From Hydrolagus colliei (Eukaryota): a DNA stretch of 64,000 nt. Positions 1-64,000 of this stretch are shown one piece after another. Location of the stretch: positions 1,240,001-1,304,000 of the forward strand of contig CM068760.1 of assembly GCA_035084275.1 (NCBI GenBank), written 5' to 3'. Numbering within the stretch: position 1 is the first letter of the stretch; each line of letters begins with the position of its first letter. The position numbers and the translations under genes are program-made. The notes below the pieces were generated by a model. It was not told the origin of the DNA and searched no databases. It was given only the letters and a program-made list of their open reading frames with translations.

Positions 1-297
1 AGCTCTGTCTGGATCTTAGCCAGAATTTCCATTTTAACTCTGCTGCAGTTAGGGAGTTGCAGCTAGACATTCCAACCCCTTTTCCCCGTCTTCTTCCCCT
101 TCCCAATTTCCCAGGCAGAATGAAAAGCAGCAGATCTAATAGGTTCATAATTTGTCACTGAGCTTCATCTGGGTGGGGGGAGGAGAAAAGAAACTAGCAT
201 TACTTTGTTTGCTGCCACGTTTAGGCAAACTCCTAGCCCAAGCAGATCAGTAAACTTCTTTTTCAGTTTGCACAGTGATGTTGGAAAAACTTACGGT

Positions 298-399
298 AAT
301 ATACAGGCAATTCACTTTACAGTATATACTGTGAAGCGTTTTGAGACATCCAGAAGATGTGAAAAGCGCTATATCAAATGCAAGGATTATTATTATTAT
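298..399 (+). mobile_element. SINE 3' fragment; similar copies near 3040, 19805, 22265, 36945 and 61425 (+) and 39090, 39740, 57000 (-)
   Basis: Recurring tgtgaagcg(c/t)tttgagac...aaagcgctatatcaaatgcaaggattattatt. Confidence 0.8.
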
Positions 400-2242
400 A
401 ATGTATCTGACTAAACAGACTATGCCAGAACAGCTTAGTAAACTGTAGTGGAGGGGTCCATAAAATTCCAGCTTGCCTTATAACTGGGTGCAGTCAACAT
501 AACTGTGCATGTGTGCAGAAGGCAGACTAGCTATGTTTATTTTTTTTTCAAAAAGCCTTTTTCTTCTGGGACATTGGTTTGTTGTTGACATTGTTTCCTG
601 CATACTGTGCATGATATTAGTGATGACCTGACCACCTGGAAGGTAGCCATTTTTATTTTTATTTCGTCCTCAGGAAGCCTGCTGGCTAGCTGTGAGCTGC
701 AATCAATGGTGTGTCCATAGGACACCCACCTTAAAAACAAACTTTCAGTGTTTTGAAGGGCCACTTCTAACTTGAGTTTTACTGTAAATGTTCAATCACA
801 TTCTTAATTCTATAAAATCTTTATTTATGGTTGCCTTGTTCTCTCTTGGTTTCATATTTCTTCGTTTACGTTTTAGATTCACTACCTTATCCTATTTCAG
901 CTGAAAGTTGTTCAAACCGTTTATCTTGCTTTTCTTCCACCATCAATTTAGAGATGGCAGTGAGATTCTTTAAAATGCTTGTAATTAGCTGAAACTCACC
1001 AACATCTGTCAGTGTTTCCAAACCACTGATTGCAACTGGTATAGCAGCCACTCCTCTACTGTGCTCCAAGGGTTAACAATAAAAATAAAGACGGAGAGAG
1101 AGTAAATATTTCCATTTTATAAAAGTGTTTGACGTAGAATTGGTGGCCTGCTTCTTGTAGGGTAAATGTTTGAAGGAACTGTAAGCTTCTGGTCAGTGAA
1201 ATGGAGCATGTAAACAATCCTAATATGGAGTTAAGAACAAAATACAAAGGTTTTTTTGTATTGGATTCCAGTCCCACCCAGCTGAACAGTGACTGTTCAT
1301 GGTTATTTTCATCTTTTGTTTGACGTTTTGGGTGTATTTTCATTCCACTGATTTATTTTTAATATATTGAACTGAATAATAATTTACAATTGTTAAGTTT
1401 TGATGGCTGGAGTGGACGTTTTAATGTATTCAAGTGAACTTATAAGGGTGAATATTGCTTATAAAGAATAAATTAAGTCATTATTCATCTGTAAACTGAA
1501 TCGGGGGCCTTGGTGAGCTTCTAAATCATGGAAAAGCTAAACTGATAAGTTGATGCAAAAGAACCTATCTGCGTTTTGAAAGCTGTCAGTCACAAATGTT
1601 CAAAAAAATGAAGAATTTTGAATAAATAAGGTTTAACTGACATGCATTTTATACTTGTTGCCTTTTGGTTTTTTTAAAAAAAAGTATATTGGCAAAGCAT
1701 CTGTTTGACAATGCTAAGCAACATTCCAGAAAATGTGACTTTTCTAACTTCTGGATCTTCACAGGGCATTACAATGTCATTTTACTAATGTTTGATACAT
1801 TTTGAACCAATTGCAATAGCTTTAACAACAACAATTCATGTGAACTTTCAATCTGCTATAGCAACAACTACACTCAAATGTCTCTTTTCGCTCAGTTAAT
1901 GCAACGTGCTTGAATACAGTTCTGATCTGTCATTCCAGTAAACCCATCCCAAGTGTCAATAATAAACTTAGACAGTGAGTTTTAGCAGGCTGTTGGTTGG
2001 TGGCACCATAGTAATATTGTTGCTCCCATATCCACACAAGTGCACATTCCAATCATGGTGATAATCCAAAGAATTAATAATTTTAATAACACCTTGTTAT
2101 TTTGAAACTTCCACCAATCATTAGACAATCTAGGACTCTTCTGTCTTGAGTGAAGACGTCGCAGAGGGGACTTCATAGAAGTGTATAACATTTTTAATTG
2201 GATTGAAAAAGTACAGAATAATACTTTAGGATATACAAGAGA

Positions 2243-2375
2243 ACAACAATTTGCATTTATATAATGCCCTCCATGCCAAGTAGCATCTCAGAGCGCTTCA
2301 CAATGGTGGAGCCTGAGCGAAGGGGAAGGTGACCATAAGCGCAGTCGAAGAGAAAAGTCTTCAGGCACAACCTGA
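2243..2375 (-). mobile_element. L2 LINE 3' end fragment
   Basis: Reverse strand encodes FRLCLKTFLFDCAY, followed by the family tail. Confidence 0.65.
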
Positions 2376-2430
2376 AGATGGGAAAGGATGGGGAAAAGAT
2401 GGGAAAGGATGGGGAAAAGATGGGAAAGGA
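2375..2430. repeat. 21-bp tandem repeat, about 2.7 copies (aagatgggaaaggatggggaa)
   Basis: Perfect copies start at 2375, 2396 and 2417 (partial). Confidence 0.9.
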
Positions 2431-2485
2431 GAACATGGGTTTAAGAATTGCAAAGGACTCGGACAAAATTCTGAGTTGTATTGTT

Positions 2486-2700
2486 ATAATAATAATCCTT
2501 GCATGTGATATAGTGCTTTTGACGTCTTCTAAACATCTCAAAGCACTTCACAGAATAAAGTGAAGTGCCTGTATATCTGTGAGCAAAACACGGCAGCTAA
2601 TTGCGCACAGCAGATTCCCACAAACAGCCGTAAATTTAAATGACCAATTTATTATTGTTTTTTTTTAGGGATTATTATTAGGCGTGTGGAGTAAGGAAAC
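2486..2700 (-). mobile_element. SINE copy (same family as 31440 and 36017)
   Basis: aataatccttgcatgtgatatagtgc...gcgcacagcagattcccacaaac...ggcgtgtggagtaaggaaac. Confidence 0.75.
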
Positions 2701-4406
2701 CTGCCCAATGTTTCGCCCTACCTGTAATATTGTAGTGAAGATGGCCTCCATATAAACTAGTGTGAGATTTCAGCAGTTATGACTAGGAAAGAGAAGAGAC
2801 AATACTTTCATAAACTCATGGTAACTTCCACAAATCTGGCTTCTAACAAGATCAATCTGGTGGAGGGGATTCGTATGGCCACAGTTTGGTCAGCATATTA
2901 CGTGATGTGAGATAGCTCATCTTGAAATTTTGTTTTTATCATACACACGTTTCGCCCACAAATATACAGTCAATTTTCCTAATTTTCCAACCACGACCCC
3001 TCCCCCACCCTGCTCTGGTCCCAACTTTGGGACGTTGCTGTATTCTGTGAAGCGTTTTGAGACGTTGATAAGACATAGAAAGCGCTATAAAAACTTAAGG
3101 ATTATTTATTATTATTTATTCACTAATGTTTCAATGCATATTGAGTAAATGCTCTACCATGTGCAGAAGACATCTTGGTGACTTGATGCCCCGGGTGTTC
3201 TCAATCTTTGCATTGTAACTGAGTGCAACCTTATATGCTACAAGAGTATATGGCTGTAATCATTTTAATATTAAACACATAGCGATTCTGTTCTATGTGC
3301 ATAGAATATATTGTCTTTTGTTAACGCACTTTATTGAACTGCAGAAATGTTTTTTAGAAACATTGTTTTATAACTTGAAACGGCCCCATGGAATTGTATG
3401 TACATATGTGAATGAAATAAGGTGTATGATGTGCATTAACACATTCACAAGCCTACATAGGTCAGACATTTTTTACTATAACCAGTAAGTTTCACTAAGA
3501 ACTGTTTAGTGTTTACATGGACTTTGGTTCAGTCAGTACAGATTGAGGCAGGAAATGTAAGGATCTACCTAATTTATGGTAATGCTGAAAATCCTCCACA
3601 AGTGAATTGGAATTATTTACTGCAACTTCAATAATATTTCATATTTTTAACAAAATATATACTGTATTATTCTTTTTCTCAATCTACTGAGACTGAAATA
3701 TTATAATTTGCTTCAAATGAAATTTCTTCAGTAAGAGCTTTGTGGAGCAGTAATAATATGACATATTTTGATTTCTCAATATTATAGAATGCATTCATGC
3801 TTAGTTCCATCATAAAGGTATTTTATGTTTTTCACCTTCACTTGCATATCAAGGATCCTAGTTCTATTCCTTTCATGTTGTGAGCAAATATAGAGTAACA
3901 CAATAATTGCTGCCTGTTTAAGGAAATAATAGGCCTTCGGAGGGAGTTACCACCAAGAAAACAGATATTTCTACCTTTGCTTAAATTTGGGTACTGAACA
4001 TGATTTATCTCTGCTGTGGTAGCAGTATGTCTTCCTAATTTGGGCATCACAGTATTTGTATCAGTCTACACAATTGCAAATGCACAGCCTCAGAATGAGA
4101 GACAAGCAAATTATCCAGGTAGATTGAAAATACAGAGAGAACAAGTTTATATCGAAATAAAACAGCCTGTTGCTTTTTTATTCCATCCAATGTTAGTTTT
4201 GTTTTGGGATGTCCCCCGATGTAGAAGGCGTTATACAAATGTAATTTTGTTGTTGTTATTTGTAGACCTGTCTTTGATTTCTTCTGTTAATGGTTTGTGA
4301 ACCCTGTGGTGTGTGGGAACCAGTATGAAAGTACATTACATTGGCATTATTACACTATATATAAAGTTGCAGATAGTGGCTAACAGATGTGTACTCTGAA
4401 TTTGAT

Positions 4407-4680
4407 GTCAGCCTGTTTCAGTTGGTAGCGCTCGTGTCTCTGAGTCAGATGATTGCGGGTTCAAACCCCATTTCGGGACTTTGAACTCAGTCAAAGCCGA
4501 CACTCTTGATGCAGTACTGAGAATCGCTGCATTATTGCAGGTGCTTTTCTTTTCTCACTTACGCTGTAGTCTATTGCTGTAAGTATAGCCAATTCTTAAA
4601 AATTCAGCAAATTCTGGTGATATATTTGGATGTCCTCTCGATGTGAAAGGCACTCTATAAATGTTATTTTGTTGTTGTTG
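4407..4680 (+). mobile_element. tRNA-derived SINE (DeuSINE-like head) with L2-type tail
   Basis: A-box-like tcagttggtagc, B-box gggttcaaaccc, gcagtactgag core, (TTG)n tail; relatives near 12098 and 21277. Confidence 0.65.
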
Positions 4681-7600
4681 TCATCCAACCGGTTTCCCAT
4701 GATCCCACCTTCTCCAAAATACTTGTTTGTTTGTATAATGTGGTTCCAACTGAGTGAAACCTGGGCTTAGGAAGTGGTTAGAACTTTTTGGTATCTGATT
4801 GTCTGGCCACAGCTTCCTGTGCTTACTTACCATCACACTTCCTGCGATAGACCACACACACAATATGTATAATTAGTCTTGTTTCAGATCTTAGTTTAAC
4901 TTTTTCATCAAGATCTTTCGACATACAAAAGCCGATGGAACTTTTCCAGTAACTGTTGTACTATCAGGTCCTGGTCCAACTGTTCCAATGGATTAACAGT
5001 GTTTTGTTTTCCTCTACCCAAGTCATGCACAATTTTATCATGGCAAATGGATTTCCTGTGCATCTATTACCATTGGAGAATTGCTGAGTAGAGATCAGTT
5101 GCCTCCTCACAGGAAAGGGAACAGAGGTATTTTTTGTTTCCCCCTTCCACTTATAGCCTAGGGATACGGAGACCCTAATTGTGCCTTTGTTGTTTCCCTT
5201 GTTTCCTTCAGTAAGAAACTGTAGCTTGAACCTGGATCCTTGGTTTCAGATTTAGCAACAGCTTTGCTAACCTCAAAGTGACCATTTATTTTTTACTAAC
5301 CTATTTCTATAAATACATCACTGTGGCCATGTTGATCTCAACACTTTATGCTTTAATATAATGGAATAAGGGGAGCTGTGCCAGAGTAGTCATGCTTACT
5401 CTAGAGCCAGTAATCTGTGTTCTGGAAACCATCCTAGTCCTGTAAATAATGCTAATGGTTTGCTTTTAATCTACCACGCAATAAATTTGTAGGTCTCTTG
5501 AGATTGTGTACAATATATTTTACTTTTGTTCACAAACAATATATTTGTCACACATGTACTTGCCACATAATCCATGTGCTTTAATTCAATTCATCTTATT
5601 GTTCCATTAATAAAAAGCGTGCTCGATTTTTTTTTAAAAAAAGTGTGTGCTGCATTGCAGGTGCCTTTTAAAGCTTTTCCCCAAATTAACACCAATTCCA
5701 ACAACTTTTAAAATGAATATGGAGTAACGTAATTTGCTTATTATTAGTAGTAGTATTGTTGTTTGGAGTTATTTGAATCCACTCCATCCTAGACTTATCC
5801 TATTACAATACAATAATTGAGTGTAGTGAGCCATAGACTTTGAGCATGCACAGTAGGTCGAGTGACTGTGATAAGCGATCCACTGACTTGGGCCATGCAG
5901 TTGGAATTTTTTATACTATTTCAGTTGGTTCAGTCATGTCACCATGACATTTTGTTACTTCTCTGATAGCTTCCTCCTCAATTTGAGCTGATGCCAACTC
6001 AGTATTGAGATTGGTGTATTGAGATTGGTATATCTCGCTGTGGTTTTCCCATACATTGTGTATATCATTGTGGAATATTCTCCCGACGTGAAAGGGCTCT
6101 ATAAATGTAGTGTTGTTGTGTATATTCTTTGTAGTGAAGCATTCAGAAAATAATTCAACAGTTTCCAATTTTAAGGTGGGCTGGCAACTTTACATAAAAA
6201 CGCAATATTGTGTTGGAAGACTTTGACTGTCTTAGTGCTTTGCAGAGAACTTATCTAGAAATGTTACACAAAATCCAACAGCCTGTTGTTTGCTTTGTTC
6301 TTCTTGTTATGGTGCACATTGTAGTTATTGAGTTTAAAAATACCCAACAGAAAGTTGAACAATGTGAAAGTTTTTCTGTTATTCTCGTTCTTATTTAAGA
6401 TTTTAAAATATTGAATATCCTGCAAACTCTGCACATATTCAATCACAAAAACAGTTTAATATTGATTCCTCAATCTACTTTGTCATTTAAAAATTCTAGT
6501 AATCAAAGATTAGATTGTTGGGTTTTACTACTTTATTGTTTAATGAGGGACAATGATTTCCAATTTATTTTTGGTATGCTCATGGAGATTAAACGAAGAT
6601 TGTACTTTTTGTATTGTTGCTATAACCTCTCCAAGAAAGCTCAGAAAGAGAACATCATGGATTCCATTTTTCAAAAAAGAAAACTCAGTTAACTCAATTG
6701 TGTATTTTTCTGTTTATGCATTAGCGTAAGATGTCTGGGTCAATATTATTTGACAATACTTCAATCAAGTACTCTTTGAATCTTGAACTAAACGCTATAT
6801 CAAATGCAAAGATTATTATAATCTACAAGTAGAAACTTGTAGATAAGTGCACTCAAAAGGTTGGCCTATTTTGCCGTTGTTTGTGAGTTTGGCATTTTGG
6901 TCACTTTCAAATGAGGTGGGGGATGGGATGAAAGAGGTTTGTGAAAATGCAGCCACAATAATGAGTTTAACTGATTATCAGGAACTTATTAAGTAGCAGT
7001 ACTGAAAATAGTTTATGAAATTAGCACTGTACCCTAGCAACATGATTGATTGATTTCTCGGTGCTGGATAGCTGTCAGGCTAGCTAATCAATAGTGACTG
7101 TCATTTGTAATTGCTGCACACTGGGCCTCAGCCAGAGGCACATGGGACAAATGCTCAGTGGTTGCACTTCAACTCTGTTTATATTTTCAGAGCATTTTTA
7201 GACTTTAGATAAATCTTACATAGTAATTGGCTAAACTTTCATTTGCAGATGCTCAACTGGTGAAGGATTTTATAACCCTCCTAAGTATTATTTAGAATTG
7301 GCACCTGATTAGATTTCCAGTTTTAGTATTTGGAGACACCATTTAAAAAAAACTGCAGAGCAATATACTGTATATTTAAACAGACCTCTTCAAGTTCTAG
7401 TTGCATAATTTGCTGACTATCTGGTCTTCCTGTTTATTTAGGAGTATAACATTTGTTTAACTTTCACCATCACATTTTTGTTTCTACAAATAATGCACAA
7501 CTTGAACTGTAGAGTACATAGATTATACATGTTGTTGTAGGATACAGTACAGAAACAGGCCATTTGGCCCATCTAGTCCGTGCTTGTCTTTATACGAGTC

Positions 7601-8707
7601 TTGACTCCTGCTAATTGCTCCTCTGATCCCTCTCTGTTTGTAAAATGTGTTGGCGTTTTCTGCTTCATCCACAAGGAGGAAGTGACTTATACACACTAGC
7701 CTATTTCCCTAAATGGGTGACTATTTCCAAAAGGTTTAATATGCTATAATGGTTCAAAGGGAACTATTGTGAACATGAAACCGTGCAATCTTGCTGCTGA
7801 TGGAGTGAGGTTAGACCTGTTTCATTTCAAGAAGTCCATTAGGTATTTCTGAAGTCCTGTCATCTTTATCTTGTCATTTCAATAACCCATCCAGTTGAGC
7901 AGTGTTAATGTCCCAATGGAATTTGCCATTGGTCTTGTAGAGTCTTAGTAAATGAAGATCTTTCAAACCACACAACCAAAGGAAAATCTGTGGATTAGCT
8001 GTTGTTTATGAACTGGTGATCTATTTTCTTAAGCTCATTGCTTGTGATACAAGTCCTCCTCCTCGTAGTGAATGTTGTATAAATAGAGCAGCTTAATTTC
8101 TTGTGGGAAAACCTAGAAATGTGCTTCCTGTATCATGCCGTAGCTTTTTTTCTCAAAACGTCAATTCCTTGTCCATTTCTGTAAATTTCCATTACTTTGT
8201 GTCTCGCTAGATCATATTTGTAGCTACGGAAAAGCAAAATATGCTGTTTTAATGAATCCATTAATGTATAGTGCCCTATAAATGTGTTTCTTCAGTCAGT
8301 TACCTGACAATGAAATTCATCATTGTTTGAGAGGCACGATACCAAAATATAGAGAGTTACACACATGTATAGTTTCCATTTATCATGGAGCATGCATTTT
8401 TTCTCTAGAGGACTCCTGCTTACCGAATCTCAGGCAGTGTTTAGGTGCAGAATAGCAAACATCAAGGCTTGGGGACCCCAGTGTGTGTATTGTGGTACTG
8501 CTAGACCTCTAACCAGAACATTGTCCCTCAATTCCTCCACCTTGCCAGTCTCTTATGGCCACTTCACATTGGCTCAGAATCAGACTCCGCCACTATGAAG
8601 CGTGGAGGGCAAGATATAGATGCAAGTTGTTGTTGTTTAAACACATGGCACTAACCATAGTGAAGATTAGCGAGCTTTGCACTGGTTGTCATTCCAGGAA
8701 CACCATA

Positions 8708-8917
8708 CACTAAAAGCCGGTTTATCCGGTATCCAATCAACCGTAATTTCCATATAATCGGCACATCAAAATAAAAGGTCCGCATTCGATTAACCAGAAT
8801 TTATAAGGAAAATTGCATTATTATTATTATTTTTTGTATTTTCGGCCAAATATCCGGCACGAGCTTTAACCGGCATTGGCCAGATCCCGAGGGTGCCGGA
8901 TAAACAGGCTTTTGCTG
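8708..8917. mobile_element. Tc1/mariner (pogo/Tigger-like) MITE
   Basis: TA|cactaaaagccggtttatccgg ... ccggataaacaggcttttgctg|TA; terminal inverted repeats match 19/22, TA at both ends. Confidence 0.75.
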
Positions 8918-11355
8918 TATTTGGTTTGCAGGGCTATTAAGAGTAGAGTCAGAAGAGCTGGCAAATGAGTCTGACTTGCCTCCCCACATGAAGGGTAGAT
9001 AGTATGTGAAGCAGATTCAATTTTTTAAAGTGAAAAATCTGTTTTTTGGTCCTTGCAGTTTGCTCCATGGCAGGATCTGTTCCTTTTTGTTAATTCATAA
9101 GAAAAAGCTCAAAGGTATTCCACATTTTTTCATTTTAGTAGCCTGGAGAATTCAATGATCTGATCAATTTTATAAATGTAATTGTTCCACATTTCCATTC
9201 ATCCATACATTCATCCACGTTTTCTGAAACCTTAAGGAATAAAAAACATTTGACCTTTTAATGTTGTTTGTGATGAGAGATTTTTGTTTTGTTTTATAAA
9301 ATGTTTTGTGTAAGTTTAGAATGGAGTACGAGAGGCCCTTTGCAGCACTTGTGGTCCTTAACTATGAGAACTGCAGGCATTGAGACATTCCCTGGTGGCC
9401 GGGTCTTTATCAGGGGAGATGATAGGGTTCAGATTTCATCTGGAAACCAGCATCTTTCTTTGAACAACTAGGCAGACTGTTTTTATCTTTGTTTTAGGCA
9501 GTTTTAGTGGTCTGTAAATAACATTGTGCAGCACAGGCTCAAAGTTGTGCCAGAAATGCAGAACTGTGTTAAAGTACTGTATATTGGGAGGTTCATACTT
9601 CTGAACTGCCTGCGTACTACATTGATGGAGGAAGGAAAGATTGGTGGCAAATATCCCAGTACAGCCAATTAAATTTAAGACTTAAACATTTAGTTTGTTT
9701 TACCTAGAAATTACAGTAGTGTAGAAAAAAAAACGGAGATTCTTTGAGATATTTTGACAATGTGATGTGGCACTATATCAAAAGCAAGGATTATTATAAT
9801 TTATTATTCTAGAGGTTTGGTTCACTCTGGAGGTGGGTCGTTCTACCTTAATGCAGAGAAAAACAATGTTAATCACAATAATTCTTACATTTGTTACATC
9901 ACCTTTCACATTGGGATGATGTTTCAAAGCACTTCACAAGAATCACTGTAAATAATCTTTGCATTTGGTGTAGAGCCCATCATGTCTTTGAGATGGACGT
10001 CTCAAAGCAGTTCACATGATATACTGTAAGTTGAATTGACTGTATATTTTGTGGGCAATAGTGCAATGACTGTGTTTTGTAGACGAACGCAGCAGTCGAT
10101 TTGTGTATTTTCCCCCCAAAACAGTCATGAAGTGAGCAATTTTACCTGGGGAATTGTCAGCCAGGATACTGGAAGAGAGAAACTCCCATCTCTTTTCTTC
10201 CCTCCCCCCCTCCCTCACAGTGCTTTGTAATTTGTGTGTGGGGGTGGGGAGAAGGAGTTTTAACTTCACAGAAACCAGGGAGTTTTAAAATCTCTGCCAG
10301 AGTTAATTCCTAACTGACAGAAATTCCGGTTTATGTGGGATGTGGGCTGACAAGTTCTGTAAGGTTTAGTGTCGCACTGAAAATTACAGTACTGATGCTG
10401 CTCATATATCAGGATGTAACTTCATAACTAGAATTAACCTGTGACTGTTATATTAACCCATGCCTAGTGAATCACTAGATCATTTAAAAAGGCAGCTTGA
10501 TGCTGTGATGGGAGAAAGGTAAGGTGGGTATTTTGAAGGGATAAGATCAGATGGGCCAAATGTTTCATCCAAAACCGATCTTTTGAAGCTTTGACACATC
10601 TTTGAAAGTCACACTCAAAAATACTCACTGTGCTCAAAGATGCTCTATATTGTGTGGCCTGGTGGTGCAGCAATTAATATGCTTTACCATAAAAACATTG
10701 CTTGCAACTTTACAGTACACTTCACAGTATATTTTACACGATAAGGTGCTACATCAAATGCAAGATTTTTTACTATTATTTTCCTTCATGGGTATAGATT
10801 CACAAATTACCTTGGTGGCAACTGTGTAATTGCCAAGCTTTAACCTCAGTGGTGTATTGCTCTCATGGCCTTTTGGCACCCACCTCAGTTTCTCAACTCT
10901 CTGAACAAAATTGAATCCAGACCTGGTATCCATCACAGATGCAGCAGTGCTTACTTGGGCTGCTTCTTTTGAGTATGTGGTTGGAATGTTTCAGTTTTTA
11001 ACGTCCCAGCAATTTGTTTTCTTAATTGGTATCAAAGCCATAAAAGGAGTTTTTAATAGCACAGTTCCAACCAACTCTGATGACACCCAAAACATTGACC
11101 TTTCTCGGTTGGATTCTGATTGACCTGAAACGTGTTTCCAGCATTTTCTGTGTTCATTTTAGAAAAAGATAGATCTGCCTGTGACTGTCTTCATCCGCCC
11201 AAATTAAGACAACAGTTAAAATCTTTGCAGTTTGCTGATATGTTTGAGTGCATTTCCGTTATTACAAGAGAAGTACATGATAATTACAGCTGTATTTCAA
11301 GGGTTTAATACTCATGCTGCTTGTCTTAATCTTGCTGTTTTTCTTGGTCTTCCAG

Positions 11356-11507
11356 CCAAGTACCCTGCCACAGGGGACAGTTAACATGAACCAGTGTACA
11401 GATGTCATTGATGCTGAACCCAAGACCGGACAGAAGAATGCACTCTGCATCATCACACCTGAACGGGAATTCTTCATCCGTGGAGAGTCTAAAGAAATAA
11501 TTAATGG
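11356..11507 (+). CDS. MPRIP: MPRIP-like exon, C-terminal part of PH domain 1 (PSTLPQGTVNMNQC...KEIING)
   Basis: ttccag| acceptor, GG|gtgagt donor, 152 nt, phase 0 to 2. Confidence 0.95.
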
Positions 11508-12097
11508 GTGAGTTTGTTTGGAGCATTGTTTCCCGAAATCTTTTTCATTTAATTGATAACACATTAATGGTTCAGGCTTTGTTGTGATAAATCTTGAAAT
11601 AAAACTGGTTTTAATAAATACTCATGTTGGGAAATAAAATAAATAAGAACACAAATACAAACACCTACACAACCTGCAATTACACTGATGGAATTCAATA
11701 GCACAAACCTTTTAGCTCAGCAAAAATCCATAAATCACTTTATGTTTAAAATGGGAACACTTGAATGGTAATTTTACACTATTTATACTTCAATCGTCCA
11801 GTCATCTGTTACCTCATTGCACTGTGCATTGGCAAACTGAAACCAGCACCCATTTATAAAGAAAATCTAGAGTAGACTGCAATGTTGATCTCGATGAGTG
11901 GGACAAATTGATTATGGCAGGAACTTGGCGTTGGATGAGGACAATGGCAAATTATGCTTTTGGCAGAGTATTGAGTAGCTCAGTTCATTGGATGCCAATT
12001 TCTCAAGGAATTGTGAGTTCACTTTCCTGAGTTCAGTATCTTGGTATCCACAATTGGGTGTCTTTTAAAATGCTAGCTGAGAGTAAAAGTCTAGATC

Positions 12098-12400
12098 TCA
12101 GCCTGGATCAGTTGGTAGTACTCTCACATCTGAGGCAGAAAATGGTGTTCAATTCCTAGGCATAGTTCTATGCGGTCACAACCAATGCAGTGCTAAAGAT
12201 GTTGTGTATATAGATAATCTGTTAAACTAATATCCTGTCTACCTGTTTGGGTGGATGTTTAAAGATCCTATAGCATTATTTTAAAAGCAATGGGACCTTT
12301 TGTTTCCTGGCTAACAATTCCTCAGATAAGATTGGTTATTCACTTTTGTGGGGCATTGCTGTGTGCACATTAGCTGCCAATGCAAAATCCACCACCACAG
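12098..12400 (+). mobile_element. Old tRNA-derived SINE (DeuSINE-like)
   Basis: tcagcctggatcagttggtagtactctcacatctgag...gttcaattcc head; degraded core. Confidence 0.55.
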
Positions 12401-13639
12401 CCGTTTTCCCATGCAGATCATATAGAGCTCAGATGCACAGTATACATTATTTTTGATAGATGTTCTTTTACTTTGTCCCCAGGCTATCAACACCAGAAGT
12501 ATCTTTACATTCATAATTTTTGTAGTTTTGCTTGAGGGATGAGTTTTAAAATGGAAAATAGAAGCAGCCTGATTCTTTTATCCTTCGTGCCAGCTGTTGG
12601 GTGAAGGGGATATAAAAAAAGCTCTGTAAATCTATACTGTGCATCACATGTTTTAAATACAGTATATGCCTTTCTAAATAACACCCTTCTTTCTCTCCTA
12701 ATTTTAGTTGGCAGATAAACTGAACGGTTGCATTTCTGATTGTATGAGTCTGGAGGATTTGAGAGGAAATCTTCTTACTAACACTTAAATTGTGAAGATA
12801 TTCCGATTTGAAAACAAATTCTTCCTGATGGTCATTTGGGAGAAAGATTGAGTTGAACTGATAGTTTGCTGAAAATATGATTTGCTCTCAGTTGGAAATG
12901 GATATCTAAATGAGGGTCTAACCTTCAATTACAGGTCACAAAAATTATCAAAAGTAAAAGTACTCTAGGGAATTATACAATTTTAAGACCTATTTCCTTT
13001 AGGTCCAGGTATTAGCAAATATGCTACAGAAATACTAGGCTTCCATATTTATTCAGCCTCAGGGTACAGTTAAGATTTTGCTGGCATTGCCAGAGAAAAT
13101 CACCCTGGGACACAAAAAAATGACGTCCCAAGGAATGTAAATGTGCTTTTTATTCTTTTCTGCTTTCGGCAGCAGATCTTGATTTCTCTCACCAAGAAAA
13201 GTTTGCAATGAATCTGTTTGCACTGATTGCCATCAAATTGACAAGTCTCAGTTCAAAAAACCACAAGGTGCAGCTCATGCACGAAATGAAAAATGTCATG
13301 TTGGTAAAGAATTGGGCCTTACCTATGAATTTATGCCCAAGGCAGAGAAACAGCTTTGTTGAAACTAGTATCCAAAGTACAAATGTGGTTGCACTATCAT
13401 CCTCTGCCTTGATCAATATGCCTTTTTTAAATTAAAAAAATGCTTGGGGGGAGAAATATATGAATTAGAAAAGGTGAATTCTCGTCTCCTCTACCCCCTC
13501 AACTTAATTGATGTGCACTTTCAATTTTCGATTTAAAACTTGTTATTTTATGCATTATGCTTGTGCAGCTCTCAGACCTCTCAACCCTTCAGGGTTAACA
13601 AGAAATGACTGGGATTCATTGTCATTCCATGATTAAAAT

Positions 13640-13796
13640 CCAGGTTTATTTTAATGAGATATAAAGGAATTTGAAAATGAAATTTGCAGGGCTGTGGGCT
13701 GAGAACAGAGGAGTGGGGCTTGTTGGATAGGTCTTTCAAAGACTTAGCACTGGCACAGTGGGCTGAATGGCCTCCTTCTGTGCTGTATGATTTTAT
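13640..13796 (+). mobile_element. CR1-type LINE 3' end fragment
   Basis: ttgcagggctgtggg...gggctgaatggcctccttctgtgctgtatgattttatga. Confidence 0.65.
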
Positions 13797-16700
13797 GAAA
13801 TATCAAAATCTCGTTAGATGAGAAACTAAGAGTTAGACTTAGACATGTCCATATTTCTGGCCATGAGACATTTGTTTGGGGATAATTATATTGGACATTG
13901 CCTCAGCACACAATGTACGGTATTTCTGACCTATTTCTATGTGTATTCATCTTACTACTCTTCAACTCAGTTTGCCTCACTTTTTACCGTGACGCCCTTT
14001 AGATTCCGCCGGTCCAAATTTGGCACCGATTATCGTGAACAATGTGTTGCACTGCTCCAGAAATACAAAGTTGATGAAATGTGTATGGGAAATGATAAAT
14101 CCTTAGTAATCTGCCAGAAAACAGTCAGTTCAGAGGAAGTTGTATAACGTTCATGTCTGTGTAAATTGGTTTGTGTACATAGTCTGTTCATGACATAATA
14201 GACCCACACAAATCCTGAATTTCATGTCATCATAGTTAATGTGATTGCAAATCCAAAATGATGAGAACTGTCTGTAGCTAGATTGAAGAGATTATTTCTC
14301 ATTAAATATAAATACACTCGCGCTTGAATGAAACATTTAAAATGTCCCTGTTCCTTTTAAAGATTGTTGTAAACCGAGTGACCCCCAGCCTCAGGAAACA
14401 CTATGTTTTTCAGCATTTCAATATTGAAGAGTTGGACAATTCTAAATATTGAATAAAATGACAACCAATGTCTTGTTTCTGCTGATGACTTTCAGGCCTC
14501 TTTGTTCCTAACTTGCCATGAACATCTATTTGACTGTAAATACTTTTGAATCTCTTTTTTTCTACGCTGTTTCTCCTTGCTTTTCATTCACTTTTTGATT
14601 TCTAACTATGCGAACCTTGCTTTCAGATTTACATAATGTGAAAATGTTCAGAAAATAACTATCTTATGGAAAGTACAATAGTTTTGCAGTTTTCCCCTAG
14701 AAGAAAGCAAGAGAGATGGTTTACAAAATCTGGTAGAACGCATCAATTATAACCCTGTGTCTTCCAGGTGGATTTAGTTTGGGGCAAAAGTGACGCAATG
14801 ATAAATGTAGACTTATGATAAGGAGTCTTAATGGGAGCTGCAAAGAAACGGGAAAATGTATGAAAATCTAATTAGGTATTTTCTGGCCATTGTTTTGCTA
14901 TCTGGCTCAACTATGAGCGTCTCACTGTCAAATAACTTGCCATCAATTCTCTAGTTATTGAGAGTGAATAACCAGGTAGGAACTTACCTTTTTAAGGCAG
15001 CTGATTGTCTGACACATGAGGACACCATCACTATGTTTAGGAGTATCCCAACCAGACAGAGTTCCACCTGTGTCACCGACACATGGAATGCATACTCTCT
15101 CCATGAGGGAGGCAACATGCTTATGTAATTCAGGAAATGATTAAACACAGGTTGGCAAGAGATTTGAAAATCCCAGAGTGTGCTATGGTGGTGCTGGAGT
15201 CGTAACAAGCCAAAACAGTATAGCTCGCCTTTGAGAGCAACTGTCTGACAAGATTCCTACTACTGTACTTGTTTAGCTGGGACCACCCCACCCGTGGAGC
15301 TTTTGCTTGCAGAAGCTGACTGAAGAATTCAGGCTTTTGGGAAGGTACTATATCTCCAAGTCCTGTTGATGAACCAAGGTGGCTGATTTGTCTTCATCAA
15401 TGCCCTAGAGTACAATGGCTCAGGAATAGGATACTGAAACTACCACAGAAGGTTGACTCCAGTCGGATATTTCAGTTCCAAGCACATCACTTTGGAGCCA
15501 ACTCAACTGCCAAGGAGATCCCATAAACCTCCGTCCATACATACCTCCCCAGGGCAGTTACCAGAAAGCTGCCAGCACCTATCGAATTACCTCAGCTCAG
15601 CATGAGTCACAAATTTAAGAAAAGTGGAGCAAGGGTAGAAATTTGGAAAGAAATCTCAAATCATGGAAATGTCATTGTAAGATGGAGAAAAGCAATTTCT
15701 CTGGGGTTTAGGGGCCAACTGAATTTCATATAAATTAATTAAAATTATTACAGATTGCATGTCTTGCTGATTGTGGCATGGTTCTTTTGAATGTGTAAAT
15801 ATTATACCAATGCACGACTGTGCTCCATGCCAGAATATCTTTTGAAGAATAGATAGTTAACTGTTCCTCTTCCTATTTTCTACAGTGCATGTTTATTACT
15901 GTTGCAGCTGAATACACTGACGTCTCTAGAGTATCTAGAACCATATCCTGCGATAGTGCATTATTTTTCAGATGATTGCGTTGATGGATTACTTTTGTTG
16001 GCTGTCTTATCATGTTTCAGCATTGGTAGAAAACAAATAATGTAGTCAAGCCATCATGTGTTTTATTAAAAACCTGCCTCTCCTCATGTATCCTGCTATC
16101 TTTTTACCTTTTCATATCCAGCATCAATAGGATAAGTAACTTGCATTCACCACTAGGTTGTTTACGAGCACTGCCATGTTCAAGGTCCTTAGGTTAAGTG
16201 TGGTAAGTTGTTCCTCAGTATGTTATTTTGTCAGAAAGCAGATCAGGTGACTGAACTACACTCCGGTTCACAGATTCCTTTGGTACTTTCACCAACATGA
16301 CCAGGTTCATTGACCGGGTTTGCAGTCTCTCTTGTTTTAGGAAAGTCCTTAACAGTTGGCTAATAATAATAATAATCTGGGCGTTTGATATACTGCCTTA
16401 TCACATCATTGAGGTGTGTCAAAGTTCTTCACAGGATATACTGTCAACATAATCTTAAATATTCCTGTTTTGGACGATTTCAGCTCAATGCCCTGTCTGG
16501 GAGTATAGGCTAGATATTTTTTGACCCTTGTCTATTTTTATACAGTGGGATGCACGTAAAAGAGACAGACCTAATCTGTTTCTTTCCATTTGTTTTTTTT
16601 GAAACATTTATGTTCTTTTCTGTCTTGTACTATGTGGGAGTTAACAACTGTAGATGCTAAGTAAGTTGCATTTACTTGTAGTAATCATTCTTAAAGTGAG

Positions 16701-16832
16701 TGGCATCAAACAAGAGGCCATTCAACCTGCCAAGTCTACTCCTTTCCTCGCCCAAGCACACTAATGAGGACTGATGTAACACAACCTTCTATAACATTTG
16801 GCACACTTTACCCCACCATCTCCTGACTTTTC

Positions 16833-17887
16833 TCTTTGACCTTCACTATTCACCTCCTCTTCACCCTCAGTGACATCATCCGCAGACATGGGGTAAATTT
16901 CCACATGTATGCGGATGACACCCAACTCTACCTTTCCGCTTCCACCCTCAACTCCAGGACTACTGACGTTCTGACTGCGTGTCTGTCCAACATTGAGTCC
17001 TGGACAAGGGACAACTTCCTCCAACTAAATGTCAACAAGACGGAGGCCCTCCTGATTGGCTCGCGTCAGCGTCTCCGCACCTCAGGCGCTGGCAACATCA
17101 GCATCAAGGCTGTACTCTCCATCTCTCGAAGCTAGACAGGAATCTGGGCATCTTATTTGACCCTGAGCTGTCCTTCCTCCCACAAATCCGCGCCATAACC
17201 TTCCATCACGTCCGCAACATTGCCAGATTCTGCCGCTGCCCCACTCCCCATGGTGCTGAAACACTTGTCTGCGCATTCATCACATCAAAGCTCGACTATG
17301 GTAACTCTCTCCTCGTCGGCCTACCCAGTTCCTCCCTTCATAAACTGCAGATTATTCAGAACTCTGCAGCTTGTGTACTCTCCTGCACTAGGCTCCGAGA
17401 CCACATCACTCCCACCCTTGCCCATCTCCACTGGCTCCCCATTCCCCAGAGGATCAAATTCAAGATCCGCGTTCTCACTTGCAAGGCCATTCACAGCCTT
17501 GCCCCACCTATCTCTCCAACCTGCTGTCTCCCTATCAGCCTGCCCGTCCCTCCATTCTTGACTGCTCCATGTCCCCCGCCCTAACCACCCAACCATCGGT
17601 CGTTGGGCTTTCAGCCTCTCTGCCCCCACACTCTGGAACTCCATCCCGCAGTCCCTTTGGCTCCCTTTCCTCCTTCAAGGCCAGTCTCAAGACCTTCCTC
17701 TTTGACCATACCTTCTGCTGTCCTCCTAACTCTCCACCCTTTACTACTCTCCGTTCCCCCTACCCCAACCCTCCCCCCCACCCACCCCCCCCCCCCCCCA
17801 GCTCGGTTCCCGACCTGACTGTTCAGGGCTTTAGGATGTCCTCCCGACATGAAAGGCGGTTCTATAAATGTCATTTTGGTGTTGTTC
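16833..17887 (+). mobile_element. 5'-truncated, frameshifted L2-clade LINE (RT C-terminus and 3' UTR)
   Basis: DIIRRHGVNFHMYADDTQLYLS, LQLNVNKTEALLIG, HITPTLAHLHWLP and GRWAFSLSAPTLWNSIP across frames; ends in a hairpin plus (TGT)n tail. Confidence 0.92.
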
Positions 17888-18038
17888 ACTGAGAGGGATG
17901 GTCTTCCCATATTTCAACATACATTATGATTGATCATTATTCCAGATGGTTAGTTGGCTGGTACAGTATTGCCATCAGGGATCTGGATCACTTGTCTTCT
18001 TCCTACATGGTGAATCTTGTGAGGAAATCGGTGCCCTT

Positions 18039-18427
18039 GACTCCACTGGCTCTCTGTCACAGAGTGGATCGACTTCAAGATTCTTACTCTTGTGCTTAAA
18101 TTCCTTCACTCCTTGGCACCTCTCTACCTCTCTAATCTCTCTCCTCACAGCAGTACCCGCTGACTCCGCTCTACTGGATCCGGCCTCCTACTTGTACCCC
18201 GAATACTCCACTCCACCATCGGCAGTTGTGCTTTCAGCCACTCCGCCCCAAAACTTTGGAACTCCCTCCCTCTGCCTCACCTCCTGATTTTTCATCTTCC
18301 AGTCGCACTTGAAGATCTTTTCAACTGCGCTGTTGGTCACCTTCCTCATCTCCCTGGCTCGGCCTCCAGCCATGCCACTGAAGCCACCCGATGTGGAGGG
18401 CCCTATATAAATGCATGTTGTTGTTGC
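18039..18427 (+). mobile_element. L2 LINE 3' fragment (second subfamily)
   Basis: ctccactggctc...caccatcggcagttgtgctttcagccactccgcccc...ctatataaatgcatgttgttgttg. Confidence 0.8.
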
Positions 18428-21037
18428 TAATCAGTAGTCCATTGTTTCTGTTCAGAATTACATCATGTGAACGTGGGAAAATGTGTCATGGTAATTCTTT
18501 AATCCAAATTTCCCTACCTCCTTCCTGACCTTTAATATCCTTACTTCCTAAGTATCAAGAATCTGATTGGATAGTTAGCAAATGAAATGTAATCAGCATT
18601 TCAGTTAGCTCACCTCAAATCGGATTTGTCTGCTCTGGGTTCACCTACTGGAAAATGTGCCACGTAGAACAGCTGTATTCATAGCTGTGGGGGTTGGGGA
18701 GAATTGTCGGATTTAAATCTCATCTCCTGAACTATCTTATTAGAGGGGAATTGACAGCGGCTGTGGAAATCTCCATGCCCTAGCCTGTCTTCTGCTGCTG
18801 GAGAATGCACTGCATTCTTTTATTTTACTTTCTGTAGCCCACCTCCCCATCCCCTTTTCTTGGACTGGACAGACTGATCAGTGTGCAATTTAGGAAGACG
18901 AGCACTCACGCATGTGTGTATGAAAGAGAGAAACAACTCAGAGGAAGAAAAATCTGTTCAGAAGCAGCCTGGTAATTCAAAAAGCTGATCCGTCAGATTG
19001 ATAAGAAAACCAGTTTGGGGTTTTTGTTTCATGTATAGGACTATCAGGTTTATATGTAATTTAGGCTATCTAATTAATTGCCCACAATGTGTGAAATATT
19101 TGATAGCTAACCATTTTATAGCTCTTGGTTCTGTATATACTTTATAGTTCTTGTTGAGTAAAGTAATTGAACAAAGGTTGTGAGATAGAATAGAATCACG
19201 GAGTGGAAAGGAAGCTCAAATTTAGGTGAATTTATTTTAGATATTTAAATGCTAAGCCTTCTCCATCCTTTACTCTGAGTTGTAGAAATTTGTTGTGCAG
19301 AGGATCAGCACGAGCTCTGTCTATTCAGACCCGCTGCTCCACTTTACCCCATACCCCTTCAGGCTTTTTTCATGTATATGTCAACTTGTGAAATCCACAA
19401 TAGCCTCTGCTTCTACCATCTTGCTTGGCGGGGCTTTCAAATCCCAACAATTTGATTTTCTGTGAAAAGAATCCTCCTAAGATCTCCTTTTGCTCTTCTT
19501 ATATCTATGTCTTCCAGTCACTGACTCCCAGTGGAAATTGCTTCTCCCAATTTATCCCGTCAAAACCCCTCAGAATTAGGATCTTTCCAACTACAGTCAC
19601 TCCAAGGCTTAAGGGCTCAGTGACAGGTTATATAGAGTGGCAAGTTAGGCTTATGTATAAATACATAAATAAATGACGGCATGATGATTTAGGTTATAGT
19701 GACAAGTTAAGCCAGGGTTAAGATATCAGCAGTTTGCTCTAGTAGAAAATGGATACTTTATACAATCAGTATGGGTTTGATTCAAATCCAGGTTCCATAT
19801 TTTGCACACAATATACAGTCAATTCACTTTACAGTGTATTCTATGGAGCGCTTGAAACTTCTCGACAACCTGATAAAGCGCTATTTCAAATGCAAGAATT
19901 ATTCTTATTACCAGAGCCTCTTTCTCAGAACGTAAACGTTAGGGTTCCTAAGAGTGTGGAGAAAGATAAAGAGAGATAAAATTATTTTAATCCATTTTGG
20001 TCTCGTTTCCTAGATAGTGTATGAAACAATGACTGTCCAGTGACTCAGGACATTCTCCTGACGAGAAAGGCGCTATACAAGTGTCATTTTATTGCTGTTG
20101 TAGTGATGCATTGTTGTTGTTGAAGCTTTGTTAATTTTAGATGCTTAGATTAGATGTTTCATTGCTGGGATGGTTTGTCCACAATCCTAATCTTACTGTT
20201 TAGTTTTCTTCCTTCTTTCAACACAAAACGCAGATGCCTCAAGCTTTGAAGTTTTGGTGTAGGAAGTGTTTGGAACAGTTATGAAAATCCACAAAATATG
20301 GGTTTGTTTGATTGCTAAGGACCTCTAATAAAGATAAAATATGTTCTAATGAAGATAAAGTATATTTGGAGCTTCATCACAAGACTAGAAAATTGCATTG
20401 TATATGATGCGATGACTGATTTTGGTAGCTTGGATTAGAGATTAAAAGGGGGAATGAATGAAAGGAGATTCAGATTTTTTTATGATGTTACTTCATTGAG
20501 TATATAGATAGGCACAGGACATAACCATTAACCTGTTTAGTATGTTCCACCATTTTGTTAAATAATGATTCATCTGCAACTTAATACCAGTTTCCCTGCT
20601 CTTTCACCATATACACCTCATTGATGCCCTTGCCCACCAAATGTCACTTAGTATTACAAATACTTGCTGAGGTATTTGACTTGGTATCTCCAAACTTTTA
20701 AATAATGCAGTTCACATATGCATAACCCTTTATATTTTTTTGTCTAATTTGAAGGTTATGTCCTCTTGTTCTGGATTCCCCTACCAGAGGAAAAAAAGTT
20801 TCTACATTTCTTTCTAAAAAAAATTGTCTGTCAGATCACCACTCACCTCAAATTTCTTATTAACTGATCAAATTGACTATCTAACAGCTGACTTGAGTTT
20901 TATGCACAAAGGTAATACGTCGATTTATTTGGTGAAATTGTATTTGGCACTGAGTTCAATCTACCAAAAGCTGTTTTTTAAAAATGTTTATTATACTGTA
21001 AACCCTTCATCAGGTACTTATTTGTTCAATATTCCAG

Positions 21038-21122
21038 GTGGTGCGAGCAGCTGATAGTCTATCCCAGAACGAATAAGCAGAACCAGAAGAAGAAACGCAA
21101 AGTGGAAGCTACAACTGCCCAG
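21038..21122 (+). CDS. MPRIP: MPRIP-like exon (WCEQLIVYPRTNKQNQKKKRKVEATTAQ)
   Basis: attccag| acceptor, CAG|gtatgt donor, 85 nt, phase 2 to 0; end of PH1 plus basic KKKRK motif. Confidence 0.95.
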
Positions 21123-23783
21123 GTATGTTCTGAGGTCAGGTTTGCAATGTGTGGAATCAATTGGGGAAATTTCAAATATGAACTTGGTATCTACTCTTAA
21201 CTGCTAATAAATAGCGCGATCATTTCTACAGGATAGTTGTTTTACATTGCTCTGATTGTGAATGAATAGATAGTTTGTCAGCCTGGCTCAGTTGTTAGCA
21301 CGCTCCTCTGTATCAGAATATTGCAGGTTAGACATCGGGGCACTGCGTTGTTCGAGGTGCCACGCTTTAGATAAGACTTTAAATTAAAGACCCGTTTCCC
21401 TGTAACTATTAATACTTATTTGGAACTCACTTTAAAATTAGCTTTGAATATAGTTGTTTTAAAAATAACACCACCATCAACCATCCATGGGCTGCGGCTG
21501 AGTGTTTCTATTGGATTATATTTCTTACACAACATGCACTTTAGTCAAAAATTGGAAAATCTGAACTTAAATATTTGTTGGGTAAAATGTAATTTATCTG
21601 CATCTTGTGGGAGAATTATTTATCCATCTAAGTGTATTTGAAGTATTTTGCACATTGACCACTATATCTCATAAACATTCCAGGATAGGGTTATGCAGAG
21701 GCAGTCTTTGACTGGAGATAAACTGAACTGTACGTGACCCATGGTGATTTATAAAAAGTCGCATTCCTATAATTAGCATGCTAATCTCTAGGCTGTGGTT
21801 ACATATGTGATGAAATGATGACCACTCGGATGCAATATTTTAGCCCTTTTCATGATATTTAGGTTTAACCTTGCATTAGATCTCTGGAGGAGACTCGGGA
21901 GCCCATATAATTGCTCTGCACTCCCTGAGGGTTTGTTATGTTCTGTTTCTAGGAAAGGTAATGCTGTCCCCTAGAGGTATTTGGCAAACACCAGTCAGTT
22001 GGTGATCATTACCTCAGTCTTTTAACACTGCTTCCTGTGTAATATGAGATATGTGACTGTCAACCAAGATCTGTAGTATAAATTGGGTATGAAATGAGTT
22101 AAGATAAATCTACGTTGGGTGCTGAAGGTGAAACAGAGCTAAGAGTGTTGGTTCACTCAACTTATTGGGTTTTTCTTGTGCACAAAATATATTGTGGGTA
22201 AAGCTGTACACTGAGTGCATTGCCTCTGGCAGTAGTCAAGGGAGTACTGCCAATTTGTAGGTGTTTCACCCACAAATGTATTGGCAATTCATGTAAAATT
22301 CACAGTAAAGCGCTTTGAGACGTGTAGAAGACGTGAAAAGCGCTGTATCAAATGCAAGGATTATTGTTAATATTTTTCTCTTGAGTTTGAATAGCCATGG
22401 GTTTTCTGGCATCTTTTTATTGCATGCGAGCAAGTGGAGAGAAATGCACAGAACTAAATTGAGGGTGCCTTGCTTTCTAACTAACTTGCATAATCCACAG
22501 TAGTCTAAATGTAGATCTGAATACGAATAGTGTAAAGTTTCTGTCCTGGTAGAAGAAATCTTTTGGAAATCTGCTTTATTTAAAATGAAATGATTGCATA
22601 ATAGGAAATGCCAAGCTACATCCAATAAACCTGTCAAATAATATACATTGATACAAGTTAATTGAACAGTATTTTGTGCCTAAAAAAACCCTTGGCAGAA
22701 TGCCAATAATAAGTATAGACTTGTTACTTATGTGACTAACTTAACAGGGTTCAGTCAATGAGCAATTGTTTAACAGTAGCAAGTAAATTCCAAAGTTAAA
22801 AAAAGTTTGAATATGAAGTCCATTGGTGAGTGAAGAATAAATAGGCGAGGAGATCAAGCTGCTTGTCGAGTTTGTCTTACGATCTGCCTTTTTTCATCAT
22901 TTGTACAATAATTTTCATCAAAATGAACAAATCACAAGAGATATTGCAGATGCCACATGTTGAATGGTTTGTGGCTGACTGGTTATTAAGAAAGACACTG
23001 CTATCCTTTGGACGAAATGTTAAACTAACATCGCATCCGTCTATCCTTCAGTGGAACATTTAAAAAAAAATGCATGGCACTATTTAAAAAGAGACATTTT
23101 TCCCCAATGTCCTGGCCAACAAATCTCTTTTAAGGCTATTTGAAGGACTCTGCTGTGTGCAAAACGAATGCCAATAGAAATAATCATCATATTTTACATT
23201 AATTACTATAAAGCACTTTGAGGTGCTGGTGAGATAAGGTGCTATAAAGAGGCAGGTTATTTCCTTTTAATATAAAATATTAAAAAGGCTGAGTGACTTC
23301 AACAGAAACCGGAGATTAACATTACTTAATTTATCCAACACATATATCTTGTTCTTAAGAGCATCACTTCAACTAATTTGTCATGTCACCAGAGTGCAAT
23401 AAAGTACACAAGAAGCCAAGAGATTGCTCTATACTGTTTGTATAAAGCAGCCCCACCCACACAACAGCCATTTGGCAGATGTCGCCTGTGCAAAATGCAC
23501 TTTCATTTTATCTCTGGTTGAGTCTCAAGCAGGTAGTTAACATCAAGCAAATTCAATCTTTTAAAGTAACACAAGTTAAATGCTGTTGTCACCACCTTAA
23601 GCTACTTGCTCTATGATTGGTTCTCATCAAAATGAGAACCAAATTTCTCTGGTCTGATAACTTTCAAACTACCACAAACAATCGTAATAGTGCACTCTAT
23701 TTCTGTTGCATTTATAGATAGGTGAATGGAAAAAATCATAGGAATCTGGCAATGTTTTAACTTCTAAATAGATTTTTTAAATA

Positions 23784-24031
23784 TAGGTACTGCTCACTTA
23801 ATGTTGATTCGGTCAACGTTGTTTCGTTAGTAAATTGCTGACACACAGGGGAACATGTATTCATTTAAAGTCGCGAGGTTTGCTTTTACGCTATTCGCTC
23901 GGATGGAAACAAACTACTCTGGGTAGTGAATGCATATATAGACCCTGAACGTCCGGTATTCTTGCGCAAGTTCACTTAAGTTGTTTCGCTTAAAGTTGCT
24001 CTTTACGCGAACACAAAGCGGGGACTAAGTG
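23784..24031. mobile_element. Degenerate Tigger-like non-autonomous DNA transposon
   Basis: TA-flanked, CpG-retaining segment from taggtactgctcacttaa to aagcggggactaagtg; internal cacttaa.gttg.ttcg repeats. Confidence 0.45.
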
Positions 24032-25525
24032 TATAAAATGACAAGTTCCAGGATGCTCTGGGCTATTTCTAAGTTCAGTAGAAATCAAGGTAGCTGTGTG
24101 ACGAGGCCCTGGTGCACCATTAGTGGTGCGCATGTTCCAGTGTGTAGCAGATGTAGCTCTTAACAACATGTGACAATAAAGCCTAGAAATTAATGTCATT
24201 AATTATTCATCAGCAGTGGTGCAAAAAAAAATCTCTTATCATGATTTCATTTTGTACTGCATTACTATTTGTTGTGAAGAGGAAAATGTTTTGGAAAAAT
24301 ACTTTATTCTCTTAACTCGGATCATTAATTGGGGTGTGGACCCTGATGCTTACTCACCCCCCAAAAAATCAAATATTTCTTACTGGCTTCATCGGGCAGG
24401 GCTTCAAATCACTGTCCGTCAGATGAGTGGCCAATCTCAGGGTCGGTGGAGTGTAGCCAACCTCAGTTTTTCAACGTTGACCAACATCTTTCTACATTCG
24501 TAGGAAAATATAACTATTATCGGAGGTCAGTCAGTGTTCTTTTAAAGGTGAGAGTACATCTTTGTCCTTTCTGAAGAAAGCAAAAGGCTTTATTCCATGC
24601 ACTTGTCTCATTCGGTTAAATAGATTTCTGTCCTTTCTAATAATAACGTGGATTATTCACAAAGGAAGGCCCCAAATATTAAAAATTAAGTTGATTGTAT
24701 CAATGAAACCTGCAATATAACCAGCCTGCAATCCATTCTCCCAGATGAAAACAAAATGATGTCATGTTGCCTTGACCATGATGTCAAAAAGCAACCTTTC
24801 ATAGTGTTGCTTAATTTTCTATTAAAGCTAATATTCTGTTAAAGTTAGTTTTGGGCACAGTAGTTATCAAAAGGCCATGATTATGCAAGGTGCTTCAAAA
24901 ATTAAACAGATTTGAGCTTTTTCTGAAACCTGAATACTGTACATGGTTGATTGAGATGGGAGAGATTTTGGGAGGTATTTGGAAGTGCTGTTGAAATCAA
25001 AATTATAGGAGCGTTATGTGCTCAAAAATACCTTATTTAAAAAGCCAGAATGCTGGAAAACGCAGACTCTGTGGATCTTGTTGCTGGAAATCACTGAGTG
25101 TGTAAGTATTGAAATTGCTGCAATAAAATATGTACATTTCCTGGACTCTTCGAAAGAGTCTTCAACATAAGGATATAGTTTAAAAGGGTACGTCTGATTT
25201 TTCAAAGATGTCTTGTGAAACGAGAGAAAGTATTTTTACTTGCAAGTGCTTAGCCTTATGCACATGTTCCCCTTTAAAATTTTCCCTTTTTTTTCTGAGG
25301 GGCCTTTTTGAAACCTGGACTCCAATCAAAGGAGCAGATCTGTTATAGATTTGTTCCTGCTTTTGTTTTAATAACATCAACATTTTTTGTCAGGATCAAA
25401 GGCACGTTTCTTCCATAAAACACTTTGTTGACTGAAGTAAAGATAGATAGTATAATTATATTTATTATACCAAGAGACTGTGGAATTATCAGAACCTTTG
25501 TTATGTTTATTTTACCCAAACCCAG

Positions 25526-25703
25526 GAGCCTGGTCCAGCGAAAGTAGCAGTGACTGGTTCAGGGATTCCTGATGCAGAGAAGGTGCCCGATTCACGATCC
25601 AGCCTGTGGCAAGAAGAGCTTCAAGGCAGAGATGTGGAAGCAACTCAGAGTTGGCCTCTTCCTGATGCTAGCTCCCACGGAGGGTTGTTTTCTTCAAGAG
25701 AGA
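25526..25703 (+). CDS. MPRIP: MPRIP-like exon (EPGPAKVAVTGSGIPDAEKVP...LWQEE...)
   Basis: cccag| acceptor; AGA|gtgagt donor gives phase 1, matching the next exon; 178 nt. Confidence 0.88.
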
Positions 25704-26046
25704 GTGAGTCAATAGTTTGGTTCAACTGTCTTCTCTTTCCTTTTATGTATTTGGTCCCTGACCAACACTGATTTTCTGCATTTTTGCACATCAGTTGCCT
25801 CACTCTCTATCTCAAGGCGAATGCTGGGTAAAGCATCATTAATGCCGTTATCTCCAAACTTGATTTTTCAAACTCCCTCACATCTGACCTCCCTTGCTGT
25901 ATCTATGGAGTAGTGATTTTAGAGTGAGTTGATTCTGACAAGCCTTAAGTCTGAAACCTATGTTTTGTGTATTACAAGGCTATCGTCTTAAAGCATTCAA
26001 ACATAGTATTTTAATAAAGTATGGATGTGTGTTTCTCTTGGTACAG

Positions 26047-26521
26047 GTGACATGCGCCCCCCTGATGTTGCTTCTGATCACAGTTCTGTTAATGGAGATG
26101 AGGTGGATAGAGGAAGGATCCCACTGCTTGATCAGCAGAGACAGGAGATGCGTGTCCTTTCCCCTACTGGTAGCTCTTCAAGCAGGCATGGAATGGAGCC
26201 TGGGGGGGTTCCTCGTTGCCCATCACCAGTCTACAGCGATCCATTCCCCTCTGCTGGTAGCCTGCTTTCCAATGGATCACATATTAGTGGGTCCATGAGT
26301 TCGCTGGACTCGGAAGCAAGTGGAAGCACTGTAACAAGCACAGACAGTCACTACGCTGAAGGCATGGCACATAGAGCCTCGACACTGGCTGACATTCCCC
26401 GAGCCAGGAGAATTAGCAATAGGGAGACTTATGAGGCTGAAGTTAAAAAAATGGAAAAACGGACAAGAGCAAGAAGTCCAGGGAGAGATGAAGGCGAACA
26501 GTATTTTGGACAAGAAAGAAG
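26047..26521 (+). CDS. MPRIP: MPRIP-like exon, Ser-rich linker ending TLADIPRARRISNRE...RTRARSPGR...FGQER
   Basis: gtacag| acceptor, AG|gtactg donor, 475 nt, phase 1 to 2; RARSPGR..FG.ER motif recalled from long MPRIP/TRIOBP isoforms. Confidence 0.88.
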
Positions 26522-29500
26522 GTACTGTACTATCAATTCCTTATTCCATTTTATATTGAGTCAATTTTGAGATTATGCATATAAGGCCCCATACTAACTG
26601 AATATGAACTGAGAGTTAAGGTATACAAGTTTGTGTGGCTTTCAGGACAAGTAGCTTGTTTCTCAGCTACTTTTCTCTACCTTCTGCAAATCTGGGATCG
26701 TATTCACAAAAGCAGTTTTAACAGTGCCAAGTATAACCCACCCCAGCACTCTCTGGAGTTCCCAGAGCCAGTCTTGGTTTTGCTAGTGAGCATCTATTAT
26801 TTTCCTGAATTAAGTAAACCGGATGCATCCCTCCTGACGTGAAAGGCGCTGTACAAGTGTAATTTTGTTGTTGTTGTTGTTATATGCAAGTACAATGCAT
26901 ATCTGGAACTCTGTGGTTTGAATAATCTTAATCACAGCTTGTTGCCAATGAGTTGTTGCCAATACCCGGTTGACCGAAAACCCCCCCAATATAACAATTA
27001 ACAACAACAACTTTGATTTATATAGCGCCCTCCATGCTGGACGGCGTCTCAGAGCGCTTCACAATAATGGATCCTGGGACTGAGCCAGGGGCAGGGGTAG
27101 AAAGGTGATCAAAGGCACAGCAATTAACTAGTTTATTGTGAGCCCAGTTTAAAACACCTGGGAATATGCCAAATGCGGAAATGCAAGTGGAAAAGCTTGT
27201 CTTTTGTTAAAAGTTGTTTCTTAACCACGTTTGTCTGCATCTGTCCCATCATACTGGAAGCGGTGTGTGGTCTTCTTGCCTTGTGACGACAGTGATGTTT
27301 TGTCATTGAGCCAGAAAGAGTGGACGTAATGATTGTATAAGTGTGATTTCCCCATCTAGTGGTTCTCATGAGAACTGGTGCAACTCAGTGTGTTTATTGA
27401 GGCAATTTGCTGCTCTATACCAGAACGTTTTTTTTGTTTTACTTTTCAGATTATTTTTCAGATTTAAAAACAAATCCATTGTTGACATAATTGTATCCAA
27501 GGAGGTGTTACTAATTGATAATGCCCTAAGATAAAATACTTTCTTGCGTTAGTGTTAATATTATTGAAACTCTCAGCCACTCTTATCTATAATAAATACA
27601 GTTGGGAAGTTGGTGCCCAATTTGCAATTTCACTTTTTGGGCATGCTTTAGTTTTGTTCAAGATACACCATAGGGCAGAGCTGTGGGGTTTTGTGAGTCT
27701 GAAGGTGTGGATGAGGGTGTCTGGAGAGTGGGGAAAGAGGTAGTAGCATACATGGATGATGTTTTAGTAAATTACGTTAAACAAAACAGCCTTTAAATCA
27801 GCTGAAAATCTGAAAAATCTAAGATTTACAGTTAATTTATCTGCTTGTACTATCCATTTAATAAATGTTTTACCCAAATCTTACAGTACAATTCTTAAAT
27901 CTCTGTTTTTGTTTGTTCAGAATGCCTTGAAGTTGATCAAATTTCAAAGAATTAACTCTAAACATTTGGAGTCGAATCTTGGAGGCCAACAAAAAGGGAA
28001 ATTGTCTTATTTAAACAAATCTGCGTCTTTTTTTCCAATAGGAAATGGCTTATTTTGAATTATAGAGCAAACAGAGCATTGATGCTGTCTGACAATGTTG
28101 CATTAGAAGCAATATTATGCAATATTGCCCTTTCACCTTTCCAGAATGATCGTGGTTTTTAGTTTTGACCTTTTAGGGTAATAACAGTAGATTGGGAATT
28201 TTCCTTAAAAGGCTAGGCTGTGAATAACTAGTTTTGCTTCAGCAATGGAGTTACCAGATTTGCCTCAGTAGGTAGTTAGTTCATGCAAGTTTTGGATTGG
28301 ATGTTGTTTGGCACTGTGTATCAGACACTTTCCATCTGTTGTTTTGGTACTTAAAGAAAGAAAATGCTGAGCGTTCAAAACTCACAAATTTAGACATTTT
28401 TCTGCTTTCTGTAAACTTTAGAAGCTGTCCATTTTCAGGTGAAAAATCTTCTTCATCTTAACAGCTTGGAGCTGGAGGGGTGTGGGGGCAAAGAGCAAGA
28501 CATTGTCTTTGCTAACCAAGTCCTATTGTAGGGATTTTAAAAAAATAAAGTGAAATCTCCAATCCAAAAAGTGAATTATTCAAACTGTAATGGTTAGCAG
28601 CAATTAGGAAGTATATTATTATAGTCATGGAATCGTAATTTGGTTTGTTCCTAAGATATAATATTAGTAATACTGTATTTTTAAAAAAATGTTTCAGCTA
28701 TTTTTAAAATTTCGTATTTTATGCAATAAGGAATTCAATCTGGCAAATTTTGTGCACAGGCACAGAATGCTGCAAAATCTTGTTTAACTCGCCAGAATAT
28801 GCTTTAACAGCAAATCCCTGCTTCATTTTTATTCATTAAAAAGGTGAAACATTCAAAGTTCCTGGAATTAGATAAACAAATATTTTTTTTTAATGGTATT
28901 CTGGAACTATGAGCAAATCATTGTTTAAGCATGGCATCAAATAATAATAATAATATGGGCTAAAGATTCTTCATCCACAGGATATACTGTAAAGTATAGT
29001 GACAGTGTTATGGGAAAATATTATCAAAAATGAAACCTACAGGGTCATCCTTTGCTAAATTCAATAGATGATGGTTATAAAACCTTGTTTCTCAGAAGTG
29101 ACTGTTGTTTACCTTCACCTACATAATACTCTTAAAATATTTTCAATAGTACAGCATTAAAAACATTTTTTTAAAGAAAGGTTATAGCCTTTTTTTTAAC
29201 CGAGACTGCATTGGAATGCATACATTCTTCCAAAATGTTTTAATTGACAGCAAATGGAATTTTAACATCTTTCTGCCAGGCCACTTAGCGTATCTTTGCC
29301 ATAAATGGCTTCAAAATCACCTTGCCCTGTGTTCTGCCAACATTCCTTTAACAGTGGGTGTAATACTGCTGCAATGATTGCATTAGAACAGAAATGAGAG
29401 CAGTAATTTTCTGTATAATGTTGTCATCCTGTTTCTCCCAATTCTTTGGCCCGGGTCACTGTAGGAAACGTCGGAGCTACATTGAGAAAGCTTGTAGCTC

Positions 29501-31439
29501 AAGGGTGCTCCTTATCTTGACTTTTTCTTATCTTAACTTGCTCATGAAGAATTGTACTTGTTCATAATCAACATTTATACCAACAAAATTACATTTGTAG
29601 AGCATTTTTCACATCAGGGAGATGTCCCAAGGCGCTGGTTATAACTGATTACAACACAGTCCGTGTAGGTACTTTTCCAAGTAAGTTGATTAGACTTCAG
29701 CCTGTTGGGATGGACTTTGAGAATTCTTAGACAGTATAAATCCTGTGACGTTAATCCAAAAGAAAAGGAAATTGTTCTCAGTGTCCTGGCTGATAACATA
29801 AATGGATTGTTTGCATATAGAAACTTGCTAAATTAAAGGGTACAGGGAAAGAGCAGATACTCCAAATACCCTGCTCTTTTTCTCTGTACCCTTTAATATG
29901 ATTTCTCTGCATAACCTTGTCCAATTCTTTTTAAAATGCCCCTAATGGCAATGCTCTGCCAGCCGCCTTTTGCATTCCATACTCTTATACTCAACCCTCT
30001 GAAAGAAGTTTTATTCCCCAGTCATCATTTTAAATTCATGCCCACTTGTCCTTGAATTCCACTACCAAAAAGCTTTTCACAATTAATGCTCTTGAACCAG
30101 ACTAGCTCGCCTGGCTTATTATCAGGACTTCAAGGCACAGACTGGGAGCAGGGATTTGTCCCATTTTGCTCCTGTACCCTTGCAAGCCAAAGCCCTGTAG
30201 AATGGTGACTTTAAGGTAACTGGATGAATTGTCCTTCTATCTTAGTAGCATCCTGTTTATGTTTGGTTATGTGCATGTGTCAGTTTTTAGTGGAGTAATT
30301 CAAGCTGGGAAAACATCATGAAAATGGGAAATGGGAGCGATTCCACAATGAAGGGTCACGCTGGCAAACACAAGGGATGCGGTTTTGCCCCAAGGTCACT
30401 GTTTTCCCTTAGAATCACGAAAGCATATTGGGGAATTTTTTTTCTGGTGAGGGATACATTCGTTAGGTTTGAAACTGAAACCAGTTGTTAATTTCACACA
30501 ATTAATAAATTTAAAGCTGTAGTATTCCAGAATGGTTTGTGTTATTTAAAATTTTAAGTAAATTATCCTTCATTTGGAAACTCAGCGGCCCTTTCAGTTC
30601 AGAATTGCTCGGCAGAATTTTCATTTTAGTGCTTTCTGTTGATCGACTGGGACCATGTTGTTTCTGGCAGTGGTTAATGATCTTATTTTCTCTCTCTCAT
30701 GTGTGTGCGCGCACATATTCATGCACACACACTCTAACTCACCGGAAAGAAATGAAACATCAATTAATGGCTGGAGGATTTCCTTCTCCAGGTTGATTCA
30801 TTTTGAAAGTGCTTAAGATTAAAACAAATTAGACTTGGGCACCAGAAACTCAATGTGTCTAAACATCAGGGATTTCAGCTTGAAATTTCTTTCTTTCTAC
30901 ATCAAGACATTGACAAAATATTTAACTTGACATTCCAAGTCAGTGATTGAGACGTTGGTTGTTCTACTATAAAAAGGTGTTGGATGCTATAATCATACTA
31001 TAAAATGTTATATGCCAATGCAGAAACTAATCTTACAATTTTCTGAAGTTTTCGCTCTTCCTGCTTTTAAAACAGATATTGTGTTTATTTGGTGACCTTT
31101 CTAAACTTCCTAGGTAAAGGTCACCAGAGACTAATGGAAGATTTATTATATCAGATGGAGATCTAATATTTCAGCTGTAGATGAAAGTTTCACTAAAGGT
31201 TGTAAAGTGCAAGTCATCCAATTGAAGCAAAATAAATCCTGCACTGTAAAACATATTTTAGATGTTCTAATTGCTGTGAGTTTTGAAATCTAACATGAAT
31301 TAGATTCAAACCTATCTATTTAATATTGCTGAACATTATTTTTGAACTCTTAACAATTTAAGTACATTTCCATTAATATATTTCACACACAGTGTGATGC
31401 ATATGGAATGTAATTTTTTTTAGTACTGTATGATGTAAA

Positions 31440-31740
31440 TAATAATCTTTACCACTTTGAGACATATCAATATGCTTCACGGAATACATTGTAAAGTTAA
31501 TTGATTGTGTATTTTGCGGACGAAACGCGGCAGCCAATTATGCACAGCTGTGTCCCACAAACAGTTGTGGATTGAGTGCCCACTTTTTTTTACATATTCT
31601 TTTAAGGGATTATTCCCCCCCGGAAAAGCAATCGCTGATTGACTAACAATCGGGTTTCCATTTTTCTGCTAAGTAAACAGAAACTTGCCTAAAGTTTTGC
31701 CCTGCTCGAGAATCGAACCCAGGTCCTCTCGCTTGTGAAG
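31440..31740 (-). mobile_element. tRNA-derived SINE with L2-type (TTA)n tail
   Basis: Minus-strand B-box GGGTTCGATTCTC (31720-31708); body shared with 2486-2700 and 36017-36232. Confidence 0.75.
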
Positions 31741-33189
31741 TATGAGAAAATGCTTGTAATGTGTGAGAAAAGTTTTTCCTCACACATCTTGGGATAGATT
31801 AGGTTCCTGGGCTAACCACTTAGAATCCAACTTCTCGCAGAAAGAGAAGCTAGTTCTCCCAAACTGCTAAACTGAAATAGTACATATCGGATTTGCTTTC
31901 AGCCCACACCACACCACCCATGTCACACACTTCACAAATAGAAATGCTGCTGATGTGTGAATTTCAGTACATTTAAGATATGGCATCAATACTTCAACAG
32001 AAGGCTATGTTGCAGTTTATTTAATTAACCCTCTGCAAGTAGGATTTTTTGCTCTGGAACAAGTTGAACATTTTATTTATGCAAAAAAGGAAATTCAGGC
32101 AGTTTTGTCTGTTTTCTCTGTTAACATCTTTCAATATAAACAACAGGTGTCAAGAAGAATCAGCAGGCAGACAGTTAAATAAAATGGTTAAGAAATCTAA
32201 AATCTGTAATGAGATCTGTTTATTTTATGGCAGCCATTTCAGGTTCACCTACATGCATCCTTCTATACTGAAGTTGGTGATCCATGCTGGATTATGGTTC
32301 TATAGCTGATAGCATTCCCTGCATATCTTATCCAGCAGTTATAGTACCTTTACTGCCTTACGTATAGTGTGGATTTATTGTAGATCTGTGGTAACCAGAA
32401 GTACAATACACTTGGCTTCAGGCGCAGGCTAACTGGTTTCCTGAGTTTTTTTAAACAAAAACTTGACTTCCTGCCTATGTGTGCTATAAAGGAATGCATA
32501 CAACTCACAGGAAGTGGTGTCAGGACAACCTGACTGCTTGGAAATTGGTGCTTTTATTTGCACCTTGAATTTATTGCATGCCCTGAGATCCACCTAATAA
32601 ATTCAAGATTACTAACTGCCACAATAAAACTTTTTCTCTAAAGTTACTCTTCATGTTGTGAACCTAAAAGCTAAATGATGGCAGGCTGATTGACAGCAAG
32701 GGACATTAGCCGAGTCTGATCCTGTACTACCCAGACACCCACACATGAATAAACTGATCAAACTATGCTCCTTGATGGCAAGCAAGCTGCAATAGCTCCA
32801 GGGCGATTTGTGGACAGATTATGAGACCAATATGTTTTGGATGTCTCAGTCGCACTGTGTAGTTTTAAAACTCTCCAAGCTATGAGGAGTGGCATTTTAA
32901 GAGTTTATTTGTTAAATAAAAATCAACAGTCGGTCCTTTACCGAATGCTTAAATTCAGTCAGTTATTTTTGTCTGTATTTATGCCATTTTTAGCAATCAA
33001 TGTGTGAAAGAACAGGATCTTCTATAGAACTATTGAGTAAAATTCCAGATTATACACTGTTTATGCATTGTTCTGTGCAGAAATATAAAATTGCTTTGTC
33101 TGTTTTACCTTGGCATTTCTGCTGCAGTTTACATTGATGGCATGTTTTTATATAGTGTAGCTTTTCATCAAAATTGTTTTTTCATTTAG

Positions 33190-33334
33190 TCGTCGCTCAA
33201 CTGTAATAGAGAAACTTGAAGCTCTGGAGCTGGAGAATGCTGATCGAATGGAGACTGATCAGCTTGCAGGAGAAGCAATGCCCAGTGAGTCACGTCAAGG
33301 GAGAAGTGAAACAAGACGTTTCCAACGGAGAGAG
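33190..33334 (+). CDS. MPRIP: MPRIP-like exon (RRSTVIEKLEALELENADRMET...RQGRSETRRFQRRE), GC donor
   Basis: tttag| acceptor, phase 2; similarity ends at GAG|gcaagt (phase 0); 145 nt. Confidence 0.88.
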
Positions 33335-35251
33335 GCAAGTCGTGCAACAAAACTTGTTTCTTGCTTGGAAATAAATACTTTAAAACCTGAGCTATTCTGG
33401 GTTTTTAAATCCCACTCAGTAAACACATTAAAGACTGGCTAGCTTCTGCATAAGCCTGAGCTCTCTACTGAAAGTATTGTTTAATGAGTCAATTGGATCG
33501 ATATTTTTTTTCTATTTAAAAAAACATGCTGGGAAAGAGGAAGAATTTCAATTAAAATTAGTTAAACCTGTTCCTGTAATTTTTCTGGGGGTTCCATGTC
33601 CAATGTGCATCCCCCCACTGTCCTGCCCTTGTAGCAAAAGTCACCTCATCGCATGTACGACAGGTTCGCTCAGATCAGTCTCCTGTTTCTAACTCTCACT
33701 GGAACATCTGGATCTTATGGACAAAATGTTTAACCTCGTCTCCCATTGAAAATTACAAACTGTTTAGTTTGAGTGCGACATCCAACCGATTAGAGTAGGG
33801 AAAGCTCACGGCATTTATAAGTGTGGATTCTAAAACTTGAGAGTACTGTCCCAAGATTGTTTCACCCTGCCCCCAAATGATCAGCATATTGTTAGTTATA
33901 TGAAGGATGAAATGTTTGCAGTCGATCAGACACCAGATAAAAACAAAACCCAAATCCTTAGACACTGCTATCTTTTGACTTTGGGAATCAATTTCTAATC
34001 AAGATCATTGTTCACAATGGGGTCCAGCCTTTTTTTTAATGTTACCCATTCTTTGTGAAAAGTCCTAGAACTGAAGGGTTTATTCATTATTCATTAACAC
34101 ACCCTCTTCCCATCTGTGATCCAAAGCCACATGGCAGTTATTATGGTTCGAAAAGCTTGGAAAACCATTTCAACTGAAAATGTTTTGCTGAAAATAGTCT
34201 TGCCAACGTTGAAGTCTTAATGTTTAATGCGGTCTAAATAGCTAGTCTTGATCACAAAACATCAAATGAACAGCCCCCTGTTTCCTACCCCGGGGTTTGA
34301 TGCATCTGTACTTAATTAGCATTCTCTTATTTTCTCCCTCAATTAAATGCTTTCTCATGAGTCACTTTGTTTAAATAATTGAAGAGTACTAAATATGTGG
34401 ATATTTAATTTCTTAACCCTTTGAAGGCACTAGGAACATTGGCACAAAAATAAAAAGTTGCATAACAGTTGGGTTTTTACTCACGGATCATCCTGAGAAA
34501 TGTTGCTGTAAGGGAAGAGTATTGTACGTTGAAAGTACTTTCTACCTCTTTATTTCCTTTACAACACACAGCATAATTTAGCTATCGGCATGACTGTTAA
34601 TGAATGTTTGTCAGAGTTGGGACCAGTTGGCATTCTGCTTAGGCCGAGAGGAAAGAGATTTTGAATTTAGTACAAACTGAGTTATAGTTCAGTACATAGC
34701 TGACACTGAATTTTAAAATTCATTTGGTTCCTGTCATAAAGCATTTTTCTATCAAGTTTTCCAACTAACCAAGGAGTTCATTGTTGCACTTTCCAGGAAT
34801 TTCCTTATTAACGCACCAGAGGTGGTGATTTTCGCTATCCTTATTAAGGATAAGGATCAATGCAGCAAAGTCATGCAGTTAGCTTAGCCAATGCACTACA
34901 AGAAACTTGATTTGAAGAGCCGAGTGTGTTGGTTTATTCTTGCTCTGTTGAATACAGCATTCATTACCTGAAGACTCGGAATGTATTGAGCTTTCCTCCA
35001 GATAATTATGGCTGCAACCAAAAATTATTAAATTCAGAGTAGATCTAGCTGAAGCTGAGACTGAAAGGTCAGCAATCAAAATGTAACTGTTATTAAGGCT
35101 TTCAAATGATTCACCTGCCATTAAATACTTTCAAGATTTTCTATTCGTATGCAGCACAAGTTTTTTTATAGGTTGGAGTTAACCATAACAGAGCCCTGGG
35201 ACATCCTCCCAATGTAAGAAATGCATACAAATGTAATCTGTTGTTGTGTAG

Positions 35252-35359
35252 GAAATGAGAAAAGAAGCAACCCGAGGGAGAGATTTTCATTCCTCTTCCA
35301 TACCTCCGCTACGCCGGGCAAAATCGCTTGATAGGCGAACAACTGAATCTATAATGACG
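35252..35359 (+). CDS. MPRIP: MPRIP-like exon (EMRKEATRG...PPLRRAKSLDRRTTESIMT)
   Basis: gtgtag| acceptor, ACG|gtaaga donor, 108 nt; RRAKSLDRR motif. Confidence 0.9.
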
Positions 35360-35789
35360 GTAAGATTATTAATGACATCAATATTCGCCTACAAATACAG
35401 TCATTACATTTGTAAATCCTATGAAGTACTTTTGCGATGTTTTTAGCTGTAAGACACTTACCACATATTTACAGAATTGTTAGAAATCTGGCTGGATTGA
35501 TATGAATGTAACTGTATGCTGTTTATAATTATCACATTATAAACTCAGTGGTTTGAGTAATTATTGCAATAACTGAAAGTAACTCTGCAGAGCATAATAT
35601 GGCATTAATGTTTTTGGTTCTATTGTAATAACTATTAAAATACCTATAAAGTTAAATCTTATTCTATTTTGGCCAACAAATCCCCCAAATAAAATTGGTC
35701 CCTCACTCCATGGCTGTTTATTGAATGTTGCTGTTCACACATTAGCTGCTTCATTTTGCCAACAAAATACAACAATTTGCATTGATAGT

Positions 35790-36560
35790 GGAGGGCATTG
35801 GAATAATTGAGGAGGGAGGTGACGAGGGTTTCGGCTGCATCGGGTGTGAGGTACACACAAGCAATGGAGGCAAGCAATGTGACGGAGGTGGGGGAAAGCT
35901 GTTCTGGTCAGGGATTGGTTATTGATAGGAAGGACAGCTGGGATCAAGCCTAGGTTACATACAAGTTCAGTAGGCCTTGCCCAAGGAAACTTGCCCAAGG
36001 CTTCGCCCCGACCTGCCTTGCATTTGATATAGCGCTTTCCACATCTTATCAACGTCCCAAAGCGCTTCACAGAATATACTGTAAAATGAATCGACTGTAT
36101 ATATTTGTGGGCGAATCGCAGCAGCCAAATGCGCACAGCAGTGTCCCACACACCGTCGTGGATTGAAATGACCAATTTTATTATAGTGGTTTTTTTGGAG
36201 GGATTATTATTAGGCGCGTGGAGTAAGGAAACTAACTTAGGTATAGGCCTGGGAGGTTGAGGAGAAAAGACGTTGATGGGAGCCAATGTGTATGTCTTTT
36301 ATCTTGTTGACGTTCAGTTTGTTTGTCAGACATCAAAGCCTCGAAGTTTGCGCTCATCCAGGCCTCGATGTCTGACAAATAAGCTGACAACATCAGTAGC
36401 CCTGAAGTTGCAGCTGAAGGAGGAGAAGTATGTATAGGTGTCTATAGATGAAATCACCAAAGAGGCATGTAAATGAGGAAAAGAGGGGGGCCAAGGATGG
36501 AGCCTTGAAGTACCCCTCAGTTGTCTGGCCAGGATGAAACAACGTTTGCGAAGGCTAAGT
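35790..36560 (-). mobile_element. Degenerate L2 LINE fragments interrupted by a SINE (36017-36232)
   Basis: Minus strand: AFPHLRHIACLH, AAETLVTSLLNYSNAL, and a PQGSILGPLLF-like RT motif near 36480-36520; SINE body and tail lie between them. Confidence 0.7.
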
Positions 36561-39500
36561 GATGGTGGTGTGACCGAGGTAGGTAAGGGAGTAGAGGTGA
36601 TGGCAACCTTTAATATTTAATCTATTGTAACTCTTGTGAGCTGGGTAAATCAACATTATTGTGATTCTTTAATAATTATAATAATCTTTGCATTTGCATA
36701 TAATAATTATATGCTGCCATTTATAATTTAGATGCTATTTCTAGTTTGCATCAGAACTGGTTGCTATAGGTTACTAGTAAAAGGTTCCCATCTGCTGTGA
36801 ATAGAAATATTTGAGTATATGCAGGATCCTTTTTGAAAGCTTTGTACAGAGGCACCCAGAGAAGGAAATTCATGTAGAATTGTTTATTTGCAATGAAACA
36901 TTCATTGTATTGGTATATATTTTCTGTGTTAACTTTAATTATGCCCACAAATGTACAGTCAATAATTCACTTTACAGTGTATTGTGTAAAGAGCTTTGAG
37001 CAGTGATTAGGTGCTCTATCAAATACAACGATTATTGATATTATTATATTATAATTGCGAGGGATTTGTGAAGAATTAAAACTAAATATCCAAATTGATG
37101 GTTTCACGTGTACCAAGCGCTTAGAAGTGAGAATCCTGAGTTCGTGCAAATGTTGTGCAGTTTCGGGGAAAAAAAACTGCAGAATTTACATGTGCAAACT
37201 AATCTGGCTGAGATAGCAAGTTTTACTGGTTTGGGATAATGTATACAGTCAATGGAATGTCCCAGAAAATCATCTGCAAACTATTTCTTGATATACTTCC
37301 AGGAATTGTGTCTAATAAACTTTAATACATACTCCACCATGCAACAGTGAGACTGCTCATTGACTCTCTGAAAGTCTTTAAACTTGAATACAGGTCACCT
37401 CATATATGAAGTATCAATTCTTGTAAGAAAAAGGTCCCCAAGTGATTTAAAAGAAAATTTTAATCTTTTTGGGTAGGGTTGCAAATCTCCTGAGTTTTGC
37501 TGCTGCAGTTTATAAAGTTCTTTAAACCTCTTAATTAGGTTACCTTCTTGTTAATAATTTCAAAATGAATGATTCAGTATTTAATATTGTTTACCCTGGG
37601 ATTAATTCCATTTATATTGTGCTTTCCGCTTCACATGGTCTGCGTTTCTAACCTTCATGTTGCTGGATTTTCTACAAGGAAAAAGCAAATCCTTTTCCAT
37701 TCAATCTAAGCCACTTATCAGCTAGTGCAAATGTGTTGTGCTTTCGTATCTTCAAAGCTTCTGTCATATTGTACATCAACTGCAGTTTGTCGTGATATTC
37801 ACACAGTCTGAATAACTTCCATTCTTCAGCAGTCTGCATCATCGTGTGGAATTGGGAAGGGCTTTTAAATATCTTTTGCATAACAGAAATTGAGTCATTT
37901 TCCTTAAGAACACTCTTCAGTGCCCATGCAACACACCAAAGTATTATTGAGTGCTGCCTAGAGTATTCCAAATGATGATCCAGTGATCAACAGTAGTTTA
38001 GCATTTCATAAGACATGCTAGGCGTTTCTTTCTTTGAAGCTAGGCTATAATTCCATGGATTTACTGCTTTCCTATGTTAACCTGGACAACGGGTTTGTAA
38101 CTAGAGGAGACATCGTATCCAAGTTTGATCATGTCTCTGTGAGCACTTTACTGGATAATGATAAGAATGGGAATGTTTTTTCCAGATAATTGCATGTTTT
38201 CTTTAGACCAGATTGTGATTTTATTCTGATTGTGATCTGGTTTTAGTTTTTGAATATCATTTGTTGGGTGTCATATCTCGTTTTCCATTTCTAAAATGAA
38301 CAGAAAGCAATCTCCTGATTGGCACCAAGAAACTGAGTGTTTGGTTATGGACTTCAAGGAAATTCATTCTAATGGTTTCAGGAAGAAGGATGGCAGAAGC
38401 GTGACATTTGTACGTTTTATGATATTTAGACTGTAATTTCACAGTCAGTCAGTAAAAGTGCCCTCGCAGGGAATGATGGCTTTATGGCGAGAAGAGAATG
38501 CTAGGTGAAGGGCACTTCAGTAACTGCAATCCATCATTGGCAGCTCACTCTAACTTCACAGGTGCCAGCTAAAAATACATTCTGCTGTGATGTTTACAAT
38601 AAAGAATTTACTCGACTGATGATGGCTTCTATAGTTTTTTTGGTATGAAAATTTCATTCTATCATAGTCTGAAGAAAGTTATTTTCTCCCATAATAGTCT
38701 ATTCAACACTCAGAGCTTTATATAGAGTCAACCTGCACTCCATAACTGTGGCAAACAGTGCAACAGCTTTGCCTGGCGCCTCCACCCTCCTTCGAGGATG
38801 GATTTCACAATGGATTTTCTGTCTGATAATCTAGCACTATTTTTAAATTCCTGACCATAGTATGTTATTTTAATCAAAAAATTTATATCAACTTTGCCAT
38901 TTTTATTAAATGAGAAATAAATTTCATGATGTTTTTCAGAAACTCTTTTCATTCGGTAACCAGGAGGATGATACGTATTGTCACAATGTAGAAAGGATAG
39001 ACATTGTGGGCCAGTATTTATTATAATTGTTTTAAATCATGGCAACCCACGTCTCGATTACCTGATTGACCCCATGAAATATTAATGAAATAATAATAAT
39101 GCTTGCGTTTGATAGAGTGCTTTATCAAGTTGTTGAGATGTTTCAAAGCGCTTCACTAAATATATAGAATGGTGATCGAATCATAAGAATAATGTTTATG
39201 GTAATAGAATCTTCTTTAATGTGTCCCAGATGTTTTAACATTTGTTTCAAATTAGGTTTTCTACATAGGAATCTAATGATCTAATATGCAACAATTTTAA
39301 TTTCTTATTTAAAAATAGAAGCTTCAAATTGTTTTATTGTCAAGCCTCAAAGGGGTTGTCAGTTTCTGAATCTGGCGTAGCTACATTAAAATATTTGACC
39401 TACTTTGTGTGCGGCATAAGTCTATCTCACTAAAGATGCCCTACTTTCGAAGGTCCAAATTTTTTCAGGCATTTTAATTTATCACTGTGTAATATATACT

Positions 39501-39933
39501 AAATTGTTTCTTGAACTTTGAATTATTTGAGCTCCAGAATTTTATCCTTTTCGGGTTTATGGCTGTCTCGTGCAAGTTACAAAGCCAGATATTTGTCTGA
39601 AAACACTTCAACGCAAACCGATTTTGTAAAACTGCACTACAAAGGTCGCTTAGGTCCAGTGATCTGGCCTCAGAAGGTTGACTGAGCTTTGAAACATTTG
39701 ATTAGAATTATGCTCAGTCTTGAAACTGAGCCATTGAATAATAATATAGTAATCTTTGCATGTGATATAGTGCCTTACCACACTGTTGAGATTCTCAAAG
39801 CGCTCCACAGAAAATATTCTAAAATATTCCAATTTTTATAGCAATGTAAATATTGACATATAGATATATGTATATATTGGCCTTTTTATCTTTCCTGGTT
39901 TTCTTGACAAATTATGTTTTATTTATATTTTAG

Positions 39934-39990
39934 CCTGATTTACTGAACTTCAAGAAAGGGTGGATGGTGAAACTTAATGGAATGGGTGAG
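39934..39990 (+). CDS. MPRIP: MPRIP-like exon, PH2 start (PDLLNFKKGWMVKLNGMGE)
   Basis: ttttag| acceptor, GAG|gtaaga donor, 57 nt. Confidence 0.95.
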
Positions 39991-41365
39991 GTAAGAATGA
40001 TTGCACTTCCTGTAGACTTCATAAGCTACTCACACTGTCATTGACGTGTCATTCTTAAAATGTTAGAAAAACTGTGATTTTTCTCAACATTATATGACGT
40101 TTCATGTTTAAGGTATTGCATCAATATACAGGCTTATTATTGTCCACTCAACTGATATGTTTTTGGTAAAATGTTTCTCTCCCTTTGGTCAGATGAATGA
40201 GTATACAAGTTCATATTCACCAGGATAGAAGGGACTTTGGGATGGAGTTCCAGAGTGTGGGGGCAGAGAGGCTGAAAGCTGAAAAATAGAGTGTGTTTTG
40301 TAGGTGATTTAACCTGAATATGTAGTTGCTTCTCAATAGGAAGGAACACTTCCTGGATATTAAAATGCTCTTATTAGACAGACACAGGTAAAAGTTTTCA
40401 TCCTATACATCTGTGACGACAGGGAATCCCCCTCTGCTGCCTCTGCTCTTGCCCTTTCTGCTGCCCCTAAGCTGCAGACCATCCAGAATGCCTGTATATC
40501 CTTATATCTTATATAGCAGCGGGAGTAGAGAGAGAAGAAATGCCTGTACCTCAACTGTTAGATCAAGATTTGTTTTGGGTACTGGTAAAGGGAAGGGACT
40601 GTCTGTGTTCTGTGTGTGTCGCTGTCTGTCTGATAAAGTTGTAAGCAGAGGGAAGGCTATTTGACTACTTGTGATGCAATAATACCTATTGTATAACCAC
40701 TGTTTTTCCCTGCTTTGTGTGTGATTGAACATCGGTGAGGTCAGTGGTGGTACTGACGTCCTGTATAATAATAACTTGGGCGTAGAGATGCGGTTATTTC
40801 AAGGTAGTTCAAGTCAATTATGACCAACCAGAATAGGCTGATCTCATCGCACAGACAACAGTGGTGAAGACTGACTGAGCATAACTAAGCACGACATTTA
40901 ATTTAGAAAGCACTGATGGTAGCACTACCGTTTCAGTTTGGTAGCTATGACTACAGCATGGAAGATTGCAGTGTCTGAAAGGAGAAGATTCTGAGAAGCT
41001 GAGGATTGCTTGCTTCATACTGTGGTGGTGACATTGCAGAATGGGCAAACATAATGCAAGTAAAGCTTTGTGAGGACTCCTTTTCAATGAAAGGTACTAT
41101 ATAAGTATACATGATAAGCTAGCAGAGGAATATACAGTCACAGGATGAGTTCTGGAAAAGCAAGATGCCTCTGCTCAAAACTGCAGTCACAACTTACAGA
41201 CTTTTTTCTCCTATAAATCCTAATTTTACAATTTGAAAGTCTTTGATTTTTTTAATACAACATTGGAGCCTCAGTGGAGGTCGGTCTTGTGTTTTCCTGT
41301 GCGACCCTGAAAACCTACAAGTAGAGGTTGGTATTCCTTCTTTTAGAGCAGTTAGTTTTGCTGGA

Positions 41366-41588
41366 TGTCCCTCCATTCCACCATCGGTGGTTGTGCTTTC
41401 AGCCACTTCGCCCCGAAATTCTGGAATACTCTTCCTCTATCCCTCTTTCTTGCCCCTACGTTCCCCATCTACAGGTCGTATTTGAAGACCTTCTTCGACC
41501 GCTCCCTGGCTCGGCGTCATGTTCCTTCACTGTCAAGTGCTGTGGGACACTCCCCTGCCTGAGGGCTGCTATATAAATGCGAGCTGTT
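41366..41588 (+). mobile_element. L2 LINE 3' fragment, same subfamily as 18039-18427
   Basis: HSTIGGCAFSHFAPKFWNTLP...LKTFFD; tail gagggctgctatataaatgc. Confidence 0.8.
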
Positions 41589-42981
41589 ACTATTTGGAGA
41601 TGCACAATGTGAATGGTGCATATACAGATTGGGGGTGGAGAGTATGTCCTCTGTACGTCCTCTGATTTACGTAGCAGTTATGTAGTTGTAGCCTGAATTC
41701 CAGCCTAACTTCTGTATACATGCATGTAACACCTGACAACTCAGTTTTATTACTTGTCAATGTCAGTACCAATATGTTTGCTCAATGATTAAACTTCTAC
41801 TAGTTTATGATGTTGGTATGCAGTACATGGGCAGTTTGGAGCATATGCGCGTGCAAACACCAGGGAGGTGGAAGGTGAACTAGATGGATCTTGGTCTTTT
41901 TTCCTAGCATTTCTTAGGATGTTTTAACTCTTTACCATTATTTGAAATGTTCTGAAAAATTAATAATCTGGTAACTCTTAAGAATTACACACAAAATATG
42001 GGATCATAATAGCATAAGGTTTAAAATGTGTACTTTTAAGTCCACTATAATGGTATTTTGTCAAAATGCATTGTTTTGGGAATTTTGTGGTGGAAAAATA
42101 GTGAATAATCTAAACAATTGGTTTTCCTTCATGATAAACTGTTGTTAAGAATTTCCAAATGTATATCAGTTTGTTTTAAAAAGCTGGCATCTTTTAGAAG
42201 TTCTATTAAATGGTTGAAATGCCCTTTCATTTAGTTAATTGATATTATTTGAAAGTTATTTTGGATTCATGGTTGTGTAGCAGCTTTTCTCTCGGATCAT
42301 GTGAATCAATGGAACTCATTTTGTGCTTAATGCAGAGTCTTCCTAAGTTGAATAGTTTCAGAAAGTGTAGGGTTGATATTATGTAAGAGTTAAAACCCAA
42401 TTTATTATGTCACACATGAAGATCACATCCGATATGCATGTATTAACTAAGACGTTTTGAAAATAGTTTCCTTTGCACTAATGAAATGTAATTGATTCAA
42501 TTTGATTACAATGGTTTAAATCAACATAAACAAGAAGAAAAATGTTAAAATACTTTATGATAGACAAGTTACCAAGTGGGGAACAGAATGATGGTTCTAG
42601 GGTTAACTGGGCGTTTACGCAGAGAGACCAGACCGCCTGTGTGTCTGCTCAAACTAAGTACGACGTCATTGCTGACCTTTGTTGAGGTATCTGTGCAGAC
42701 TGAAGACTTTGATGAATATTTCAAACAGTGAGTTTAGAGAAGAAGGAATGTGGAACAGTAATCAAAGCATATTCACTTTTACAAAATGAATACACATTCC
42801 ATTGGCATTTTCAAAAAGCTGTTGAAACATATTACTGTAATAGGCGCCTTCATTGGAGTGCTAAATGTACTTGAAGAGAGCACTGCCTTTTCGGAAGTGT
42901 TTGTGCAGTACCATTTGCAATATCATAGTTCATCAGAAAATGAGCTTACCCTGCAATCACTTTTCTTTTTCTGTTTTTCAG

Positions 42982-43050
42982 TGGAAGAAATACTGGTTTG
43001 TACTGACTGACCACAGTCTGCGGTACTACAAGGACTCCATAGCTGAGGAT
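42982..43050 (+). CDS. MPRIP: MPRIP-like exon, PH2 (WKKYWFVLTDHSLRYYKDSIAED)
   Basis: tttcag| acceptor, GAT|gtgagt donor, 69 nt. Confidence 0.95.
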
Positions 43051-43574
43051 GTGAGTGCTACACATGCCGTTCCTGTTTTCCTACCTCATCCCCATATTAG
43101 TGTTTGTTGTTGATATTTGGTCTCTTTTCCCTTCTCCTTAATATTGAAAATGACTTGCCATTTTATGATGAAGGGGTGCCATTTTCTGTGAAATTGTAAC
43201 ATTTTGGGGAACCCAGAGTAGGTTATTTGTTCCATCGAGTTCACTCCGCCATTTTCTTAGGCTGTGTTTTGTTTGGTCAGCCGAGTGTTTGAGCTGTGTA
43301 GAAACCTATCACCAAAACTTCAGAGAATATCCAAACCAGACTTGAGAACTCCAGGAAGGACACCTACACATGGAACTCCTGTGACTGGAATGAAAGCCTC
43401 GCTCTCTCCAGGGACACACATTCTTGCTTTTGATCAAATTAAATTCTGCAGATGAACGTGGATTATGGTTGATTTCAATAACTTCTGCTAAAGATCAGAA
43501 ATGTTAATATGTTGGTTGTCCGTATGATGATATTTAAGCAGCCTAATTGGTAACTAGTTGGCTTCTCATTTTAG

Positions 43575-43664
43575 GCATCAGATCTGGATGGTGAGATTGA
43601 CTTGTCTACCTGCTACAATGTAACTGAATATCAGGTGCAGAGAAATTATGGATTCCAAATTCAC
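43575..43664 (+). CDS. MPRIP: MPRIP-like exon, PH2 ([30 protein letters not shown])
   Basis: ttttag| acceptor, CAC|gtaagt donor, 90 nt. Confidence 0.95.
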
Positions 43665-44390
43665 GTAAGTTCATTGGTTCTGAAAACCTACTTCCCTCTT
43701 AAAACTGTACTGGCGTCATGCTCTGCTGCTGTCGGATGTAAAGAGCATTGTTCAAGCGTTCACCAGGGGAGTTGCCATGCAGCATAACTTGCTGTTTACA
43801 GCCCCCATTAATGTTGAAACATTTTTGAAGTCATTCAGGGAAAGCTTCTGTTAATTCTGTATATTGTTTAATACCGTGTACAGTAGGGTCCTGCAGTATG
43901 CAATAGGAACAACAGAATTTAGTCTTGCAGATCAGGGTATGATCTAGTGCAAACGGTCTGAATTTGGTGTTCAGGGCAAACGCTTTTGTTAAGTGCTATT
44001 AACCACTAAGCTAATTACAACTGTACTGACAGTTCTGGTCTCTATTAATAAATCTTTTTCATTTGTTGTGCTGTTCTTCTTGCTGTCTTGAGGTTTTGTG
44101 CAAAAAAAGTGTTTTCTCTAATGCTTTTCGACAAATCTACAGCAAAAAATATGTGTTCATGTCTAGATTTATTTAATTTTTCACATGTTTGTAAGTATTG
44201 TTTTGGGAAATACTAGCACTGCTGGCACTAGTAAGTGTTGGTGACCACGTGCTAAGAACGAATGGGTTAAAAATATACTTGATAACTCTATTGGCAGAGC
44301 TAGCACCAGCATAGGCTTGCTGTGCTAAATGGCCTTCTCTATTCTATGATTTCTATGAGATAATCCAGATAGTTTTCATTCATCTTACAG

Positions 44391-44500
44391 ACGCAGGAAA
44401 CTGTGTATACCCTCTCTGCGATGACTGCTGGTATTCGGCGCAATTGGATTCAGGCGATAATGAAAAATGTCCGCCCTTCAACAGCACCAGATGTTGCCAG
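44391..44500 (+). CDS. MPRIP: MPRIP-like exon, PH2 end ([36 protein letters not shown])
   Basis: ttacag| acceptor, AG|gtgaga donor, 110 nt. Confidence 0.95.
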
Positions 44501-44760
44501 GTGAGAAATCCCCCATAACCCTACCTGGGAAAGTATCAGCTGCTTATTACTAAGAACTGAAGGATGTCAATCATCAGATGGTTGCCATTGCAGACTTGTG
44601 TCATTTTGCCTCAGTTATTTTTTCAGGTTTGGGTGAGAGTAACCTGCCCTGTTTGATTTACTTTTCTTTGCCAATTGGTGACTTCTCTGCAGTGGCAACC
44701 ATCTGATCATAATGTTTAGTTGGTTGAATTTTAGCAATGTTTGACCCTGTTTTATTTCAG

Positions 44761-45328
44761 CAGCTTGCCGGAGGAGCAGTGTGCCGCGATGCCCCCAGAC
44801 ACCAACCTGAAACATGACAGCAAATCTGACTCTCCATCTTCCGAGACGTCATCTGTCGGCAAAGAGACTGGGCAGCGAAGGAGTCGAGCGCGTGACCGAA
44901 GACGCGAAGGTAGATCGAAAACTTTTGACTGGGCAGAATTCAGGCCAATAGCACAAGCCTTGGCACAACAGAGAGCATCAAAATCCGATCTATGTGACAG
45001 CCGTGTGGAAAGTCTCAGCTCACCCCCACCAGAACTGAGTGATTGGGAGCGGACTAAACGGCGGGAGGAACGTAGGAAAAGATACGAAGCGGTGACGGGA
45101 ACTTCAGGTTCAAGCTCATTTGATGGAGGCAGGATGGAATTTGAATCGTCCCTCACCTCGCCACCCCCAGAACGACAGAAGAAAGTACACGATGAAATTG
45201 AGGAACATTGGCAACAGGTGGAGCGGACACCCCTCAGGGAAGAGCGGAGGGTACCGCTGGCCACAGTTACACCACCAGGTTCTCAGACAGTGCAGATTGA
45301 CAAACTCCTGGAAACCCACGCAAAAGAG
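44761..45328 (+). CDS. MPRIP: MPRIP-like exon (SLPEE...RRREGRSKTFDWAEFRPIAQALAQ...VERTPLREE...AKE)
   Basis: tttcag|cag NAGNAG acceptor, GAG|gtaggc donor, 568 nt. Confidence 0.93.
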
Positions 45329-46467
45329 GTAGGCACAGAACAAAATGAGTAATACGCTCAAGTAATAGCATATGTTGTTGACTGTAATGTAGAATATATA
45401 TTCTCTCTTCTCCAGCACTGTTCAGAGAAACCTACATGCATTTGTTTAAAAATTGGCAATTCTCTCACGTACCAATTCCCAAATTGGAATTTAATGCATG
45501 GTTATTTTGGGAGTGAAAAATTGACATCTTTGTGGACTAATGATGACGGGTGTGTTGATTACTGGGATAGCTACTTCCCCGCTTGGCATGCTCCTATGAA
45601 CTTCTCACCCTTCAAGTTGAATGTGTGCGATTAACAAAGTTGTTTGGTTTCAACCATGATTTTTGAGATGTGAATTACAATGTGGCAAAAACAGTATAAA
45701 CTCTTTCATCAAAGAGCGCTGTACAGGTAAAGCACTTCCAAGCTTAACGTATGAATTAATTCAATGCTCCATCATGGGTAAATATTAGACTATTAACATA
45801 ATTGTAGGGCTAGTTATTTTAATATCACATTTACTGGTTATTTGGGATACAAATATTTAATCTTTTGCAAGTATATTCAGATAACAATTTGCAAATATGA
45901 ATATTAAAGTTTATTGTACCTCTCAAACCCATTTAATCAACCAACAATCCATTTGAGGGTAGCAAAGTGCTTTGAGCTGCAAAGCGAGTGTGAATCACAC
46001 TAATTCTCCTTATCTTTGCAGATCAGTGTGCTTCAATATCAAGCTGCTACCAATGTTTGGTGTCTTAAAAGTAAAACAAATTTTCCAGCAAATATATCAG
46101 AAATCATGGGTAAAGATTTTGCATATTGTATTGTGTTTATAAATTCTGAGCAGCTTACTCTTGCTTTGAAAAGATTAAAGTTTAAAAATATAGGTTAATT
46201 ACTGTCTGTTATAAGGAGTCTTGAAATTAATCAGCCATTCATTCCCTCCCACCTGAATATCATACCTAACAACAACAAATTACATGGTATAGCGCTTTTC
46301 ACGTCGGGAGGACGTCCCAAGGCGCCAGGATGAAAATTGTTTTGTAAGTGACATTCTGTCTTCCGATCGATTCAATCAAATCGATCAATTATTCAAGTCT
46401 CAAAACCATTTATCTTCCGAGGAAGATGCAGTAACTCCTGATTGTGTTATAAATTATTTTTATTTAG

Positions 46468-46605
46468 CTTGAAGATTTGAAAACCCAGTTGGAGCACTGC
46501 CAGCAAGAACTGTCAGGCTCGCAGAGGTTCAGGGCAGAGCTTGAAGCCCAACTGAAGTCTGCCATGGAGCGTGAGCAGCAGGTTCGGGCAGGTTATATCT
46601 CACAG
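46468..46605 (+). CDS. MPRIP: MPRIP-like exon, coiled-coil start (LEDLKTQLE...REQQVRAGYISQ)
   Basis: atttag| acceptor, CAG|gtaaga donor, 138 nt. Confidence 0.93.
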
Positions 46606-47586
46606 GTAAGAAAGTTAGAAAGCCCTGTGCGGGCAGCTCACCCTTTACATGTAGAGCAAACTTGCTCCTGTTTGAAACTCTTTGCATGTTTTGTAAACTG
46701 ACAACTTGCCAGAAGTTTTTTTTAAATGCATGGACTGCTGCATGAAAACATGGAGAACTGAACCATTGGTGCTTTTTATGCCATTAATAGCAACCAGCGT
46801 GCAATGAAACCGTGGAGTCTGTAGTTTACGCTTGATGAAACAAACTGGGAGATCAAGATGGGAGTGGGGTGAAGGAGAGCAGTTACATTTAGTCTTATTC
46901 TATATTTTAGGCAGGCATAAGAGGAGAACTTAAGGTATTGTACATGTTGGCTTTAAAAAGTAGTAGTGTTGGAAATGTCTTTGGGGGAGGAAAAGATCAG
47001 CTGGATATCTGATGTGTGGAAACCATTGCCATGACTGACCACAGATGCATGTCCCCTATACAAGGACATTTTCCTAGCACATTCCCTACCTGGAGGGGCA
47101 CACCCTACATACATACCCTGCACACCCTACATACCAATTTCGTGGGGTGGGGAAATAATGTGCGGTTTGGCAAAAGAATAGTTGTTGTGGAACTGCTGGA
47201 ATTTCACTAGCTAAAACATAGTTTTAGGATCAGAACCCAAACTAGCATTGATCTGTTTGTAAATAACTAGCAAATAATGGATGGCTGTTTGTTAAAAGGA
47301 ATTTTCCTTTTGAAAACAATCCCATAAAGCTACATTTTGGGAGTTTTTCTCTTCAGCTTTACTCAGAGTTTTATATCTTTCATTTTCATCACCATTTTTT
47401 CTCCTTACTTTTATCATTTGGGGGGCAGAACATCTTTGTGTTACGTAGTCATAAGAACAGATGTTTTACAGAAAATGTAATGTTCAGCTGGATTATGATG
47501 CTTGTGTTTGTTGTAAGATCTACAACATGGTTTAAGTAACGTAAATGAAATGAATGACATCTAATGTGCAAAGCAATAAATACATT

Positions 47587-47822
47587 GGGGTCTGATTTGC
47601 GACACTTGCAAACAAAATTTTGTAGCATTATTTAGCAAGCGTTAATTAATTGGTTTGCAAACTTCGCAGTTAGGCAATCGGGAAATCCCGTTTGATTTGG
47701 AATTTGCTGGCCATGAATTTCATGTTGCGATTAATAATAATAATTATTATAATTAATATAATATTATTATTAAGCTGCAATTAACTGAAGAAATCTTGTT
47801 TGCATATATCAAAATTAGACCA
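47587..47822. mobile_element. MITE-like element with imperfect ~30-bp terminal inverted repeats
   Basis: gggtctgatttgcgacacttgcaaacaaaattt versus reverse complement of the right end, tggtctaattttgatatatgcaaacaagattt. Confidence 0.55.
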
Positions 47823-48679
47823 TATTTTCCAATATCGGATAGATTAAAGGCTGAACAATAATGAATCCATTAGTTTGAACCCTTTTTATATACATTTTAA
47901 AAGACGAGCACAGGAATGGCGCTCTATAATACAATTTGATCGGCTCATTGATTCTGGAATAGCTATATTATCTATTTCAATCTTTTTGATGTTTGCCTCT
48001 ATGAATTAAATCGAAGTATGTCCTGAGTAGCCTATTCTATTTTTGAATTTTGATGTTGTGGTTGTTAAACACTGAATCAGAATCATGGTCTCTCGGTGAA
48101 AGGCATGTAACACTGATGCAATCGTGGGACAAAAAGTGTAAACATTAGCTGCAATATCACAGAAGTAATGGCAGGGGATTATTGCCCGTGATTTTGATAG
48201 GTCTGAAATTTACAAGCATCACAGGTATGAGTAATTTGAGTTCTTCCTCACAAATGGAATAAACTAAATAGCGCACTGCTGTGTTTACAGTGTTTTTCCC
48301 CATAATTTAGACTAAATATAGACAGTGTTACTGAATTTTCATAACATAGATGAAACATTTACAATTGAACTGTAAGATCTGCTTTCTCACTCATCCATTA
48401 GTATGACTGGAGCTCTGTGTAATGGGTACCTTGACATCTGTTTGGAAAGGCTCAGGTATCAAAGGCTTGGGGATGAAACCTTCACAAAGATTTTAATACT
48501 TTATAAAGTTTTAGTTGCATACAAGTTAAGTGAGTTTTTTTTTAAATCACTTTGCTTGTTGGCTCGTTCTTTTAAGATAAAGAGTTCCAGTTGGTCATTA
48601 TCCTGAACAAGTCATCCAGTTTAACCCAAAACTGGTTAGAATTATACCTTATAAAATACTCGAAAGGTAGTTACCGAAA

Positions 48680-48930
48680 GTTATAATCCTTCGGTGAGGG
48701 AATCCAGAACGGGGGAACATTATCTTAAAATTAGAGGTAGGCCATTTATGAGTGAATCCAGGAAGCATTTCTTCGCACAAAGGATTGTGGAAATCTAAGG
48801 TCAATAGATATTTATTAGGTAAGGTTCTCGAGGTTGGGTAAATGGGGTTGAGGTACAGATCAGTCTTGATCTAATAGAATGGCGGTACAGGCTTGAGGAG
48901 CTGAATGGCCTCCTCTTCCTAGGTTCCTAA
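48680..48930 (+). mobile_element. CR1-type LINE 3' end
   Basis: cttaaaattagaggtaggccattt...ttcttcgcacaaaggattgtggaaatct...gagctgaatggcctcctc, typical of CR1 RT end and 3' UTR. Confidence 0.75.
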
Positions 48931-50956
48931 AGGCCAGTTTGGTATTTATTTAACATTTGGTTGTCCTGATTTCTTGGGAGTCGTTGACCAAAGAAATGTA
49001 GGATTGGTGCCTTGTTGAGTTATCTGTTTACCTGGTTGAATTCTGTACAAAATTGTGCTGACTTCTGGAAAGTTTACAGTGAACCTGTCACGCATGCAGT
49101 TAGATACTCAAGATTTAAGTGCTATTTAAAACTGTTCTGATTGATCTCACTAGTTACCTATTTCAGCACTGCTCCACTTAGTAAAGATTCTTCTGCTTCA
49201 TTTATTCACTTTATCACCCACCGTACAATACGAACTGCATGTTGACAAAAACCTTTCTACCGCTCCACAGTGCACTGCACCAAATTCACCAGCTGCCACA
49301 TGACCACTATGTTTACCTGAACTCTCAGTATGTCCCAGAATATAAAACCAATAGATCATTTTATTTTTCAAAATTACAATAATTTCAGTGGGAGAAAGAA
49401 TAAAAATTTATATTTCTGTCACTCATTGTGCTTCCTCTATAAAGTGCTTTGCTTGAAAGAAATATTACAACTTTCTCCTTGTGATGCAATGTAAGCACAG
49501 GTCCAATTGAAGATAGAGCTGGTGCTCTATCTTGGAAAATGTACTTCAAACACAAACCTTTGAGTTTACCCAAACCAACAATCTTTTCAGTAAGGTTGCA
49601 AATTTTTGTTTTTTCCTCACATGATTTTATGTCCATTAGGATCTGGGTAGTGACTGTCCTGCCTAGTTTTATTCATGGTGTTTGTGACCGACAGAGAGGA
49701 GACTTCTCATCCATCACGAGAGAGGTTTGGATGAAGAATGCCATGGTGCCATTTTGATCTAATCCTTCAGGACACATACTGCCTTCTCATGTTTCTTAAT
49801 CCCGTCCAGTGACCTAACTTTAATCATCTGCCTGGTAACCTGTTTCAATTAATCACCCAAGTTGTAAAGAAATATTTCCTGGTGGCTGACCTAAACACTC
49901 CCTTCAGAAACCCTGAACATGTGCCGTCTTTTCCTAATAGCATATACAGTATTGACCAAGGTTCACCTTAGCGCTTAATACGCTCCAAATATAGTCACCG
50001 GAGAGTATGTGTATTCTATTCCACTTACAGGATACTCCGAAGCATTGTGGTGGGTTTCTGTACATGTGAGACCTGGCTGACCAATTTTTTTTAAAAAAAT
50101 CCAGTCCTCTGAGAGATTTCTTGCATCAGAAGAGTGCTAGTCGATATAAATCTTTTTCTAACTCTTTCTACTTCATGTGGAGTAGCATTGAACACTGGCA
50201 GAGTTTGATGCCAAGCTGGGGAGAAGGGGTAGGTGACTGTAGGGGTATGTGATTCCATATTTTTTTTAAAAAAAAATATGAATTGTTTAAAAGTCTTGAT
50301 TTCATTTTTGATAAGCAATGCCAACTCATTTGAATTATAGATGGAATAAAAAGTTGCTTTTTTTTTTAAAAGCATCAAAAACGTTGAATGTGAAATAATG
50401 TGTAATTATTTTAGCAAAAAACATAAAGAGTAGGTTGTTTTATGGATCTTTAAACATTGGCCAAAAAGGGGTAATCCCTGACAAATGTTCAAAACCCTCA
50501 TAGGGACAAACATTGATCTGTCGTCAAATCATTGATTTTCAAGATTATTCAAACTTATCAACCTGAAATCCAGGGTGTCATTTTTTGATCAACCGCTAAT
50601 AATGTTTCTAATAGTATGAAGTTGTCCATAAATCTTTGGTAAAAAAAAACTGCAGATGTATACCACCTTTCTAGGTGGAATGTGTATACATTTGATGCAT
50701 GTTTTCTGATTCATATCAGAAGTGCTATATGTGTGATTGTCATTGTAGTATATAATATAGAAACTTGTCAGTGCTGGATCATCAGTCATGCACCCTTACC
50801 AAATGCGTTACCTAAATCGCCCATGTTATCCCCTGTCTAGTGTATCATCTAACATTACCCAGGTTTGCTAGATTTTACTAACTGCGGGTTTGGGGATTTT
50901 TCTTTAATTAAAATAGACAATCACAATTTTTTTGACCCAAGTCTGAAGTGTTTGTT

Positions 50957-50962
50957 TTTATT
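50957..50962 (-). terminator. Polyadenylation signal AATAAA of the nested gene
   Basis: TTTATT on + strand, about 26 nt past the TAA stop. Confidence 0.65.
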
Positions 50963-50987
50963 CAATTTCAAATGATACTCTTAATTC

Positions 50988-51278
50988 TTACGTAGCAACG
51001 TGGCATTTAGAGAGTCCTCTCATGGACATTCGATGCTGCTTCAAGGATTCGTTAACACGTCTATTGGTCTTTGCTTTAACATTGGTATCCATATCCTCCT
51101 GAGGCTTAGAGCAGCGTTTACGGGGCACGATCTTCGGTGCTCTCCTCCTATAGATTGAATGGCGAGGTCTACGAATAATCCTCCTTCGATGCCTTACCCG
51201 GCATCTGGTTTTCCTCATCTTTCTCCCATGTCGTTTGCGGACGCGACTGCGTCTGGGTCGATATCTTGCTTTGGTCAT
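50988..51278 (-). CDS. Nested intronless gene: spermatid-specific basic nuclear protein S1-like (protamine/transition-protein-like), 96 aa
   Basis: MTKARYRPRRSRVRKRHGRKMRKTRCR...RRPRHSIYRRR...KTNRRVNESLKQHRMSMR; 27 Arg + 11 Lys of 96 aa; Kozak ACAACCATG; AATAAA at 50962-50957; colinear with my recollection of Scyliorhinus S1 (TKSRYR...MRKTRCR...RRPRH..YRRR...NRRLNESLKQHR). Confidence 0.85.
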   Translation of the reverse strand: MTKARYRPRRSRVRKRHGRKMRKTRCRVRHRRRIIRRPRHSIYRRRAPKIVPRKRCSKPQEDMDTNVKAKTNRRVNESLKQHRMSMRGLSKCHVAT

Positions 51279-51339
51279 GGTTGTTTTGACTGACAACTGT
51301 TTGAGTCCAATCCCACCAATTCGAGATTTGTTAGTGAAC

Positions 51340-51490
51340 ATTAGCCCCCGTCAAGGTCCCCTTTTATTGAGTAGGACCTCCATTGTTGAATGACCTAGGC
51401 TGTTGGTATTGATTATGATGTAACCTGACATATTGAATGACAGCATTAACGGGAAAGGCATTGGCTCCCAAATTTGGTATTGATTATGTT
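51340..51490 (-). promoter_or_regulatory. Putative proximal promoter of the nested S1-like gene
   Basis: Minus strand: TATA-like AATAAAAG (51368-51361), TGACG half-CRE (51353-51349), AGCCAATG CCAAT box (51466-51459), and a 15-bp direct repeat at 51403 and 51474. Confidence 0.5.
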
Positions 51491-52454
51491 GCGTTGGCAC
51501 TGCCTTATAAGGTATTATGTCACTCACCCCTCAATGTGTATTAACACACTACATTATAATTTCCCTTAAGGCTTTCATGCCAAATATGGTCAAATTAATC
51601 ATGTGGCCATCAATTTCTGCTAGTACCTGATATGTTTCCTCCCGCTCACTACACCACCAACACCGACCATTATCTTCTCTTCTGCAGATGCATCTTCACC
51701 ACTCTGCACCTGAGAAGGTGGGGGTGGTGGGGACCTTGATATATGCAGGAGATGAGCATTGGGCAATCAGTAGCTCATACTTCTACACCACACAGACGGG
51801 TAGACAATAAACCCGAAAAGCTTGTATTGTACTTGCATATTGGAAAGACTTCCTTATTATTAGAGTAGTCTGATTATATAATGCCACACCAGGATCTAGG
51901 TACAGATGCACAGAGCAGAATTCTGAGATTTTTGATGGATCCAAACTATGAAGTCAGTGCTATTTTTCATGATTGTTGATAGTTGTAATAGTATTTGTGG
52001 TGTAAATAATATAGAGAGAAAATGTATAGAGGGATCCAAGATTAAAAGCAATGGATGTAAGATTTGATGGGAGAAAAATAACCCTGCTTAACGTTAAATA
52101 TTATATGCTAACTATGCATTTGTAGTACTTGCCTCCTGACCAATAATGCTAACTTTCCATGTGCATGTTTCCTGAAATACTAACCATTATCTTTCTTTCT
52201 TTTGTTGTTGTTTTTTTGCTTAATTTACGCAACTAATAGTTAATAGTTTGGCCTTTTTGCTTACTCACAGAAAACATATTTTTGTTCCTTGAACATTTCT
52301 GACCTTTTGAAACCTACGTGAAGAAAAAGTATTATATTTACAAACCAATAATTGTTTTAAGCTCCATTATCGGGACTGAGAAGCAAAACGTAAACAGTTT
52401 ATTCGAAAACCTTTTTCCAACTATGTTAACCACTGTCTGGTCCCCTTTTCTAAG

Positions 52455-55400
52455 CTGGAGCCACCTTTGGCAAGTTCAAACGCCTGGCAACAGCTGCAGA
52501 AGCTGAACCAGGACCTACAAGCTGAGCTGGAAGTTCAACGGCAGAAACAGGAGGTGGCTAATACACACGCCCAGAGCCTTAAAAAGAACTACCAGGATGC
52601 CAAGGAACTCCTGAGACAGCAAGAGACAAAAATACAAACCTTACAGGCCAGACTGGACATTTCTCTGTCTGAGGTAGCAATTAATGAACAGTCGTTATCC
52701 AAAGCTCAAAATGAGCTGCGCCTGGAACGTCAGAAATACAAGGAGCAGGCTGATGAGTATGAGCGCAAGTTAAATATGTTCAGTAACCAGTTGAGAGATA
52801 GTGAAGAAAAGCTTAGGGAAGTGGAAGGATTGCTTCTTGAAAAAACACAGGCTTTTAGGGACCTGGAAAGGCAAATGGCTCTTCAGAAAGACTATCAACG
52901 AGAAGTGAAGCGGCTCCAAGAGCATCTGGAAGATGCCAGCAGCAGACTGCTGTGCAGTGAACAAGGTGTTATTCTGAGTGAAGAACGTTTTCAGAAACAG
53001 TATGAGTGTCTTAAAGAGAAATATGAGAAGGAAAAAGAGCTCTTGTCACGCAGTGTGCGAGAGGCTGAGGAGAGGGTGAGAGAGTATGAAGATCGCCTCC
53101 AGACTCTGGAGGTTCAATTGCAGAGAATTCAAAAAGAAAAGCTGGCCACCTCTTTTAAAAGCAGTGAGGTGGTCAGGCAAATGGAGGAGCATGTTGAGAT
53201 GAGCGAGGGGACAGTGAAGAAACTGACGCAGGACCTAGACATTTTGTCAACTGAGAATGGGCGATTGACTCAACGCTATCAGGAAATAGTTAACCAGCTA
53301 ACTGAAGCCGACCGAGAAGTTGAAGGGCTTAAACTGGAATTGGTGAAAGAACGAGAAGGATATCGGGATTTGAATGATGATTTTGAAAAAGCCGTTCAGG
53401 AGGTGAATGTTCTGAAAAATGAATTAGCTGAAAATCATTTTAAGATGGTGGCAGTGAAGGAACCTTATGAACGAGAGCTTGCAAAGAAAAACAAGGACTT
53501 GAACGAGGCTTTAATTAAGCTGGAAGCTTTGGGCAGCAGCTTGGAGGAAACTGAAAAGAAGCTTCATCTTAAGGAGGCTACCCTCAAAGGCCTTGGCTGG
53601 CAGGTACCAACAGAGGTAGATCTGCTCCTAGAGAAAAAGGAAGAGCTACAGATTAGATTAGAAGATGCAGAGTCCAGGTTAGCCGAACAGGACATGAAAC
53701 TCAAAGTAGCTGAGAGCAGTTACAGGGAAATCCTTTCCCAAAACAGTGAGCTCAAATCAAAGCTGGAGGTTCATGAGCAACACATAGCAGAGATAAACCT
53801 CCAAAGGCTTACAAACAAACTTGAAGCCGATGAAAACATTCCGTATTCTTCAGCTGCCATATCTGAACAGCGGGTTCAGAGCTCAGTGAAATCCAGTGCG
53901 CGGCTTTCTAGTGAGTTAGTGGCAAGGCTTCAGAGTTTGGACAGTCGCTTAACTGCACTGATCGATTCACAAGGCACACAAACTGAACCAATTTGGTTTT
54001 CAGTAATGCCATCTTCCGATATGGACACTGAACAATCTTGTCAGACAACAATGGCAGATAGTTCTATCGCAGATCTGCAAAAATATCTTACAATCACGCA
54101 CTCACTTGAAACTAAGCTGCTGATAGCCGAACAACAGATGAAAGCTGAAACTTCATATCCTCTAAGTACATCCACAAGCCCGCAGTGCAGTTCAGAAAAC
54201 TATGGAAGAATGTCTGAGCCTGGAGTGCATCCAAAAGAGCTATTAGATGGAAACCAGACTCCCATATGCTCACACTTTGTGCAGGTTGCTAGTTCCGAAG
54301 ACAAGCATAACATGCTAGTGCAGGCCACCAACTCTGAGTTCCAAGCACTAGAGGCCAAACTTCTTCAGTTGCGTAACGTTTTGGAAGGTTTACAATCCAA
54401 AGCTGACAAACTTGCTCAAGGAAAGGAAGTGGAACAGCATGGGCAACAGGTGTCTGAGTTGATACGTGTCCTGGGCAGCTCTGTACAATACCTACAACAA
54501 ATGGAGGCAGATTTAGCCAGGAAGAATAGAGCATTTAGTAGCGAAGACACTTTAGTAAGAGTTTCATTAACTGAAGAGGAAAAGCTGAAGTATTTGATAA
54601 ACAAACTGTCCCTCGAAGCAGCAGCACTTAGCAAAGTTGCCAGTATTTTAGAGAATTCAGAATCAGATCTAATAAGCACTTTGCATGAAGTTAGAAAACA
54701 TTCTGAAAGCATCAAATTGCCTTCAGTATCCAGTGAAGAAGTTGATGCCCAAATAGGATATTCTGTTCTCAAAAAAGTATTGATAGAAGGAACTTTTTGG
54801 GCAAATTTGCCCAAAATGTATGAGAGTCAGACTTCCAATGTGGAAGAACCTGTGGGTGAACCCATCAACAGTTTTTTGAGCATGATGGCAAGCAGTATGT
54901 TAATAAAGGGTGAGATGATGTTTTGGGCCCATAATATTTTGGGGATTTCAGAAGAAAAACTGCAACAGTTGAAAGTGAAATACAAAAAAATACATGACAG
55001 TAACAGCAAACATGAACGGATGCTTAGGGATGTTGTAGAGGGATTTGGGACTTGTTGCTTTGAAGCACTAATAGGGGAAATTGGTCGTGAATTATGTAAA
55101 ACCGAAGAGAATGAATCACTTTTATCCCCTTGTACCGAATCCCCAAAACTATCATCCTTGGCTATTTCGTCAGGTCAGGAAATTGAACTGGAGCATTCTG
55201 TTAGGACCGAATTGGCACAGCGCATTCGGGGAAATGCTTGTTTACTGAAACACGTTTCCCATTCTATTCAGTCCGGGGTAGATGATGATCTTGTCCTCTT
55301 GGCGAGGCAACTAGCTAATAGCATGGACTCTATACCTGCATTAAACAGGCATAGTGATGCAAAAGACATCTGGCCTCTCCTCCTTCAAGATGCAGTAATG

Positions 55401-56234
55401 CAAGCTGAATTATCGTATGTAATCTCAAGGATTCAGTTGCAAAAAGACCTTGCACAGGGTAATGAGATTCAGCTACGGCTGGAAGCTCAAGAGAAGGAAA
55501 ATGCAGGCTCGATTGCTTTATTACAGAACAAATGTGCAGCAGATCTACAGAAGCAAAAGCAAGAGCATGAGGTTGAGGTAATAAAACTAAGAGGAAATAT
55601 TGCAGAGCTTCAAAAATTAACTATTTCAGGTGCATTAATTGCCAGCACCACTCATATCCAAATTGAGGGTGAGCCAATTGACTCACTAGACAAAGCAATT
55701 GAATTGCAGGACATGGCAGCAAGGCATAAGAAGGAGCTGAGGGAAGTTCGAGAAGCATATGAAGCAGAGGTTGAGAAATTGAAAAGGGAGATAGCAAGGG
55801 CAGGAGAGACATTAAGACTAAAAACCGAGGAGAATGTGAAGGAAATTGATTCTTTAACGGTCTGCATGGAAAACCTGAAGAAAAAGCACGTTGGGGAGCT
55901 GAAGAGCCGGCAAGAAGAATTTAAGATTGAGAAGAAGGAATTGGAGCTCAGGCACTCTAGGGAAAAAGAGGAGTTTGTAAGAGAAATAGAAACTTTAAAG
56001 GAAAGCAGAGATCCGAAAGAGCTGGACCTTGTAAGTAATCTGAAGAGATCTGAAGAGCCGTCTACAAGACAGGGAGGTGAGCCATGTTCCATGACTCTGC
56101 TCCGAGCACGCATCGAAGAACTTGAGTCCCAGATGGATGTTATGAGAAGTGAGATAGAACAGCATGAACTGAAAGATGATGCAACATCAACATCTCTGCG
56201 ACAGAAATATGATAAAGACCTGGAGAATCTCAAG
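52455..56234 (+). CDS. MPRIP: MPRIP-like giant coiled-coil exon (3780 nt, 1260 codons), probably alternatively spliced
   Basis: ttttctaag| acceptor, AAG|gtgtca donor, phase 0/0 and therefore skippable in frame. AWQQLQKLNQDLQAELE, LLLEKTQ, DLNEALIKLEALGSSLEETE and LRQKYDKDLENLK resemble the large exon of long MPRIP isoforms. Confidence 0.9.
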
Positions 56235-58279
56235 GTGTCAAACGTGTTTCATAGTACTGGCTAGTAACTGCATGTTGGCTTGTAGCTCTAGACCTCGCTG
56301 CCAGCAATGAGCTGTGTTTGTGTCCTGTACTGTCCTCCAAACTGTATAGAAGGTAGACCTGCATGATGTACTGTTGAACTGGGCAAAGTCGGGGAAAGAA
56401 ACATTTTCAAATTCTGGGAAAAGCTGAATTCTAAAAACGTGGCTCGTATCTAATACTTAGTGAAATGTAAGGAACAATTTACATTTTTCTCAATGTACAA
56501 ATATCTTGCACAAGACCATCTAAATTCCGCATCGAAATTATTCCATTCCAGCCATCTTACAATCAGAGTTGAAGTTGTTCATACCAGTAATTGCCCAGTT
56601 CTTCTCTCTTCTGTTGTGTTTTGTGTGTGTGTTTTATGTGCCTACCTGTAGTCTTCAACAATCTTTTCAAATGCAATGCAACCCATTTACCTAATACATC
56701 TGGCTAATGATTTTTTAACAATTTCTGTATAATTGGCAGGCAACTTAATATGCAACACATCAGTTGGAAGGAAATCTTAAATGCTGTAAAGTCCAAACAT
56801 GAACTTTTTAACTTTTAAAAACTAATTTAGCTCCACATGTGCGACTCTGGAAGCCAAGATCGCTTTAAACATCTGTATTCAATATGAAATTATTATGCTA
56901 GCTATATTCTGTTGCTATGGCCTCCATTTGGCATTATTATTATTATTAGATATATTGAGCTCCTATGATCAGGCCCAACTCATTTCTGAATTAATAGTGT
57001 AATAATCCTAGTATTTGATATAGCACCTTTATCATTTGGAAATATCCCAACGTCATTCACAGTAATTACTAAAGTGAGTGACTGTGTTTGCAGGTGAATG
57101 AGATTCTCCTTAAGGTGTCAAAAGTTTTGACAAAATGTAACTTTCTGAACTCTTTTTGAAAGGAAAGTTTAATATAAATTTTGAGAAATCAAAAATGAGC
57201 AGAAAGTGTACTTGTGACACAGTCCTGAGTTGCGGGTAGCATTCGAGTGGCCTCACCCTTTATAATACTTTATAAATTACTCTTACCGTATATTTAGTGG
57301 GTTTGAATGCCTTTGAGAAGCATGTGCACTTCTAGCCTGATAGCAGCGTTGTAATAAGGTGGGCTGCCTTGCCTTTTGCAGTTTGTCTTGATGTTATGCT
57401 ACTAATGTACCTCTTCCCTTTTTTTTCTTTTTCAGTTGGCTACATGCATATCTGTCACACTTTTAGAGGCACTAATAATTTACTTTGCTTATCAGATATC
57501 AATATTAATCAATATCAATATAACGCAGTAAATACACTTAATGCAATTAACCTATTCAAAGGGGCCAAACGCATTTTGGGGCTCAGAGTAGTTAATAAAC
57601 TCTCTAAATAAAGCCTGAGTACTGTAATATGTTTTGAGGTGCTACCTGCCACTGCCCCTTTTTCTGGTGACTTGGGTTCAAATCTAACCAGGGATAGCAG
57701 ATCACCATTTCCTCTCACAAATGGTTGATAAAGTTCACGAGTGAACACATTTTGAGAAAATCTGTAGGTTTGCCTTTTGTTACGAGATTGTAAAAATTTA
57801 TGGCTGGGGAAGAAGCTGTTTTGAGATGTATTTAGTAGCCAGTAAATATTCAAACCAAAGTTGAGTTGTTGTAAAAGATGTGTATTCTCTAGTTTACATA
57901 GTGCAGGATGCTTTGACACCTGAATGCATCGTTTCAGTTTTGGGGTTGTCAATTGAGTTTGATGCTATATTAAAGTGTTGTTTTTGCCTTTGAGTTGATA
58001 GCACATATGAGGAACTTGGTATGAAACCCAAGATCACGCAGTATGTTCCACTGTTTTAATTTGTGAATGTGGACTTGAATTGAGACTGTGACTTCTAGTT
58101 AACTTTTGTACCCCTCAGTTATTGTAGTGGTATATCTCTCAGGACGACTCATTTGCTTGACCTTGTATGGCCCCAACAATTACACAGTGCCTTGTGGATG
58201 AAAATGCTGTGATATTCCAACATGTGGAGAATTTTCCACTCATCCTCATAACCAAAGATGTGTGGAGGTAGCCATTCAA

Positions 58280-58500
58280 CAACAAAACAAAATTACATTT
58301 GTATAGCATGTTGGGAGGACGTCCCACAGCAAGGCTTTGGCATAGTCGAACTTGGACCTATTGAAGGCATTAATGAGATTCAGCGGCCTGAGGGGTGAAG
58401 TAGTGGAGGAGTCGGGCAATGTTGTGGAGGTGAGGGAAGGCAGAGCGGGTCATGGCATGGATATGGGGGAGACACCTAGGTTCCTCACTGCCTTGGTGAG
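58280..58500 (-). mobile_element. Degenerate L2 fragment with 3' tail
   Basis: TRSAFPHLHNIARL...PQAAES; aacaacaaaacaaaattacatttgtatagc tail. Confidence 0.65.
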
Positions 58501-61202
58501 GTGGTGTGTATCCATCGAGGATGATGCTGCCAATGCCTGCGGTGCAGAGATATGAGATGTTCAAGCAGATTCAAAATGAGATGTTCAGCAGATGTCCCTT
58601 TGGCCCATTCAAACTCATTCTTTCAGAATATCCACCCTTCTGCCCTATATCAGCATTGAGCTGTATGAAGAAGGGGAGTAAACCCAGAATACAACAAAAC
58701 TCTAGAGGGAGAAAGGAGTGACGCAGTAATGAAATATACTTCGGAGATACAAGTTTAATTTTGGCTGTTTTCTGTATCTTCAAACTGGTTTAGTAGAGGG
58801 TACAAATCAAAGGTGCAATGAATCTAAAATCCTCTTGTAAAACTTCCAATGACTGAGTGGCTGTAGGGGGAGAGCATGATTTTTTTAAAAAGTGGTTGAA
58901 ATTGGCCCATGCATTACCTGGGTAATGAGTGGAAAAATATGTTCATGAAAGAAAAATGTTGAGCAATATGACAAAAGGGAGGGGGTGGAGTGAATTGATG
59001 GTAAGTCAGTATGTACTGAACAGACATCTTAATGCCCATTTAAGAACAGTCAATAGTTACTCTTATCAGTTTTCAATTGAACTTTTTAAAACTAATTTGC
59101 CTCCAAGTGGGTTTATTTAATTTACCAATACAATTCTCATGGGCTATTTATGCTTTTTAATACACATAAGGTATTTTCTAAACTGGTCCAATGTTTTGAC
59201 ATCTTTCACTCCAGCTGTAGATTGGTCATTTAAGTAAAGTAATATTTCCTGATATTTACCCTGAAATTGCTCTTCACACCCTCTGAAATGCTGCCCTCCT
59301 GCTGTGATTTTATTAAGCATAGATAGACAACACTTTCCATTACTTCACTCACGTGTCCAATGTTCGTGTAAGTATAAATAATGAGTGTTGCCAGGCTATT
59401 TGTGCTTGATCCGCAAAAGTTTCTACAGGGGGTGGGGTGGGAGGAATTAGTTAAAATGTTGTGTATTTGGTGCAGTCACCTTTTGTTGCTTTAGAGTACA
59501 ATATTCTAAAATGATCACAATTGCATTGAAATGCCAAACACAGGATCCAGCATCAATCTTTTCAAAATGATTCTTTACTTTGTAACTCATGTTTTTAGTT
59601 GGTTTTTAGGCTGGTTTGAAATGACAGATTTTGGTAGATGGAAGTCTATATTGCTCTGCTGTAGATAGCCACGACATATGGCTGTGCAATTTGCAGTGCT
59701 TGAAGTAAATCTGCACAATTGTAAACTTCAGTGATTCTGCCCGTCGCCCATTTCTGATGGTTTTCCACACCAGTCAACCATTTCTCTTCTTTTTCTCTAC
59801 CTCTCCGTGGCCTCCACACCCCATTCATACGTACTTTCACTCATCTTTAAATTGGATAGTCCCTGAGATTAAGTTATGACATGAAGAGCCTAAATTTGAT
59901 GGATGTCAATTTGCTAGACATTGCTTTAAAAAAACACTATTTACACAATTTCAGGATTCAAAAAGGTTCATTAATTCCGAAGTGACACTTGCGCCAAGAA
60001 TAACGATGCCTTCTAATTTAGGAGTTATTTTATACAGGGTCCAAGTATCTTATGGTAAAACTTTTTTTTGCCTGATCTTATTACTATATTAAAATGGTTG
60101 CATTGTCATATCACTGTGACACTCACCTCACTGGGGAGGTCAATGAACCTCGAGTGTGTTATGACAGTATAATGGGATTTATTCCCAATCCCAGCTGCGT
60201 AGATGGAGAGATGCTGATCTCTCTCGGGTGCATTAAGTGGGGAGGTGCAAAGCAACAGTGTCTGATGTCTTCCCTTGAGAGGAGAAGGGAAAATATTAGG
60301 TTGGTGAGGCTGGGGGTGCGGGGGAGAGAGGGAGATGTAACATATGGATGTCTCTGCTCACAGTTAGACACAGGGAGACACATTAGCATTGGCTAGGAAA
60401 GGCTATCAGACTGAACAGATGAAAAATCAAGGATAAAATTAGAAAAATAATTTTTCCTCAAGAATGCAGCTTTGCTGAAAAAATGATGGATGAGGAAATA
60501 ATTTTCAAAAATATGTTATGACATAACAGCATTGTAACACACTATACATTAGCAGCATGTTATTCAGGCATGGAAGTCTAATTATTTGGGTGATCCCTGA
60601 GCGCAGTGTGCCTTTACCAGTGGCTACTCAAATTGATGCTGTTACAAAAATGTTTTAATAGGCCCAAAGATGATTTTTTTAATTTTGTGTGCAGTTGACA
60701 TTTATTGAAGTTGAACTGTGGCGTGCTATCTTAGTAAGGTGTCATGTACATAGCCTTTTCTCCCCCTAGAATAAGTCAGTGACCGCTTTGTGCTCTGACC
60801 CTTTTATGTAGTGAGCTCATCTCCATTGGGACCAGATTAAAATGTAGTCATCAGTATCTGTCAAACAAAACAGATGTTTGGCCCATCTGCTTGGATTTGA
60901 ACCCAGATCCTCATATTAAAAGGAATAAAAGAGCTTGTCTTTTAAAGTGTGACATTAATGTTTCTCCTCGATTGATTATAGTTTATTAAAATATACTAAA
61001 TATTTTTTGAATTAGGTAGTAATAAATGGGTAGATATTAACGGTTCTTATTTAGAGCTACAGCAAAACACTTGAATGTAACTTTTATGAATTGATTTGAT
61101 TTAGGAACGTTTGTCAAAAGCCTCCAGGACGTTATGAATGTTAAATTATTTGAGTATTATTAATAGGACAATTATTATTTTCTTCCCTTTGCAATGTTTT
61201 AG

Positions 61203-61350
61203 GCTACATGTGAGCGTGGCTTTGCTGCTATGGAAGACTCTCATCAGAAAGTAATAGAAGAACTACATCGCCAGCATCAGCGAGAGCTGGTGAAACTGCA
61301 GGAAGATAAAGAACGTCTACTGGCTGAAGAAACTGCTGCCACCATCTCTG
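61203..61350 (+). CDS. MPRIP: MPRIP-like exon ([29 protein letters not shown]...[11 protein letters not shown])
   Basis: ttttag| acceptor, G|gtacgt donor, 148 nt. Confidence 0.95.
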
Positions 61351-61739
61351 GTACGTACACAGTCACCCTCTCTGGATGGACATGTCTAATCAATGGACTT
61401 ATTGTCTCACCCATAAAATAGTTTTGCCCATAAAACATACAGTCAATTTGCTTTACAGTATATTCAGTGAAGTGCTTTGAGATGTTTAGCAGACATGATA
61501 AGGTGCTATATCAAATGCAAGGATTAGTATAAATGATCTGTTTCAAGGACAGATTTTCTCCCATCACTGCTCTATTCAGCATTGTATCCAAGTCTCTGTT
61601 CAAGATATATTCGCCGATGAACCATTTCCTTAGTTTGAATGGAAAACCAAACTACCTTTGGACATGATTAAAACTGCCGTATGATCTAAAACTTACAATA
61701 CATGTCAGTATTAATATTCAAGCAGTGTTGCGATCACTA

Positions 61740-61771
61740 TGTGTGTGTGTGTGGGGGGGGGGGGGGGGGGC
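61740..61771. repeat. (TG)n microsatellite followed by poly-G run
   Basis: tgtgtgtgtgtgt then about 19 G. Confidence 0.85.
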
Positions 61772-63858
61772 ACGGGGATGGTGGGAGGTGGCAGAGGGTT
61801 GGTGGGCTTTGTGCAACCCCTATGGTGGATTGTGAGTAGTTGTGCCAACAGTTTTCTCAGAGCTGTGCTGACTATTCTTCGGGTGTTTAGTACTTATTTG
61901 ATAAAGTTTGTACTTAGCACAATAGAAATTTACTGCACAGAAAAAAGACCATTCAATTCAAAGAATCATGTCGGACATCTCCCTAAAGCAATCCTTTTAG
62001 TCCCACTTATTAAACATTAGACCGATGTTCAACACAGTTGATTGTGATTTTTCAGCCTAGTCGGTTTCCTGTGTCCATTTTATTTAATCCTTTCTTTGTA
62101 ATCTGGATCAAACCATTACAAGTTTCCATGACAAAAATAGAAATTCTGTAAGTAGATCTTGATTTGAAATGGGCTTGGCTCTCTATTCTTTCCATATGTA
62201 GTAATTGCCCTCTTGAGAGGCTACAGAGATGAAACTGCTCATGTTCGCCCACAACACGTGGTCATTCCACTTTACAGTATATTATCCTGTGAAGCTGTTT
62301 AAGACGCCCTCCTGATGCGAAAAGCACTATAGCAAATGTATGTACTATGCTTGTAATGTGGGCAAAACGCTGTGGTTGAATTTCAAGCCACGTTTTTTTA
62401 ACACAAGCTATGAAACTGATGACGGATACTCATATCAGCAGGGAAGGTTAGTCTGTGTGAATTGTGTTGTGGACAGGCCTGAAAGGTGTGGCACCCACTG
62501 AGGTCAAAGAAACAGCGTTGAAAGGGACAGATATATTACAGGACTACATGAAGGCAAATTAACAAATATTCATATGCATAGCTGCTGATAATCTGTTCAC
62601 ATATATGTGATCTATGGGGCTCTTTGTTTATGTGGAGCAGAGTTAGTTGAATAGCACCACTTATAAATTCTGTTTGTGAATAACATCACTTTGGGTGTGG
62701 TTAATAAAGTTATTCAGCAAATAATGGTGTGGAGTTAGTCTGTACAAGCTTCTGATTATTTGCTAGTCCCAATGGAAGTGTGATTGTGGTTAGTACAGGA
62801 ATGTAGTTCTCGATAAGGTGACAAACTAGTTTGCAAGTCCCCCACGCCATCATAATTAGGTTTGTCTGCAGCTGCAGAACACTCCCGGGTGCTGTGGGGG
62901 AAGCAGTGCTCACTGATGTTCCACTAAAGTTTAACCAGCTTTATCTGCAGCCCAATTTTCCCAGTGATCTTTCTGCATAGCAAAGGCTTATCTGTCTGTT
63001 TGAAATGGAAATGTATAACCGTGCAGACACATATCAGCGCTGCTTGTGCTATCTGAAAATAAGTATTTGTTTTAATGCTCTTTAATTGGTTTTATTGAGT
63101 AGTTAGATATTTGGGGGGGTGGTAAGACTTTCAACAAATTGTTCCACGGTAGTTAACTTCTCAGTTAAATGCAAATGAATCCTACATTTGTATTGATATT
63201 AAGACCAAAGAAGTTTTAAATGGGGCAGTTAAATCTGATTGAATCTAGCCCTGCCAAACCAAATGTTTTCTTTGACAATCTTTGGATTTGTGATATTGTA
63301 GATGATGTATAGTTTTGACTTGGCTAGGCTCCTTCCTGAGGTGAATGGCGCTATACAAATGTAAATTATTGTTAAATCAAAGCAACAGAGCCTTTGGCTT
63401 GTTAATCAGCTGGGAACTTTGTTTTCTCTTGTCACACAGAACTGTTTTTTAAACGTTGGATGCAAAGTAGCAAGAAGTATAAATTGCTCCACATCACTGT
63501 GTGCTGGTAGTAGCAGTCACATAGATTTCAGTCGTATAAAGATAGCCTAACACTGATTGGAAACGTTTGTTTGAAGTGCCAAATGTATTCTTCTGCAGCA
63601 AAGCTAGCCTTCAATGGTTAAGTACTCATTTGAATATAGGCCAGGGGGGGGGGGTCATTGTGACATTACACCAGAGCTGTGAGAATTCTGTGAATTTGTT
63701 TCTCAAATTTCCTTGCACTAAACTAGGGATTCCATCATTACAAGCACTTCTGCCATCTAGAGGGGAAATCAGAGCAAAAACAGTTGAATTAATTTATCTA
63801 ATCGATTTGCTGCTGCTGTGAAATCCAGTGTTTTTGATGCAATTCCTTTGTTTTTAAG

Positions 63859-63976
63859 CTATTGAAGCAATGAAAAATGCACATCGCGGGGAACTGGAGC
63901 GTGAACTGGAGAAGGTGCGGAAATCACAAAACAGCAACTTAAATGCTGATCTGGATGAAATCTGCAAACAGCACGA
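63859..63976 (+). CDS. MPRIP: MPRIP-like exon (AIEAMKNAHRGELERELEK...CKQH)
   Basis: ttttaag| acceptor, GA|gtacgt donor, 118 nt. Confidence 0.92.
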
Positions 63977-64000
63977 GTACGTGAGGGTCAAGGGTGTGGG

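What the first reader, a model, noticed from the sequence alone, without database searches (positions are those of the whole stretch)
50957..51368. Nested antisense gene for an S1-like spermatid chromatin protein inside an MPRIP-family intron
Seen in sequence: an intronless, CpG-rich 96-codon ORF (ATG at 51278 in ACAACCATG, TAA at 50988) with about 40% Arg+Lys and 3 Cys. It starts with a protamine-P1-like ARYR motif, has AATAAA 26 nt after the stop and a TATA-like box about 85 nt upstream. Recalled, not searched: the dogfish spermatid intermediate proteins S1/S2 replace histones before protamines, and S1 has the same colinear motifs (TK.RYR, MRKTRCR, RRPRH..YRRR, NRR.NESLKQHR). Inference: this is a complete, functional chondrichthyan transition-protein gene nested in a cytoskeletal gene and likely missed by annotation. 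I know of no described genomic context for S1, and it could inform the origin of transition proteins and protamines.
Basis: partly seen in the sequence, partly recalled or inferred. Interest (0 to 1): 0.92.

Follow-up and report, generated by a model that had tools for sequence, protein, structure and literature searches.

The report
Chimaera-type S1 spermatid protein gene
An intact small gene inside an intron of the MPRIP gene encodes a relative of dogfish protein S1, which temporarily packs sperm DNA before protamines; the protein family is known, but its gene location was not found described.

Summary
A 96-codon minus-strand ORF runs from ATG 51278 to TAA 50990-50988. It has 27 Arg, 11 Lys and 3 Cys. 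Its CpG o/e is 1.12 against about 0.35 around it. AATAAA begins 26 nt after the stop, and an AATAAAA box lies 84-90 nt upstream of the ATG.

It is a true homologue of Scyliorhinus canicula spermatid-specific protein S1 (P13275; E 1.2e-17, 62% identity). It is 81% identical, end to end and without gaps, to an unnamed 96-aa Callorhinchus milii model (E 8.5e-36). A profile search found only 8 Callorhinchus models plus S1. An exhaustive HMMER scan of 1.84 billion representatives found one cluster. Pfam found nothing, so no link to mammalian TNP1/TNP2 or protamine P1 was detected.

The host is MPRIP (long isoform) on the + strand. The gene sits antisense in the intron 46606-52454, 1.2 kb upstream of the 3.8-kb giant exon.

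Constraint is indicated by the same-length ORF in two lineages, retained CpG and absence of gaps. Expression was not shown: the one RNA-containing run was contigs only, of unknown tissue.

Verdict: a new member of a known family in a newly seen genomic context. Moderate interest.

The parts
50988..51278 (-). Complete single-exon coding sequence (96 codons + TAA) of an S1-family spermatid nuclear basic protein
   Evidence: sequence, ORF, translation. E 8.5e-36 to Callorhinchus A0A4W3H8T8 and E 1.2e-17 to S. canicula S1 (P13275); alignments; composition and CpG o/e 1.12.
50957..50962 (-). AATAAA polyadenylation signal, beginning 26 nt after the stop codon
   Evidence: Similarity of a related species' contig and of a paralogous contig ends at 50928, 29 nt beyond the signal (table 8). 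That fits a 3' end near a CA followed by an A-run at 50934-50927. The 3' end itself is inferred.
50928..50987 (-). Putative 3' UTR (about 55-60 nt)
   Evidence: Inferred from the AATAAA position and from where contig similarity stops (records 4 and 10). No read ends were seen.
51362..51368 (-). TATA-like AATAAAA box, 84-90 nt upstream of the ATG
   Evidence: A start about 25-30 nt downstream would fall just past the in-frame ATG at 51341-51339, which would explain why homologues start at MTK (inference). A paralogous contig of the same genome is still similar up to 51376 (record 13).
51349..51353 (-). Half-CRE-like TGACG between the TATA-like box and the ATG
   Evidence: motif scan. Consensus match only, with no evidence of function.
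46606..52454 (+). Host intron of MPRIP (5,849 nt) that contains the antisense S1-family gene
   Evidence: tblastn of fetched MPRIP proteins places colinear exons at 46489-46602 and from 52446. Searches show GT at 46606 and AG at 52453-52454; a contig of a related species' run joins the two exons (28 loose letters before 52453 match the exon end at 46605 with 2 mismatches, read by eye).
52455..56240 (+). Giant coiled-coil exon of the long MPRIP isoform, 1.2 kb from the S1 gene's 5' side
   Evidence: 1265-aa open frame; 104 hits with E of at most 0.001 among 8000 scored candidates, with 'myosin phosphatase Rho-interacting protein', MPRIP/mprip and 'protein outspread' among the names given by sources (best E 8.8e-242, a Latimeria model the source calls GRIP and coiled-coil domain-containing protein 2); exon mapping.

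Best explanation
This is an intact, single-coding-exon gene of the S1 family of chondrichthyan spermatid nuclear basic proteins. It most likely belongs to a holocephalan (chimaera-type) genome and is orthologous to Callorhinchus milii A0A4W3H8T8. It is transcribed antisense from within the MPRIP intron that precedes that gene's giant exon. By analogy with dogfish S1, whose biochemistry I recall and did not read here, the mRNA would be made in post-meiotic spermatids. The protein has an Arg/Lys-rich N-terminal part (residues 1-58, predicted without secondary structure), then a short acidic patch (Q-E-D-M-D) and a conserved, possibly helical C-terminal part (NRR.NESLKQHR). It would bind DNA electrostatically, displace histones during nuclear elongation, and later be replaced by protamines. 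The 3 Cys could allow transient disulfides. Shown here: identity, completeness, family membership by sequence, nested antisense position and signs of constraint. Inferred: expression, timing, promoter and function.
For: Homology: one search gives P0001 (E 8.5e-36, 81% identity, 100% coverage) and S1/P13275 (E 1.2e-17, 62% identity over 69%). One search, the profile search, found 9 proteins with E of at most 1 among 3953 candidates, all of them family members. One search shows 39 invariant columns among 6 sequences. One search shows 15 invariant and 28 nearly invariant columns among 10.

Orthology: one search places the window as sister to P0001 (support 89/82), and both share the C-terminal GLSKCHVAT.

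Start codon: homologues start at MTK, including P0114, an 88-aa Met-started Logan member of the S1 cluster.

Constraint, four lines:
- (a) The length (96 aa) and the stop position are identical in the window and in Callorhinchus, with no gap.
- (b) CpG o/e is 1.12 in the CDS against 0.34-0.36 around it. 13 of 27 Arg codons are CGN, and 4 are CGA, each one transition away from TGA.
- (c) Against a related species (run X1) the CDS contig shows 35 differences and 0 gaps in 268 nt. The flanking intron contigs carry at least 8 listed indel events in 659 nt, which predicts 3.25 events in the CDS stretch, P(0) = 0.039.
- (d) In neutral simulations the ORF stays intact in only 10-38% of runs after 20-38 substitutions.

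Context: MPRIP exons are colinear on the + strand on both sides, and the flanking splice junction is confirmed by a spliced contig.
Against: No expression evidence. No listed holder of the stretch is on record as RNA. The one run that contains spliced RNA (X1) is of unknown tissue and held only as contigs. It covers the surrounding intron too (depth 10-16) with only slightly more over the CDS (24.7). So those contigs may be MPRIP pre-mRNA, DNA, or collapsed paralogues.

The window copy carries private changes at otherwise nearly invariant positions: Q60 where others have R, and V67 where others have L. The related species has R60 and L67. The window's tree branch is 0.21 against 0.046 for P0001.

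CDS nucleotide divergence from X1 (13%) is no lower than the intron's (8-16%). That fits fast evolution but also relaxed constraint or a paralogous comparison.

Other S1-like loci exist in the same genome (X2 records 10-13), so this copy need not be the expressed one. The promoter elements are consensus matches only.
Confidence: 0.8

Rival explanations
1. It is an intact but silent or decaying duplicate, a young unprocessed pseudogene of the multi-copy S1 family. Other paralogues elsewhere in the genome would supply the spermatid protein.
For: The family is multi-copy: 8 Callorhinchus models and extra S1-like contigs at about 85-90% identity in the source-like run X2 (records 10-13). This copy has private substitutions at conserved sites (Q60, V67) and a longer branch than its orthologue (0.21 vs 0.046). 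Its CDS differs from the related species as much as the intron does. No expression was shown.
Against: The ORF has the same length and ends as the Callorhinchus orthologue. CpG o/e of 1.12 persists in a CpG-depleted intron, with 4 CGA codons still unmutated. There are no gaps where about 3 indel events are expected. All invariant family blocks are kept. The end-branch length of 0.21 equals the family median.
Confidence: 0.15
2. It is a processed retrocopy of an S1 mRNA that landed by chance in the MPRIP intron. On this view the nesting has no history or meaning.
For: The coding region is intronless. A 7-nt A-run (50933-50927) lies just past the AATAAA, where similarity to other copies ends at 50928.
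Against: Similarity to a paralogous contig continues upstream of the TATA-like box to 51376, and after a 78-nt skip resumes from 51455 (record 13 and table 5). So copies share 5' flanking DNA, as in DNA-level duplication. No flanking direct repeats resembling target-site duplications were found around the gene. The A-run is only 7 nt. Whether any family member has introns is unknown.
Confidence: 0.04
3. It is a chance Arg-rich ORF or low-complexity artefact with no gene behind it.
For: 29 ORFs of 90 aa or more occur in the window, and Arg-rich sequence can give spurious matches.
Against: E 8.5e-36 and 1.2e-17 in a 5.8-billion-sequence database. The alignment is colinear, including the non-repetitive blocks MRKTRCR and NESLKQHR. 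The only hits are family members.
Confidence: 0.01

Closest known systems
Spermatid-specific protein S1 of Scyliorhinus canicula (UniProt P13275, SSS1_SCYCA)
   Same: Significant full-length similarity (E 1.2e-17, 62% identity in the best local alignment; 67% in alignment A1). Same size class (87 aa mature vs 96 aa). Same order of blocks: TK.RYR, MRKTRCR, RRPRH..YRRR, acidic patch, NRR.NESLKQHR. Very basic, with a few Cys.
   Different: The window protein has a longer C-terminus (GLSKCHVAT in place of VPV) and private substitutions (A4, P8, V13, H17, Q60, V67).
Callorhinchus milii uncharacterized proteins A0A4W3H8T8 (P0001) and 7 paralogues (P0002, P0003, P0005, P0110-P0113)
   Same: P0001 is 96 aa and 81% identical with no gap, shares the C-terminal GLSKCHVAT, and is sister to the window in the tree (support 89/82). 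It is the probable orthologue. Multi-copy status also appears in the window's genome.
   Different: 19% of residues differ. These models carry no name or function in the source. Their loci and exon structure were not visible to me.
Mammalian transition nuclear proteins TNP1/TNP2 and protamine P1 (Pfam TP1, TP2, Protamine_P1; accession numbers recalled)
   Same: Presumed role only: small, Arg/Lys-rich, Cys-bearing proteins that replace histones in spermatids (established knowledge for TNPs; recalled for S1). The N-terminal RYR resembles the protamine P1 N-terminus (recalled).
   Different: No detectable sequence relation. There were 0 Pfam families for the window protein at E up to 10, and no transition-protein or protamine family among the 4 chance-level matches of the 10 aligned members. 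The exhaustive profile search found only the family's own cluster. The 'ARYR' Ala is private to this copy. The locus (an MPRIP intron) is not the mammalian PRM1-PRM2-TNP2 cluster or the TNP1 locus (recalled).

Membership tests
S1 family of chondrichthyan spermatid nuclear basic proteins (type member P13275) | Significant, colinear sequence similarity to S1 over most of its length | tested here: met
   (E 1.2e-17, 62% identity, 69% of the query). (profile: S1 at 6.2e-34). (alignments with 39 of 6-way and 15 of 10-way invariant columns).
S1 family of chondrichthyan spermatid nuclear basic proteins (type member P13275) | Small size (about 87-96 aa), about 40% Arg+Lys, few Cys, Met-Thr-Lys start | tested here: met
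   (96 aa, 39.6% R+K, 3 Cys). (homologue lengths 70-96 aa; MTK start, Met removed in mature S1).
S1 family of chondrichthyan spermatid nuclear basic proteins (type member P13275) | Expression restricted to spermatids; nuclear, chromatin-bound | not testable with these tools
One search found no holder on record as RNA. One search gave contigs only, from a related species of unknown tissue, with depth over the CDS (24.7) close to the intron's (10-16).
S1 family of chondrichthyan spermatid nuclear basic proteins (type member P13275) | Transient: appears after histones and is replaced by protamines | not testable with these tools
   Needs staged testis zones and protein analysis. This is known for dogfish S1 only from recalled literature (Gusse & Chevaillier 1981, seen here only as a reference and one passage in PMC11607694).
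Mammalian transition proteins TNP1 / TNP2 | Match to the Pfam TP1 or TP2 models | tested here: not met
   (0 families at E up to 10). (10 family members scanned: 4 chance-level families, none of them TP1 or TP2). (no other cluster found).
Protamine P1 | Match to the Pfam Protamine_P1 model; conserved ARYRCC N-terminus (recalled) | tested here: not met
   (no match); position 4 is A only in the window copy and S or L in 8 of the other 9 sequences (P0113 lacks the N-terminus). No CC follows.
MPRIP (host gene) | Colinear similarity of exons to MPRIP proteins of other vertebrates | tested here: met
   (giant exon: 104 hits, with MPRIP and 'protein outspread' among the names given by sources). (14 colinear tblastn segments of the 2185-aa Latimeria protein P0006 on the + strand, 11356-63977, exon by exon).

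The most novel reading that the evidence does not exclude
The copy nested antisense in the MPRIP intron may be an old, positionally conserved (perhaps founding) locus of a chondrichthyan-wide S1 family that predates the holocephalan-elasmobranch split. If it also sits in that intron in Callorhinchus, sharks and rays, it gives the first fixed synteny anchor for a non-mammalian transition protein. One could then ask whether bony vertebrates lost a gene at this site, and so whether histone-to-protamine 'transition' proteins arose independently in cartilaginous fishes and mammals. Its spermatid transcription, 1.2 kb from the acceptor of MPRIP's giant exon and on the opposite strand, might also influence inclusion of that exon in germ cells.
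Probability: 0.2. Interest if true: 0.6.

Novelty: new member of a known kind. Interest (0 to 1): 0.42.

Why it matters
Dogfish S1 is one of the very few non-mammalian 'transition' proteins known at the sequence level. In the databases searched here, the family consists only of that 1980s protein entry, one unnamed Logan product, and eight unnamed Callorhinchus models. This window adds three things:
- A complete gene from another, probably holocephalan, genome.
- Evidence that the family is conserved across both chondrichthyan branches and is multi-copy.
- A concrete genomic address: antisense in an MPRIP intron, next to a RAI1/TCF20-like neighbour noted by the scan.

That address makes simple follow-ups possible, namely synteny checks, dN/dS, and testis RNA-seq or proteomics. 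It also lets annotators name an otherwise 'uncharacterized' family. It does not by itself connect S1 to protamines or mammalian TNPs, because no such link was detectable.

Tried and rejected
Chance ORF: rejected.

Second copy in the window: tblastn of 5 family proteins found only this locus. All other hits had E of 3.9 or more.

Link to TNP or protamine families: Pfam at E up to 10 gave 0 families for the window protein and only 4 chance-level, unrelated families among 10 members. Exhaustive HMMER gave 1 cluster, the family's own. The feature search of the ESM Atlas gave no usable hit.

Retrocopy: no target-site-like direct repeats, and paralogue similarity extends into the 5' flank.

Upstream 'tandem duplication': only an 18-nt motif is repeated (51403-51420 and 51474-51491). 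Not pursued.

Structure: AlphaFold2 on the 10-row alignment gave mean pLDDT 59.6 and pTM 0.19, with no secondary structure in 1-61 and a helix at 62-90. This was too weak for a fold search, so none was run.

Expression: the single look-up of sequencing runs and read-laying runs gave contigs only, so no strand, ends or level could be read.

Literature: searches for S1/S2, dogfish spermatid proteins, scylliorhinine, Chauviere, and chondrichthyan sperm nuclear basic proteins found no open paper that describes the S1 gene or its locus. One search found 0 papers for 'spermatid-specific protein S1' or 'S2'. I read passages only of PMC11607694, PMC13052469 (none of the 5 terms occurred) and PMC2110730. 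The primary S1 papers are in journals not held and are cited from recall. Supplements were not opened.

Earlier scan notes: none concerns S1. One notes a RAI1/TCF20-like gene 17 kb beyond the window.

dN/dS and conservation of the nesting could not be done, because no chondrichthyan DNA other than the window was obtainable.

Full report
**Observation**

The minus strand of 50700-51600 holds an ORF whose ATG at 51278 sits in the context ACAACCATG. It runs for 96 sense codons to a TAA at 50990-50988. One search gives its composition:
- 27 Arg, 11 Lys (39.6% together), 5 His and 3 Cys.
- 19 CpG, CpG o/e 1.12, GC 0.485.
- CpG o/e of 0.35 and 0.34 in the two intron flanks, and 0.36 over the whole window.
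- 13 of the 27 Arg codons are CGN.

AATAAA lies at 50962-50957, beginning at the 26th nt after the stop. An AATAAAA box lies at 51368-51362, 84-90 nt upstream of the ATG. A TGACG half-site lies at 51353-51349.

ORF length alone would not be remarkable, since one search lists 29 ORFs of 90 aa or more in the window. The homology below is what puts it beyond chance.

**Identity**

A search of 5.8 billion proteins returned 5 hits among 5 candidates:
- Four unnamed Callorhinchus milii models. The best, A0A4W3H8T8 (P0001), has E 8.5e-36 and is 81% identical over 100% of the query.
- 'Spermatid-specific protein S1' of Scyliorhinus canicula (E 1.2e-17, 62% identity over 69%).

One search confirms the accession P13275 for S1. 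It also shows that the S1 90% cluster holds a second, Met-started 88-aa product from a Logan assembly (P0114, sequence).

The 6-way alignment has 39 invariant columns, with the blocks TK.RYR, MRKTRCR, RRPRH..YRRR and NESLKQHR in the same order. Searching again with that alignment found 9 proteins with E of at most 1 among 3953 candidates: 8 Callorhinchus models and S1. The 10-way alignment keeps 15 invariant and 28 nearly invariant columns.

An exhaustive HMMER scan of 1.84 billion cluster representatives with the same profile found one protein, a Callorhinchus member (9.0e-30). So, as far as these libraries go, the family is confined to cartilaginous fishes.

Pfam has no model for it. The window protein matched 0 families at E up to 10. 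The 10 members matched only 4 unrelated chance-level families. No relation to TP1, TP2 or Protamine_P1 can therefore be claimed.

In the 10-way alignment, 8 of the other 9 sequences have S or L there and P0113 lacks the N-terminus. P0114 also has S.

**Which member, and which organism**

In a maximum-likelihood tree of the 10 proteins, the window groups with P0001 (ultrafast bootstrap 89, SH-aLRT 82). The other 6 inner branches are weak. The window and P0001 share the same length and the C-terminal GLSKCHVAT.

I therefore read the gene as the orthologue of A0A4W3H8T8 in another, probably holocephalan, species. The organism names were coded, so I cannot exclude an unpredicted ninth paralogue in Callorhinchus itself. 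The exact window protein is not in the 15-billion-protein collection.

**Context**

- The 1265-aa open frame at 52467-56264 on the + strand found 104 proteins among the 8000 scored candidates. Sources name many of them myosin phosphatase Rho-interacting protein, mprip or 'protein outspread'. The best hit has E 8.8e-242.
- tblastn of four of these fetched proteins against the window places colinear + strand segments for the 2185-aa Latimeria protein P0006. They lie at 11356-11508, 25496-25657, 26046-26546, 33194-33343, 35252-35371, 39934-39990, 42979-43056, 43575-43682, 44340-44498, 44759-45283, 46489-46602, 52446-56240, 61203-61253 and 63870-63977.
- The sequence shows GT at 46606 and AG at 52453-52454.
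- In run X1, a 3808-nt contig lies on the giant exon from 52453. It carries 28 loose letters before that point. Read by eye, they equal the end of the exon at 46605 with two mismatches. This is a spliced junction seen in a related species.

So the S1-family gene lies antisense in the 5,849-nt MPRIP intron 46606-52454. Its ATG is 1,176 nt from the acceptor of the giant exon.

I searched the host gene exon by exon only.

An earlier scan note places a RAI1/TCF20-like gene 17 kb past the window. RAI1 and MPRIP are neighbours on human 17p11.2 (recalled), which fits MPRIP orthology.

**Signs of constraint**

- (a) The window and Callorhinchus proteins align end to end, 96 vs 96 residues, without a gap and with the same stop.
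- (b) CpG is not depleted in the CDS although the surrounding intron is strongly depleted. Four CGA codons, each one transition from TGA, survive.
- (c) Against run X1 the main CDS contig (51024-51291) has 35 differences and 0 gaps in 268 nt. Intron contigs at 50324-50555 and 51785-52211 show at least 8 listed indel events in 659 nt. That predicts 3.25 events in the CDS stretch, P(0) = 0.039. This is an upper bound, because 19 further indel rows were not shown.
- (d) Neutral simulations from this CDS leave the ORF intact in 38% and 24% of runs after 20 substitutions, and in 20% and 10% after 38. The first figure of each pair is without tenfold CpG hypermutability and the second is with it.

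Each line is modest. Together they favour purifying selection against disruption.

**Evidence against, or missing**

- Expression is not shown. No holder of the stretch is on record as RNA.
- X1 contains spliced RNA, but it is held as contigs and its tissue is unknown. It covers the intron at depth 10-16 against 24.7 (plus a 2.8 contig) over the gene and 65 over the MPRIP exon. The gene contigs could be host pre-mRNA, DNA, or collapsed paralogues.
- CDS divergence from X1 is about 13%, no lower than the intron's 8-16%. The gene is either evolving fast, as sperm nuclear basic proteins often do (established knowledge), or the comparison is paralogous.
- Only 4 of the CDS differences were listed. 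They change codon 60 Q to R and codon 67 V to L, and leave D62 unchanged. The relative thus carries the family consensus where the window has private residues.
- The window's end branch (0.21) is longer than P0001's (0.046), although it equals the family median.
- The source-like run X2 holds one 12-kb contig nearly identical to the window (6 differences). It also holds short contigs 85-90% like parts of the gene and its 5' flank up to 51376, resuming at 51455. Paralogues therefore exist elsewhere in this genome, and this copy need not be the one that is used.

**Mechanism (inferred)**

By homology with dogfish S1, I take the product to be a spermatid nuclear basic protein. It would bind DNA through its Arg/Lys-rich first 58 residues. 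AlphaFold2 gives no secondary structure for 1-61 and a helix for 62-90, all at low confidence (mean pLDDT 59.6).

S1 replaces histones in elongating spermatids and is itself replaced by protamines. This is recalled from Gusse & Chevaillier and Chauvière et al. Here I saw only a passage and a reference in PMC11607694.

A transcription start about 25-30 nt below the AATAAAA box would fall just past the in-frame ATG at 51341. That would explain the MTK start. A 3' end near 50930 would give an mRNA of about 400 nt. Both ends are inference.

**Comparison and novelty**

By sequence, the gene is a member of the S1 family. By presumed role it works like, but is not detectably related to, mammalian TNP1/TNP2.

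New here:
- A further complete member.
- The finding that unnamed Callorhinchus models and this gene belong with S1, so the family spans both chondrichthyan branches and is multi-copy.
- The nested antisense position in MPRIP.

I found no open paper describing the S1 gene or its locus. Subscription journals and supplements were out of reach, so this is not proof that none exists.

I class it as a new member of a known kind and rate it of moderate interest (0.42).

Noticed in passing
window 52455-56240 (+): MPRIP here carries a 3.8-kb single giant coiled-coil exon (1265-aa open frame). It corresponds to the long, roughly 2,000-2,200-aa isoforms of coelacanth, gar and teleosts. A related species' run holds it spliced to the upstream exon.
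   Followed up: partly
window 16836-18290 (+), GC 0.54 at 17001-18000: A GC-rich island with overlapping ORFs on both strands. The ORF at 16836-17132 matches reverse transcriptase RVT_1 (E 7.9e-07, 29.4 bits, just under the 29.6 cut-off). It is probably a retroelement fragment inside an MPRIP intron.
   Followed up: partly
window 50928-51376 versus other loci of the same genome (run X2, records 10-13): Short contigs 85-90% like the 3' UTR, parts of the CDS and the 5' flank of the gene show that further S1-like paralogues exist elsewhere in this genome. One contig joins 50995 to 51302, with the part between not aligned.
   Followed up: no
window 51403-51420 and 51474-51491: An 18-nt motif is repeated 71 nt apart in the gene's 5' flank (94% identity). 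A paralogous contig skips 78 nt here (51376 to 51455). The alignment of the two units is otherwise poor.
   Followed up: partly
That would match the human 17p11.2 neighbourhood (recalled).
   Followed up: no
protein cluster of P13275: The only other member of the dogfish S1 90% cluster is an unnamed 88-aa Logan product (P0114), seen on 2 contigs, the longest 1474 nt. It starts with Met and differs from the published protein at several residues, so it is a variant, a paralogue or a sister-species copy. No RefSeq or NCBI gene model appears in the family.
   Followed up: partly
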